Program-made: the position numbers and the translations under genes
In this document: positions 1 to 64,000 of the stretch, piece by piece
Layout of the letters: the number at the start of each line of letters is the position of its first letter
How positions within the stretch are numbered: position 1 is the first letter of the stretch
The notes under the pieces: model-generated
Told to the model about the DNA's origin: nothing
Seen by the model: only the letters and a program-made list of their open reading frames with translations
Databases searched by the model: none
NCBI GenBank assembly: GCA_024704765.1
Contig: JAKMXF010000255.1
Coordinates: 554,806 to 618,805 of the forward strand
Source: Oopsacas minuta
Lineage: Eukaryota; Animalia; Porifera
Direction of reading: 5' to 3'
Length of the DNA stretch: 64,000 nucleotides

Positions 1-2287
1 TTCTAAATTTCATTTTCAATAATTTATAGACCCACCCAAAGGCGCCCACTTATACTTTTCTTGACATTAAGTGAATTGGGCACACCCATTCGGACGAAAT
101 TTATTTTTAGAAATTTTATTTTCGTTATAACATTTTATTATTTCTGTATTTCTAATTCATTAGTATCACTTTATGAAGTATCCAATGCATCAATGAATTC
201 AGTATACGCATTGTTATTTAAGTTTATCAATAAATAGGGCTGGCTGGCATAAAACACTCACAAATTTAGAACTCATTTATTCTCGAACCATAATTATTAA
301 TTATATCAAAATACCACAAATTACGTCATAGTCCCATTTCCAGAAGTGCAACTAAAAATCTGGTGCCATTTTTGAAATCTACAGTGTCGATTTTCATTTA
401 CTATACATGACAATATTTTAACAAATATCTTCAGTGTAAGTATCTATCACCCTATAATCGCCATTTTGTCACACTGTGTATATTATTGATAGGGAGTTCA
501 ACTTCTTAAGTTCGAATTGCAAATATATTTCTAATTTAGAAATTTAGCTTCTAAGAACGACCATTTTTATAAGTGGCCCGAAGGCTATAGCCTACTTAGC
601 CTAATGGTAAATCCGGCACTGTGTCCTGTAGGTAGTTGATTACGATAGCTAAAACTTTTACCTCTCCTTGATATATATTGTGTCGTCATCTGCATAGCTA
701 GTAAGAGCGTTGTATTTGAGGGTAACTTCTTCAATGTTGATACAGGAGAGTATGGTCGCATGGGTTGGATTGGGAAATATCTACCCACCCCCCATCAAGT
801 TAATGCAAAATCAGTAGGTCGACAGCAATAGGTCATCGGGGGTACTTAGGTCACTCGAGTAGCCTTCTTGGCTTTGCGAACAATGCGAAACTTATAGAGA
901 ATCAACACATACTTTTGAGTAGCAATACATTGAACCGAGTGGGTCAACCTTAGTAATATCGAATATATTACATCCCCATGGGTAATGGGCTTAATCCAAC
1001 CGCCCAATTTATTTCTTAGTGATCGTGGATGCAAAAGAATTTTCGGGAAAATATATATTGGCACTCACCTTTTCATTGAGTCAGCATCATTTCACTAAAT
1101 ACTGGATACGTCACTGGAACAGACTAGTAGTGCTATTCGGGGTCTGTTTGCTTAATTATATGTCGGAACCTAATTCCTAGACAGGTTTTGAATTATACCC
1201 CTGATATTTGAAATATAATTAATTATTCCATGGATGTTTGTATATGTCTAAAAACCTCAGAAATGGATTGTACGTAACCTTATTACTCATGGCAAGATGC
1301 TGTAACCGTCTCTAATTTATCTTACTTCAGAGCGTGATTGATAATTATTCGCGAAAATAGTTCAATATTTCACTGAGAAAATGCTCCAAACGACAAATTA
1401 TATAATATATACCAATTACTCGTTTACAAGAAAATTGAGCTTTTATGCTGGAATATGCAGAATAATATGATCCAAGAATTCAATACACGAACACTTGAAA
1501 CTGGATTTTTGTGACCATTCCTTTCAGATAAGAATAGTTTGAATGTACGTATAGTTAGTAGAGACTAAAAACCACTCCAACCGAGTATATTGAGTCAAGG
1601 GCACATGGTATCCAAACTGCATTTGTCTGGAGCCTACAGAGATGCCAACTCACGGGTTATCCGTGGGTCTCAAGGATTTTCGTTGCTAAGCCTCTAACAG
1701 TCTAACTGTAATAGTTCACGGTTTTGTGGCTGATTTATTGGCAGTATATTTTGATGCAGAGAATTCAAATCTTACGGGTTGGTGAGACTCTAGGTCAGGT
1801 GGCATGTATGAAACTATCCCCAAACGCAATTTGAAGACGAATTCCATCAGGAGTACTAGACTAGCCTCAATAGAAGAATATTTGGACAATCAAATGCCAA
1901 TACTGAAATATTAGGGAAATATATTTAATCGTAGCTATGATTTAGTTAACTGAATTGTAAACTATTAAGTTAATATTGGTAGGCAGAAAAGCAACAAAGC
2001 AAATCAATCTGATTTTTGATATTCTAGTTTTTCCTATGAGCTGGTGTGCATTAAACTATACCACTCAGTCATAAAGCGTTTGTTTAATTTAGATACATAT
2101 AGGGGCGATTATTCGAGAGGGCATGAATTTGAGAAGTATTCGAAGTAATACGGCTGATGGCTTCGAGGTATTGTACGGCATAAATGAATAAATAAGAGAC
2201 AATAAATATAATATATATAAAGTGATAAAGTAGGTTGCAAAACTAAAACAATAAACAATAAATAGTTAAGCTAAGAGGTAAGGGAGA

Positions 2288-2347
2288 CCTATAAGTAAAC
2301 ATAGAATTATCGAGATGCCTATAACTAAACCTAGAATTATCGAAATC
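2288..2347. repeat. 30-bp tandem duplication just 3' of metallopeptidase copy 1
   Basis: cctataagtaaacatagaattatcgagatg is followed directly by cctataactaaacctagaattatcgaaatc. Confidence 0.8.
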
Positions 2348-2370
2348 GAAATATGGTGTTTAGTTTTGCA

Positions 2371-4941
2371 TCAAGGACAAAAGCTTTCCTCTACAATCCA
2401 AGGAAGATTGTACTCATTCAACAAATCAGTGGACATAGTCTTTTGATCATCATCCAGAGGACAAACAACTATACTCACCATATCTGAGAAATCGACTGCA
2501 TCAAGAGTTCCCAAACGGTTGTAATTGACTTCAAGCAGTAGTTTGTTGGGATCTGTTAGAGATTGACACATCATTGCACCCAAACCTATATCGTTATCCA
2601 GCTTAAATGCTGCGCTAGCAATAAGATTTTCTGATATATCTCCTGAAGAATGATCATTTAAAGCAGTGGTACCAAGGTAATTTGCATTTAGGTTGGAAAG
2701 GTCCTGACACCAACCATCACAATACATCAAGTTTCCGAGAACCTTTTGTCCCAGATATGTTGCATAACCTTCAGAGAATGCGAAATTTGGAGTGATAGGA
2801 GAACCATCATGTGGTCCACCCCCTGTTATTACTGCTCCTGTACGGGCGTTAATCAGATGTCCGAATTCATGCAATAACACAGAGTCATCGAATTCGTCTG
2901 GGTCGGTGACATGACCGCCTATGGATATCACTCCTCCACCGAAGTATGACACGGGATAATTGGTACCTTTTGCATACTTTCCATTTTCCCAGTCTGCCTT
3001 ACGTGGATAATCTGTAACCTCTCCACCATACGAGAGGTAGATAGGAAGCATACGAGTTAAGGTAACCATGATATGGAAAGCTCCAGAACTATCAGCTGTA
3101 GTAATAGTAACATCTCTGTTTGCAGTATCTTCCGCACTTGGAATTATTCCTGCTGTAACACGATACACGTGTATATTTACATCTGAATGATCTGTCACTT
3201 CTATCATATTATTTGAGGATAGGAATTCTACATAGACTGTAGAGTCTACATCTTGAGGTTGATATGAAAGAGAGTATACACCTCTTCGTGAATCAGATAC
3301 ATCACGCTCTACCTGAGATGTTCCATATACATTTCCTGCATCATCTACAACTCTGACTATACTACCTAATGGATTGAACCTTGACATGGTGGTCATGTAG
3401 CTCACTGTACCCTTAGCTAAGAATTCATGGCAGTTGACATTTACGACTAATACCTCTCTTCCTGCTCCTGCACCTCCTCCATCTGCTTCATTTGGCAAGA
3501 AAGATCCTTCTACCATTTCTTTTACGTCACAACCTTCTACCAAAATATCAAAATTTATTGTTTCATTGATGGAACACGCTGACCACAAATCCACACGTAT
3601 TGTGTACTGTCCTGAGATTGCTAATTCGTAGTATACATTTTCTGTCTTGATACGATCAATGTTACAACCTGCATTAGAATCAAGATCTAGAAACCCTTCT
3701 TGTGCGGATGAGATTCTGCTAGCATAATATATTTCTTCATTATTCGGATCAACAACATGAAGATCCATATCTACTTCTTTATCCCAAGTTAATCTCACGT
3801 GTAAAGTCCCAGTTTGTGAAGTAGATGTAATAATTGGAATCATTATTACTTCTCCTAATTCTCCTACTATATCCCTAAGGCGAATTAGCATGTCAGTAAC
3901 ATCTCCAGATTCTATGGAACCACTTGGAAGAGTGACCATGAAATTAAGTTGTATTGTCCCATTGTTTGCTTGACGAACTGATCTTCGTGAGGTAGAGGAT
4001 TGAAGAGATGATATAGGAATAATGAAATGCTGACCAAAACCCTCAAATCCCACTAGAATTTCAATTGCTGTAGAATCTTCACTAATTTCAAGAGGAACTT
4101 CTACACTTTGACCTGTAGTTATGGAAACCTCAAAGCTAGGAGGAAGGGTCACATTCAGTGTACCGTTTGTCGTATTGCTAGCTTCAGTTAATGGAAAGCT
4201 TTTCATATCAATAATGCCCTCAGCTATTGTGAATGGATTAGTTACTCCCAACTGGAAGAATATTTCAATCCCAGGAACCATTAGAGTGCGCTGATCAATG
4301 CTATATATTACTAATGGAATTGTATGGAACCTTTCTATTGCAACTATATTTGAAGGAATGGTTATCGTCCCTATCAGAATACTTCCGTTCTGTATTATTG
4401 TGGAATTCATTATTGTAGGTTGTCCGAATATAGAAGTATAGTTCGCTACAAAATGAGACGGATCTCCTGAAACCTCAGCTGTAATGGTTATTTGCATACC
4501 AGGATAGATTTGCAAGGGATAATCAATGGAAATTAGCATCAAACTAGGATCTTGAACAAGGATGATAATTTCACCTACACCATTACTGTTGGTGGTTGAT
4601 TGAGCTTCAACAGTTACAATATGGGTTCCGTCCTCTAAGCCTTGTGTTGGTATTTGTAGGTTAGTGGGAAAGAACTTATATGAGTACCTCTGTACTCCAT
4701 TCAAATACACGAGTACATTTCCCCGTGTGAATATGCCAGTTGGTAAGGATAGTTCTAGTTCAATATAACCGTTGGAGAATGCTTGGTCTGGAGGTAGAGG
4801 GCTATTGATATTGATAGCAAAAGTGCTAGCAGGTCTGAAGATAAACCACGCACCAACTGCGATAGCTACTCCTACAAGCAGTCCAATTACTATTATAGCG
4901 AAACACAGGAACAAAATGAGAATCTTCGTTTTTGTTTCCAT
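2371..4941 (-). CDS. 856-aa intronless type II membrane-anchored zinc metallopeptidase-like protein, copy 1 (TM anchor, Ig-like stalk, YfaP/DUF2135-like domain, gluzincin-like HExxH domain)
   Basis: Hydrophobic N-terminus ILILFLCFAIIVIGLLVGVAIAVGAWFIF. Beta-rich stalk. LTWDKEVDMDLHVVDPNNEEIYY...LDLDSNAGC..D....EN resembles YfaP/DUF2135-type bacterial domains. DPDEFDDSVLLHEFGH (2857-2871) is followed by FSEG, a candidate third zinc ligand. Confidence 0.85.
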   Translation of the reverse strand: METKTKILILFLCFAIIVIGLLVGVAIAVGAWFIFRPASTFAININSPLPPDQAFSNGYIELELSLPTGIFTRGNVLVYLNGVQRYSYKFFPTNLQIPTQGLEDGTHIVTVEAQSTTNSNGVGEIIILVQDPSLMLISIDYPLQIYPGMQITITAEVSGDPSHFVANYTSIFGQPTIMNSTIIQNGSILIGTITIPSNIVAIERFHTIPLVIYSIDQRTLMVPGIEIFFQLGVTNPFTIAEGIIDMKSFPLTEASNTTNGTLNVTLPPSFEVSITTGQSVEVPLEISEDSTAIEILVGFEGFGQHFIIPISSLQSSTSRRSVRQANNGTIQLNFMVTLPSGSIESGDVTDMLIRLRDIVGELGEVIMIPIITSTSQTGTLHVRLTWDKEVDMDLHVVDPNNEEIYYASRISSAQEGFLDLDSNAGCNIDRIKTENVYYELAISGQYTIRVDLWSACSINETINFDILVEGCDVKEMVEGSFLPNEADGGGAGAGREVLVVNVNCHEFLAKGTVSYMTTMSRFNPLGSIVRVVDDAGNVYGTSQVERDVSDSRRGVYSLSYQPQDVDSTVYVEFLSSNNMIEVTDHSDVNIHVYRVTAGIIPSAEDTANRDVTITTADSSGAFHIMVTLTRMLPIYLSYGGEVTDYPRKADWENGKYAKGTNYPVSYFGGGVISIGGHVTDPDEFDDSVLLHEFGHLINARTGAVITGGGPHDGSPITPNFAFSEGYATYLGQKVLGNLMYCDGWCQDLSNLNANYLGTTALNDHSSGDISENLIASAAFKLDNDIGLGAMMCQSLTDPNKLLLEVNYNRLGTLDAVDFSDMVSIVVCPLDDDQKTMSTDLLNEYNLPWIVEESFCP

Positions 4942-5577
4942 AATATGAGATCTCTGATCTGTACAATCGTAAGATTACTATAACTAATAAACAAAGGACA
5001 TGTCTAATTCCCAGGACGTGACAAAACATCATGCGACTATCCGGAAAATTCTGACACCTCGACTACGAGATGAACTCGTAAATATATGTGGGTAGGTAAT
5101 TTCTTGGACAAGAACTTTCCGGGACGGTTATGTCAATTCTCGGGAAATAGACTACATGTGTCATAAAAGGATACTCGTAAATCGAATCAAGATTTCCCAG
5201 TTATTTTATTGCAATGCTTACGCTCCACGCTACGGCGGTTTTAGCTACGTACCCATAGAAAAATTGGTAAGTAATTGATAAGTGAATTGATAAGTATATA
5301 AGAATCAAGATGTTATATATATATATATACATTTGACCACACATTGTGTTAAATAACAAAGTCTAGTATTAGTTCCAGGCATAACTACGTGTATGTGAGG
5401 CTTATTCGCCAATAAAATTCTTCTAGACTATGAATAAACGGAAGTCCATTTATTAGATAACGAGCCTTTGGCTCGTCGTTTCGCGATGAACTCGGCGCAT
5501 TGCACCTCGAGGTATCCATTATTCTCAAATTGACGACCCCTTTGAGTATTATAATTTCGATATAAGTAGAACATTTG

Positions 5578-5578
<1 letters not shown>

Positions 5579-5626
<48 letters not shown>
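5579..5626 (+). repeat. (GTT)n microsatellite, about 16 units
   Basis: Directly visible perfect trinucleotide run. Confidence 0.98.
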
Positions 5627-5919
5627 AGTGTTGGCGGTGGCGCCGCCGCTGGTATTATTGCCGCCTCAACATATATTTTGAGATTTGGCCAAATTTGTTT
5701 ACTTTATATACATAAAAACAACAATAAATTTACATAAGAGATCTTGAAAATGCGAAATTCTAGTTCAAGGTACTGTGGTACCCTTGGGTAGCCGTTTTGA
5801 GCAAGCCTGTCTGTTATTTTGAGATTTGGATAATTTGTTTACAATAAGTCAAAGACTCAAAGTTAATTTATATTATAGTGTATTCTGAATGTTATACAGA
5901 AAATCTAAGTATTAAATTT

Positions 5920-6130
5920 GAATTGTTGTTTGTCTGTTTGTTTGTTTTTGTTTGTCCTTTTTCAAGGAAAAGATTTACGGCATGCAATTTGAATTTGTCT
6001 CACAATTATGGCATTTACCATGTTTATCAAAGGAAGTAAATAGAATTCAATAAATCTTCATTGAATATATACAACTTGCTAAATGCAATTTTCACTCTTT
6101 TGGATTAATCTTATGTAAATTTACAATACA
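5920..6130 (+). repeat. Dispersed repeat family A copy ((GTTT)n-headed, Helentron/DINE-1-like)
   Basis: ttgtttgtctgtttg...tcaaggaaaagatttacggcatgcaattt...tttatcaaaggaagtaaatagaattcaataaa matches 13050-13250 and 43385-43560. Confidence 0.8.
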
Positions 6131-6302
6131 ATTACATCATCTCCCATGTCCCGTATAATACTATGAGCAAGCTTTGCTTGCGACGTAAGGCAATCGGAAT
6201 GATATCTTCACAAAAATTCTATTGTGTTTCAATAGTATTATCGATATTGGTAATTCTTGCATACATGTTTAATCATTGAAATTCTATCACATATTTGAAA
6301 TA

Positions 6303-8940
6303 ATGCCAAATAGATGTTGTTCAGCACCTGGGTACAGGACCTTAAAAATATACATGCGTGTCTGAAACACTTCCATGTTGAAGTTGTGGAAACGTGCTTT
6401 TCTATTCCTCAACCCGATGGAACCAAGTTAGAAGTTAATCGTACCATGTCTAGACTTCACCGAGATGCTGTTCCTAAGCTCCTACCAGGTTGTCCGAGTT
6501 ATCGCTCTATTTTAACTAAGCCACAAACTCGTTTAGATCTTTCTACTAAAGAACGGGATCAGTTGAATGTTGCGATCACTTAGAGCTTGAAACAACAACT
6601 AATAGATAAAAAGATGTTTAAACTTTAAAGTATCTACATTCTGTGAGTTGAATTCAAAAGTGAATAGTTTAACTCTCTCTCAGGGGAGTGTATAATCATA
6701 ATTATAATCATACACGATGCGACCAAACTGTTCCGTTTGGCAATTTTGAAATCTCAAATCGGTGGACGGTGTTTATAAGATAACAAGTTCACTGCAATAC
6801 AATTTATACTTTGATAATTGGAAAACATCTTACGTCATGGGTGCTCAAACTTTTATATCTACGGTCCACTTTACAAATTAGGCTCCCCCTATGGGCCACA
6901 AATCATAGATCGTCTCTGGCTTTAGTTTAATCAATTTTAAAGCTATATTATTGACATCATATTGCATTAACAATGGATTCTACTTGTAAATTCAGGTTAT
7001 TGACTTAAATTATGATCTTATAAATGGATTCGAATCATTTGATGTCTCTCTTGAATTCAACTTGTTTTCTAGCAAGTGGACAATAGTACTAAACGATTGA
7101 AGTACGTCAATCTACTGTATATGTATGAATAATGAAAACAAGCGAATTATCCGCGGGCGAGAGCGAATGGTCTCGCGGGAAACATGTGGACACCGTTTGA
7201 GCACCCTTGTCTTACGTCATAAGAACCATCACAGCTACAATATTACAACTATCATAGTAGTGCTGAAGTATCAACTTATTTCCCCAGCATTTTATCATTA
7301 TCTACAACCATTGGCTTGGAAATTGAATTTCGTATTTTATAAACTGATCTACTGTTATTCTTGATTTCAATGTTGTACATAATCTGAAGACTATACGTAA
7401 TACCTGGTTGAATCATAAAGATTGCAGGGCAAGCTTTAGTTAGCCTAACTTTGAAGATATCCGAATTTTATATGAAGCTGATCAACACTCAATAGTTAAG
7501 TTAGCTCCTCGGTTAACAGCCAAATCATGCTGGCCTTCCAACTTGGAACGTCAGAATGTAATTTTTGGCATTGAAAGTTTTTGAGGATTCTACCCATTCT
7601 GCACTCAAGGTTCAGTATCTTACATCTCCTAACCACCATTCTTGTCATCACACAAGCGAATTCATTCGTGTGATTTGTGACATCTGGAAGATGTTTATAT
7701 TAATACTCCATCCAAAGCTATTGGATTAAATAATGAAGCGTGCCGTCCATTTGTCCAAACGATTCCAGATTCAGTTATCTATCACGAGTTGTTGTTTGGC
7801 TTGAAAGATGGCAAGAGTTACCTCGCAATACTGGGAAACTTACTACTGAGACTTTTAAAGCTTTCACAAGTTTAGCGTTAACTTCAATATTAAACCATGG
7901 CGTAGCCAGGGGGTGGCTTTGTAGGCTAAAGCCACACCGAAAATTCTGATGTTAACATACTATGGAAGAATTGTTAATTACTACTATTACTGAAACACAT
8001 TAAGAATTAACAAATATATTACTATTTTACGTCGTAGGTATTAGTACATTTCTATATCAAATTGTTTGAATGAAACAGTTGTCAATGAAAAGCTTTTGGG
8101 GGCACAGCTAGCTCATTAGTTGTTAATTCTACTCAGGGTCGTTATGAAGATGGCAATATTAGTTCCAGTGACTTTGATACGAATCTAGACCCCATACATA
8201 ACGACTTACAATTTCCAACTCAGATTATTATTGTCAAATTAATCGTTTTCTAATAATTTAGATATCCGTCTAAACGAAAAATGATTCTTTAGTTATTACA
8301 TTTTAAAACTCAGCCACACCAAATAATTAGCCCTAGCTACGCCACTGAAACCATCTTACACAGAACTGTAACTATTCATATTTACTCGCTTCTTTTTGTA
8401 AATGATCCCTGGAGAATCATTTTAGAATTTCAGAATGATGGCTGGTGCTCAATATCATATTACCTTCTGTCAGATCCTCGAAAGCGAGCGGCGCTTAAAG
8501 TTATTTAGTGTTATCCTAAAAGTTGGTGCAATGCATCATTTATCTCTTAAAGAATTTATTGATTCCTTTTCAACTTCAACAGAACTTGCTAATACTCTTA
8601 ACACGGAACATTTTCTATCATCTAGGTGCTAGAATATTCTGTAATTAAAGTTCCACTTCAACTCAACCAACACTTGTGTTTATAGCTGGATATACAGTTT
8701 ATGGTTACTTCAAGAATTCTACCTGTTGTCAATATTGTTTATCTTTCCCTACAGGAAACAAAGAAGTGGAAATAGAAGCATCACCAGAATCAATCTACAA
8801 GCTGTTACAAGTTATGGATCGTAGTGCATTGAAATGGCCATCTGGTATTGTTATCAATGTCCTAGTTTGCTTGCGGAAAATTTTCACTTCGATGGAACAA
8901 CAGGATTTATGGAATGTTGTATTGAATTATGATATCTCAC
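6303..8940 (+). mobile_element. Decayed P-element/THAP9-like DNA transposon (transposase pseudogene)
   Basis: MPNRCCSAPG(Y)R at 6303 and C-x-x-HF...LHRDAVP are THAP-domain pieces, with a deletion and frameshift between them. Other fragments: LAPRLTAKSCWPSNLERQNV (~7500), PNDSRFSYL..VVWLERW, LTTETFKAF, and DP(L)E..F.EFRMMAGAQYHITFCQILESERRLK (~8400-8510). Many stops and frameshifts. Confidence 0.8.
7899..8347. mobile_element. hAT-like MITE inserted into the P-element transposase
   Basis: TIRs ggcgtagccaggg and ccctagctacgcc(actg), flanked by the direct repeat aaaccat on both sides. Removing the element rejoins ...SILNH to LTQNCNYSYLL. Confidence 0.8.
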
Positions 8941-8942
8941 TA

Positions 8943-9231
8943 CAGTGTACCCTCGATTATCCGACACCTGGAAGAGGATTTAGTTTGTGAAATTGTTCAA
9001 ATTTCATGTCTAAAGGGAGCTATAGCATACTTTAGCACTAGGTTTTCGGATGATGTTGCATTTACGCCCATATTGGTATAAATATACTGTCAAATATTCA
9101 AATTACAAAATCTTCATTTTCATATATACCCAAACAGTGAATTTCATATAGGAAAATACACTATTTCAGTTATCCGAACAGCAAACTTGAAAGTGTATGA
9201 CGAAGGTGTTCCGATAACCGAGGGTGTACTG
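8943..9231. mobile_element. Tc1/pogo-type MITE with TA target duplication
   Basis: ta|cagtgtaccctcgattatccga ... tccgataaccgagggtgtactg|ta. Confidence 0.75.
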
Positions 9232-9880
9232 TACTAAAGTGTTGCATATGCTATACCTATCGACTAGCAATCATTCTTTGCCTGTGTTCACTATCTTGAC
9301 AACCCAACTATTTGTCCCCTATTATACATAATCATGTTTTATCCCTCAATTACCATGTCTAACCGTGGAAACGAAATCTATAGCATCATTTTGAATTATT
9401 AGCCAAAACGTGCGAAAATATGATTTATCATATAATACATTATTATATCTACATATGAGACACCTCAACAACTAATAGAATTCCAGGATACATTCAATAT
9501 AAACGCATTACAGTGACAATGTAATTACACATCCTGTAGAACTAATAGAAATGGCGTGAATAGTACATCGTGAAAAACGTCCAATCTAATTGGCCTTAAT
9601 TTAGCCGCCAAAAAGGTGTGAAAACAATCACTTAACAAAGTTCATACCCGAGGTGCACATATACACCCAAAATGTACTCACGTGCCAATTTTCATGTAAA
9701 TGGGTCTGTTAGATTTCGCAAGACGGACGAACGTCATACATCGTCCATGCCAATAGGGCACAAAAAATATAGAATTGTACGTTCAAATATAGATAAAAAT
9801 CTGTCGAGGGAGTCCGAGAGGACTATTGTCCTGGGGCCAGATTATACCCGGGGTTAAACTGGGTGGGGAGGTTAATATAA

Positions 9881-9966
9881 GCTGTTACACCGGCACACGT
9901 GATAAGATTTCATTGAGTCGGGGTGCTGACTCATTGAAATAATATCATGAGTACCGGTGTAACAGC
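9881..9966. repeat. Imperfect 86-bp palindrome
   Basis: gctgttacaccgg...ttcattgagtc / gactcattgaa...ccggtgtaacagc. Confidence 0.75.
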
Positions 9967-10149
9967 ATCGACTTCTTAATATGAAAACGAATATAAATTA
10001 TTTTTGTATTTTCAAGACTCAGGAAAATGAAAATATACACACGCCTCACAGCAAAGAGTAGATAGAAATAACACACGATAGAAATGAGTAAATACCCTAA
10101 CAAGTAACTAAGATAGAATACATGAGTTATTACAGAATGAGTATATAAA

Positions 10150-12737
10150 TCAAGCACAAAAGCCTGCCTCTACAATCCAAGGAAGATTGTACTCATTCAA
10201 CAAATCAGTGGACATAGTCTTTTGATCATCATCCAGAGGACAAACAACTATACTCACCATATCTGAGAAATCGACTGCGTCAAGAGTTCCCAAACGGTTG
10301 TAATTGACTTCAAGCAGTAGTTTGTTGGGATCTGTTAGAGATTGACACATCATTGCACCCAAACCTATATCGTTATCCAGCTTAAATGCTGCGCTAGCAA
10401 TAAGATTTTCTGATATATCTCCTGAAGAATGATCATTTAAAGCAGTGGTACCAAGGTAATTTGCATTTAGGTTGGAAAGGTCCTGACACCAACCATCACA
10501 ATACATCAAGTTTCCGAGAACCTTTTGTCCCAGATATGTTGCATAACCTTCAGAGAATGCGAAATTTGGAGTGATAGGAGAACCATCATGTGGTCCACCC
10601 CTGTTATTACTGCTCCTGTACGGGCGTTAATCAGATGTCCGAATTCATGCAATAACACAGAGTCATCGAATTCGTCTGGGTCGGTGACATGACCGCCTAT
10701 GGATATCACTCCTCCACTGAAGTATGACACGGGATAATTGGTACCTTTTGCATACTTTCCATTTTCCCAGTCTGCCTTACGTGGATAATCTGTAACCTCT
10801 CCACCATACGAGAGGTAGATAGGAAGCATACGAGTTAAGGTAACCATGATATGGAAAGCTCCAGAACCATCAGCTGTAGTAATAGTAACATCTCTGTTTG
10901 CAGTATCTTCCGCACTTGGAATTATTCCTGCTGTAACACGATACACGTGTATATTTACATCTGAATGATCTGTCACTTCTATCATATTATTTGAGGATAG
11001 GAATTCTACATAGACTGTAGAGTCTACATCTTGAGGTTGATATGAAAGAGAGTATACACCTCTTCGTGAATCAGATACATCACGCTCTACCTGAGATGTT
11101 CCATATACATTTCCTGCATCATCTACAACTCTGACTATACTACCTAATGGATTGAACCTTGACATGGTGGTCATGTAACTCACTGTACCCTTAGCTAAGA
11201 ATCCATTGCAGGTGACATTTACGACTAATACCTCTCTTCCTGCTCCTGCACCTCCTCCATTTGCTTCACTTGGCAAGAATGATCCTTCTACCATTTGGTT
11301 TACGCCACAACCTTCTACCAAAACATCAAAATTTATTGTTTCAGTGATGGAACACGCTGACCACAAATCCACACGTATTATGTACTGTCCTGAGATTGCT
11401 AATTCGTAGTATACATTTTCTGTCTTGATACGATCAATGTTACAACCGGCATTAGAATCAAGATCTAGAAACCCTTCTTGTGCGGATGAGCTTAGATCAC
11501 CGAAATATATTTCTTCATTATTCGGATCGACAACATGAAGATCCATATCTACTTCCTGATCCCAAGTTAATCTAATGTGAAAAGTTCCCATTTCTGATTT
11601 CGAAGTAATAGTTGTGATCGTCTGAACTGGTCCTAATTCCCCTACCATATTTCTCAGACGGATCAACATTTCTATTTGTTCACCATTGCTAACAGATCCA
11701 GTAGGGAGAGTGACCATAAATGATAATGTTTGGGTACTAGCAGGATTTGCTTGACGAATTGATCTACGTCTTTGTGTATTTTGTAGAGAAGATATAGGAA
11801 TAATGAAATGCTGACCAAAACCCTCAAATCCCACTAGAATTTCAATTGCTGTAGAATCTTCACTAATTTCAAGAGGAACTTCTACACTTTGACCTGTAGT
11901 TATGGAAACCTCAAAACTAGGAGGAAGGGTCGCATCTAGTGTACCGTTTGTCGTATTGCTAGCTTCAGTTAATGGAAAGCTTTCCATATCAATAATGCCC
12001 TCAGCTATTGTGAATGGATTAGTTACTCCCAACTGGAAGAATATTTCAATCCCAGGAACCATTAGAGTGCGCTGATCAATGCTATATATTACTAATGGAA
12101 TTGTATGGAACCTTTCTACTGCAACTATATTTGAAGGAATGGTTATCGTCCCTATCAGAATACTTCCGTTCTGTATTATTGTGGAAGTCATTATTGTAGG
12201 TTGTCCGAATATAGAAGTATAGTTCGCTACAAAATGAGACGGATCTCCTGAAACCTCAGCTGTAATGGTTATTTGCATACCAGGATAGATTTGCAAGGGA
12301 TAATCAATGGAAATTAGCATCAAACTAGGATCTTGAACAAGGATGGTAATTTCACCTACACCATTACTGTTGGTGGTTGATTTAGCTTCAACAGTTACAA
12401 TATGGGTTCCGTCCTCTAAGCCTTGTGTTGGTATTTGTAGGTTAGTGGGAAAGAACTTATATGAGTACTTCTGTACTCCATTCAAATACACGAGTACATT
12501 TCCCCGTGTGAATATGCCAGTTGGTAAGGATAGTTCTAGTTCAATGAAACCGTTGGAAAATGCTTCATCTGATGGTATAGTGCTGTCTATGGAGATGATG
12601 AAATTCGATTGTTGACTTGTGGATAACTGGCGCGTTCCAAACCATACGCCAATGCCTATAGTTGCTACTAGGAGTAATCCAATGACTAGGAATACCAGAC
12701 AAAGTAAGAATATCAGGACTGTCTTCTTTGGATCCAT
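10150..12737 (-). pseudogene. Metallopeptidase copy 2 (paralog of 2371-4941), split by a 1-nt deletion; pseudogene or assembly error
   Basis: ORFs 10506-12737 and 10150-10509 together match copy 1 end to end. The C run at 10598-10601 has 4 C against 5 C at 2819-2823 in copy 1. Confidence 0.8.
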
Positions 12738-13049
12738 TGAATTTTGGTAAGCGTTCTTTATTTCTGATTACTGTTGCAATTCGTATTCAGGAGCTAAAAG
12801 ATACATACATTATCAAGACTCATATATCTTTAGTGGAATTCTCTTTGTTAAGAACGATTGGTATTGGTTCATATATATTTCTACTATTCAATGTATCATA
12901 AATTTTTTCTACATATTGATAATTACTACTTGTAGTGTGGCTCAGTCCCATTAATTATTTTCTATCATAATCCAAAAGTGATCAAATACAATGCAACCTT
13001 GCACACTTTTCATCTTCCAATTTTTTCTTCACGAATCTATATTATTAAA

Positions 13050-13462
13050 CCACAATTGTTGTCCGTTTGTTTGTTTGTTTGTTTGTTTGTCTGTTGTCAA
13101 GGAAAGGATTTACGGTATGCAATTTTGAAATTGTCGCATAACTATGTATTTATCGTGTTTATCAAGGAAGTAAATAGAATTCAATAAAACTTCACTAAAT
13201 ATATCGAACATGCTGAATCCGATTTTCGCACTTTTGGGTTAATCATATGAAAATTTATTATTGCTTTTATGAATATAAAGTAAACAAATTTCAAAATTGT
13301 TGTAGAACCATGCTTTCAATGGTTATACTGAGGTAATAGTGTATGCTGAGTCCGAATATGGTATTGTAAACAACATCAAAATTATTAAATCTCAATTGTT
13401 GTTTGTCTGTTTATTTGTCCGTTGAATACCTCAAGGCGCAATGCGACGAGCCGAAGACTCCT
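13050..13462 (+). repeat. Dispersed repeat family A copy with (GTTT)n and GC-rich terminal motif
   Basis: Matches 5920-6130. The end motif tacctcaaggcgcaatgcgacgagccgaagactc resembles the reverse complement of 5461-5516. Confidence 0.8.
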
Positions 13463-14212
13463 AATGTATAAATTTGGAATCATGTTTTAATCGGTTCTCT
13501 CGGTATTTGGATGCTTCCATGCATACAATAATGTACTACAGTAAACTTCCACTCAGGAAACACTTTGCCCCTTAGAGTTTTGGATATGCCACTAAAGGCT
13601 GACTTCTTATAAAGGAACACCTTCATATTAATAACACTTTAGCATTCTCAAATGTGTTCCCTATTTGGATATTTCACGTACATGTTGTTGAAATAGAGAA
13701 CCTCCCTAGCCCACTACTTTTGTTATTGCTGATAATCAATGATCCTCAATCCGAATTATATTAATACAGTAAAATTATCTCAAGACCGAAGTACCTTTAC
13801 ATGATACAAGTTATTGCAGGCAACATGGCATATATTTTATGTGTTAAATGTTGTGAGAGCGATTGATAAGCTTAATGCTAGCACACATATATATAGATTA
13901 CAGTGGACAAACCAAATAATATACTTATACGTTCTGGAATTGTAGAGGGATTTTGGTATTATAGTGTAAATACAAATACGTAATATGGTACTTAGCATTC
14001 ATTAATTTATTATTCCTACCTCTCTTTGTAGTGTTCCACCAGAAATTGAAGAAGGATGAAGGAATGTTCAAGTTGATAATATTTTCTAGATTTATGTTCC
14101 TTTTATACTATTCGCATACTACGTATTGTATTTAATACTTGTAAGTGTGGGCTTGTCAGGAGCATTATGCCATAGTGATTTTCTTATCTAGCATCATACA
14201 TCATACATTCAG

Positions 14213-15002
14213 GCATAGACTAGTATATCATACAGATAGGAAAGTAGTCGAGCAACGAATAAAATAGCGAGGCCATTTATATAAATCTCATAAAAGTTAA
14301 ATTAACCCTTCAAAATTTGTGAATTGGACTTTGTTGGGGTTAGAAAATGTGAAGAATCAGTTAAGACTACCTAAAAAGTTCAAACTGCTATTCTTCATCT
14401 CGTTTAGGCGCATTCAAATCACGACATCAAAATTCACACAAAAGCTCATCAAAAATAGAATTTGTTTACTTTTTGAAATTCTTGCATTTTGATGAATTAA
14501 TATTTATTCATATGGTATAAATAACTTGCGCGTTTTTCTTTAGAATAGAATTCGGATCACATCATCATATCATATTTTTGAAAATTCATAATCTATTTTG
14601 ATAAATATGTATTTTTTCATGTCTATGGTATAATTCAGAAATTTTTCTTCCAATAAGCTAGTTTTAAAGCATGGATCTAACTTGAGTGTGAAGTACATAT
14701 ATGAATTCAAACAATATTATCTTAAAGTTAAATAAAATGCATTTTTTACAAAAATATTTGAGAAAATAGGCAAATAATATAATGCTAACGTCATTGCATA
14801 AATGGCGCCTAAACGAGATGAAGAATGGCAGTTTGAACTTTTTAGGTAGTCTTAACTGATTCTTCACATTTTCTAACCCTAAAAAGTCCAATTTCCAAAT
14901 TTTGAAGGGTTAATTTAACTTTTATGAGATTTATATAAATGGCCTCTCTATTTTATTCGTTACTCAGCTACTTTCCTATCTGTATGATATAGTAGTATAT
15001 GG
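14213..15002. mobile_element. Non-autonomous element with ~200-bp terminal inverted repeats (family B)
   Basis: 14213-14410 is the reverse complement of ~14800-15002 (tatcatacagataggaaagtag...ttcttcatctcgtttaggcgc). Confidence 0.85.
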
Positions 15003-15604
15003 CTCAGGTTAGTAACGGTTTAAGTAATAGCTGACACCGTTTATGATTGAAAGCAGAAATTTGTCAATGTGTTCATTGTGACCTGTAGATTAGACACAAT
15101 AGACACAATTTGCGTGACTTCATAAACCACATAAAATTTGAAACGCGAATAACTCAATAACGATAACAGCTAGAGTAATATTTCAATTGGTGTAGTATAG
15201 ATTAGGATGGACACATTGGCCACCATAACTATCAAGTCACCGTAGTGGAGGTGGTGATGAAAAAGCAAAATTTTCAAAAAGTGAGATTTCGAAATATTTG
15301 ACAGAACTTCAATGTTTGGAAACATTCACAAAAATTTGTAAACATTTGCTTAGTCAGCATAACGTCACGTAATAGTTGAATGCTTTTAACTCCATTTTTA
15401 TATGAGACAGAATAATACTTACAACTGATGAAATGCAGTAGATGCCAAATGGGATACATTTCCCATGATAATAATGACGTCACAATAGTAGAGTAATGAC
15501 GACATACCAAAATTGTAATTTTTGAGATTTCGAAAATTTTACAATATTGTGATATTTTTATTCTATTTTATAGTAACCTGTGAGCGTAGCGGGCAAAATT
15601 ATAT

Positions 15605-15752
15605 AATTACAACCTGTGCCCACAGCTTAGCCTATTGATTAAATTTGTTTAAAGTGGCATTAGTAATTGGAAGTACACATAGTGCCTCCAATTACTATTG
15701 CCACTTAAACAAATTTAATCAATAGACTAAGCTGTCGGCACAGGTTGTAATT
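15605..15752. repeat. Near-perfect 148-bp hairpin
   Basis: Arms of ~69 bp (aattacaacctgtgcccacagcttagcctattgattaaatttgtttaaagtggcattagtaattggaag and its reverse complement) with ~5 differences and a ~10-nt loop. Confidence 0.9.
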
Positions 15753-15959
15753 TTTGGTTTTTGGAAACTTTTGGCCAAGAAAGGGAATCTCGTTATAGGG
15801 CTACAACATCGATAAATTAGTGTATATACTATTGTGTAGAATGTTTTTCAATTATACAATATTATAATCAAATCAAATTAATTCAATCATTTGAAAATAC
15901 TTTGACAATCCACAAGTCTGGAATGTTACTAGCATCCTTACGTATTCAGCGTACTTACT

Positions 15960-16110
15960 TACCCCTGGATAGCTGTTTAGAGCAAGCCTATTCATATAAA
16001 CAGCAATATATTTACATATCAACGGACAAACAAAAAGATAAACAACAATTGAGAATTAATAATATAGGTGTTGTTTACAATACCATATTCGGACTCAGCA
16101 TACTGACTAG
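15960..16110 (-). repeat. Dispersed repeat family A fragment, reverse orientation
   Basis: caacggacaaacaaaaagataaacaacaattgaga...tgtttacaataccatattcggactcagcatact is the reverse complement of 13340-13425. Confidence 0.75.
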
Positions 16111-16380
16111 ATTATAACACCTAATCTACTGGTTTACCTAGTAAATTTGATACTAGGTGATTATCATTTCACATCAAGACTTAAATACTCGATACTAGAT
16201 AAAACACCTATTAAGTGTCAACTACACAGTAAGTAAGGAGCTTTAACTCGTAAAATAGAGGTTAGCACCTAGTACTAGATTTGATCCCTATAATACTAGG
16301 TTTTGATACCACTCCCATACTAACATAGTATTTAGGTATTCTTTGAGAAATAACTAAAATTTTCCTTCTAATGTAGTAGC

Positions 16381-16770
16381 TATAATTTATCTGGATTATC
16401 AAAGGTGTATTTTACAACAGACTTGTCATAAAGATGATGATAACCACTTGTGCTTAGTAGAATTCATAAATTGGATACTTTATAATATAATACTAATAAG
16501 CTCCACACAATGGGTTATAATTTATCTGGATTATCAAAGGTGTATTTTACAACAAACTTGTCATAAAGATGATGATAACCACTTGTGCTTAGTAGAATTC
16601 ATAAAATTGGATACTTTATAATATAATACTAATAAGCTCCACATAATGGGTTATAATTTATCTGGATAATCAAAAGTGTATTTTACAACAAACTTGTCAT
16701 AAAGATGATGATAACCACTTGTGCTTAGTAGAATTCATAAAATTGGATACTTTATAATATAATACTAATA
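16381..16770 (+). repeat. Tandem repeat, 135-136-bp unit, about 2.9 copies
   Basis: The unit tataatttatctggattatcaaaggtgtattttacaac...gtgcttagtagaattcataaa...tactaataagctccac starts at 16381, 16516 and 16652. Confidence 0.95.
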
Positions 16771-16984
16771 CTTTCTTACCACAATATGACAAAACTATTA
16801 GTGTTAAAATTTAATTCTATTATTTACCAAAATTATACGACTATGCTGTGCATAACTATTGTAATTTGATAAAGGGAGCCCACCGATACGAGCTGCCCCG
16901 GAGCCTTTTGATTCTATCGGCCGCCCTAGTAGCGGTTGCCCCACTTAATTATTAAGAATATTACACCCTATTTTCTAGTTATAG

Positions 16985-17914
<930 letters not shown>

Positions 17915-18375
17915 TAAAATTTATTTGTCTAAAATCGATTTAACCAGAGTTTCACATTAGCTCTATTGCACCGCGTAGCACGAATAGACTTTAACAATTA
18001 GAAATAAGATCCATTGATCAAATGCAGCTAGTATGACGTCATTCATAACCATTAGATAACAAACAGCTGTTACGCTTCCTGATACTAGACATACGAGTAT
18101 GGTCATCTTAAATCTTTGTCCAGACTTCAAAACACAATTTCGATTGTGTATGTGGAAGTATATATAAAAATCCGTTGAATTGAGCGCAATATCAACCTTG
18201 GGTAGTACCCTGAGGTCTCGGTTAATTCCGGGTAGATGTCTGGGTCGTTCGGACATTTTCGGGTAGGTTACGACGATCATGCTTACAAGTCTTTCATATT
18301 CATAAAATTATGACCTTTTAGTGTATGATTATTTAGCAAAAGTTTAATTCTTTATTAATATACTTTCTATTAGCT

Positions 18376-19183
18376 ATGCGTTACATTTTGTTTCTACTAT
18401 CAATAAGTCTGTATGTATATACATACTACTGCTATACACTAGAGATCTCACACTCCTGCGACGGAGTAACCTGGGAAAGTAGAGGTGTTGTGAGTATTAA
18501 AACAGAAAAATCTCTTTCAGGGAACTTTTCACAGACTCCTATCTCATCACGTCTGCTCTCCTGTCTCTGGTTGAAAGCTCAGACAGACGAATTCTACCAC
18601 GTCAGAGCTCCTGTCACATTTTCTGAGAAAGAATCTCCATCTGAGACTGCTCAGTTTGTTCATGGATTTACTAAGTCTAGACACCTCTTTTGCTCAGATC
18701 TTTATGACTCTCTCACTATATACACAGACTCAAAAGGTATTTAATACGTCACTATTACGTCACAAATAAACCCTTTAGAAATATGTCTTCTACAGTGAAA
18801 TATTCCGGTTTCGAATGTTTCGTAATGATTCATTAGTATCATATATCAGTATATCCCCAATAGGTGGAGTATTGAGTTTGTTCTCAGAGAGTAAGAGAGG
18901 GTGTGTGACAGGAGAGGAGTGGTCACGTGGTGCTAAGAGTCAGATTAAAGAGAAACTGAGTACTAGTCTCCATCTTGTGCATGCACACCAACATCCCGGG
19001 CCTGAACCTCCGGTAGAAGAATTCCTCAAGGAACATATCGTAGAGAAAGAGAAGAAAGAGAGAGGAGAAGATAAATCATTCTTCCAAAAGTACTGGCAAT
19101 ATCTGCTCATAGGATTTGTAGTATACACACTTATGGGTGTGTTAGTTAAAGCTCCAAGCGAGGAGGGAGGGGAAAGTCACTAG
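18376..19183 (+). CDS. EMC10: ER membrane protein complex subunit 10; join(18376..18736,18864..19183)
   Basis: Signal peptide, LEISHS.DG..W..RG, PGPE, and KSFFQKYWQY followed by a TM helix. The GT-AG intron 18737-18863 is phase-consistent. Confidence 0.85.
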
Positions 19184-19553
19184 ATCATTTTAATTTTAAT
19201 ATTATATCCGTTATGTATGGTGTAATGAAGTTATGAGGAATAGACCAATATACTTTAGTACAGCCATATACCTAGATCATTTCCATTTGTTTCGATAATT
19301 GAGTTATCGAATTATTGCATCTAACTACTAATTCCTACCCTTAGAATGAAGTAAATCAAATTTGACTGTGTTTAGCTATAATTAATTATCCAGTAGTACT
19401 TTTCTTTATTGAAATAACTAAGTAGATAAATTAGTTTATATATTGTGCATGTCGGAATGCAGTTTGTAACTTAGTCTAGATGAAACACACTCAAATATCT
19501 TCTAATTAATCTCATCTATATTTTACAATGTAGCTTATCTCTAACTGTATCTG

Positions 19554-21680
19554 ATGGGCGCTACTCTCCCAACAAATAACCTCTCTGCAGAAGAAACCTC
19601 TACTCACGGACTAGTTATTCCTCTGAACTCAGACACAGACATATCTGACGTTACTGTCACACCCCCTCAAGTCAGGAGAACTTATCAATACCCGCCTCCC
19701 CCTGGAAAGAAGTATTTCGCAGATAATTTCAAACTTGGGACTAGAAAATTCGCTAATCACAATGTACAGGACTTTCTGTTTGGAGATTCCTCAGATTTGA
19801 ACTTCTTACCATCAGAAACTGGTCCTATCCCTTTCAAGAGAGCAGCTGATAACATTCCTATCCCTGCTATCCGCTCTGTATTCAATCTCTATACCGACTC
19901 CCTTAGATTAGTTAATCTTACAGAGGAAGGATTAGATGAATCTGAATACTCTCTAGAGTTTGAATTCGACTCAGAAGTTGATTGTCAGATCTCTGTTCTA
20001 TTCTCCATACCGGTAGAGCATTCTCCTTCATTTCTCTCTAGAAACATCTCAAAAGACTCAGATATGTGTTCTAGAGTATTCTCTTATCCTGCTGGATACA
20101 AGCAAAAGTAAGTTATTATCTATCAACTTTATATGTATTGAGTCTCTCCATTGGCACAAGTGTTACGTACATTGGATTGGCGCGTTTGCTAAAGTTGCTA
20201 TATGCTATGTCAGACTGTACAACCATCCCGATTATGCTTCAAAATCCCGAATCCCATGCAACTTCGATTGGGATAGGAAAATCCATATGTTTACTAAGCA
20301 GATCCGACTATCTTAATAGATTAATTTGTCGATGGTTTATTTTTGTCCGGAATTGATTAAGGAACTGGTAAGAGCTAGAGACTTAAATTTGGCATGCGTC
20401 TGAAATATGATAAATCTAGGAACAAATTCTAAGATCTAAGCGATATCTTAAATCTATCTATGAGATAGGTGTTAAAATGTATTAACCTATCAGATTTGAG
20501 GGTTTACCGATTGTGGTAATAATAAACTATCATATGATAGGCTTTAACCCAATTCTATTAGCATATTATTCAATAGGTCCAATTGCGCAAAATTTTTCAA
20601 ATGGCAATTTGTTAAACCTGTACAAAGTTTGTTAATTGAAATGTACTTAGTAATTAGCCAATGCAACCACCACTATATTGTGAATGATATATACCAATCA
20701 AATGTAGGAGTTACTTACAATTATCTTATCATTTAATTTAATTTGGTTTGGCCACTTCAAGACAAATACAATCACTCTGTTCGGTCTGTTGTATTTACAC
20801 CTGCATTTCGGTTACATGGACGAGCTAGTTATACTATACTGCGATATATTAGTACTTCTATTCCTGCAGATTTTCTGAACAAACTTTCCAGTTCTGTTTC
20901 GGAACTATGTCTAATGACGTCACATACTCTCCCTCCTCCCTCACCTACCCCATTGTGATAAAGCTACAAGCTGACGTACCTATCCCTTGCTCTACTCGTA
21001 TACAGAGTCAGATCCACAGCACGTTAGTCTCAGTGGAGACCGGCATGAACCGGTATAATCTTGTTCTCATGAAGCAGCGTTTAACTGTGGATACACTGAC
21101 ATTCTTACTGCAGGAAATATACGGGCTTAACAAACCAAGAGATGGAGAGGGAGATACTGTCTCTCTAAACTCTCAGAACACTTCATCTTCCATACAGCTA
21201 GAGCCTGGTGAGGAATGTATTGTGTGTTTAGCTGATGCTAAAGACACTCTAATCCTACCATGTCGTCATCTGACTACTTGTGCTCATTGCGCATCTTCCC
21301 TCAAGTTCCAATCTAAGAAGTGCCCGATCTGTCGAAGAGAATTCACAGCTCTACTCCGTATCAGACCGCTGACCAAGTCCCTTCATGGAGCTGTCTCTCC
21401 TCAGGACTCCCCTGCCCCACAACCTGGGACATTCGCCTCTGAGGGCTACCACCATGTGTCTCTATTCCAGGCTGTGCATGGGATCACCCGCTCAGATACC
21501 AGACCCCTTGAAGTACCTAAACATCTCCTCGGGGCTGTATCTACCCCCTCCCCTCCTAATGTCAACAGGACTTCTCAATTAATAGGGGAAGAGACTGTCT
21601 TACCAGTTGCTCCCTATCCTGCTACCACTTATTCGAAAGTGTCCTTTGAAGAGGCTATCTCTCTTCCAGAAGATGTTTGA
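19554..21680 (+). CDS. MGRN1: RING E3 ligase of the MGRN1/RNF157 (Mahogunin) family; join(19554..20107,20870..21680)
   Basis: MG start, FADNFKLG..KF, FLFGDSSDLNFL, FEFDSEVDC, LLQEIYGL, and RING CIVCLADAKDTLILPCRHLTTCAHCA...CPICR. Phase-2 intron 20108-20869. Confidence 0.9.
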
Positions 21681-21919
21681 ATTGATTGATTGATCAATTG
21701 ATGACATGTTTTGACACTAACTATTGATATTTGTAGCTGAACATGCATGTAAATATATTTTAATAAACTTGCTCACAGCTCTTTATAGGATAATTCTAAC
21801 GAGCAACATCGGTTACTATATTCAATATTCCAGCAATCTATTTAGTGATGACAATGATGAAATGCTGGGAGTTTGTATGTAACAACTAAGGTACTAATCA
21901 TATATAAATTTATATGTTG

Positions 21920-22200
21920 TTTTCATAAATATTAAAGCAAACGGATATTTCAAGATTTCAATTATTTGTTTACTTTTTATTCATTAATCAACAAATAAAT
22001 TTACATATGAGAAACTTGAAAATTCGAAATTCGGATTCAGTGTATTGTTACTCCATTGCAGCCATTAAGAGCAAGTCTCTACTATTATTTCTAATTTTCG
22101 ATTATTTGTTTGCTTAACGCCTAGAATGAGGTTGAGGTAACGAAGTAAGCTGAATCCGAATTTAGCATATATTCAAGTTTATCATATGTAAATATATTTT
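21920..22200 (-). repeat. Dispersed repeat family A-related fragments (also ~22880-22980)
   Basis: Shared motifs tttgtttactttttattcat, gctgaatccgaat and tttatgaatataaagtaaacaaat with 13250-13290 and 43560-43730. Confidence 0.6.
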
Positions 22201-23525
22201 TTTATAAATACAGTCAACATTTGTTATCTCACTTTCCCTCCTTTTAATATCCGGTTTATATAGAAAAACTATTCGTTATCTTGAACGAATATTCACTTTC
22301 CTTTGTTGTACTTTTAGTACTTATCGCATCCATTAACTCGGACATTGCTATATAATTAGAACCTCGTTTTTACTGTGCTGACTATAGTATGGTATGGTGG
22401 CTCAGTTTTAAAATGGCTGACTTAGCATATATATATTGCTCACTCTCTTGTTCATACCTTTAGAGATTAGGGCTTCATCTAGAGTTAGGTAACCGGCGTA
22501 CCTTAAGTGTGCATAGATTAAATTTCGCGCACCCTAGTGTATTAAGAACTTGGGGTACCACCTGATACAGGTCAGATTTCGCGGATCCTCATAACTATTT
22601 CCCAAAAATGACGCACCCAGACAAAGGCCTGACTCATAGTGACCTCTAAATGTGCACCTGACATTTGAAAATTTTCTAATGTGTATAATGGGTCCTCTTT
22701 ACTTGTCCACTTGTTCATATATCTCATAAACATTATTCTTTTTCGAATTCTGTAATTGTCCGCTTCGAATCACAATGCCCACTGGTGCACAATTAGAGAG
22801 GACCCATTGTATATATTTCTATGTATGGAAGCAAATCTCAAATTATTGGTACAGACTTGTCTCAGCACATATATGGTAATCAAAAAAGTACTGAATACGA
22901 ATTTCGCATTTCAATTTTCTCATAAATGTCAATTTCTTGTTGATTTTATGAATATAAAGTAAACAAATAATATAAATCTTGAAAGAAATGGGAAATCACG
23001 TTGGCACAGACGCTGATTTGAGAATTTTTGTCTCCAATTTTCATTTTAATACATCTTTCAACAATTCGAACATTCGTTGTTGAAAAATTTTCTTTTCCCG
23101 TGGCAGTCCAAATCACCTGTTGCTGACTGTAGTATATTGTATGTAACAGATTACAGTCCCTACTCTTAAAGTGGAAGCTGATATAGTTTCTGTTCAATAA
23201 ACATACCTAAAATCTTACAATTATTTAAGATTATATCCTGCGCCAACCGTTATAATATATTTTTTATTCAATTTACAGTGCCACAATTAATTCGAGGCCT
23301 TTTCAAAATTATTAATTGTGTTCTCACATTATTTTGTTGAGAAAATTTTATAAACTGACCTAGCTGTACTCCTTCCTGGTCTGTCGGCCAAATTTATTCA
23401 TTTACTTCTTTTCTTGCCTAGTTTCATTACTTTCTTTCCTATACTTTATTTTGATTACCTTAGAACAATCACACAATTATCTCTGTTAAAACTAGTTAAC
23501 AAATACTCAGTTGTGTCTATCTATT

Positions 23526-23834
23526 ATGGCTGAGAAACTAAGTTTCATAGATCAAATCTCCTTTTATGTCACTAACTATGCAAAACAGTTAGACATTGCT
23601 ATTCTCATATTATCCCTGCTCATTTGGAGCTTATTTTGGGCTCTTTTCATACATCACGAGTTTGGAGTGGTTTTCTTTTCCCTCTCTCTCATTTCATTTA
23701 TATTTCTCTCTCTCGGTAAGAAGAGATTTAAGAAAGAATTGAGTGCTTATTCTGTATTTAATCCAGACTGTAGACGTCTGCCTGGTACCCTCACTGGAGA
23801 ACATGTGGATAAGGGAATAAGATTACAATTATAA
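23526..23834 (+). CDS. SAYSD1: SAYSvFN domain-containing membrane protein
   Basis: Hydrophobic hairpin with EFGVVFF, then ELSAYSVFNPDC.RLPGTL. Confidence 0.92.
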   Translation: MAEKLSFIDQISFYVTNYAKQLDIAILILSLLIWSLFWALFIHHEFGVVFFSLSLISFIFLSLGKKRFKKELSAYSVFNPDCRRLPGTLTGEHVDKGIRLQL

Positions 23835-23912
23835 AATCCAGTTTATATTTCTCATTCTGTCTGTCTATATTTCATATTCCTATTCTTTGACCTATGAATA
23901 CTTTACATAATA

Positions 23913-25146
23913 CAGTGCGACCTCTATAAGTTATAAGCGGGACAATTTTGATCCATCTTCATTCATTTCCATCGAAACGAACCTCTATGCTTGGGGAGTA
24001 GGGAATGAGGCATAATTTAGAAAAATTATGCCTCACGCCATTGAAATTTACCTCTAAAAAGTGGGAATTCTACGATAATTTTCTTGAATAATTATTTTGT
24101 GCTAAATTTGGAAAAATAACGTATTTCTATTTGACTAAGTCAATGGTTACTCACAGTATACATCAACAAACAAACAATTTTCAGGCCAAATTTACGTCAT
24201 CTGATTGCTTAGCAAATATGTCAGAAAAGTTTTGAAACTCTGTAAAGAGGAAATTAGTACATTTACGATTTCAAATATTACACCATGGGATCTAAGGATA
24301 CTGCTGTACAAATATCAAAATTTTGTCATAAAGTTTGCTCGTTCCAGAGTTATATAGTAGTGGCCATGGATGGCATATTTGGGCCAATATTCATCCATAA
24401 CTTGACATCCCTCAATGTTACAGCCAAACCAACTTACAAACATATAGTATATACCCGACTGCCCATACCCTAATAATACATTTTGATATGATATCTCTGA
24501 TAATTATGACGTAATCTTGTAAATGACCATATATGGTATTATTGATGACTGGGCAATATTCTTTGGAGATATCATATCACAATGTATTATCAGGGTGTGG
24601 GAAGTCGGGTATATACTATATGTGTGTAAGATTATTTGGTCATATTATTGAAGGATGTCAAGTTATGGGTGAATATTGGCAAAATATGTCATCCATGGCC
24701 ACTACTATATAACTCTGGAACGAGCAAACTTTATGACAAAATTTTGATATCTGTACAGCAGTATCCTTAGATCCCATGGTATAATATTTGAAATCGTAAA
24801 ACTTTTCTGACATATTTGCTAAGTAAGCAACCAGATGACGTCATTTTGGCCTGAAAATAGTTCGTTGATGTATACTGTGAGTGATGTCAAATGTAAGAGT
24901 CCATCAATCAGCACTACTGCCTTAGTGTATAGAATGCTATGATTCAACCAACAACCTTATTGCATAGCATAATAATCAATTATCATTGAAAAACAGACTT
25001 TGGAGGATTTGGTTACACTTAATGACTCAAAAATCTCTCGTTTAATACACGACATTTGTATTTAAATTATAATTCGGTAATAGCCTAATGGGCGGTTACC
25101 AGGAGAGTCGCCGTCCCGACTTCCCCCACTTATAGAGGTTTTACTG
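23913..25146. mobile_element. Tc1/pogo-type TIR pair possibly bracketing a composite element
   Basis: ta|cagtgcgacctctataag at 23913 and cttatagaggttttactg|ta ending at 25146. These could be two separate partial copies. Confidence 0.5.
24149..24882. mobile_element. Foldback-like element, ~340-bp inverted arms with a ~65-bp spacer
   Basis: actcacagtatacatcaac...gatatgatatctc versus gagatatcatatc...gttgatgtatactgtgagt; long stretches are exact reverse complements. Confidence 0.9.
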
Positions 25147-25222
25147 TATTACACATTTTTCCTGTCTATCTTAGCAGCTGAGATGCTTAACAATTCGATT
25201 TGTATTATTCAGTACATATACT

Positions 25223-26497
25223 ATGGTTAATGTGGGTAGAGTAAAGCGTGTCTTCTTACTAGCTGTATTTCTTTTGGGAGGAATTATTTTGTTATTCTCT
25301 AATCATATGAATTATTTCAAATCTAAACACTCACAAACTAAATCACATATCATTGAGCCTATTAAAGAAGCAGTCTCCTTACCTGCCACTGAAGCAGTTG
25401 CAGCTGTCAATTCCATTACTGAATTAGCTGTCAAACCTGTCAGTTACAACACTCACATATTCTATTACTCCTGGTATGGAACACCTGAGACGGACGGCCA
25501 GTACTACCACTGGAACCACGTGTATATTCCTCACTGGAATAGCAAAATAGCTCATAAATTCCCTTCCAACACACGTCACGAACCTCCTGATGATATTGGA
25601 GCTAACTTCTACCCTTCTCTTGGCTGCTATAGCTCGTCTGATCCTCTGGTCATCAGCCAGCACATGTCAGATATACGTAATAGCGGTGTGGGTGTGTTAG
25701 CACTGTCCTGGTATCCTCCTGGAAATGCGGATGAGGAGGGGAGACCATCTGATAGCCTGGTACCACTACTACTCGATATAGCCAATAAATTCTCTATTAA
25801 AGTAACATTTCATATTGAACCATATAAGGAGCGTACAGCTGTATCAGTGAGAAGTGATATTGAGTATATTATGGGAACATATTCAAAGCATCCTGCATTC
25901 TACAGATATCATGAACACACCACGCCTCCTACAGAGAAACCTTTATTCTATATATACGACTCATATCACATATCATCCGGGGACTGGGCACAGGTGTTGA
26001 CACCTGCAGGACAACACACTATAAGAGGTACTGCACTAGATTGTATTGTAGTGGGATTAGTAGTTAATAAGAAGGATACAGATAGCATCAAGAGTTCAGG
26101 TTTTGATGGTTTCTACACATACTTTGCATCACGTGTATTCACGTATGGATCAGCGCCTAGCAATTGGAAGCAATTAAAGGAGGTAGCAACTGACTCTAAC
26201 TTGTTGTTTATCCCTAGTATAGGACCTGGATATATCGATACTGCAGTCAGACCATGGAATAGTGTTAACACTCAAGATAGGAGAAACGGAGCTTATTACT
26301 CGGAGAACTTTCTAGAAGCTATTAAATCTGGTGCTGATATTATTAGTATTACTTCTTATAATGAATGGCATGAAGGTACACAGATAGAACCTGCTATACA
26401 GAAGCTGAAGTACTTAGATTATCAACCAGAAGAACCAGATTTCTATATTCACAAGACTAAAGAACTTATCTCAATATACGAAAATAGTATCACCTGA
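25223..26497 (+). CDS. MANEA: Golgi glycoprotein endo-alpha-1,2-mannosidase (GH99), single exon
   Basis: Type II anchor, HIFYYSWYG, YYHWNH, DDIGANFYPSLGCYSS, FHIEPY, SIGPGYIDTAVRPWN, SITSYNEWHEGTQIEPA. Confidence 0.96.
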   Translation: MVNVGRVKRVFLLAVFLLGGIILLFSNHMNYFKSKHSQTKSHIIEPIKEAVSLPATEAVAAVNSITELAVKPVSYNTHIFYYSWYGTPETDGQYYHWNHVYIPHWNSKIAHKFPSNTRHEPPDDIGANFYPSLGCYSSSDPLVISQHMSDIRNSGVGVLALSWYPPGNADEEGRPSDSLVPLLLDIANKFSIKVTFHIEPYKERTAVSVRSDIEYIMGTYSKHPAFYRYHEHTTPPTEKPLFYIYDSYHISSGDWAQVLTPAGQHTIRGTALDCIVVGLVVNKKDTDSIKSSGFDGFYTYFASRVFTYGSAPSNWKQLKEVATDSNLLFIPSIGPGYIDTAVRPWNSVNTQDRRNGAYYSENFLEAIKSGADIISITSYNEWHEGTQIEPAIQKLKYLDYQPEEPDFYIHKTKELISIYENSIT

Positions 26498-27759
26498 AAT
26501 CTAAGTTCATTTCTTATATCTGTCATGTTTATACCATATTTTAATTGTTGAATAATATCTAAATTAGTTTTCTCGTCCGCTCAAATATACAGTGATTCCA
26601 TTTATTCGAGGCTGTTTTCAAGCAGGCCGCCACAATCGCGCCACCTGGCGAACAGTGGTGTATTGCTAGTTCGATTGTGAAGAACGGTGTTGTTATATAG
26701 CTTTAGACTCTTTGTGCACAATTATCCCATGGAATTCTAATAGAACAATTCGAATATCTACCGCCTATCGGCCATTCTAATCACAGAGACTGCATTCACT
26801 TCCCTTGGTGGGGCTGATGCTGATGCTAGGTATACTATTATTAACTTTGTCCCAAGTACATGAAAATTATAATGCATGAGGCCTTAGTTCTAAGAAAACA
26901 AATACAGTTTTGTTTAAGGAAGAATAAAGGTTATGGACCACGTTCCCCCAAATAAACGACTGCTAGTGAACCTAACCCAAGGAAATTTTTGTTTTTAGCA
27001 CTCTGGAGCGCCTCTGGCATGTGGTAAACAAAGTTCAGAATACAATTCAAGGCTGGTTGATTCAATCATGAAATCGGTTAGTATGTACTCTTCTTAAGAC
27101 GTGCTTGTTTAACATTGAACAACTTAACATAAATGTAGAAGATTATCTTATGTTAAGTTTCAGTGAGGTCAAGGGGTAATCCGCCACCTCACCTATAGTC
27201 CTGGCGGCGCCCTTGTTTTCAAGGAAAGATATTGCAAAAATATTTTGGGTGTTACTTAGTCGGGACCTACTGTGTGATGAATGTCTATCCGCAACAAACT
27301 GACTCTTCGTACATTTGTATTCTCATGGATGAAGGATTTGGATAATGTCCTAAAATATTGAAATCATGGTTATGGCAGCGAATAATTTTATCATTTGGTG
27401 ACTTCTAACTAGATCCATTTTGGATCACTACTTGATACTCCATGCTATAGGTTGTTTCAGGGGCATAACTCCTGGAGATCTTTGATTTATGATACTCTAA
27501 TAACAAATTTTACACACCTCTACTCTTATGGAATTTACAAAGGATTACATTACACAATCATCTTCTGAAAGTAACATCTCATAACTAATACTGTAATACA
27601 AAGGTGGCAATTATTACTGAATTCATGGTCATATACAGTATCCAAATTTCGATTAACATTGTCTGATTTGATTCTAAGCACGAATATTGTGCTTCCATTT
27701 TCTAATGTTTCTTATTCACGATATGTCAGCGTTGCAATGCAGTCTCATTTAATTATGTG

Positions 27760-28205
27760 AACTATGATTAATCATATTTTCACACCTTTCTATGTAAAAT
27801 TCAAAAGCATACTAGAGATTAGGTTTCAACATGTTGTTAAGGGGTGCGTAAAGTCCGATTTTGAGATTTTTAGAGTCTAAAAGTTACAAAACTCACAGAT
27901 TTATCACATGAATAATCATATTTTCACACCTTTTTGTATATTATTCAAATCATGCAAGATATTTCGTTTTACTGGTAGTAAGGGGTAATAGAGTATGTAG
28001 ATTCAATTTTGACCGTTTCAAATCTATATCTACTTGTTTTATCATATGATTAATCATATTACACACGTTTTGCATTTTATTCGAAATGATGCTAGAAATT
28101 TCCTTTCAGCTACTAGTCTCAGGGTAATTGAGTATGTAGGTTCCAATTTTGATGTTTTCAAATCTCATTCTACACGATTTATCATATGATTAATCATATT
28201 TTTAC
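27760..28205 (+). repeat. Repeat family C, degenerate ~140-bp tandem subunits
   Basis: The atcatattttcacacc-type motif recurs at 27771, 27915, 28053 and 28193. Homologous to 42000-42330 and 57745-57880. Confidence 0.8.
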
Positions 28206-29293
28206 CACTTTACGACGAATAATTTGTATTGGGTAGAAATAGGACCCAGATGCCTGACTCCCAGTCTGTCGACTGGACATTTTTGAGATATTTCTTTCTT
28301 GTTTCATTCAGCTTTCATTTTCTTATTATTGATTGTAGTATTGCAGCTGTGTAACCAGTGTATACAGCTGATGAGAAATCTTCTAATTATAATACAATAC
28401 TAATATTATATCTACACAACACATGCCTTGCTGATGTATCCAGATATTCTATCAAACATTCGTAATTGCTCATGATTCATGGTATACTGTCCGAATTTTG
28501 ATTAAACTTGTTTGGATTTAAGAATAAGGACAAATATTACATTGTACTTCCATTTTCTGTTTCTTAACAATAACTCCGCGTTGTAATTTGGTAACTTATA
28601 ATTATGTGAATTATTTTGAATACTTTGTTAAATATGTGCTAAGAGAATCACTGATTTTAAACATAAATCAGCTATTCCTTAGCATATATTAAATATGTAC
28701 TTGTCAGATAAGTAGTAATTATTAATAATTTATATCTTAACTAGCTCATTGAATACTCGTATCGTAAAGAATTAAGATTATTCGTGTTTTTATTACTCAA
28801 AATTCAACTATTAGGGAAGAAATTAGCATTAGAATATTACTTAAGCTATAATTAAGTATTTATTCAGAATTTTAGAGCATCTTTCAGTCTCTATATGCAT
28901 GGATGAAATGTTGCTTTACAAGGACTGCACAAAAACGGGTCTGACTGAATGGTGGAAAAATCTTTATATTAATTTATATTAGTTATAGCTATAACCTTAT
29001 TAAGTATGACTTCTAACTTTGCTTAACATGAGAGACTAATATTCTGTGCGATAAGCCCATATTTTAAGATTATATACAGCGTAGGTGCAAATGTCCATCA
29101 CAAAATTACTTAATGTACCTATACCAATTTTCATTATATCAGCCTACTATATTTTGCAGGATTGGTGGACGAACGGATCTACACACATAGCACATCCATG
29201 CCAATAGGCCATCCCTATAGGAGCGGCACTTAAAATGCTAAGATATATTAGAATGATGATAATATAATATAATGTAGAGTAAATAATAGAATC

Positions 29294-29360
29294 ATTTTCT
29301 ACCACTTTCCACCATTTTCCACCACTTTTCACCATTCAGTCATTTTCCACCATTCAGTCA
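29294..29360 (+). repeat. Degenerate short tandem repeat (ttttccacca-like)
   Basis: ttttctaccactttccaccattttccaccacttttcaccattcagtcattttccaccattcagtc. Confidence 0.75.
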
Positions 29361-30127
29361 GACCCCACAAAAAACCATCTGATAGATAGTTGTGCTTTAA
29401 GTGAACGAATTCCAACTTGACTCGTATTTTTCCATCCGTTTTTCTTTACTATCGGTTTGCTATTCTTATCTTTACTTGTTTCTTTCAGATTCCATTTTTA
29501 CATAATCAGATTTCTAATTATAATAGAATTAATAAATGATATTACATGTATGCGTCAACACTATACTATATCTATACGTCAACATGCCTTCTTGATTTAT
29601 CCAGATGTTCCATCTGGTTCATACAAATACCACTTACTTATTGTCTAAATGTGTTAATTTTGCCTTAAGTCAGCCACCGTATATTCACAACCATTTCAAG
29701 CAAATAATATATATTTAGCAAATATCTTAAGCATAATTATAATAACTGATCATCGTTTATTCCGTATAGGCATCAGATTTTATCGAATTGTATGCACCTT
29801 TGTGAGATACAAATTAGGTCCACGAAATCCCTCCAAACCTCCCTATAATAATATTGAATCCATAGTATAGGAGTGTAACAAATGAGAATTCCAATTTAGC
29901 ATCTGGTTTGAGAAGCTACATGAAAGCCTGATACCTGTGCTGGTTCGAAAATTATTTATTTTACACATGTTGTGAAGGACTTTGTTTATGAAATACTACA
30001 TTCTAGAATAGTGTAATTGTAAGAATTATTGTTGTTGGTTTCATAAACAAAGAACCAATCTGATTTCGTTGATGTTGTCTTCAAACTAAATCAAATGATT
30101 TGAAGTTCTGAATTGTCAGCTGTCTTG

Positions 30128-31998
30128 TCATATGTCATCAAACTGCCTCTTCCTTTTCATCCTTACGAACCCTGAGCTGCTCAGCTTCTTACACTTCTGA
30201 GTCTCCCATTGCTGGAACTTCTCCACACTCTGTCTCCCGCACATGAACAGCTTCTTCTCCGATTCATCCAGCCTGTTGGTTATTTGCAGTTGATCCCGAT
30301 CATATATGTTGTGTGATCTGTCCATGATGTATCTGCTCCTGGAGCAGAATGTCTGTAGAATATTGTATAGTGGGAAATTGATGTAATGTAATATAAATAT
30401 TTATATTATACTCTAGATTCTCCTAACTGTAATGTAAAATAACACAATACGTATATGGCAGGAGACAACACTTGTAGAATCATTGGGAATTTATATCCAC
30501 ATATGCCTCTCTCTTAAACTCAAAATCCTAGTACATAGTGATGGGTGATTATATACCAGAGGATAGCCATAGTAGTTAGTGTGTATTCGTATAATTGTAT
30601 AGCTGAGCCTGACCATAATCCAACACCTGGACAATCTAGAAGACCTCTATAATCCGAGAGTGTTTCTTATCCAACGGGTTTCGATTATGCAGGTGCAGGT
30701 TCTTGTTATTACTTATTGACCATAATTTTTTCATTTAAGAATTTCTACTAAAGACACTTTTCGGTTTAGCTAATGTCAGATTATACAATTTCTTCATACA
30801 TTAAAATTATTAGCAGTGAATTTACATATATCCAGAGAGTATGGGGTAAAATATATGCAAGTATGTAAATATGTATAAGACAATTAATACATTAATTAGC
30901 ATCATCCACGCATTTTCCATTTGTATAGAACTAGAAATATTAAATAATGAATTATATCAATTATCACGGTTAGTTATCGTAATATACTAATATTTCACTA
31001 ATCTGCAAGTGTATTATAATTATGTTATGTATGCATCTAACTAAGAGTAGTAGCATACACGTTTCCCCCAATAGCACATATTTCTAGCAGTTTCAATATA
31101 TTAAAATATTAAATACTGAATAATTGAAATGTCAATAATTATCTCTATATCCTACCTTGATTAGTACTTCAGCAATAGCATCTACATCTGGAGTATCAAA
31201 GCTGAGAAGCTTAATACCACTCTCGTAATAATAAGGTCCCAGCTTGTTGAGGTCAGATGAGTTAGCATCTGCTTCCAATTCCTGTCTAATCTCTTTTGTA
31301 TACCGTATGGGTACACTCACCTGAAGTGTGGTTATAAATAAGTACAACACTCTAGGCTATATATATGTATCACTAGTACGTACTATCCGAGTATAGATCT
31401 TATCTGCATAGGGATTGTGTTAATATCAATGTGGGCTAATTTTGGTGACACATTATTTGTGTATCACGGTTGATAGTATTCGATTTGAGTGAAAATACAG
31501 TAGAACTTCGTTAATATACACAAGGGGGGGCTCTAAATTTGTGCTACTTTTGACTGGAGTATGTAATAACCGTGCTAACGAAGTTCTACTCTTTGGTAGT
31601 AAACTAATCGGACATTGCTATATACGATTATACGTCACTAATAAATTTGTAAATTATTTCAATGCGAATAAAGTATTCAATTTCGTTAATCAGCATCTGT
31701 AAGCATTACATTTACATACCTTGACAATGTTCTTCCTTCCAGCAAGTGACTTAGCTAACCATAGAGGTAGTTCTAAATTCGTACCCGTCTCTATGTGCTC
31801 TGTTTTAGAGTTAGTGTGGAGATATCCTAATCTGTAAGCAGTTACATTGAAGCTACAAGGTATGCGGAGCTCTGAAGCTAGAATATCATCTATATCATAA
31901 AAGTTGAAGGCTTCTGAATAGTGACTGACATAGGTAGAGTCACGGAAACTAGCGGATTGGGATAAGCTAGTGTTATTTAGCTGAGAGAGTGAATTCAT
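30128..31998 (-). CDS. GINS3: GINS complex subunit PSF3; complement(join(30128..30352,31156..31320,31720..31998)), ~222 aa
   Basis: FYDIDDILASE, LELPLWLAKSL, DLNKLGPYYYESG, TFCSRSRYIMD, RLDESEKKLF..G...FQQW. Two phase-0 GT-AG introns. Confidence 0.93.
31498..31592. mobile_element. Small Tc1/pogo-type MITE in GINS3 intron 1
   Basis: cagtagaacttcgtta ... taacgaagttctact. Confidence 0.7.
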
Positions 31999-32521
31999 TC
32001 AGCTAGTTAACTGAGAACTAATTAAATCAAATTAACATCTGTGTTGTACTTAAAATAATAATAATCTGATTATTTTATCATCATTATACACAATTATAAA
32101 GCCAATAATTACTTGGTAGCTCTTCTTTTCAACTCATAAACGGTGAATCCACCCTGAAATATATCCTCACCTTAATGAGATGGTTAATACATATTTAGTT
32201 GATTACTACTTTTGCTAATCAATTCTCAATCTTATAATATCGCCTGCTAATTATACACAAAATTAAATATTACATAACACCTACTAAGTAGAATACTTTC
32301 AGGTACCAATCTTGAAAATTATACCATATTTTCATCTCATTACGTATATCCAGGAAGTGTTATAGGTAATAGAATTAGAATTTGATAATACCTACATTTT
32401 CATTTCTAAACGAGCGGAATAATGCGCTCATATTACGTCACTCAATATTTATTTCTGTACCTGAATTACATACTTCTTTTCCTATTTCTATAGAATATAT
32501 CACTTCACTTTTCATTTGTTA
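31999..32521. promoter_or_regulatory. Probable bidirectional promoter between GINS3 and B3GAT
   Basis: Head-to-head start codons ~520 bp apart; CRE-like ttacgtca near 32434. Confidence 0.55.
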
Positions 32522-33445
32522 ATGGGATCTCGATATTTACGCATAACAACCTTATTAAAACTACTTGCATTTTGTCTTATTTTGGTCATAATAAACTTGT
32601 TCCTTACAATAAATCAATCTGATAGTATACATGTGTCAAGTTGTTCCTATTTGTCCTGCAAACTGTTGGAGAAGTCTAGTAATGTTCCTCTATACCTGAT
32701 AACTCCCACTTACACAAGACTAACGCAGAAAGCTGACTTGATCAGACTCTCCCACACACTCATGCATATTCATAATATTTTATGGATTGTAGTAGAGGAT
32801 CGTAGCAGTAAATCCAAATTAGTTACTAACCTACTGGATAGATCTGGTATAGAGCATGTTCATATGAATGTAGAGACGCCAAAGATATTCCGTCTGAGGC
32901 CCGGGGATAGGAAGTATATGCAGCACAGGGGCGTGGAGCAGAGGAACCTGGCCCTGGATTGGATTAGAATGAGCTATGAACTCTCTCAGGGGGTAGTGTA
33001 TTTCATGGACGATGATAATACTTATGATATTGAATTGTTTCATCATATAAGGAAGGTAAATAAGGTAGGAATCTGGCCTGTCGGTTTAAGCGGGGGTAAT
33101 GATTATGAAGGTCCTATTTGTGAGAACGGTAAGGTAACAGGATGGTACACAATATGGGATACGAGGAGAATGTTTCCAATAGATATGTCAGGATTCGCTA
33201 TACATCTACAAGTTTTGCTTGATTCTCCGTCTGTTTACTGGGATCGTAAATCTAGGGTTGGAAATCTGGAATCTGACTTACTGATTAGCTTAGGAATAGA
33301 GAGAGGAGATTTGGAGCCGATAGATGATACATGTAGCCAAGTGTTAGTGTGGCATACACAGACTGTTAAGTTTGAATATCTGGAAAATAGAATGGAAAGA
33401 ATAACGATAAAGAATTTGGAAAAGTACATGGACTTAGAAGTATAA
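32522..33445 (+). CDS. B3GAT3: Galactosylgalactosylxylosylprotein 3-beta-glucuronosyltransferase (GT43), single exon
   Basis: Type II anchor, ITPTYTRLTQKADL, QRNLALDWIR, GVVYFMDDDNTYD, WPVGLSGG, FPIDMSGFA, VLVWHTQT. Confidence 0.93.
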   Translation: MGSRYLRITTLLKLLAFCLILVIINLFLTINQSDSIHVSSCSYLSCKLLEKSSNVPLYLITPTYTRLTQKADLIRLSHTLMHIHNILWIVVEDRSSKSKLVTNLLDRSGIEHVHMNVETPKIFRLRPGDRKYMQHRGVEQRNLALDWIRMSYELSQGVVYFMDDDNTYDIELFHHIRKVNKVGIWPVGLSGGNDYEGPICENGKVTGWYTIWDTRRMFPIDMSGFAIHLQVLLDSPSVYWDRKSRVGNLESDLLISLGIERGDLEPIDDTCSQVLVWHTQTVKFEYLENRMERITIKNLEKYMDLEV

Positions 33446-33533
33446 TTTACAACATATATTTGTATACAATTATTTGTAACATTATTCTGCTTACTCATAA
33501 ATTCATACGTATTCTCCTTGCAGGAATTGCATT

Positions 33534-35216
33534 ATGATAATGTGTATGCTAATATCACCAAATAGTATTAGCATTTATCAGATTTGCCCTTTAATGGCTT
33601 CAGATTCTAAAACAGCATTTGAGTTCAAGGAAGAAGGGAACAGATTTTACAAGGACTTCCAATTCTCAAAAGCTCTTGACTGCTACACTAAAGCTATAGA
33701 GAGAGATAACTCTAACTCAATCTACTTCAGTAACAGAGCTCAATGCTTGATAAGAATGCATCTACATCATACTGCTATAGCTGATGCAGAGAGAGCTATA
33801 GCTTTAGATTCAACACAGGTTAAGCACCAGTACAGACTAGCTATAGCTCTGGCTGGTTGTGGAGAGAGAGAACAGGCATGCAACATTCTAGAAATATGTT
33901 CTAAAGAGAATTCAGACATAGCAGCAGCTCTCCTAAGAGAGAGAAATTATTTACAGAACTCTAGGGGGGTTTTTGACTTCGATACAATGTTACAGTTAGC
34001 CAAGTCAAACAGTGAAATTGATATAGCAGATTACATTGGGCCCGTTTCTATTGAAACATCAAAAGAGAAGGGTAGGGGATTGTTTGCTACTCGTGACTTA
34101 AATAAAGGAGAATTAATTTTTGTATCAAATGCTGTTCTCTTAGCTAGAGAACCTCCAGGCACGCCCCCTCACACTCCTCCTCTACCAATTAACAAAACTG
34201 CCCTGAAGTTAATAGAAATGCTAACTAAACTTATTACACAATCTAACCCATTGACTTGTGCTAGGATATCATACCTATTTGGCTCTACAGTACACTCACA
34301 GCCAATTCCAATATCTATACGATTATTCTCTCCCAAAGGATATGAAGTCATAAAAGGACATGAGAGTTATTTTTCTAGCGAAACTATTAAGAAACAGCTG
34401 ATTAAGAACGTATTTGATATAATAGTGAAGAATCAATCATCAGCATCTACTGTTACATACAACCTGCCTACTCTAACAACTCATCCTAGCATAGATCATG
34501 GACCTGAAGCTTCTGGAATTTGGTTCCTACATTCCTTCTTCAATCACTCATGTCTACCTAATGTATTCATATCTCATGCAGGGGATGTGTGTATTGCTCG
34601 TACTAATTCACGAATACTAAAAGGTACAGAATTAACTAGAGCTTATATTAATCCTAACACTGTAGATATTTCAGGATTATTCACTATTAAGGAGAGGAAG
34701 GAAGAGTTGAAAACTTGGGAATTTACTTGTGATTGCGAGTTGTGTGAGTTTGAGTTAGATTGTAAGAATGAGAATGTACTGAGACGTAGTATAGAGTTGT
34801 ATGATAGAGCTTGCCAGATCTTGGCAGATATAAGTTCAGGTGGTACACCTCCAGTCAGTATGTTTAAGATGCTGGATAATCTCTTTACAAAAACATTTGC
34901 AATTGCAGAAGAAATGAATCTCAGGAAGGGTGGATTTAATGATACTGTATGGACCGTAATAATGAAATTGATTTACGGTTACGGTCGTGTTACTACTGAA
35001 TCCTTACAATTTGGGAAGATAGAATCATACTTCAAGTACTTTGATAGAGCAGAAATGTATCTTTGCGAGAAGGATCTGGAACATGAGACTAGATTTTGGT
35101 ATATTTATATGCAGATGTTGATATCAGTAGGGAATACGATTCCATCTGCTAAAAAGAGGAAGAAAAGTGTTGAGGCAAACTTCAATCGTGTAAAGGCATT
35201 ACAAATGTATTTTTAA
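33534..35216 (+). CDS. TPR + SET domain putative lysine methyltransferase, single exon (start may be 33594)
   Basis: TPR KEEGNRFYK...ALDCYTKAIE...YFSNRAQC; SET KGRGLFATRDL..GELIF, FNHSCLPN, ELTRAY; post-SET FTCDCELC. Confidence 0.88.
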   Translation: MIMCMLISPNSISIYQICPLMASDSKTAFEFKEEGNRFYKDFQFSKALDCYTKAIERDNSNSIYFSNRAQCLIRMHLHHTAIADAERAIALDSTQVKHQYRLAIALAGCGEREQACNILEICSKENSDIAAALLRERNYLQNSRGVFDFDTMLQLAKSNSEIDIADYIGPVSIETSKEKGRGLFATRDLNKGELIFVSNAVLLAREPPGTPPHTPPLPINKTALKLIEMLTKLITQSNPLTCARISYLFGSTVHSQPIPISIRLFSPKGYEVIKGHESYFSSETIKKQLIKNVFDIIVKNQSSASTVTYNLPTLTTHPSIDHGPEASGIWFLHSFFNHSCLPNVFISHAGDVCIARTNSRILKGTELTRAYINPNTVDISGLFTIKERKEELKTWEFTCDCELCEFELDCKNENVLRRSIELYDRACQILADISSGGTPPVSMFKMLDNLFTKTFAIAEEMNLRKGGFNDTVWTVIMKLIYGYGRVTTESLQFGKIESYFKYFDRAEMYLCEKDLEHETRFWYIYMQMLISVGNTIPSAKKRKKSVEANFNRVKALQMYF

Positions 35217-38200
35217 TGAATTTAGCCTTAGTTAGCCTTCTAAGAATCTGTATTATTATTATTTACTTTTTACATAGTATATTTTACTATTCGATTCTTG
35301 ACTGTCTGTTCTACCGATTTTGAAATCTGAATCAGTATTTTGAATTCATATTTCGCATATATCATGTGTAAAATAAATTATCCTTGCAGTAATCAAGAAA
35401 ACAAATGAATGCCTTAAAGCTTATTATTAAACTTTTGAAAATTCTCGGAAATTCGTTGTTTACTTGTTTTATACATATCAGCAAATATACTGATAGAGAC
35501 ATAGAGTAATGCTGGGATTATAGGCATTCTGGGCGGACAATCCGAGCATGCTAATGTGTAACCAATGACAGACGTTAAGCAGGATGAATATATATATAAA
35601 TAATACGTCGATTTGTTATTTCTAAATATAGATGTAAGTACTCGAGGTGTATTGCATCATTATAATCTAACGAAATCAAGTAATCAATATTTCTTACATT
35701 CACATTCCGTTTATAAACTTGTGATCAGTGAATTCTATTGAACTATTCCACTCGCTCGTTCTCATTCACCAATTGCTAAAAATCTCTAATAGTGTGGGAA
35801 CACGGTTGATAAGATATTTTACTTGTACTTCGAGAACATCACTGTCATAATTCCTAAGAGACAATGCAGAGAAAATTCATCTAAATTACAGAATAACAAA
35901 AAATTCAGTAGAATATCGTTATATACCAATGGTACTAGCTAAGAGTTTTCTAGTTTTCGGTAAAATTCGGGATCTCAAAAATTTATTGACATGGCGAGCA
36001 CTCAGATCTAGTATAGCAGCATCAAGGGACGCTATACAATATTTGGAACCTTTCCAATAGGATAGTATTAACCAGGCAGGTTATACGATACATGAATGAA
36101 TCTCTATAAATCAGATTACAGAATACTAATAAGGACCTCAAGTCCTGAGGCTAAGTGCTAATTTAATGCAATGTATTATATTACAAGGTTGTACTTTTCC
36201 TCTGGTTTAAGGTTCATTGAAAGTTCAATAATTTCCTATATGGCAAGGACTCTTGCTGATGATATTCATGGGTGTTGAATATTGTGAGTATGAGTGTCTA
36301 CTTTTAGGAATTTTGCATTACGTAAAGTCCACCAAGCACAATGCAGCTTCGTTGTATACAACTGTTGCATGGAAATATAATATTTCTATTTTCATGTAAA
36401 ATATTCGCACAGTGTATGTAAGGGAAGCTTGTTAGCAATGTATATTGCATTATGTATGCTAAGCTTAATATTTTAACGGTTCTTATATAAAGGCTGTGAT
36501 TATATATTAATTTTTCTGATAAAAATCTAGAATCTCCAAAATGGCTGTATATTTCCATGCAATATTTTAATTTATGAATGTATGTCTATACCAATTAGCT
36601 ACAGAAAAACGAGATTATGTATGCATAGTTGTACAGTGTTTTATTTAAGTTAATAATTAGAATGTGTAACTACCAGTAAATTGTCAACGATGTTTCTATT
36701 GATCTTTGTGGACCTAAATGTACGAAATTCTACACTAAAATAGTAGGGAGTGAGTTTAATACATCAAAGAACAATCGTATGACTGTCACATAATAAAATA
36801 GCTAATTTAGTTGATATAGTATATTTAGTATATGTATAGTATCCTACCAAACGCGTTTCGCGTGGGAACTAACTTATACAACTGACAAATTGATATATAT
36901 GTGGCCATATATAATATTCCATCTCCAACTACAAAATATTTGAAAATCTCTCCAGCCATGGTAGGGCTAGCTAGTGATTAACAACACTTAGTTATATTTG
37001 CGGGGGTTGATGATAGGAAAATGTTATTACATACTATAATTGAGATATGGTATGAACACAGGAATTGATCCAGTCAGGTCATGGTCTCCATCAGAATGGT
37101 ATTTTGTATGTAAGCAACTCGGTTGCCTTGAATTTATTACAAATTAACCTTGCTGCCCCCGTGCTGTCCAGATCATGTGACTGCACTGCTTGGATAAGTT
37201 AAATCGAATACATGCTAACCAGTACAAATTATGTATTTCACATCAATCAGAGAATGTATAACAATTAACAAGTAGCCTTTCCTATTATATTAACAATTAA
37301 TACATGTTTGTATACATTACATTATGATAGATTATCTGGAAATAGAGTAATGTTGTCAAGTTTTAATGTTATCTTGCTGCTAAAAGATATCATAAAGAAT
37401 CAATCAAGATTCGTTTTCAGATGATTAACTGAACAATTCTTAAACCTTACAAAGAGTGTAGTGGTGAGTGCGTAGTATACGGAATGATTGAAGATTTTAT
37501 CACGAAAATTAATACATAGGTTTCATCAAAGTTTGAACTTAACTAGCTTAAACTCCTTCAAATTTGGCGCAGTTTCTTGAGAGATAGCTATTATCAGTTC
37601 TACCAAATTCACTCTACAATTATATGGAGAAATAAATGTATTAATTAGTGTATCACTAATTAGAGAAAACTGATAAAATTATGCTGAGAAGAAACCCGAT
37701 CTATTGTGTTTTAATGGAGGGTTAGTTTATTTTAAGTTGTTAAAATAAATCATTTCAATAGGGAATCCTGCAACTTCCTCCAGGATATCAGATCTTAGCT
37801 TTATTATATTATTCACATTGTCACATGACCATGGTTGATTCTGAATAGCATAGCTCTGCTATGTACAAAGCTACAATACAAACTCTCTATAAGATATAAA
37901 TTGAATTGAGATTGAGCTAAACTAAATTGTACTAATCTTGTTTGTATAGTTTAAGAAATACATATCTTATTGGTCGCAACTTATCCCGTAATTTTAAGAT
38001 ACAGACATAAGTAAAGATTCTATTTGGTTTATTGTCAGACAGAATCATGCAGTTGAACCTTGTCACTAGGAAATTACCGGCTACACATCCTTACCTTTTG
38101 AGTAGCAGTCTTTCTTCTTCTGGTAGTGAGAGAGAAATGAATTATGTTATGAAAGGTGGTTCAAGGTTAGTTTATATTTGATTTATTCTTCTTTGATTGC

Positions 38201-41200
38201 TCATTTTAGTTCGCCTGCATCATTCCACGATAAAGCTTACGAACAAACATAATCAATTTATTAGTCTCCTTCAAAATTCCTAATCTACACACTAAACTGA
38301 TAACTGCTCTGATAATTATAATCTAATAATGACAATTTGTGACTCATAATTATAACTATTTTGGTCGAATTTGAATGTTAATTTGATTTGCAAGATTCCG
38401 AAATCTCAGTAAAAAAGATGTGAGATTGTAGTGAACTTCAGGATCAAAGTATACGCATAATTTGAATAATTACAATTTTCTGATGAATGTTTGCATTTTG
38501 TTAATAATGTATGTACACTAATATGTAATTATACGACTATAATTATCCCAAATTTATCCTTGATGATACTCTACTCTATGTTTAGTTGCCACATTTTTAT
38601 TTGTTATTTAGCTTCCTTTATGTCCGCTACGAGAATTATTGTTTTATTTTCCACAAATTTATAATAATTACTACTTGTGGTTGTAATATTTAGTATTTAT
38701 CATTGACCTTATCTTATTGTCTACATGTTTTCTAATTGTATGTGGTTACTGCATTATGACATGCATGTGCACTTTGTAACAATCTTGGTTACCTGAACGA
38801 CCGTAGGCTAGGAGTCATGTTTGAGTTGTGGAATTCTTAATAACCAACTATCTAGAATCTAGCATTGAGTAAACGTGAATTATCACATGCTATGTATATA
38901 CAGCTGTTGAATTGATTAGCTTCTATTAGTTGTCACAGATGGATTCACTATGTATAAGTAAGCTAAACTTATTTCGTATGTCTGATCATAGTTTATCTCA
39001 ATAAGAGCTCAGCTCCCCTTACCGGCCTTTGAACAATCTTCGATGCGGCCCTTGTATTTCAATTTATCAATAAATAATCAAACGCTAATAGGTGTGAATA
39101 ACACTAAATCTAAAAATATATATATTTATCTCAAAATAATAAAACTACCTCGCTTCGTTTGCTTACCACTTCCTTCCTTGGATTTTGCTTAAGTATACAT
39201 TGGTTAACATTCTTTGAGCTTTTCGTCGCTTCGCAATGGGGTATACTCAACACTTCGTCACTGTGCGAGTGTAAAATGTCCAACCGTCAGGACATTTGGC
39301 ATATTGAGGAGTACCTATATGAAGGGCTAGTAATAGACCCAATAAAGTCAGCATTGATGTTTCCACTAGCTTATCTCCTTAAACCCCCAAAATGCACACC
39401 CCTTCACTTCCCAGATGTAAATCACACAAGACGTTCCAATTTCTCTAATTCTATCGCAGGGCTTCCCAACCTTAGGCCACAATATTGTACAACATTAGAA
39501 TTGTATATTTTATGGGAAACTTTCTATCCGAAACTAACCTAGCTGGTTAATTATTTAAATGTTAAGTAGACTGCCTATAAGTGTAATGATCAGTGTGCAT
39601 GGAAATATACACATTATTCACATCATATAATCCTGTAATTATATAGTAGTGTCATACCATAATACTAAAATAGAAATGTTTCTCAACCAATATATGTCAT
39701 GCCCCTCATATATATCCACAGCTATAATGACAGCTTCATTATTGTTAGATTTGTATGGAACCTGATATTTAGGTAGAAATCACATGAACCTTACACTAAT
39801 CAAGTATTGCCATTACTATATTTGTTAAGTTTCAGGTTGATATCTACTTGTATGTACATATCACTAGAGAGTCTTATGCAGCATTGGTTATTCGAAAGTT
39901 TATTATCTGAGTATACATCCTGGTTTCAGTTCCTATTCAACTATGTATCTTAGCACCTAGATTATCCGAAGTTTCGAATTGCCACAACGAGTTCTGATAA
40001 TGAGGTTGCACTGTGCCTGCATAGTTGTCTGTCTGAACAACTATCAATGATTATTCAATGTAATACAGATTATTGTCTTTATTCTATGCTATCATCAGTA
40101 GTTATTCTGTAATGTATTTGATCTCTGAGGTATATTATATTAAATTGCATCATGTATCGTTTACTCTGCTAATTTGCTGAAAATGTAAAATGATCAAATA
40201 TCAGTAATCTACCTTCACACACGTGATATCTTTATACTGCTATACATAACTGTGATTAATATAGCACTATGAATTTCAATACGTATTAAATACGTTGGTA
40301 CATACATCTTATCATATCTGTATACTCACTTTACGATTTATTCCTCAGCACGCACTTTCACTGATTACTCTTCTCACTGTGTTTGACATTTATGTAAATA
40401 AACAATCCCATCAGCAAGGTCTACTGTCAATTCATCACTCTCCATGATGATAATCATATAGTGGCATTCCTTCATTGGGTCGTGTTAGTAAACCCAAACT
40501 AGATTGTTGACAATAAATAATATCACAATGGAATCTGTTAATGACGGCCATTAAAAAAACTGGCCGAATTGATCGTTATGTACATGTAGTCATTATACAG
40601 AGGCTGGGTATTATGGAAATCATACAGGGGAGCATAGTGTATCTAGGTAACCGCTAAATAGGTGGCAGATATAGCCTATTCCACAGTACAGTCAAATCGG
40701 ATTATTCTGCCCACAGGGTATTTTTGCATCATTGGCCTTTGCAATTTATTTGTTTCTCCATAATACGATTTGAATACAAAACTTATTGGGTTTTTGCTAC
40801 TGGGTTATTTTGTCTCTCTGATTCTTGCCCTCTTTCATGTGTCAAGTGATCAAAAATTCTCGATTTCGATTGCAATTTCGTTGGTCAAGTGAATATATCC
40901 GTATTGTAAATGATTTAGTTATTATGCACAACTTATTGATTATGGTTGTCTCTGTATATTAATTCGATTAACTTAAAGACTAAGAATTCACCCTAGAAGC
41001 ATATAATGGTTTAGTAGTTGAAACGGGTTATTTTGCTTATCAACTTTCTTTTTTCGTGCTTTTTGAGGTGAAAAGAATCACGATTTCGACTGTATCATCC
41101 GTACATTGAAATGCGTATAATTTCTACGTACATCATATTAGAAATGAGGGATCATGAAAATTCTTACTCCTTATCCAGAGTTGCGTGTTTTTATTATGGA

Positions 41201-41503
41201 GTGCTAACCCAGTCTAATTAGTGATTCCCAATCTACATTCTATAACAAGTACTAGAAAATGCTTAGAATACTGTCCCCATAATGTCTTACTATTCGCACA
41301 AGCATGACCTTGATATCTTGAATTTCAATATACTTTATTTCATTATCGTTGACTCCACTATTATCAGTTTTACAGAGATATAAAACAGATAACCTACTCT
41401 TCCTACTGGGAAATGGTGGATAGTGTAACTAGAGTCGTTGACTCATACAATTTCCATAAATTAATAATTGTTTTTCCTTATTCGTAGCCGTCTATAGAAG
41501 CTA

Positions 41504-41646
41504 CATTAGAACTCGGATAAGACACACTCTTTCTTATATCCCCCAAAATTTGTTATCATTCAGTGTAATGCAATATTTTTCCTATTCAGATAAGACGTAA
41601 TAATTTTTGTTGCCCCGAGGGTGTACCTCTTATCCGAGTTCTACTG
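41504..41646. mobile_element. Tc1/pogo-type MITE with TA target duplication
   Basis: ta|cattagaactcggataag ... cttatccgagttctactg|ta; related half copy at ~60743-60810. Confidence 0.8.
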
Positions 41647-41844
41647 TAGTACTAAATATGTAGCCCGAAAGTCTTTTTCTGACAACTGGAGAATTGTTTC
41701 AACTCCGTTTTTTAAACCCTGCATTAGACTGTACGCAAATATGATAATTCTACAATATTTGATTCTCCCTTGATTGTAATGGATCTGTTATTTTTGTTCA
41801 GAAGTATGTAACTTATCAATGTATATTAGTGCAGTTCCTATAGA

Positions 41845-42330
41845 GAGATGCCCTAATGGCATGTACTATATGTGACGTCCATACGTCCGTCCGTCCGTCC
41901 CCGCGACCGTACGAATTCTAGCTGTCCAATTAACATGAAAATTGGGATACTTATATTTTTTGGGTCGGAGATTTGTACCTTGGGTATTAATTATTTTAAA
42001 GTGAATATTTCACACCTTTTTTGGTGATTACTCATATGTAAAATACAAAAGCAAACTAGAGATTTGGTTTCAACTTGTTGTCAGGGGTAATTGGGTGCGT
42101 AGAGTCCGATTTTGAGATTTTGAGAGTCTGAAAGTTACAAATTCACAGATTTATCATATGAATAATCATATTTTCACACCTTTAGCATATTATTGAAATC
42201 ATGCTAGACATTCCTTTTTAACTGTAGTAAGGGGTAATCGAGATTCAAATTATGACATTTTCAATTCTATATTTACATGATTTATCATATGATTAATCAT
42301 ATTTCACACCTTTTTCATAAATATTGAAAT
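41845..42330 (+). repeat. Helentron/DINE-1-like element: (GTCC)n head followed by family C subrepeats
   Basis: gtccgtccgtccgtcc at ~41886, then tgaaaattggg, then subunits homologous to 27760-28205. Confidence 0.6.
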
Positions 42331-43384
42331 ACAGAATTCATGAATTGTTTAATTCGAATTCAGCTTATGCTATATTCAGTTGAAATCTGGACAAAGACTG
42401 ATAAGTCCGGTTATACTATAGAGTTATTATTTAATCTAGTGCTGCTTGTCCAGGTTCTTAGATGTAATAAAAGTAATATCAAGTTTGATACAAATTTCTA
42501 TCCTATATCACAATTAAATATATTTTAATCTTAGAATAATACTGTGTTCATGACGGCTAATGTAAAGATTTGAAATATGCTATTTAGCTGTACTGAATTT
42601 ATTCAAACCCGAATATATATTCTAATACAGTCGTGAATTAACTCATATCCTCGTATACTGTGAAGTGGAATATGTATTTAATTGTAAATTCAGTAGTGTT
42701 AATATATTTAATTTCATTTAGTCAAAATATATTAGATTTGAATTCTTCTGAATATTCTAAGAACAAAAACTATCAAATTCTAAGTAGAAAAATTAAATTT
42801 ATTAACAAACAATTTTGTCCATAAACCTGGGCAAATACAGCAATCTATTGTACTGGTATATATGTATCCATAATCTTGTTTAACCGATTACGGTCGAAGT
42901 TTTACTTTCGTAATGAAATGGAACACTACAATTTTACCACTCTCTTTTAACCAATTCCCGCCAAAAACGAGATTTTAGCACCTTTTGACGTCATAAAATC
43001 ACACATTTTCCCGGAAGTATTCGGTTAATCCTTGAATGATAGATTAATAGACGAATTGCCGTATTTCGCCGAACTATATTATTTTTCGATAAATACCCCT
43101 GGGCTAATTCAGAGCAATGCCGTAAGTGTTTTACAATTGTATTATATATGTTAATACTTCTAATACTTTTGCGTAATTAATATAATTCAAACGATAATAG
43201 TACCTCTGCTCTCTTATTAGCTGAGTATTGCTCTGAGAGCCTGCGTTAGTTAAATATTTGTTGCCCAATGCTAGTTCAACCTTTCGACAGGATTATATAA
43301 TTAATACATTATTTCTTATATATTTCGGATGAGATAATATTACACACAGGTTATATATTAGTAATCTATATTATTAAATTGCTA

Positions 43385-43870
43385 CTTTTGTCTGTCTGTT
43401 GTCAAGGAAAGGATTTATTGAATGTTTTATTGAATTCGAATTTCTCAATTCTGATATGTCGCATAATAATGTATTTATCGTGTTTATCAAGAAAGTTAAC
43501 AGAATTCAATAAAACCTGACTAAATATATCGAATATACTGAATCCTATTTTCACACTTTTGAATTCATTGTTTTTATGAATATAAAGTAAACAAATATTC
43601 TAAATCTTAAAATATAGGTAGAGACTTGTTCTTAACGGCCACAATGGGGTAACAAAATATGGTGAATCCGAATTTCGTATTTGTATGTTTCCCCTATGTA
43701 AATTTATTGTTGTTTTTATGAATATAAGGTAAACAATAGTTAATATATTAATTTATTAATTAATTTTCAATTGTATACTTTGCTAAGTTTAAGGCACGAA
43801 GTGCCGAGTCTCATGCGAACACAAAGTGTTCGCAAGCCGCGCAGTGCGAGCAAGCGAAGTGGCTCTCGTA
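43385..43870 (+). repeat. Dispersed repeat family A copy with GC-rich terminal stem-loop
   Basis: gtctgtctgttgtcaaggaaaggattt...gaattcaataaaac matches 13090-13200; ends with tgcgaacacaaagtgttcgca hairpin. Confidence 0.75.
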
Positions 43871-46800
43871 ATTATATAATATTTAAATTACGGGGCCCTA
43901 AAATCTACCTTTGTGTACGAGTTTGATATATTCCTGAGTACATAACATTATTTAGACACTCGTGCTTATGTTCGCTTACTCTCGTTAGAATGATAGCTTT
44001 TTGGCGTATTACCAAGCAAGGTTTTGCATAGTAGAAGTATATTTGAATATATTTAATCTACTATTATTATCAGTTATTCGTAATCAATTTAATTAATAGA
44101 ATTGCATATTGCCGAATAGAATAATGTGTTATCAATACGTTCCAGAGAATATTACGTAATATATCAGTAATAATATATAACTGATAAGCTTAGCTTAGCT
44201 CGTATATCCACCTGCATCACCTGTTTGTGCACCTGAATAGAAATTGTATAGTTTGTACATCCCCTATCTATTCTATGTCATAGATTGTATTGTAATATTT
44301 AGATAAGTTCTAATTTTAACTGCTAACCATTTTGGGATTTTTATACAACCACTTCGCTAAATTGTAATGCAAATTTTTTTTTAATATGCGAACAATTCTA
44401 ACATACAAGATTAAGTGAATATCATAATAGTAAAAGTAGTATAATGGCATAATGACATCTTAGTCTTAAGAGGTCTGAGATATTTCAGAGCATTAACTCT
44501 TCTTATCACAAATCATATTATTACACATTTTCCATCGATTTAAATGATACCGTTATATCTATCAGCCGATCCGCATTTTTGTTGGAATTATCCCAAACTT
44601 CTTGGTTATTTTCCACGCATTATTTAAGTTTCCCTCTAAGGTTAAACATGTGTACTTGTCTGATATATTAGTATTTTCTGATTCGTATTTACTCCAACAT
44701 TAATTACATAAATGTACCATAATTGGATACACAGCTAAAACAATGAATTTATTTCTAAAACATTTAATATAATTAGACATAACTTAACTTCTAAATTCCT
44801 AATTATCCTTCTTTCGGATCTGTTTTCTATAATAATACGGCATTACTTCGGTTTTAAATACAACCATGTTCGTTTCTTTGAATACTTTGTTATTTGTATA
44901 CAATAGAAGTATCAAGTGCTATTGAATGCAAAGTAACTACTCGTCTAAATCCATGATATGTGTGACTTATATTAATTCAAAGAACGCATGGCCATTGAGG
45001 CATCATGAAGTTAAATAAAGCGTAATTAGTACACGTGGTGTGGCTTTGAAATCTTTGGGCCTAACTTCAAACCGCCATTTTTAGCAGATTTGTATTTCTA
45101 GTGCGGTTAAAAGGGCAAAGCTAGAAATTGTTATATTTAGTATCTGGGTTCACTCAATATTCTGTGGGGTTAAGTTTCAGGGTTCATTTCACCCGTCCCC
45201 ATGATTCACTAATTTCCCTATTGATTACAACATGCAACACTAAATAAGACAATACATACCTACATATTATTTAAGTAATGTAGTGGAAGATTTCTCAAAA
45301 GATATTCAATCTTAAGTTACTATTCTCAAAATGGAACTTTGTAACTCTCTTTAATACAAGTAATTCAATTCTATTTAAATGACGAAATATCGTCAATGAA
45401 TCCATTTAATGAAGAAATTTGATCTTATGAGGTGTTTCTAATATCAATTATATGCAAAACTCATTAACTTCTATTATTAATTGAATTATAATTGCATTTA
45501 CTTGTATAAATTAATTACGGATAATATCTTAATTAATAAAATATTAGAACCATAAACTATCTTTACGTATGTAATACTTACGCTATGATGTAGTATATAC
45601 TTTATTAATTAAGATTAGAATATTTGTTTCAGTGCGACTTTATTAATGTTCTGCAATTGGTCTTGAAAATTTCCTTATTTTCAATTTGTCCTCAATCTTT
45701 GTAGTTGTTATGGCATACATGATAATTGCTTCTAATTTATCTCGATAATTTCTTATTTTTTGCCCACTTTACATTTTAATCCATCCGATGTTATTAATAC
45801 TACATTATAATAGTTGGACAAAATAGGTTTTGCAGATTACTTCCATAACTGATAACTCACGATAATACTTTTGCTGCATATTAAGTGGTAATATTTTAAC
45901 TTGATTTTACTTATCATGACCTTAATTAGAATTTGTATGAAACAGATCATTCATCTACTGAGAACTATATTCATTTCCATAGATCTCTCATCCTTTTCAC
46001 ATTAATCCTTATTACATTACTTATATACACGTTTCCAAACCTTTAACCTTTAACCTTTATTACCAAATTCAAGTTATAAATGTCAGGCTATTAAATTTCT
46101 GATTCTATACATTAGGCTAGCAGTTATTACCATAAATACTAAGGAAACTTAGATTCAGCATTTAAATTCTAATACTGTTTTACTACTGAAAAATTTCAAT
46201 TCGAACTTGAATTATGGATAAGTTTCGCTGGTTTCACAGAGACTGGGCTGAGAGGTAAGATTATCAGCGTGTACTTATGTAATTGTATATATCATACATA
46301 TTCTCTTACTATTTGTATTCATCAGTAAACAACTGGTAGAACACTTAAGCGAATTTTACCTTATCTGTTTACAGATTTATGATTAGTAAACTTATGTAAT
46401 TAGCATGACATTCCCGTTACTCATTAATTAGGCAGAAAACAATATGTATGTGTTTTCTTTGTAGGACTATAAATACTGAAAAATTTCAAACAAGTAAAAT
46501 TAATTTCTGAGGACAAATCTCTGAGAAGTTTTGTATCTCAGAAAGAATTCCTATTAACGATATTAGGCATATTGTCTATTTAGAGATAGGTAGTGGAGAT
46601 TCTAATCAAGTGTGCGGGAATTTTACTAAATATGGCATTCTTTACCAGATCTATTTATAACTCTGCTACTTGTCGATAATATACATACGAATACTTAATT
46701 CTCATCTAAATCTAAGTTAATTTATTCATAGAGATCGAATACCTCGAGACATTCTCTAAGCCCTTATCTTTTCATATAAATACACCAATGAATTGATATA

Positions 46801-47532
46801 CATTCTATATTGAAGTTCTAAAATTATCCAGAAACGCTTACCAAAATTGTTTTTCCCTCTGAGAACTCAGCACGATACTCGTGTATAACGCGCTGAAAAT
46901 GAAGGTAGATGGATGTGGTTTGTTCTAAATTTAATACAAATATACTTTGGTATACAAACTTTTACTAGAAAAGTTGATAATTCCTATATTCCTGTTTTAG
47001 CGTTTTTTTCTGATTTTCCTATCTTACATTCTCTCTGTTTCCTTATCGCTCTGTAATTATTTAATCGAAACGTTAATTACATATTAGAGATTAACATTAT
47101 ATTAAAGATCTAATGATCTAATTTCGAAATCACATGGTTCTCACAATCGCATATGGTGAATAATTGAATTCTAAACGCTAATTATCGTACCTAACATTCT
47201 ATTCTGGATCTCTATAGAATTGCTCCTTCATTTTAAAACCTCATAGAATCCATTTTATTCAGCTAACTCGATAATATACTCTATAGGCATTTGTTCCATA
47301 ATGGCTTGATATATATTATAAATTGGAATCATATGCATAATTTTATATAAATCTCACTAAATATGTTGCAGGATCTCAATAATGTTTGGTGGCTTTCCGT
47401 TACGATTTTATGGTTTTCTGAAGTCTGTATACACTTTGTATATGGTTAGGACTTGAAATTGAATCTGTAATATTAATTCGATTCTTTAACAGTTTATTTA
47501 AAGGCTATTTCTGTATTGAATACTTGCTTAGC

Positions 47533-50500
47533 ATGGAATTTTACGTTGACAGGTCACCAGAAGATGTTTTACGTGTTACAAAGGAAGGTTTAGTTAAACA
47601 ACGCATACAACAATTCAATAGAACACCCAGTATAGAGTCACTCTCTCAGATTTCTGAGGAAAATTGTAAAATGAGAAGACGGACAATGGGAGAAGTAGAG
47701 ATGAGACATAAATTACAATCACTCTCTATTCCTCAGAGATCTTCTACAATCACACGACCTCACAGTTCTTACATTTCAAACACAAGAGTATCAAAAATAG
47801 GTAAGTTTATTTGTTGTTTATACGCAATTTTTGTCGAGAGGAGAGAAATAATCATTATGGATGGCGGACACTTCGTCGCAGAATTTAATAGAATTAATTA
47901 GAGACTGTAACGCTTTACATAATTACGGGACCAGTCATGGTCAACAATAATTGGTCTGATCAATTATGGCTGATATCTATTACGTATACAGTAAGCAATA
48001 TTCATAATAAATTCTATCAAAATCACATTCAGCAAGTTTTAAAGACCCAATCAAACAACCAGATACATATAGATTAAAATCTGTCTCAGGTACAACCTAG
48101 CGACGAATTTCCGTTAACAATTCATTCTATCCGGATCTCCTTGTTCACTGAGATAATTATTAGAGCAAGATAGTTTCTTAGATGTGTAATTCATCTCAGA
48201 CGTACACAGTAGTCATGAGTAAGATTAATACATTAGCGTTCCTGTTTTATAGATGCAATTGATATTCCTACGCAAATATAATAATAATTGCGTACCATTA
48301 TTATATAATCAAATGCTCTACTAATCGCATGTAATAATGCTCAGAATTGCGTTAGACTCCTACTCACGAATTATCTACACATTATGTATGCCGCAATACT
48401 ACTAATTTACATTAATACGTATATCTATTTCCTTAAATATCCTCCATCATTTTCAATCCTAAAACACTTCATAATCTAATCCTGATACACAATATATTGG
48501 ATCAAAGATCTAAATAATTCCTCAATAAATTCTAAAAATAGATTACAGCTGTTACGCTTGTGGTATAATATGAAAATTAATATCCTCCAAGAATTGAAAG
48601 AATTTCTAACAGGATGATTGATTACCTAGATTATCAATTTCGTGCATTTACCACTTCAGTGTTATAACTGATAGTAAATAGTACCTGGTTGGTTCTACTT
48701 GTAACTGGCCTCTTAACTGAATACCCAATTTAAAACATTATAATATAGAAGATGTTGTGCAATTCATTAACTAGTTTTATGGCATAGTATAATAATTATA
48801 CCAATTACACTCTGCTTGCGTAACATAATACATACATGCATCATTGCATATTGAGAAATTCTCTAAAATCAGGAATTGGGTTATACATTGATTTTATCTA
48901 TTTTAGGATTCTTTAAACTGATATAATATAATGTCTATTGAATGTGACAACATTTAGCAGAACTCTAATCATAGCCACGTACTCACCTTTAAACTGTGGT
49001 TATGCTGTATGTTCATGTTTATTTGAATTCATCATTATATCAGCATTCAATGATTTCTAATGCTGTACTTAGTAATTATATAATTCCCATACATTCACCT
49101 ATAGACAAGTTAATTATTGAATGATTCTATTCCAAGCAGTGATAGGTTCTAGAGCTTTACATTAACATTGCATTATACGATCTCTAATTCTTCTCTTATT
49201 TAGGCTCTTATTATTGACTATAAATGTCATAATACACAAATATGATTCCTGTTAATTTTACAATAGTATAGCATAACATCCTCAACACGACTTTTAACAC
49301 CTAATTCCAGATAAGGAGTACATATTTGCACACTTCAGTCCACTACAATTTATAATTTGATGAATTGTATTTCGGATAATACCTCCCTGACAAACGTATT
49401 GACTATGTTCAAAGAGATATGTTTTAAAATTGTCAAATCATAACAGCCAATTGGATAGGATTATTCAAACTGATTATAGAGACTTCTGTTATATTGCATT
49501 ATCCGCTATTATCTAAACTACTTATTACATACCTTTGTTAAGATTTATCAAAATGAACAGAGCATGTAGTATATTCATGAATTATCCTACTGGTCTAGGT
49601 AAGATCTGATTTTTGTCTTTACAGGATATGTAATGCAATATACAGTTTTCCATACATTCACCCATCGCCTACTAAAATACGGCTATACATGCTGCTGAAT
49701 AATAGTAAAAAGTCCAGTTTTATACGTTTCATAAAAGAAAATAATTAAGCCTCCAATGTTTGCGAATTGAAACTTTTCAATGTAAAAATATCCGAGGGAT
49801 CAATTTATACTCTTAAAAAGTTAAAACGGCCATCCTTCATCTAGTTTAGCCGCAATCATACGATGACGTTATTATTTATACAATTCGAGTATTTTCTCAA
49901 CTGTTTTTGTGGAAAAAAGGCACATTCTGTCCTAATTGATGCTTGGATGTTTGAATTTATTCATTTACTTTACAATTAAGATTTCGAACGATAGCTTATT
50001 GGAAGAAATATTACACAAATTATACCTTTAAAACATGAATAATATATATTTATGAAAAATAGAAATTATTCCAAAGAAATACGAAAATTATAGAAATTTT
50101 GTATGATTTTTCGATGAGTGGATTTTTAAACTATGACATCATATTTTGAATTGAGCCTAAGCTAGATGAAGGATGGCTGTCTTAACTTTTTTTTAGTCTA
50201 CTTTGATTCTTTGTATTTTTTACCCTAAAAAGGTTCAATTCGCAAACATTGAAGGATTATTTTTCCTTTAATGAGATTTACAAAACTGGACTCTTATTTT
50301 TACTATGATTCGGCAGCATGTATGGCCGTATTTAGTAGGCTATGATACATACACCATATCCCACACAAGTCTAGAGGATATGATTATTACTTCGTAGTAA
50401 CCCATTGAAAGTAACGCGGCTTAGCAGCCTCCTTGACATAGGAAAACATTGTTTTCTGTGGCGGCCAAGGCTCCAGCTGCCAGCTTCCGACGCGACTGGA

Positions 50501-53500
50501 CTTCGATGATGTGAGCATTTAAATTTGAATTAATGGTTGAGAACAATTTTCCTGATATCAAAACTTGGATGTAAGAAATTATCTCAATTATATCCCTCCT
50601 TTATATTGAAAGTGCACTTTGTACTCTCATTAATATACGCTTACACGTTCTCAAATATTTAAACAATCTTGACTTTTTAGAATAATCACTATTTTGCGTT
50701 GGAAGTTGCCCAATCCTATTTGTATAACTGTGACACATATTCGTCAGTTAATATTTCCTCCATATATCTTAAATTACTATAATGGCGTAATTTTGGACCT
50801 TAAGCCATAAATACAAGAATTGCAACAATGAGCCACGTGGCCACTAACTTATAAATCTGATTCTTAGTACAAATTGCTGAATACTTACTCTGTTCATTTT
50901 CGTTTTAGTAACCTATTTTTCTGCTTCTTTTTTTCGAAATACTATACAAATACATACTTTAAATGTTTTCGCATCTGTAAAATATTTTTTCTTTGGAATA
51001 TGAGGTGACTTTTGAACCAAATTATATATGTATATATATACATATAAATTCATTTGTTGAATTTTGTAAAATTATTTAAATTTACAGCTTCATCCCGAAT
51101 GAATGCTATTATCCTTTGATCTTAACAAACTGATATGAATGTATGCTAATAGCATACATTCATATCAGATCACATACTTATCTAAATTATATTGGGAGAT
51201 AACTATTATATCCTAAATGAATGCTATTTGTTACATCCTTTATTATGATGTTAATTGTCTTATCTTAATTATTAAATCTATTTCATTCTGGTACACGTAT
51301 ATCATTCTCTCTATCTACGTATAGGTAGTGTTCAAGATCTGAGATACTTCCCTTATACCCCTCAATCTATTAACTGCAGATCTTCAGTTTGTTCACCTGA
51401 TCCACCATTTTCTACAAGTCCCCTCTCACACACCCGAGTTAGCCGCACGGACAGATTTCTCAAGACCTCCAGCTTCCACGAGAGCATGACTCATTTAGAC
51501 CTTACTCCCATTAGTATTCGACCTCGTACACAAACAGAAAATTCTCCCTCTCTCCACAAGGAGCTTGTTTCCACTAAATCCCTCCCTCTCTCTACACAGA
51601 CTCCATCTATAATCCTCAATATTAGGAAACCAAGCAAATCTTCAGAATCTTCAGACAAATCTCCCTCTGCCCTGTTATCACCATCTCCAGAGAGTACTGA
51701 GAAATTTACAACGAGATACATCTCATCTCCTCCTCCTGCCAAACGTAGGACCACTCACCTAGAACTTAACTCCACCAAGATCTCCTCTTTCTACCTGTCT
51801 CCTCCCCCTATACACAGACCTCATGTCTTAGATACTCATGTCATCCCAGAGAGTCCCACAAAGCTAACGGACACAGTAGCAGGCAACAGTCCTGATGACT
51901 CTTCTAATGATGACGTATTTGGATCTCCAGACCACACTACTTGTTCCCTGTCCACATACAAGATAAAACTTCTCAGCTCTTCTGATGCTGCTGTCTCTAC
52001 TGACTCTCAGGGGTCTGAAGAGGGTACTGGGAGGGACCAGTCTGCACATGCTCACCTCAGCAAAAGTCCAGTCAGGAAACCTTCTCTGCTCAGAAAGAAA
52101 CAGGGATCGCGTGTAGAACGTAAGAAGAGAACTGTTACATTCACTCCTGAGGTTAGTTAAAATTACAATATATACGCTTTGAGTCTAAGAATTTATTTCC
52201 ATCACATTTTGATTTTTTCAAATTCAACCCAAAGACAATCATACAAATTCGTTCCCTATAACATAAACCACAGAACTCAGGAATGCAGTATCGTTAACGA
52301 AACATCAATTCATTATTTTTCCTGAATGATAACGCTATTGAATGCGAATTCCAGAAATTTTCGGGGTTATAACTTATAATATCATTAATTCCCATTGAAA
52401 ACTATAGTCAAACGAAAATCCCATATACCATACTCTATATGCCTTCATAGTTGATTAGTAGATAGGAATTCTATTTCTCTGACATTGTATCGCGCTTGCA
52501 ATGCAGATTTTGTTCACTGTCTAGGTAGGCTATTTAGCACGGGAAATCAATACAACTTAATTTCTAAAGGACAACATTCTAATATGGGTCAAAATGTTTA
52601 ACAGTACTTCCTTTAATTCCAAGAGAATGTAATTCAAACCAAATCATATAACTCCTTGTGAGGCTGTGTAAACAATATTCAATAGTTACACCATTGTTAG
52701 ACATAATATTTCTGGGCATATCATTTCTAGAATACCAAACAGAGTCAAATAGTTTGCTTCTATATTTATATCACATTTTGTGTAATTCAATAAAAATACA
52801 ACTACAAAGTGAAATTAATGGGCAGTACGAACCTTGAACTATTTAGAGACACACCCACATATGTACACATATCACGGAGAATTAGTATATTATCCCTCCC
52901 ACTGTATTCAATACGAATTCCCAATTATCCTATACTGGATATCTAAATAATACGCCTTATGTATACATGAGGCATACATCATATACGTACATTAAATACA
53001 TTATTCTCTGTTTACAGGTTCTAATATTACAACTCTGCTATGAAGGAAAACTCAAAGAAATTGAGGACATAATAAAAGATCCAGATTTTGAGAGTGAATA
53101 TATCAATACATTAGGTCCTATGGGAATAACAGCTATGCATCAATGTGCATTGGATGGTAACGTAGAGTGTTTGCAAGCACTTGTAACAGCTGGAGGGAAT
53201 GTAGATGTTGTTGATGCAGAGCACTGTACACCATTACATTCAGGTAATATTCTCATTTAGCTATTCCATAACTCTTCTTATCTCCATTTTATCTCCAAAC
53301 CGGGATGAGTCTACTTCGCCATATATGAATTGCTTATTTAGAAACTTTTTGTACTTCTAAGCTGCAGTAAATTAGGATTCTTGCTATCAGCTGCCTGATT
53401 ACGAGATCTTTGTAAATGTATTTTAATCTCCTGGAGGACTTCTTTATAATACGTAGATGCATTTGTTTGGGACAATATACTCTAGTCATATATCTACGTA

Positions 53501-56500
53501 TATACATATGATAAAGCTTTTCACTCTTATACATACCCCTCCCCTGTATTTAATGGCTTTTCTTTGTTTGGCGAATTGAAATATATTCAAAACACATCTT
53601 TGAATATTTGTTATTCCATATCATTACGTTGACATTAAATATATACTTTTGAGTTATTATATTATTCGCCAATTTGCAAGCGCTAGACCATATTCCTTAA
53701 ATATATAATTTTAATAATAATCAGCATATTTATAGTCAGCTGGAAATTCTATTTGATAGTAATAGGATTCAAATTATGGTTAGCGATAATATTTGGGATA
53801 ATTGTTATATACAATCCAAAATACAAATATCCATAATTTATTTGCCACTTAGAATCACTAAGCATATTTCAATTACGTTTTATCAAATTTAGCTTGTATA
53901 CAGTATGTAATATAGTATATTTATCTTGTAGCCGCTATCAACAATCATTTCTCTGCTATTCGGTTCTTACTCATAGCAGGGGCAGATCCCACCCGAGTTG
54001 ACGATGACAACAAGACAGCATACGATATAGCTAGTGTGGAGAGAGTTAGGAAAGTGCTCAAGATGGCACAACAAGGCAGTTTCTTATCTGGAGCCAATTC
54101 TCCCTCAGACAAGTAAGTTTATCATTTTGTTGTTGTATTTATGAAACTTGCTCAATACAGTATTCTCGCCAGTAATTACAGCTAATTGTATAGTTTTAAT
54201 AATATATCAGCTGAATAATCATATATTAAATTATAGTAAAGAGAAGAGCTTTGAGCTTGACTCAACATCATCTGACCTCTCAGAAGATGACCAAGAAGTT
54301 ACCTCAGATAGTCAACGAGAACACGGTTAGTTATACCTCATTTAGTGCTGATAAATAATAGATAATATCAATTGTTCCATTTATTATATCAGCTGAGATA
54401 GCAAACCTCGCACATAAGTAATATAATTTCGTTATCATCCTCTTCTTGAAATTCCAACACACAATACAGCACCTCCTAGCAGTGCTATTTAATAAATGTA
54501 TTACTTCCCTGATAGCTTGCTGGATAATCAGGTGTATTGATATTGCTTGGATTCTTTTCAATGAAAGCAAGAATGTAGATAATCTCAAGATTATTTCTGA
54601 AGTAGAAAACTAATGGTTTAGATAATGAAGCGCCATTGTCACATTTGTTTGAGATTATTGTGTTTCCATTTACTAGCTTTATAATGCTTCAATGAATTAA
54701 CTTGAACACACATGAATACTTACAATTTGTCATATGTTTCGTGTTGATTTTCTGTTCTGACGTGTTCATTTTTTTGTCGATACAACTCTGCTGTATGTCA
54801 AGGCTACTTGTATATTTATGTTATTATTCTACAGATAACTCTACTGACAATAGCAAAGGAGTATCAAATATTATCAGCAACAAGAGGAATTCGAACATGG
54901 AAGATAAACCTCACCAGAACAGGTTAGGATTTTATTTAATTTTATTCACTCAAAAATCTTCTAAACATTGGTTTAATTTGTAATGCAATCATAGCAGTAT
55001 ACATAAACATGCATGTAGCTAGTATTGAGGAAGAGGGGGCAATTGCCTCCTCTCCCATTCGCGTTTTATTCATCCCACTATTGTAATCGCTATTTGAATG
55101 AGTCAAATATTCGTCCTTGCCTCCTCACTCTGAGATTTCTAGTCACGCTCCAGAGAGGGGCTAACATAATATTACAATGAATCAAGGTTGAAACCGCTTG
55201 AACAGAATATCAGTATTCGTGAACAGCAGCCTAACCGAATACTACTGATAATATTCCGTTTGAATACCGAATACCGAATATTGAACTATTCGGTTGCAAC
55301 CTTTCAATAAATTTATTATTCGAATCATATACTCATAACACGGTTAAGAGGTTTCCCTTCAATTCGGATAAGCTAGAAGAAGAAGAATTTACTATTCCCT
55401 ATTTGATGTAGGGATAGTGGTTTCTTCTTCTTATCAGAGAGTGACTATTGATTAATTAGTAACAGTCTACCTGTTATGTCTCTTTCATGATCTATTTATC
55501 ATCCTACCGACCTATGTAGATATTATGCTACAGTAGACTAATAATAATTATGCATTGATTGTACTAGCAGCAACATATTTTAGCTAGCAAACATGCTTGT
55601 ACTGATCTGCTTTATTTGGTAATTCAAGAGTAAGAACTCTTGCATAAGTTACAAGGTGCATGTAATAGCTTCTCCCAAAATGTGGGTAATTTGTAGTATT
55701 TACTAGGTATGTCTTGCTATCGTCACCTTATGGCTTAGGAATGTTCGTACACATAATCCTTGAAATGTTGTAATTGTAAGCTAAATATCAGTTATCCATC
55801 TTTTCGACAAGTTATCTACATATACCATGGATTATAGAGTTATATACTGAGCATGAGATATGGAGACAGTTCATAAACTTAATTTACGAGTAGCTATGTA
55901 TTTTGCAACGAATACAGAAAACAAATCATGATTGAACCCAATATAGTATGGAATTATCACTTAGTTAAAATCGTATTCATTAGAGACAATTATAAGTATT
56001 AATACTTTGTAATCTTTTCTATTTGTCAAACTATTTTGGTGATTGTAGAATTACTTACAAATGAGTTACAATACATACGATATTACTATTAAGTCGGCTA
56101 ATGACTTTCTTTACCTTACTAAACAATACAAGTTTTACAAGATATATATTTAGAGAGTTTATGGGTATTCGTCTGACAAACCAGAAGAAGGAAGTTGCTC
56201 TGACACAGGGAGCCATCTCAGAGGACGACCTCTCCCTCACCAGTTCATACTCCGGATACTCTGGGGAACTGAGTGGACTTAACAGTTCCTGTGGTAACTC
56301 AGATGATTCTCCTTGTAAGAGTCCCATGGCATTCTCTACCACTGCTCTGTACTCCAATACAAACTCTTCAGTAGGTACAGATCTGATGGAGAGAGACAAT
56401 CTTGCTTCGTATGATATAGGCTCTGACCTGGAGCCTGACTCAGATGATTTTAAATTCCAAGAAGCAGTAGCTTGTCAGGACACGGCAGCAGTTAGTAAGA

Positions 56501-57086
56501 TCCTCAAAGAGTACAGGAATAGTATTAACGTCAATAGAATTACCAGATCAGGTCAGTACAGCTCAGCTAATAATAGCTATTACGTATTATTAATATTAAT
56601 TATGATTTCATTACTACTGACATAATCTATATGTCACCTACTGATTGCGTATTGTCCATTAGTTTGTTTGTAAGCCAGAAGTTGTATCAAAAAATATCCT
56701 CATTTACTTGTGATGTTGTTGGTCATATTTCATATTTTATAAACACCATTATATCATACTTTTCTACTTTCACAGACATTACAGCACTTCACCACTCCGT
56801 GCTGGAGGAGAATGACTCACTCACATACACATTAGTATCAGAGGGGAGAGCAGATGTTAATATCAGAGACAGAGACGGATGGACACCCCTCCATGCAGCT
56901 AGTGCTGTGGGAAACTTGAAGATTGCTAAATTCCTAGTTGAGAACGGGGCAAGAACTTCTCTATGGAACTCAAGCGGAGAATTCGCAGTAGATGTAGCAG
57001 AAGATGACGCAATGAAGAGATACCTACACTCCATCATGTTAGGGCCCCATGCCATCAAGAAGCGTTTCCCAACTATGCTGACATAG
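47533..57086 (+). CDS. Multi-exon RVxF + ankyrin PP1 regulatory subunit-like protein (PPP1R27/MYPT-like) with two ankyrin modules; join(47533..47800,51388..52151,53018..53243,53932..54112,54237..54325,54835..54922,56154..56551,56776..57086)
   Basis: All seven introns are GT-AG and phase-consistent. KKRTVTF|TPE-VLILQLCYEG precedes GITAMHQCALDGN...TPLHSAAINNH...AGADP. The second module reads ITALHHSV...DGWTPLHAASAVGN. The 5' end and the 51380 versus 51388 acceptor are uncertain. Confidence 0.8.
49667..50340. mobile_element. Long-TIR non-autonomous element (family B relative) in an intron
   Basis: gcctactaaaatacggc...catccttcatctagtttag versus ctaagctagatgaaggatgg...gccgtatttagtaggc. The inner TIR motif resembles 14380-14410. 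Confidence 0.8.
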
Positions 57087-57419
57087 TCTCTTCCCAGTCA
57101 CTTAACATTTTTAAGCCGGTTTAATTCTAGGACAGTCCTACCTCTCTCGTATGGATTTTTAACTATCTGAGAACTTTTAAGCTTCTACACGTCGCCTTTT
57201 CTTGGTTCTGCCTGCTATGCGCGAAATTATTTGCACTTCTAATCCTCGAAAGGCCATTAGTGTATAAATACATGCAGGATTATTTATATTTGTATATGCG
57301 GTCTCAGTGTTGTTCTCAAGATATCAAATAATATCATTGCTATATGTTTCAGTAATCAGTAGCTTTATTAATATATTTATACCGAATTGATTCGTTTATA
57401 GTTGTCTCCAACTATGCTA

Positions 57420-57580
57420 TTGCATAGTATAGTGGCTCAGTTCTGGGTCGTTGACTTAGTAAGTACTTTTATACTTATATGTGTGTTCACGCCTGTTCAC
57501 ACCTTGAGAGATGAAGCACAAAATTTGGCATGTGTACTTGTAGTAACCTCTAGATGTGCACCTTTTCATTTTAGTCAAAT
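57420..57580 (+). repeat. Dispersed repeat homologous to 22385-22670
   Basis: Shared gtggctcagtt...gacttag...gttca(c/t)acctt.agagat...acctcta.atgtgcacct. Confidence 0.65.
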
Positions 57581-59172
57581 CAGATTTTAGGGTTTCGGCA
57601 ATTATTGTGCATAAATGCATAAATATGTTCTCTGGTAGTGTGTATGTGCCTTAGTACTGTATTTAATGTAATGTAATGAATATAGACTGTAATTCCATAG
57701 CTCAATACATTCCACTATTTTGTATATAGTATGCACTTTTTATCGTATGATCAATCATATTTTCACACCTTTTTAGCAATATTTGAAAATCATCCTAAAC
57801 ATCTGCTCCCACTTGCTAATGAGGGGTAAACAGGGACATATAATTCGATTCTGACACTCTCAACTGTATAACACGATTATGTATATACAATTTGAATTTT
57901 ATATACTAATATTAATTTTTAGTAGAATAATATAGCTTCACTAATCGAATGAAATTAATTTGGTGAAATTTAAGTCGGCCCCTACGGTGTTTGAGATTGT
58001 GTCAAGAACAAGATTTTTGGTCCCGTGGGAGTTCACGATAAGGGGGCCCAGACTGTAGTTCACAAGATATTATACGCACTAGTTATTTATGATGGTTAAA
58101 ATATTATCATTGCGTACTGGGAATTTGATGAATACATGAACAAGTACTTTTCTTCAAATAATCATTAATACAGCAGATTAGCTGCAAAAATAGGCACTCT
58201 GTGCAGATCGTTATACTAAGATGAAATTTGTTAGAGAGGTACTTTAGGACATTTGAATCGATATAAAAACCGAGAAGCCCGGGCAATTTTGATATCTTCC
58301 CGAAAATAGGTGCGGTACAAAGGGGCGGTACCAGGATTTTGCTTACCCTGGCAAGGCCTGGGCCAAGATTTCAAACCCGGTTCCAATCTTATTATATAAT
58401 GGGCAGTGGTGGTCTGAGGAGTTGACAGAACCGGGCCAGGTGGGGGCCAGGAATTTCAATGCCCCGTTTCCCCCCCATGTGACCGCCAATGCACGTGCGG
58501 CATATTCCGTACCTAAAATTAAAATAGAATTGTATTACGGATGGGGCATTGCCGCTCCATTGAGTGATCCTAGCCTCGCCAGTGGTTCCACCGAATAATA
58601 TTCGGTAAGGTATTCATAAAAAGTTAAATACTGATATTCACTGATGAAGTTAGTTATGAATATCTGCCCAGGAGGGGGAGTGGGCAGGATGGGCATACGA
58701 ATTTTCGTTAAGAGAGTATATTTTTCATCCCTTGGATTAAGAAAGAAAAATTTACAGATTTGTCCCACTTTTGGTGACGATCAAAATTGCAATATCTTGT
58801 CAGATCAATTACTAGGGTCTAACATGCAAAGTATGGCTCACGGCACCACCCTCCTCTAGTAATCGTAACATAACCTGCAGCTGTTTTTGTGCAAAATCTT
58901 ATGTCAGATGCTTCTTTGAACTTGTGAATATAGGCATGTTTATTGTTATGAGAACCCTAAGTCTTACATCCCAACTTCACTCCTAAAATGATAAGTTCAA
59001 GCTACACCTATAGAACGCAGATATAACATACATTATTCGGTATCTCCACAGTTGCCTTGGGAACTAAATTCTATTCCCATTCCCACGGCAATCCTGGGTA
59101 TCTCTACCGACCCTGCGTGTTTAAGAGTTCTACGGGTTCTACTGTGTTTAGCTTGGTATTACTCCCAAATCA

Positions 59173-60332
59173 ATGTCATCTTCACCAAGCAGTTTAGATG
59201 ATCCAGAACCGATTGTGATTGTTCTAGGTAGTTCAAATGTACAGATTGGCTTCGCTGGAAGTGATTCACCTCGTTTCGTGAATCCGAGTGTTGTTGGTAC
59301 AACTAAACGGACTGTAGGACCTTTGATCGAAGGAATGGACCCAGGGAGTAATTATTGTGGATACGATGCAATGCGTAGACTAGGAGTTCTAGATCCCAGT
59401 TATCTGATAGAGAGAGGAGCTGTAAAGGATTGGAATAAATTTGAACAATTAATGAATTATAGCTTCAAAATGCTCAGAATATCTCCAGAGGAATCCAGTG
59501 TGTTGATAACTGAATCACCTTTGAATCCACGAGAAAATCGTGAGAGACTTTGTCAGTTTTTCTTTGAAACATACAATGTTAGGCGATTTAGTGTAGAAAT
59601 AGATACAATACTCTCCATGTATTCATGTGGTGGTAGGGCTACAGGAGTGTCAGTGAGTTCAGAAGGAGGAGTTACCTCTGTCCTTCCTATCTATGAAGGT
59701 TATATTGTTCGAGTGCTGTAAAGAGATTGGATTTAGGAGGTATTGACGTCACTGAATATCTGACTAGACTTCTGACACAGGAAGGGCATTACTTCAGAAC
59801 ATCAGCTGAGAGGGAAATAGTACGGAGGCTGAAGGAATCTCTTGCTTACGTATCATACGATTTCAATCAAGAAATGGCTAAATACTGGACCTCATGGCGA
59901 CCAGAGATGGACAAATATTATGAGCTGCCAGACGGTCACATGATATTAGTTACTACTCAGCTATTTGAGTGTACAGAATGTCTCTTCCAGCCTTTAACAC
60001 ATCTGGGAAGAGATCACATAGGAATCCATCAGCTGATATACAACTGTATCAAAGATTGTCAAATTGATATTCGTAAAGATCTCTATTCTAATATTCTACT
60101 GTCTGGAGGTAATACATTGTTATCAGGGTTCCCAGAGAGATTACGAAAGGAAATAATGAACTTAGCTCCTCCCAAATCTACAGTTAAGATGTCCAGTCCT
60201 CCAGAGAGGAAGTACAGTACATGGATAGGAGGCTCTGTATTAGCTTCTCTGTCTAGTTTCTCTAATTGGGTAGATAAGTCGCAGTACGATTTAGTAGGAC
60301 CTAATATCATGTCAGGACGATCATTCTTATAA
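59173..60332 (+). CDS. Divergent actin-like / actin-related protein, intronless, with a 1-nt frameshift near 59710
   Basis: GFAG.D.PR...PSVVG, ITESPLNPRENRE, PIYEGY, SAEREIVR, YELPDG, DIRKDLYSNILLSGG, PPERKYSTWIGGS. Adding one base at gttc|gagt restores ...YIVPSAVKRLDLGG. Confidence 0.88.
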
Positions 60333-63300
60333 TTTAATTACCAATGTATAAAGTAGTATGTATAATTGTAGATAATCTCATTTCCTGAATATTTGTTCAT
60401 ATACTGTTACTTAGAATAAATTAACATACCGGTAGTGGAAGTACATAGACTTATACTGTAATTTCATTAGAATATGTGTTTAGCTAAAATTAATCGCCCA
60501 ATCCAATCTGTACACGATAGTCCTTCAGTCAAATATAGCACCTTTCTAAGGTTACAGGGAATATGCCCTACCAGTGTCGTAACGAAATTTTGTGGGTCCA
60601 CGTATAATCAGGTTGGAGGCCCTCTTGAGCAAATAATATATTTCTAAATAATATAATAATAATTTTCTCAACATTTGTTAGCTATGGGGAAATTTGTTGG
60701 TAATTAAAAGGCCTAATATCAAATGAGGTATCAATAACAAGTACAGTGGAACTCGGATAAGGCATACCCCTTCGGAACCAAAAATTAGTGCGTATTATCC
60801 GAGTATACGTTTTATACGGCCCCTACAAAATCTATCCTCCCCCTTACGTATATTGTTTGTAAGGTTTCAGGAGTGATTATACAATTGTTTTAGATTAATA
60901 AGCATGACTATCACAATACACTAAGCATTACTTGATGGTATGAATAGAATATAACAATATAGATAATCAAGAATATAGATAGTATGGTAGTATTAGGATA
61001 ATACATACTAATTTTGTTTCCGGTAGGATATCTTATCTGTATTGTGCTATAGTTTATGTATGTTTGGGTCCTCACTTATTACTTTTACTCAAAATAGTTT
61101 CTCGAGCTATTAAGATATATATAATAACCCCCGCTAGTTTGAACGGGAGAATAGACGAGGAATTGTGGTAGATTTATGTATTTTAATAAATGAATACTTT
61201 AATCAATTAGAAAATAATCTTTAGTGGAAACCGCATTAAAATCACCCTCGGGGTAGAAAATATGTTCTTATAACTGGGATAAATTATACAGTAGATATGA
61301 GAACCGTTTTCCAGATGGTGTCCGGAATGTTCTTACCTCACGTGTTCTTATAACCGGTATCTACAGTATATCACTCGTATATTTTGTTTAATTGTATACT
61401 CATATTAGCTTATTTCCCTCAAAACTTATGTATCAAAAGTCAATAACTGTTCTGGTCAATATTAGAATAAATACAATATCATCAATAATACAGATGTTAA
61501 CTCCTATTTGAGAACTAATTGGGTATAGTACATGTTAGTACATAAAAGATACAGTTAATACGTCATAAAGTTATGTCGCTACATTTGTTCGTTTTAACTA
61601 TCTTGGGATTTTCCATTCCATCATAACTATACCAAATACCACCATAGTTATCCGCATGTTAAAGTGTAGTCCAGCATGGATAGTGTAGCCAATCACACTA
61701 TATTGTAGACGACAGTTTTTGTGTTTTAGGGAAAATATATGATGATCGATTTGATTTGGTTGGATAGGTTGCCTCGCATTGAGGTGTCCATCTTCAAGAA
61801 TTAAGACAGCTGGTATCCTTATAAATGCATGAGAAATATGTTCAATGTTTGCAGTAACATCTCTACATTTCAGGCAGTGATATGCTAAAGAGATTTGAGT
61901 GTCTATACTACTCTGACAACCTTCTGTAAAGTTGTATATTGAAGATATGTCAATTTTCCTTCACAAACATAACAACAGCTCTAGCACTGGAATTCGATTT
62001 GATAAAAATTACAACACAAGTGTAGATCTTACAATAGTTTTTGTCACACATCCCTCGTAACCATTATAATCGTAACGAGAATCAGCTAGTTTGATATAAA
62101 GTGTAGGTGCAAACCAACATCTTAATTGGTTGAAACTTTGAGCCTTAATCATAGTCATGATCGTTTCCAGATCTTCTGAGACGGAAGTGGATACTAACTC
62201 AAATGAAGTCAAATAGTTTCAGATGGATACTTAGGATGGTAATGATGTTATCGAGGGGACAAGTGTTAACAAGCTTTACTCTGCTGTATTCCCCACCCCA
62301 TTCAACACGCATGTTTTCCAGTGATTGTAATGACGAAAGAATTCAGTTTCCACATCCAGGATTTGCATTCCAGAAGGGCTTGGAGCATTTGAAATAGTTA
62401 ATAATTGTTGTATCACTGGGAGTAGAACTTTTGAAGATGTACTCCAGTAAAAGAATTTCGAATGGGTGATTTCGAATTACAGCCATGCATGTGTTATATA
62501 ACGGAGCCCTTTATAATGCTTGTCCCCGCGATAGCGGTGTCACGGAGGGGGTAGTTACGGCACTGTGTTCTACAAAAATTCCGGAATATGTTCTAGATGT
62601 TTTCTCTATAATCTAAATTTCAAGTTAATCATCCCTTCTTCCTTAATATTAGTCTGACTAGTGCAAGTTTTCTGAAAATCGATTCTGACTTGTACAAGTT
62701 CTCAATTTCCCTGATTTGTACTTGTGCATGCGTCTCACAAATTGGTATAGTAGGACATATTCCGGCTACCCCTTTCTATGTGTGTAGAGTATATTTCTGG
62801 TGTTTATTACGACCATAGGTAAAAACTGATTAAGAGTTTCTTATTCAGTTATTGCATATACTACAAGCCATCAAATGTGGTCAGGGAATTGGAAAGTGTC
62901 AGACCAATGAAGCTACACATAATAGGCAAAAAGTATTTTTTTTTTGAAAAGCCTGACCAATTCTGCCGGCCTTGCACTAATTCTCAGATGTTGAATCTTA
63001 TAAATATTATGTATTTTGAAGCAAATTTTGCGTTCTCAATAGCAATCATTCTGACTACTTCCTCATCAATCAAGCCTAAGTAAGGCATTGGTATTAAATT
63101 CCTAGAAATCGTTTGATTCGGATGAATAATTAATTGTTTCTTTTGTATGATTTAATAATAGCTTTTTAATTGATTGAGGCTATAAACAAATTCATTTTAG
63201 AATTCGATTCTCAAAATGACTTCTCTATTCCTATCAAAAACTAAATATTACACTCAAGGTGAGTTTGTACGTAAAGTGTCAGGATCTGAGCTTAGAGGAC

Positions 63301-63405
63301 ATCAAGTATATATATGGTCACTGCAAAAATGTGTAGTTAGATATTGAATATTATTTCATGCGAACGAAAAATAGGATTCATATGAGTATTCTCAAAGAAA
63401 TATTA

Positions 63406-63489
63406 CAGTCGAACCTCTGAGATCCCCACAGAGTTAGTGTATATTTCTAAGATCCGTACGATATTGCCAGTATCTCGGAGGTTCGAGTG
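63406..63489. mobile_element. Small Tc1/pogo-type MITE
   Basis: cagtcgaacctctgagat ... atctcggaggttcgagtg. Confidence 0.65.
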
Positions 63490-63761
63490 TTAATAAGTGA
63501 GAATATTATCGAGAAGTATTTTACTCATATCTAGAAATGTTCACAAATTAATATTGATAAATAAATCGATGGCAGCCATTTATATCTCCAGGAGTATTAG
63601 GAAATATCTGGATAGATTGCATAGACTCTTTTTCCATTTAATTATGTAAATTGCCGTGCTTGTTGATGTTTATATATATATATATACAGGTCTATTGGTG
63701 AGACACACTTCTGGGTCTACAGCTCATCGGGTAAGCTTCTATTCTCTTCAACAGCAACTGG

Positions 63762-63998
63762 TTATCTCTGAATGGGTGACTCTAGTAGACATAGATAATG
63801 TAAGAGACTTAAGTGATATAGAAAAGATGGTTCTTCTTGATTGCAATAAACTTCCTCTCTTGAATTCTCTGCTGTACTCTCCTCAGATAAACTGATAGTA
63901 GCTGTGTTATGTGTATGTAGAGAAGTTACAGAAACAGAATTGAAAATATCAGCTGATGAACTATTATCAGGAGAACATCCTCCTGTCTTATTCCTGTT
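63762..63998 (-). CDS. Possible 3' part of a gene entering from the right edge of the window (79 codons including the stop, Ser/Glu-rich)
   Basis: Open frame NRNKTGGCSPDNSSS...ESPIQR* runs from the window end; no recognisable motif. Confidence 0.3.
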   Translation of the reverse strand, partial: NRNKTGGCSPDNSSSADIFNSVSVTSLHTHNTATISLSEESTAENSREEVYCNQEEPSFLYHLSLLHYLCLLESPIQR

Positions 63999-64000
63999 AG

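Follow-up and report, generated by a model that had tools for sequence, protein, structure and literature searches.

Two neighbouring minus-strand genes for a membrane-anchored, predicted zinc protease were identified in the glass sponge Oopsacas minuta (Hexactinellida). They are probably tandem paralogues of a family that eukaryotes acquired from bacteria, a judgement that extends to the mechanism proposed below, and the family has expanded in glass sponges. Both copies lie on a 618 kb contig, in the window analysed here (the whole stretch of 64,000 nucleotides):

2371 to 4941, minus strand: copy 1, an intact ORF of 856 aa with a bacterial-type ectodomain, a predicted type II membrane protein
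10150 to 12737, minus strand: copy 2 (NCBI LOD99_3361), of the same build as copy 1, its frame split by one missing base

As the initial annotation had described, both ORFs were recovered at these positions with a TM anchor, a beta-rich region and YfaP-like motifs, and RLTWD.EVDMDLHVVDPNNEEIY...LDLDSNAGC and DPDEFDDSVLLHEFGH are present in each. Copy 2 comprises an ORF of 743 aa (10506-12737) and a frame-shifted continuation ending at a stop at 10150. The sequence match exceeds chance by a wide margin: relatives at 50-85% identity number about 30, and bacterial homologues run into the thousands; LOD99_3361 and LOD99_7092 are NCBI protein entries under Oopsacas minuta. The lack of introns reported earlier is not diagnostic, because the DIMT1, GH99, GT43 and SET/TPR genes of the same window are also single ORFs.

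Domain architecture and predicted active site

The following features were delineated on copy 1:

4843 to 4923, minus strand: N-terminal signal anchor, residues 7-33
3997 to 4824, minus strand: stalk of Ig-like beta-sandwich domains, residues ~40-315
3973 to 3987, minus strand: RRSVR, residues 319-323, candidate convertase or shedding site
3433 to 3816, minus strand: YfaP-like, Asp-rich beta domain, residues ~376-503 (LTWD..D.DLHV.DP..EEIY...LDLDSN.GC)
2374 to 3429, minus strand: thermolysin/mycolysin-fold metallopeptidase module of the predicted structure, residues 505-856
2857 to 2871, minus strand: HEFGH (H691, E692, H695), predicted zinc-binding and catalytic motif
2770 to 2811, minus strand: H711 (GGPHDG) to E724 (AFSEG), a His and the proposed third-ligand Glu

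Both ORFs start with a hydrophobic stretch of ~27 residues (best 19-residue Kyte-Doolittle window mean 3.3), modelled by AF2 as a helix at residues 3-34, with the beta-rich region next; in copy 1 the anchor is preceded by Lys3 and Lys5. This anchor occupies the position of the lipoprotein signal in bacterial relatives, whose lipoboxes read ...L-x-A-C-G-G. The stalk, delimited from AF2 secondary structure, carries six N-x-S/T sequons, matches Ig arrays by Foldseek, and is colinear with Myxococcota proteins starting at residue 37 or 97. RRSVR lies in a low-confidence linker (pLDDT <50 at residues 316-326), where RxxR occurs in 17 of 26 scannable sponge-type sequences and a dibasic pair in 21 of the 26, the motif being deleted in three; we infer cleavage at this RRSxR linker.

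Homology links the central domain directly to the C-terminal domain of YfaP from E. coli (sequence from NC_000913.3). Its profile aligned to YfaP residues 130-241 with an hhalign probability of 97.9% (E 6.5e-13), BLASTP returned an E-value of 2e-08, and the domain carries invariant columns in alignments, sharing W-D...D-L-D-L-H-V...P.G.E...G.L-D.D with YfaP. The suggestion of a YfaP/DUF2135-like domain is thus upheld by comparison with YfaP, while neither the whole sponge protein nor the domain alone matched the Pfam model (PF09906, DUF2135; gathering score 22 bits) at E up to 1, and bacterial relatives score just 12-13 bits. YfaP (258 aa) lacks a peptidase module, whereas the sponge protein, at 856 aa and with several domains, is not a small stand-alone operon protein. 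The stated placement of YfaP in an alpha-2-macroglobulin operon was also correct for E. coli, where yfaP adjoins yfaQ and the alpha-2-macroglobulin-family gene yfaS; no such neighbours were found in three neighbourhoods of bacterial relatives (loci L086, L050 and L005).

For the peptidase module, structure prediction yielded a thermolysin/mycolysin-fold model (AF2 pLDDT 92, pTM 0.92). VIA comparison gave Z 18.7 to thermolysin over 250 residues (rmsd 3.4), 15.8 to LasB and 16.0 to an M36 protease, and Foldseek matched M4 enzymes (E 6e-07, probability 1.00), so that on the predicted model both methods recover the two-lobed thermolysin fold. The top Swiss-Prot fold match was mycolysin (MEROPS M5, Streptomyces cacaoi P20910; E 3e-11, TM 0.59). 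In the Atlas, TM values of 0.75-0.80 were obtained to bacterial clusters, including clusters with Mycolysin_N and Mycolysin_M (TM 0.75 across about 320 residues). The likeness to mycolysin is at fold level, with no match at sequence level, and the sponge protein differs in having Ig-like and YfaP-like domains upstream. Similarly, the thermolysin-like M4 enzymes (thermolysin, aureolysin, LasB, ProA) and M36 fungalysin share the two-lobed fold and an HExxH with a downstream Glu, but are only about 10-14% identical to the sponge module.

HEFGH is invariant in A3, a 25-sequence alignment of sponge and bacterial proteins, and is kept in 24 of 26 sponge-type sequences other than LOD99_3361. H711 and E724 are likewise invariant in A3, E724 lying 29 residues past H695, a spacing longer than the approximately 20 residues between the second His and the Glu of thermolysin. 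From the gluzincin pattern, we propose that E724 may be the third zinc ligand, with H711 as an alternative candidate. The gluzincin chemistry put forward in the initial annotation accordingly agrees with an HExxH and an invariant distal Glu on the predicted fold. The module showed no counterpart of thermolysin His231. The sponge protein reached threshold with none of the curated Pfam and NCBIfam models, including Peptidase_M4 and M4_C, and profiles A1 and A3 had no sequence match in the PDB; calling the protein a protease is for this reason based on its fold and motif. No propeptide of the M4 type (FTP/PepSY) was detected, nor was Mycolysin_N or Mycolysin_M by hmmscan against a local Pfam copy whose inclusion of these recent models is unconfirmed.

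ADAM, MMP and astacin proteins are animal extracellular zinc endopeptidases, some of them membrane-anchored and convertase-processed, as proposed for the sponge protein. In the sequence HEFGHLINARTG, however, there is no HExxHxxGxxH: the residues after HEFGH are LINARTG, which lacks Gly and His where the metzincin motif calls for them. The predicted fold is thermolysin-like, with fold matches going to M4, M5 and M36 instead, the anchor is type II against the metzincin type I, and the nearest relatives are bacterial. A metzincin identity, already discounted earlier, was rejected.

Bacterial relatives and integration into the sponge genome

Between residue ~37 and its final Cys, the sponge protein aligns colinearly with lipoproteins of bacteria, many of which are Myxococcota. 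A Nannocystaceae ORF (CAYOBQ010000003.1) aligns over residues 37-855 and a Myxococcota MAG (OZ223209.1) over residues 97-855, with 32% identity across the C-terminal 567 residues. These proteins and the AFDB cluster Q2I6L5 ('Lipoprotein') are uncharacterised and have the same domain order, from the first Ig-like domain through the C-terminal ...W...FC motif, including the YfaP-like domain, the HExxH...H...E module and the Cys pattern. They differ from the sponge protein in sequence (22-32% identity), in bearing a lipobox instead of a TM anchor, in high GC and in lacking RRSxR, and some have additional Cys-rich or EGF-like N-terminal parts. A search of representatives returned 9,438 matches at E up to 1e-3, 376 of them at E up to 1e-30. 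Most of the full-length non-sponge matches listed are Ala-rich with N-terminal lipoprotein signals, and one bacterial relative is embedded in a dense bacterial gene neighbourhood. Since the ectodomain matches bacterial surface lipoproteins throughout, the gene is most likely of ancient bacterial origin.

Phylogenetic reconstruction, with the root assumed among bacteria, placed the sponge clade (support 100/100) within bacterial diversity, such nesting of a recipient clade inside the diversity of the donor domain being indicative of transfer. A few non-sponge eukaryote sequences share this position: the sponges group with the amoebozoan Mastigella eilhardi (EukProt) and one eukaryote-like, transcript-like SRR12264491 contig (99/94). 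This eukaryote clade is sister to 18 bacterial rows, together forming a 100/99 clade separate from the remaining bacterial rows; donor assignment draws on only two named Myxococcota among them, the rest being metagenome proteins. The single eukaryote clade is what would be expected if the gene had been present in the Amoebozoa-animal ancestor, kept by glass sponges, Mastigella and few others, and lost nearly everywhere, and an AU test rejected placement of Mastigella and the SRR12264491 contig outside the sponge-plus-bacteria group only at the borderline (p 0.047). We nevertheless regard such vertical descent as very unlikely. It would require dozens of independent losses, and the best 150 of the 9,438 matches and word-indexed searches of both protein halves contained no further eukaryote, other sponges and animals included. 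Moreover, the eukaryote clade sits inside a large, diverse bacterial family, and the Mastigella and SRR12264491 branches are long (1.3-1.5), making attraction to the sponge stem possible.

That all distant homologues are bacterial, and that microbial contigs are common in sponge assemblies, could also point to genes of a sponge-associated bacterium that the assembly process fused to sponge DNA. Against such a chimera, the genes have a GC of 39% and a GC3 of 29%, resembling host genes, compared with 50-71% and 49-91% in bacterial homologues; the protein begins with a signal anchor of eukaryotic type and has no lipobox; and identity to the closest bacterium does not exceed 32%. Beyond copy 2 the window continues with animal genes; it includes DIMT1, RING, GH99, GT43, SET/TPR and actin genes. 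Independent short-read contigs of runs X1-X3 join copy-2-specific CDS, the start codon and upstream intergenic DNA, and overlapping X1-X3 pieces cover the downstream junction of copy 2. Furthermore, more than 25 paralogues and orthologues lie on large, eukaryote-like contigs belonging to three other assemblies, next to eukaryotic genes that include Ras exons, fn3, zf-C2H2 and zf-TRAF, and the Vazella pourtalesii transcriptome contains one family copy. Contamination is therefore effectively excluded, and we consider it extremely improbable. Physical integration, host-like composition and RNA-like coverage instead argue for transfer, and the family is resident and expanded in glass sponges. The horizontal acquisition, domestication and duplication first suggested for this locus are thus backed by trees, composition, genomic context and paralogue counts.

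Paralogue history and proposed function

In old blocks that have escaped conversion, copy 1 and copy 2 differ by dS >1.5, with dN/dS of 0.14-0.24. Copy 2 is an old paralogue, most of which has been overwritten with copy-1-like sequence via gene conversion.

Two sponge paralogues, P0023 and P0024, lack HExxH, and some family members therefore cannot be enzymes. Together with the long, Ig-rich ectodomain and a clustered expansion resembling that of recognition gene families, this loss could suggest that the proteins serve in adhesion or recognition through an Ig stalk and a binding domain, the catalytic domain being a fossil. We consider this unlikely for the family, given that H691, E692, H695, H711 and E724 are invariant across A3 and kept by every one of the 26 sponge-type sequences scanned other than P0023 and P0024, and given the low dN/dS of the old blocks.

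For the preferred protease reading, we infer catalytic activity, membrane topology and biological role as follows. The donor was probably related to lipoprotein genes of the Myxococcota type. The product would be a type II membrane glycoprotein with a short cytoplasmic N-terminus and a single TM helix replacing the bacterial lipid anchor, and would keep the bacterial ectodomain order of three Ig-like stalk domains, the RRSxR linker, the YfaP-like domain and a distal two-lobed zinc endopeptidase. Zinc would be held by H691, H695 and E724 and water activated by E692, with H711 possibly at the site of thermolysin's transition-state-stabilising residue. Membrane-tethered, or shed at the dibasic linker, the enzyme might act on extracellular or phagosome-lumen proteins, with bacterial prey digestion, defence and matrix processing as candidate roles.

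Frame break and expression of the two copies

The reading frame of copy 2 is broken at one site:

10598 to 10601, minus strand: run of four G (five in copy 1), the sole frame break of copy 2

The homologous GGGGG of copy 1 lies at about 2820-2825, and the shift falls just past HEFGH. The pairing of HExxH with a distal GGPHDGS...AFSEG, initially reported for both genes, consequently stands for copy 1 only in the assembly, where the distal part of copy 2 (GGPHDGS...AFSEG...FCA) is in a different frame from HEFGH. The NCBI model LOD99_3361 masks the shift with a spurious intron and loses the third-ligand region. Copy 2 was either frame-shifted very recently or mis-assembled at the homopolymer.

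That copy 2 is a dead gene, leaving one functional gene here and no functional pair, is a substantial possibility, if somewhat short of even. The one-base deletion directly past the predicted catalytic motif points that way, as does the depth of copy-2-specific contigs in run X4 (105-135, a weak representation), more than 100-fold under that of contigs with copy-1 alleles. Conversely, no second defect was found, the shifted frame being open down to the normal stop at 10150; a change in homopolymer length, as at this break, is typical of long-read errors; and the old blocks show purifying selection. The in-frame form with five G is present in every X1-X3 contig over the site, which is weak evidence given that both copies have the same sequence at this point and collapse in the contigs.

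X4 is a sequencing run of unrecorded library type with an RNA-like depth profile; contig depth reflects expression poorly. Within the shared CDS blocks, most 200-base bins had a depth of about 46,000-96,000 in X4, against 19-66 for most intergenic bins and none just upstream of copy 2. High-depth contigs carried copy-1 alleles at 12 of 12 diagnostic sites covered, and depth was about 17,000-40,000 at shared-block sites where placed contigs all show the copy-1 letter. Copy 1 thus looks abundantly expressed in this run.

Structure, age and genomic setting of the gene pair

The initial annotation had described a tandem pair of intronless genes, and both lie at the places it gave, among the following features:

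2371-4941, minus strand: copy 1, an intact ORF of 856 aa
10506-12737, minus strand: ORF of copy 2 (743 aa); the gene, LOD99_3361, extends to 10150
16988-17914: DIMT1, eukaryotic, one uninterrupted ORF
25223-26497: GH99 endomannosidase, eukaryotic, one uninterrupted ORF
32516-33445: GT43 glycosyltransferase, eukaryotic, one uninterrupted ORF
33534-35216: SET/TPR protein, eukaryotic, one uninterrupted ORF
in the window: RING finger protein, eukaryotic large ORF
59173-60332, plus strand: actin, two adjacent ORFs matching Pfam actin positions 4-166 and 217-406

Both ORFs begin with a Lys-rich stretch, followed by a hydrophobic helix of ~27 residues and a long beta-rich region, and both motif blocks on which the annotation had relied are present in each copy. 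Copy 2, however, is frame-shifted in the assembly and is not a single ORF to its end: four G are found at 10598-10601, against five at the corresponding position of copy 1, and the 150-odd codons that follow, among them those for GGPHDGS...AFSEG and the C-terminal ...FCA, are read in a different frame down to 10150 without further defect. In the NCBI model of LOD99_3361 (840 aa) the shift is bridged by an invented intron, with loss of the region presumed to hold the third zinc ligand; this annotation needs correction, whatever the status of copy-1 expression. The NCBI product name of these genes is 'hypothetical protein'. No difference separates the copies over about 120 bases to one side of the G run and about 320 to the other (100% identity); copy-2-specific letters are present at 10279 (G) and 10718 (T). 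Four sequencing runs of one sample, assembled as Logan contigs (X1-X4), carry the locus; library types are not recorded, and their DNA or RNA nature was judged from depth behaviour. Runs X1-X3 are DNA-like, with an even depth that rises 2-3 times over shared blocks where the copies collapse. Every X1-X3 contig has the extra base at the G run, but as the copies are identical there and collapsed in the Logan contigs, these five-G contigs do not discriminate between copy 1 and copy 2.

Sequence divergence along the pair is highly uneven. Identity between copies 1 and 2 is 99-100% over blocks 4723-4003 and 3376-2386 (copy-1 coordinates throughout) and 84-98% within 3826-3376, but falls to about 50-60% in the N-terminal/TM part and the linker 4003-3826; outside the coding sequence the copies are unrelated. 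Within the divergent blocks dS reaches 1.5-3.2 with a dN/dS of 0.14-0.24, and dS is 0.01-0.04 in the near-identical blocks. This pattern fits an old duplication with purifying selection on both copies and recent gene conversion afterwards. The proposed duplication is thus borne out, by an old paralogous pair according to dS and by the further paralogues described below.

Single-exon genes are common in the window, where the remaining large ORFs are also eukaryotic and most are single ORFs too, and the genome of the glass sponge Oopsacas minuta averages 1.59 introns per gene (PMC10280926); intronlessness is therefore uninformative here on foreign origin. About 50 residues are absent between the two actin ORFs, which could reflect a short intron or a defect. 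Base composition of the two copies (GC 39%, GC3 29-30%) falls inside the range of neighbour genes, and the bacterial homologues have a GC of 50-71% and a GC3 of 49-91%. Short-read contigs from X1-X3 span copy-2-specific coding sequence, the start codon and upstream intergenic DNA, and overlapping pieces cross the downstream junction of copy 2. Host-like composition, eukaryotic neighbours and contigs over both gene borders together support a domesticated gene and exclude bacterial contamination for practical purposes. Oopsacas is absent from the main text of a preprint on sponge-genome contamination.

Bacterial homologues, sponge relatives and probable transfer

An exhaustive profile search returned 9,438 matches at E up to 1e-3, of which 376 have an E up to 1e-30; a wide gap separates the sponge-type relatives from the bacterial proteins. 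Most of the full-length non-sponge matches listed are Ala-rich and start with a lipoprotein signal (...ACGGG); named carriers in a genome scan comprised Myxococcota, Nannocystaceae, Myxococcales, Acidobacteriota and Rugamonas. Pairwise alignments are colinear over the whole ectodomain: sponge residues 37-855 are covered by a Nannocystaceae protein and residues 97-855 by a Myxococcota MAG protein, the latter reaching 32% identity over the final 567 residues and extending to the terminal ...LxW...FC. The entire ectodomain, and not the two motifs alone, is of bacterial type. The lipid anchor of the bacterial proteins would have been swapped for a type II transmembrane anchor, a topology that we infer, with the same N-terminal tether kept; the case would illustrate how a bacterial lipoprotein is refitted to the eukaryotic secretory pathway. 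One bacterial relative is neighboured by MacB-type ABC transporter, TetR and oxidoreductase genes, and no conserved operon partner was found in the neighbourhoods inspected. The closest named bacterial homologue (L050, Myxococcota MAG OZ223209.1, 4477-8426) consists of two overlapping ORFs, 4477-6756 and 6690-8426, a split that is probably a frameshift in a long-read MAG. This locus also has an extra Cys-rich/EGF-like N-terminal part of ~470 residues, and two Kelch-repeat proteins follow the gene.

A word-indexed search identified about 30 proteins of equal length at 50-85% identity, including a third O. minuta gene, LOD99_7092, and a Vazella pourtalesii transcript (EukProt); a second word search seeded with the protease half yielded no further eukaryotes. 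Many of these relatives derive from three ENA assemblies, with contigs as long as 1.5 Mb, which we take to be eukaryote genomes because the neighbours are split Ras exons and fn3, zf-C2H2, NHL and zf-TRAF genes. The copies of Oopsacas, Vazella and these assemblies form one expanded clade, and as several paralogues lie on one contig, clustering is general in the family. Two ENA paralogues, P0023 and P0024 (on contigs 864 kb and 297 kb long), have lost HExxH, the former with LYLIAY at that position and AFPHG instead of AFSEG; in P0017 and P0024 the N-terminus is short and hydrophobic and resembles a cleavable signal peptide, not an anchor. Such features would mark catalytically dead and secreted variants inside the family. 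None of the searchable papers describes this protease family in sponges, and the O. minuta genome paper (PMC10280926) does not mention horizontal transfer.

Trees were built on 486 shared profile positions, a quick one with 124 sequences and a careful one with 51 (LG+C20 PMSF). Sponge sequences form one clade (100/100), whose sister (99/94) is made up of two sequences on long branches, each with an ordinary signal peptide. P0088 comes from the transcriptome of Mastigella eilhardi (EukProt EP01105) and is rich in N-x-S/T sequons; P0078 is encoded on a transcript-like Logan contig of 2.9 kb (L085, SRR12264491, gene 47-2815) with a GC of 51-56%, and has a Cys-rich N-terminal region. A homologue search with P0078 returned the query alone. 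Both are eukaryote-like and group with the sponge clade; a tree uniting the sponges with their nearest bacteria to the exclusion of these two gave a borderline p of 0.047 in the AU test, the group having been picked after seeing the tree. The sister group of the eukaryote-like clade consists of 18 bacterial sequences, the two named Myxococcota among them, and together these are nested in the wider bacterial family. With the colinear ectodomain, this placement leaves transfer from bacteria, as first proposed, well supported. To our knowledge, there are few well-supported cases in which an early-branching animal acquired a bacterial gene; the present case is clean and old, and its family has expanded in the carrier assemblies.

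Domain organization and predicted fold

At curated thresholds, no Pfam or NCBIfam model was matched by the whole proteins, their separate domains or the bacterial relatives, and PDB sequence searches with alignment profiles A1 and A3 gave nothing relevant. A full-length AF2 model (pLDDT 74) comprises a helix (3-34), beta-sandwich domains to about 375, a beta domain (378-503) and a mixed C-terminal part. The suggested YfaP-like domain was confirmed: a 15-sequence profile of the central domain aligns with residues 130-241 of its homologue, E. coli YfaP (probability 97.9%, E 6.5e-13); in E. coli K-12, yfaP adjoins yfaQ and the alpha-2-macroglobulin-family gene yfaS.

Because a fold search with the full-length model recovered Ig-domain arrays only, residues 505-856 were modelled separately, from 25 sequences of sponges and bacteria (pLDDT 92, pTM 0.92). 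This module matched thermolysin (VIA Z 18.7, 250 residues, rmsd 3.4), LasB and M36 fungalysin by VIA, aureolysin and thermolysin by Foldseek (E 6e-07), and mycolysin (M5) as the best Swiss-Prot model match (E 3e-11). Bacterial Atlas clusters matched at TM 0.75-0.80, some with Mycolysin_N and Mycolysin_M families, and the largest was mostly Myxococcota. Residues H691, E692, H695, H711, E724, D682, D685, W651, D817, D820, C827, W848 and C855 are invariant across sponges and bacteria. The catalytic module is thus predicted to adopt a thermolysin/mycolysin fold, and with H691, E692, H695 and E724, the presumed third zinc ligand, retained, the proposed gluzincin chemistry is supported. A metzincin signature was ruled out by the sequence following HEFGH. 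These findings point to an uncharacterised bacterial peptidase family combining this fold with a YfaP-like domain, with thousands of members, on which none of the curated Pfam/NCBIfam models tested reaches threshold.

The linker keeps RRS[TVI]R, which sits in a low-confidence loop of the AF2 model; among 26 scannable sponge-type sequences, 17 have RxxR and 21 a dibasic pair. The motif is a candidate convertase or shedding site.

Read depth, possible role and repeats

Run X4 is RNA-like, with depths of about 46,000-96,000 in the majority of 200-base bins over the shared coding blocks, 105-135 on copy-2-specific contigs, 19-66 in most intergenic bins and zero directly upstream of copy 2. Its contigs carry the copy-1 letter at 12/12 of the diagnostic sites covered; therefore intact copy 1 is the strongly represented and apparently expressed gene and copy 2 the weak one, contig depth being a crude measure. 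Should this high expression be confirmed, the enzyme would be a candidate player in the feeding, defence or matrix biology of glass sponges. We infer activity, topology, processing and biological role of the sponge protein. A more far-reaching scenario, which we consider rather unlikely, would have a bacterial surface protease gene enter eukaryotes once and then spread between distant lineages, or survive in a small number of them, namely the archamoeba Mastigella, glass sponges and the source of P0078. In the syncytial tissue of glass sponges it would rank among the surface enzymes with the highest expression and, either tethered or shed, would digest captured bacteria as a thermolysin-like protease, so that a prey-killing tool of predatory Myxococcota would be reused by a bacterivorous animal. 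A tie to hexactinellid silica proteins, considered for the high expression, was rejected, as hexaxilin, perisilin and glassin are by description different and much smaller; perisilin is a CAP superfamily member (PMC10772126), and the Vazella transcript id does not occur in the supplements of that paper.

An Rfam search of 1-17000 gave no match. In the spacer 7668-9866, X4 contigs have a depth of 19-40 and the same borders as X1 contigs, representing either genomic background in the library or weak transcription of intergenic DNA. The 3' flank of copy 2 holds a hairpin (9881-9966; 39-nt arms, 85% complementary, 8-nt loop). Word depth in its bin (9800-9999) is about 30x that of the flanks in X1 and about 7-13x in X2 and X3, which suggests a high-copy MITE-like element. 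Upstream of copy 2, 13035-13423 is a very high-copy repeat (depth about 100,000 or higher in three runs and about 74,000 in the remaining one), flanked by 49-nt direct repeats 340 nt apart, with many contig joints and loose ends.

Follow-up and report, generated by a model that had tools for sequence, protein, structure and literature searches.

The window, a stretch of 64,000 nucleotides from the glass sponge Oopsacas minuta, carries on its minus strand two tandem paralogues of one metalloprotease family. Copy 1 (2371-4941, minus strand) is an intact intronless open reading frame of 856 amino acids, identical to P0001, in which an N-terminal transmembrane anchor precedes Ig-like beta-sandwich domains and a YfaP-like beta domain; then come another beta-sandwich and, at the C-terminus, a HEFGH metalloprotease domain. 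Copy 2 lies on the same strand and is read in two frames: its first 743 codons (10506-12737) encode a protein 87% identical to copy 1 across 713 residues, and its C-terminal part, in a different frame (10150-10509), matches copy 1 residues 707-855 at 98% identity. The frameshift in the assembly comes from a shortened homopolymer at 10598-10601 (CCCC on the plus strand, GGGG on the minus strand), one base shorter than in copy 1. Contigs from public runs intermix copy-1 and copy-2 letters around this homopolymer, so that the frameshift may be real or an assembly error. Compared with each other, the two copies form a mosaic, with blocks of 97-100% identity interspersed with blocks of about 60% nucleotide identity at codons 1-60 and about 315-390, a pattern which looks conversion-like. 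Rfam and tRNA scans of the window detected nothing. The transcript on record for the family is that of the Vazella pourtalesii orthologue, the O. minuta copies being known here from their genes; the O. minuta read runs are collapsed contigs of unknown library type. Contig depth was considered as a sign of RNA and dropped, since the run size quoted describes the contig set and a contig of 107 kb occurs in one run.

The N-terminal hydrophobic helix of copy 1 (residues 3-34; 4840-4935, minus strand) is modelled by AlphaFold as a helix and is read as a type II signal anchor with a transmembrane span of about 28-32 residues. Eight N-x-S/T sequons and all nine cysteines outside the membrane helix lie downstream of it. 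Because of this helix, the position of the sequons and cysteines after it and the nature of the bacterial relatives, which are exported lipoproteins, we infer that the downstream portion, including the motif described below, faces the lumen of the secretory pathway in a type II topology. Two readings of the motif were rejected on account of this predicted luminal position, one as a phosphosite of the PKA type (RRxS/T), the other as an RXR signal for ER retention. The YfaP-like beta domain (residues about 380-481; 3499-3804, minus strand; motif DLDLHVVDP) is the best-conserved part in common with bacteria. Its name, which the first-pass annotation had used, comes from the UniRef label of one bacterial homologue, P0032, and from a sub-threshold DUF2135 match (bacterial P0033, 14.6 bits against a gathering cut-off of 22 for Pfam PF09906, YfaP/DUF2135); these are its only sources, and the sponge proteins themselves gave no match to PF09906. 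The zinc-binding motif HEFGH (residues 691-695; 2857-2871, minus strand) is shared by bacterial P0031, P0032 and P0034 and by 25 of the 28 sponge members of full or near-full length, and is followed about 29 residues downstream by the glutamate of SEGYA (E724), which is nearly invariant across the family. The HExxH motif together with this downstream glutamate marks copy 1, on sequence, as a putative gluzincin-like zinc metalloprotease. No MEROPS family could be assigned from Pfam, NCBIfam or PDB sequence matches: neither the sponge proteins nor their domains matched a Pfam or NCBIfam model above threshold, and PDB searches with the single sequence and with the family profile gave nothing meaningful (best, BamC, E = 0.1). 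A Foldseek search with the full-length model returned generic multi-Ig arrays only and did not place the protease domain, and the ESM Atlas gave low-score bacterial leads only. The family is thus without a Pfam, NCBIfam or PDB assignment, and the few papers searched on it, on YfaP/DUF2135 or on horizontal gene transfer in Hexactinellida held no description of it.

The motif under study, RRSVR (R319-R323; 3973-3987, minus strand), is a predicted proprotein convertase site with R319 at P5, R320 at P4 and R323 at P1, and cleavage is predicted at the bond joining R323 (3973-3975) to Q324 (3970-3972). In copy 2 the same predicted site reads RRRSIR (11754-11771, minus strand), and QAN follows in both copies, so that the positions and readings given in the first-pass annotation are correct. 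In a contig of one public run an A>G change at 11758 converts RRRSIR of copy 2 into RRRSTR. The minimal R-x-x-R pattern, with Arg at P4 and P1, is present as RSVR in copy 1 and RSIR in copy 2. The optimal consensus R-x-K/R-R is absent, RGRR occurring in P0027 only; and since P2 is T, V or I instead of K or R, the site is graded from its sequence as minimal and not optimal for a convertase. It is the only R-x-x-R in the 856 residues of copy 1, against 0.79 expected from the Arg content. Within the second divergent block (about codons 315-390) the motif comes right at the 5' edge, and the four codons preceding it and those beyond N326 are unrelated between the copies. As for the statement that motif and QAN are kept between divergent flanks, it holds for both copies, but QAN does not extend beyond close relatives, and Q is found at P1' in 57% of sponge sequences. 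Within the window 7 of 8 residues are identical inside a block of about 60% identity (p about 0.1), and the window by itself argues only weakly for retention beyond chance.

The motif had been placed in a linker between an N-terminal stalk and the enzymatic half of the protein. In the models it is instead a loop inserted inside one folded domain, an Ig/FN3-like beta-sandwich (residues 264-380; 3802-4152, minus strand), between its fourth and fifth strands, with four strands before the loop and three after it. When modelled alone, residues 264-380 fold as a single domain of 117 residues (pTM 0.71), and over model residues 1-117 this domain aligns with single fn3, PKD and Ig-like domains at Z of 7-8.4. 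The loop itself (residues 316-326; 3964-3996, minus strand) is an insertion relative to the bacterial homologues. The full-length AlphaFold model has pLDDT under 50 over residues 316-326, and the model of the domain over residues 317-326; in the flanking strands the means of 10-residue blocks are mostly 85-92. Because of the low pLDDT at the motif, we read the loop as a surface segment that is probably exposed and flexible.

Across the family, 20 of the 28 sponge homologues, which are 50-85% identical, have an R-x-x-R in this loop, among them a V. pourtalesii transcript and genes of at least three other assemblies. Among the 28 sequences Arg occupies columns 319, 320 and 323 in 79%, 86% and 75%, respectively, and the commonest residue of the remaining loop columns averages about 48%. 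Since the P4 Arg codons differ synonymously among species (AGA, CGG, CGA and CGT) while the flanks and the loop length vary across the sponge homologues, the alignment points to a motif that is under selection at the protein level. In a tree rooted with bacteria, R-x-x-R occurs in all major sponge clades, and therefore it is ancestral in the sponge family. The total branch length of the tree is well over 1 change per site, and the family-wide comparison argues strongly for conservation. Two members, P0011 (PRSTR) and P0020 (LRPIR), have lost P5 and retained P4 and P1, exactly the furin minimal pattern as far as sequence can tell, and in P0027 the R-x-x-R is displaced and reads RGRR. The P1 Arg is lost in one clade, comprising a third O. 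minuta paralogue (SRRAS[D/E]K) and P0025 (RRSEDD), and the loop is partly or wholly missing in P0013, P0015 and P0018; the site is therefore dispensable for those members. On the other hand, P0023 and P0024 are without catalytic residues yet retain the motif, and therefore its role is not simply protease activation.

At least 308 bacterial loci encode relatives of these proteins. Bacterial 'YfaP family'/DUF2135-like lipoproteins with a C-terminal HExxH, such as that of Rugamonas sp. (P0032) and that of a Deltaproteobacteria MAG (MBL8786364.1, P0045), share 26-30% identity with the sponge proteins across the Ig-like, YfaP-like, beta-sandwich and HEFGH domains, in the same domain order. They differ in carrying a lipoprotein signal peptide where the sponge proteins have a transmembrane anchor, and a short non-basic turn where the sponge proteins have a basic loop: all ten bacterial homologues aligned across the motif point showed this shorter turn, neutral or acidic in charge. 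Among eukaryotes, our homology searches detected the multi-copy family in glass sponges only. Thus the comparison suggested in the first-pass annotation, of bacterial homologues with related species, came out in favour of its proposal of a eukaryote-specific addition to a bacterial-type enzyme, and these alignments support the motif as a selected, sponge-specific addition.

O. minuta also encodes a furin-like convertase of 946 amino acids (on G000:C297), which consists of an S8 pro-domain, an S8 domain, a P domain, Cys-rich repeats and a C-terminal transmembrane segment and matches furin 1p8j with E = 7.7e-156. The catalytic triad and the S1/S4 residues are kept, the equivalents of furin D258, D306, E236, D264 and Y308 being conserved, and its prodomain contains the canonical autocleavage sites RSRR and RHKR. 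The TGF-beta ligands of O. minuta have RRSRR and RNRR immediately upstream of the mature domain. A cognate convertase is therefore encoded in the same species, and it would share a compartment with the metalloprotease. The sponge enzyme has Thr where furin has D191, but a relaxed P2 preference due to this Thr was rejected as unsupported, the convertase prodomain and the TGF-beta ligands having basic P2. We modelled convertase residues 121-590 in complex with copy 1 residues 264-380. The complex scored 0.76, against 0.04 for the best of three controls, a mark attained by 51 of 78 solved complexes and by 2 of 108 mismatched pairs; disordered loops lie outside the calibration of this test, and the pass may reflect memory of solved furin-peptide complexes. 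The runs agreed in at least 92% of contacts, with partner pLDDT of at least 65. The contacts of least error placed R323 at the catalytic serine S376, the oxyanion-hole residue N304 and residues 262-264; V322 contacted D163, H204 and L236, and R320 contacted residues 263-265 and V240. The model thus supports docking of the loop in the canonical register, with R323 next to the catalytic serine and R320 occupying S4.

Considering these observations, we think it reasonably likely that RRS(V/I/T)R is a furin-type processing site, gained as a loop insertion after the bacterial gene was established in glass sponges, and the motif would probably be cut by the sponge's own furin-like enzyme. It is highly improbable that the motif has no function and owes its retention to chance or to recent conversion between the tandem paralogues. 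The insignificant identity within the window and the conversion-like mosaic of the copies would suit such an account, but 20 homologues of several species conserve the motif over more than 1 change per site, the flanks and Arg codons differ while the motif stays, and the V. pourtalesii transcript and three separate assemblies argue against conversion within a single species. It is also unlikely that the basic loop is functional in another way, as a patch for an anionic partner (glycosaminoglycan, silica or protein) or as a target of another protease (trypsin-like, or the metalloprotease itself, possibly in an RR dibasic register). RR is indeed present in 23 of 28 members, the clade without P1 Arg included, the motif persists in catalytically dead members, and its P2 is not basic, whereas the classic O. 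minuta substrates have R-x-R-R. However, the RR-losing members P0011 and P0020 retain precisely P4 and P1, which suits R-x-x-R more than an unspecific basic patch; a disordered loop with three arginines would bind polyanions weakly; and the register of the docked loop in the complex model is canonical.

Under the preferred reading of a convertase site, the metalloprotease would be inserted into the ER membrane in type II orientation, most of it being luminal, and in the late secretory pathway the membrane-bound convertase would bind the flexible loop, with R320 in S4 and R323 in S1, and cut after R323. Since the loop belongs to a single beta-sandwich and is not bridged by a disulfide, a cut between strands 4 and 5 would give a two-chain protein, in which a membrane-anchored N-terminal fragment of about 323 amino acids stays non-covalently interlocked with a C-terminal fragment bearing the YfaP-like and HEFGH domains. 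Cutting alone would, in these models, probably not free the protease, and release, if any, would require something more, for instance force, unfolding or another cut. We regard it as distinctly unlikely that the convertase cut is a shedding switch which directly frees a soluble YfaP-like and metalloprotease fragment from the anchor. All the evidence for cleavage applies equally to such a switch, and no disulfide could join the fragments, C13 within the membrane helix being the only Cys N-terminal to the site; but halves cut within a single sandwich would remain interlocked through sheet pairing, as in Notch S1 and SEA domains. The soluble protease envisaged in the first-pass annotation hence does not follow from cleavage. 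A wider picture, possible though doubtful, is that of a family of nicked, non-covalently tethered ectoenzymes and pseudo-enzymes whose C-terminal part would need a second trigger, for example force or unfolding, to be freed. Its scaffold would have been acquired horizontally and have gained a signal anchor and, inside an Ig-like domain, an inserted loop of about 7-15 residues with the convertase site, the family forming an independent analogue of the 'cleaved but held' receptors of the Notch S1, SEA and GAIN type.

If the predicted cleavage takes place, this family would be a clear and datable case of a horizontally acquired bacterial enzyme wired into the regulation of the animal secretory pathway, in which a lipoprotein signal was replaced by a transmembrane anchor, an existing domain acquired a convertase loop and the loop was retained through the whole radiation of a multi-copy glass sponge family. 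It also offers a candidate, testable substrate for the sponge furin-like convertase, none having been found in the few papers searched, and the position in a beta-sandwich corrects the simple shedding picture and predicts a tethered two-chain form.

Known animal proteins offer partial parallels. ADAMs, MT-MMPs and astacin/BMP1 are activated by convertases at R-x-K/R-R between prodomain and catalytic domain. They resemble copy 1 as membrane or secreted zinc metalloproteases with furin processing in the secretory pathway, which for copy 1 is predicted. In contrast to them, however, the copy 1 site lies about 370 residues upstream of HEFGH, within an Ig-like domain instead of at the edge of a prodomain, it is kept in catalytically dead sponge paralogues, and the bacterial homologues share the N-terminal domains without it. 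Integrin alpha subunits are cut by furin in a loop of the Calf-2 beta-sandwich, and there too a convertase site lies in a beta-sandwich loop and the heavy and light chains remain together; but integrin chains are disulfide-linked, whereas the sponge N-terminal fragment has no available cysteine. In Notch, furin performs the S1 cleavage in the heterodimerisation domain. There an R-x-x-R-type site likewise lies in an exposed loop of a folded extracellular domain of a membrane protein, and the outcome is that predicted for copy 1, a non-covalent two-chain protein from which release needs a later event. The two differ in that copy 1 has an Ig/FN3-like sandwich, a type II orientation (Notch being type I) and a bacterial-type metalloprotease as cargo, its cleavage being a prediction.

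Copy 1 is an uninterrupted reading frame of 856 codons on the minus strand (2371-4941), in which codons 319-323 (3973-3987) encode RRSVR followed by QAN, and copy 2, which starts at 12737 on the same strand, carries RRRSIR, again followed by QAN, at 11754-11771. The first-pass annotation had described these sites as a furin-type R-x-x-R motif kept between differing flanks, and translation of both frames confirmed it: the copies are unrelated in the four codons preceding R319 and in those past N326, while 7 of the 8 residues from R319 to N326 are identical. Taken alone this is weak evidence, with p about 0.1 at the 60% identity of the block. The copies share 87% identity across 713 residues in a mosaic spanning 2371-12737, where identity is 97-100% over codons 61-315 and about 420-707, while codons 1-60 and about 315-390 are divergent, with nucleotide identity of only about 60% and many synonymous differences. 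The N-terminus with its transmembrane segment and the loop region both fall in divergent blocks, the motif lying at the start of the second. A mosaic of this kind points to gene conversion or to recombination with other paralogues. In a contig of one public run, A>G at 11758 gives I327T in copy 2, converting RRRSIR to RRRSTR, the family consensus; this P2 polymorphism leaves R-x-x-R intact. With a G+C content of about 35% the window is AT-rich; it has few ORFs, and tRNA and Rfam scans of it gave no match.

In the assembly the frame of copy 2 shifts past G713 (AVITG, aligning with copy 1 residue 707), where a G-run at 10598-10601 (plus-strand coordinates) has four bases against five in copy 1; the 149 codons beyond, in another frame, are still 98% identical to copy 1. 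The public model of copy 2 (LOD99_3361, P0002, 840 aa) is probably wrong, since the intron with which it bridges the frameshift cuts out the SEGYA zinc-ligand region. Contigs of four public runs showed only the five-G form, but in them the two copies are collapsed into a mixed sequence, and the form is not assignable to copy 2.

The genome of O. minuta, a hexactinellid sponge, is published (PMC10280926; assembly of 61.46 Mb in 365 contigs), and the protein search matched its proteins LOD99_3361 and LOD99_7092. O. minuta has a third paralogue, on a different contig and 61% identical, which reads KRNSNSRRASDK at the loop, keeping RR and losing the P1 Arg. The search also returned about 30 more close homologues (50-85% identity), including one Vazella pourtalesii transcript (EukProt) with a complete ORF; the others are single-ORF genes from at least three further ENA assemblies, where they lie on long contigs with eukaryotic neighbours (fn3, Ras, C2H2 zinc finger). 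P0010, P0011 and P0029 share one 925 kb contig of another sponge-like assembly (L009, ENA ERZ25072730), so several family copies lie on one contig elsewhere too. Two strands, HFIIPI and the one preceding LPxGS, are near-invariant in the alignment, and the loop between them varies in length and sequence, with conservation peaking inside it at R319 (79%), R320 (86%), S321 (75%) and R323 (75%). Of the 28 members, 20 carry R-x-x-R in the loop; P0011 (PRSTR) and P0020 (LRPIR) lost P5 but kept P4 and P1, and in P0027 the motif is shifted, as RGRR. Synonymous differences separate the Arg codons of different species, hence the constraint acts at the protein level, and copy 1 has no other R-x-x-R (0.79 expected). 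Two bacterial sequences served to root a maximum-likelihood tree, on which all major sponge clades contain the motif. We infer from this that it is ancestral in the sponge family. Secondary losses fall in P0025 (RRSEDD) and in the clade to which the third O. minuta paralogue belongs (SRRAS[D/E]K, SRRTFEK), and loop deletions occur in P0013, P0015 and P0018.

Non-sponge homologues were bacterial (26-30% identity), among them a Rugamonas 'YfaP family protein' and Deltaproteobacteria and Acidobacteriota MAG proteins, and relatives occur at no fewer than 308 bacterial genome loci, many of them Polyangia/Myxococcota. Since the alignment of the Deltaproteobacteria protein P0033 covers residues 76-781, the whole domain order is older than the sponge family. 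None of the ten bacterial proteins aligning across the loop position, P0033 included, has a basic cluster there; all ten have the HFIIPI equivalent and then a short neutral or acidic turn (e.g. PDVQSPAFPTF, DQTENKT), 5-15 residues shorter than the sponge loop. This absence and the retention in related sponges, the two comparisons that the annotation had asked for, both favour a selected, sponge-specific feature. The N-termini differ as well, bacterial proteins having lipoprotein-type signal peptides (LLGGC, LLSGC) and all sponge members a long hydrophobic helix. The protease domain could not be assigned to a family in MEROPS, Pfam or PDB. HExxH is lost in the full-length sponge proteins P0023 and P0024 and in bacterial P0033 (KEFFK), which makes them probable pseudo-proteases, in sponges and bacteria alike.

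An AlphaFold2 model of copy 1 with the family alignment as input (mean pLDDT 79, pTM 0.74) showed a helix at 3-34, a chain of beta-sandwich domains and a helical C-terminal protease domain; residues 316-326, with the motif, are among its few segments with pLDDT <50. Modelled alone, residues 264-380 gave one compact seven-strand domain (pTM 0.71), four strands preceding the loop and three following, with low confidence limited to 317-326. In a structure search independent of Foldseek, single fn3, PKD, pilus-chaperone and macroglobulin-type domains spanned this whole piece (88-101 residues, Z 7-8.4). As it folds as one domain and single domains align throughout, the motif is modelled as a flexible surface loop within an Ig/FN3-like domain, and not as the linker between stalk and enzymatic half that had been proposed.

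A P-domain search of the O. minuta genome gave one clear match, inside an intronless 946-codon ORF (L007 2518-5358, contig G000:C297) encoding a furin-like convertase with S8 pro-domain, S8 catalytic domain, P domain, Cys-rich furin-like repeats and C-terminal TM segment (E = 7.7e-156 to furin 1p8j). Its catalytic residues are D163, H204 and S376, with N304 as oxyanion residue; equivalents of furin S1/S4 residues are kept (D267, D314, E245, D273, Y316), and T201 replaces the S2 subsite residue D191 of furin. Its prodomain carries RSRR and RHKR sites, and two TGF-beta-family ligands (L093 and L095, on G000:C142 and C111) have RNRR and RRSRR directly upstream of the mature cystine-knot domain. 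Together the convertase and these sites point to a classical convertase-substrate system at work in O. minuta, with sites that closely resemble RRSxR. In the demosponge Amphimedon, homologues of furin and PC7 that have TM domains are described (PMC6850559).

Complex prediction with convertase residues 121-590 and domain residues 264-380 scored 0.76 (best of three controls, 0.04). In a calibration that does not cover disordered loops, 51 of 78 solved complexes attained that mark, as did 2 of 108 mismatched pairs. Runs agreed in at least 92% of contacts, with partner pLDDT of at least 65, and the confident substrate-side interface was residues 318-326. R323 contacted S376, N304 and residues 262-264, V322 contacted D163, H204 and L236, and R320 contacted residues 263-265 and V240, which in the model sets R323 as P1 and R320 as P4 in the canonical register of subtilases. 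As furin-peptide complexes are already solved, the high score may stem from the predictor having learned the motif; the model supports compatibility of convertase and loop, not cleavage.

That the motif is functional we consider very probable. The annotation proposed a shedding or activation switch, in which a cut at the motif would release a soluble protease from its anchor; direct shedding is unlikely, as the site lies inside a beta-sandwich whose interlocked sheets would hold the chains. The only cysteine N-terminal to the motif is C13, within the membrane helix, and these sheets alone would hold the two chains if cut. A role purely in zymogen activation is argued against by P0023 and P0024, which keep the motif with YLIAY and QAFGQ in place of HEFGH. 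Convertase processing after R323 is the likeliest predicted function, and we hold it with only moderate confidence because P2 is non-basic, one clade lacks P1 and these dead members retain the motif. Such a cut would yield a two-chain protein with its halves staying associated, a predicted product that resembles those of Notch S1 cleavage and of integrin alpha chains.
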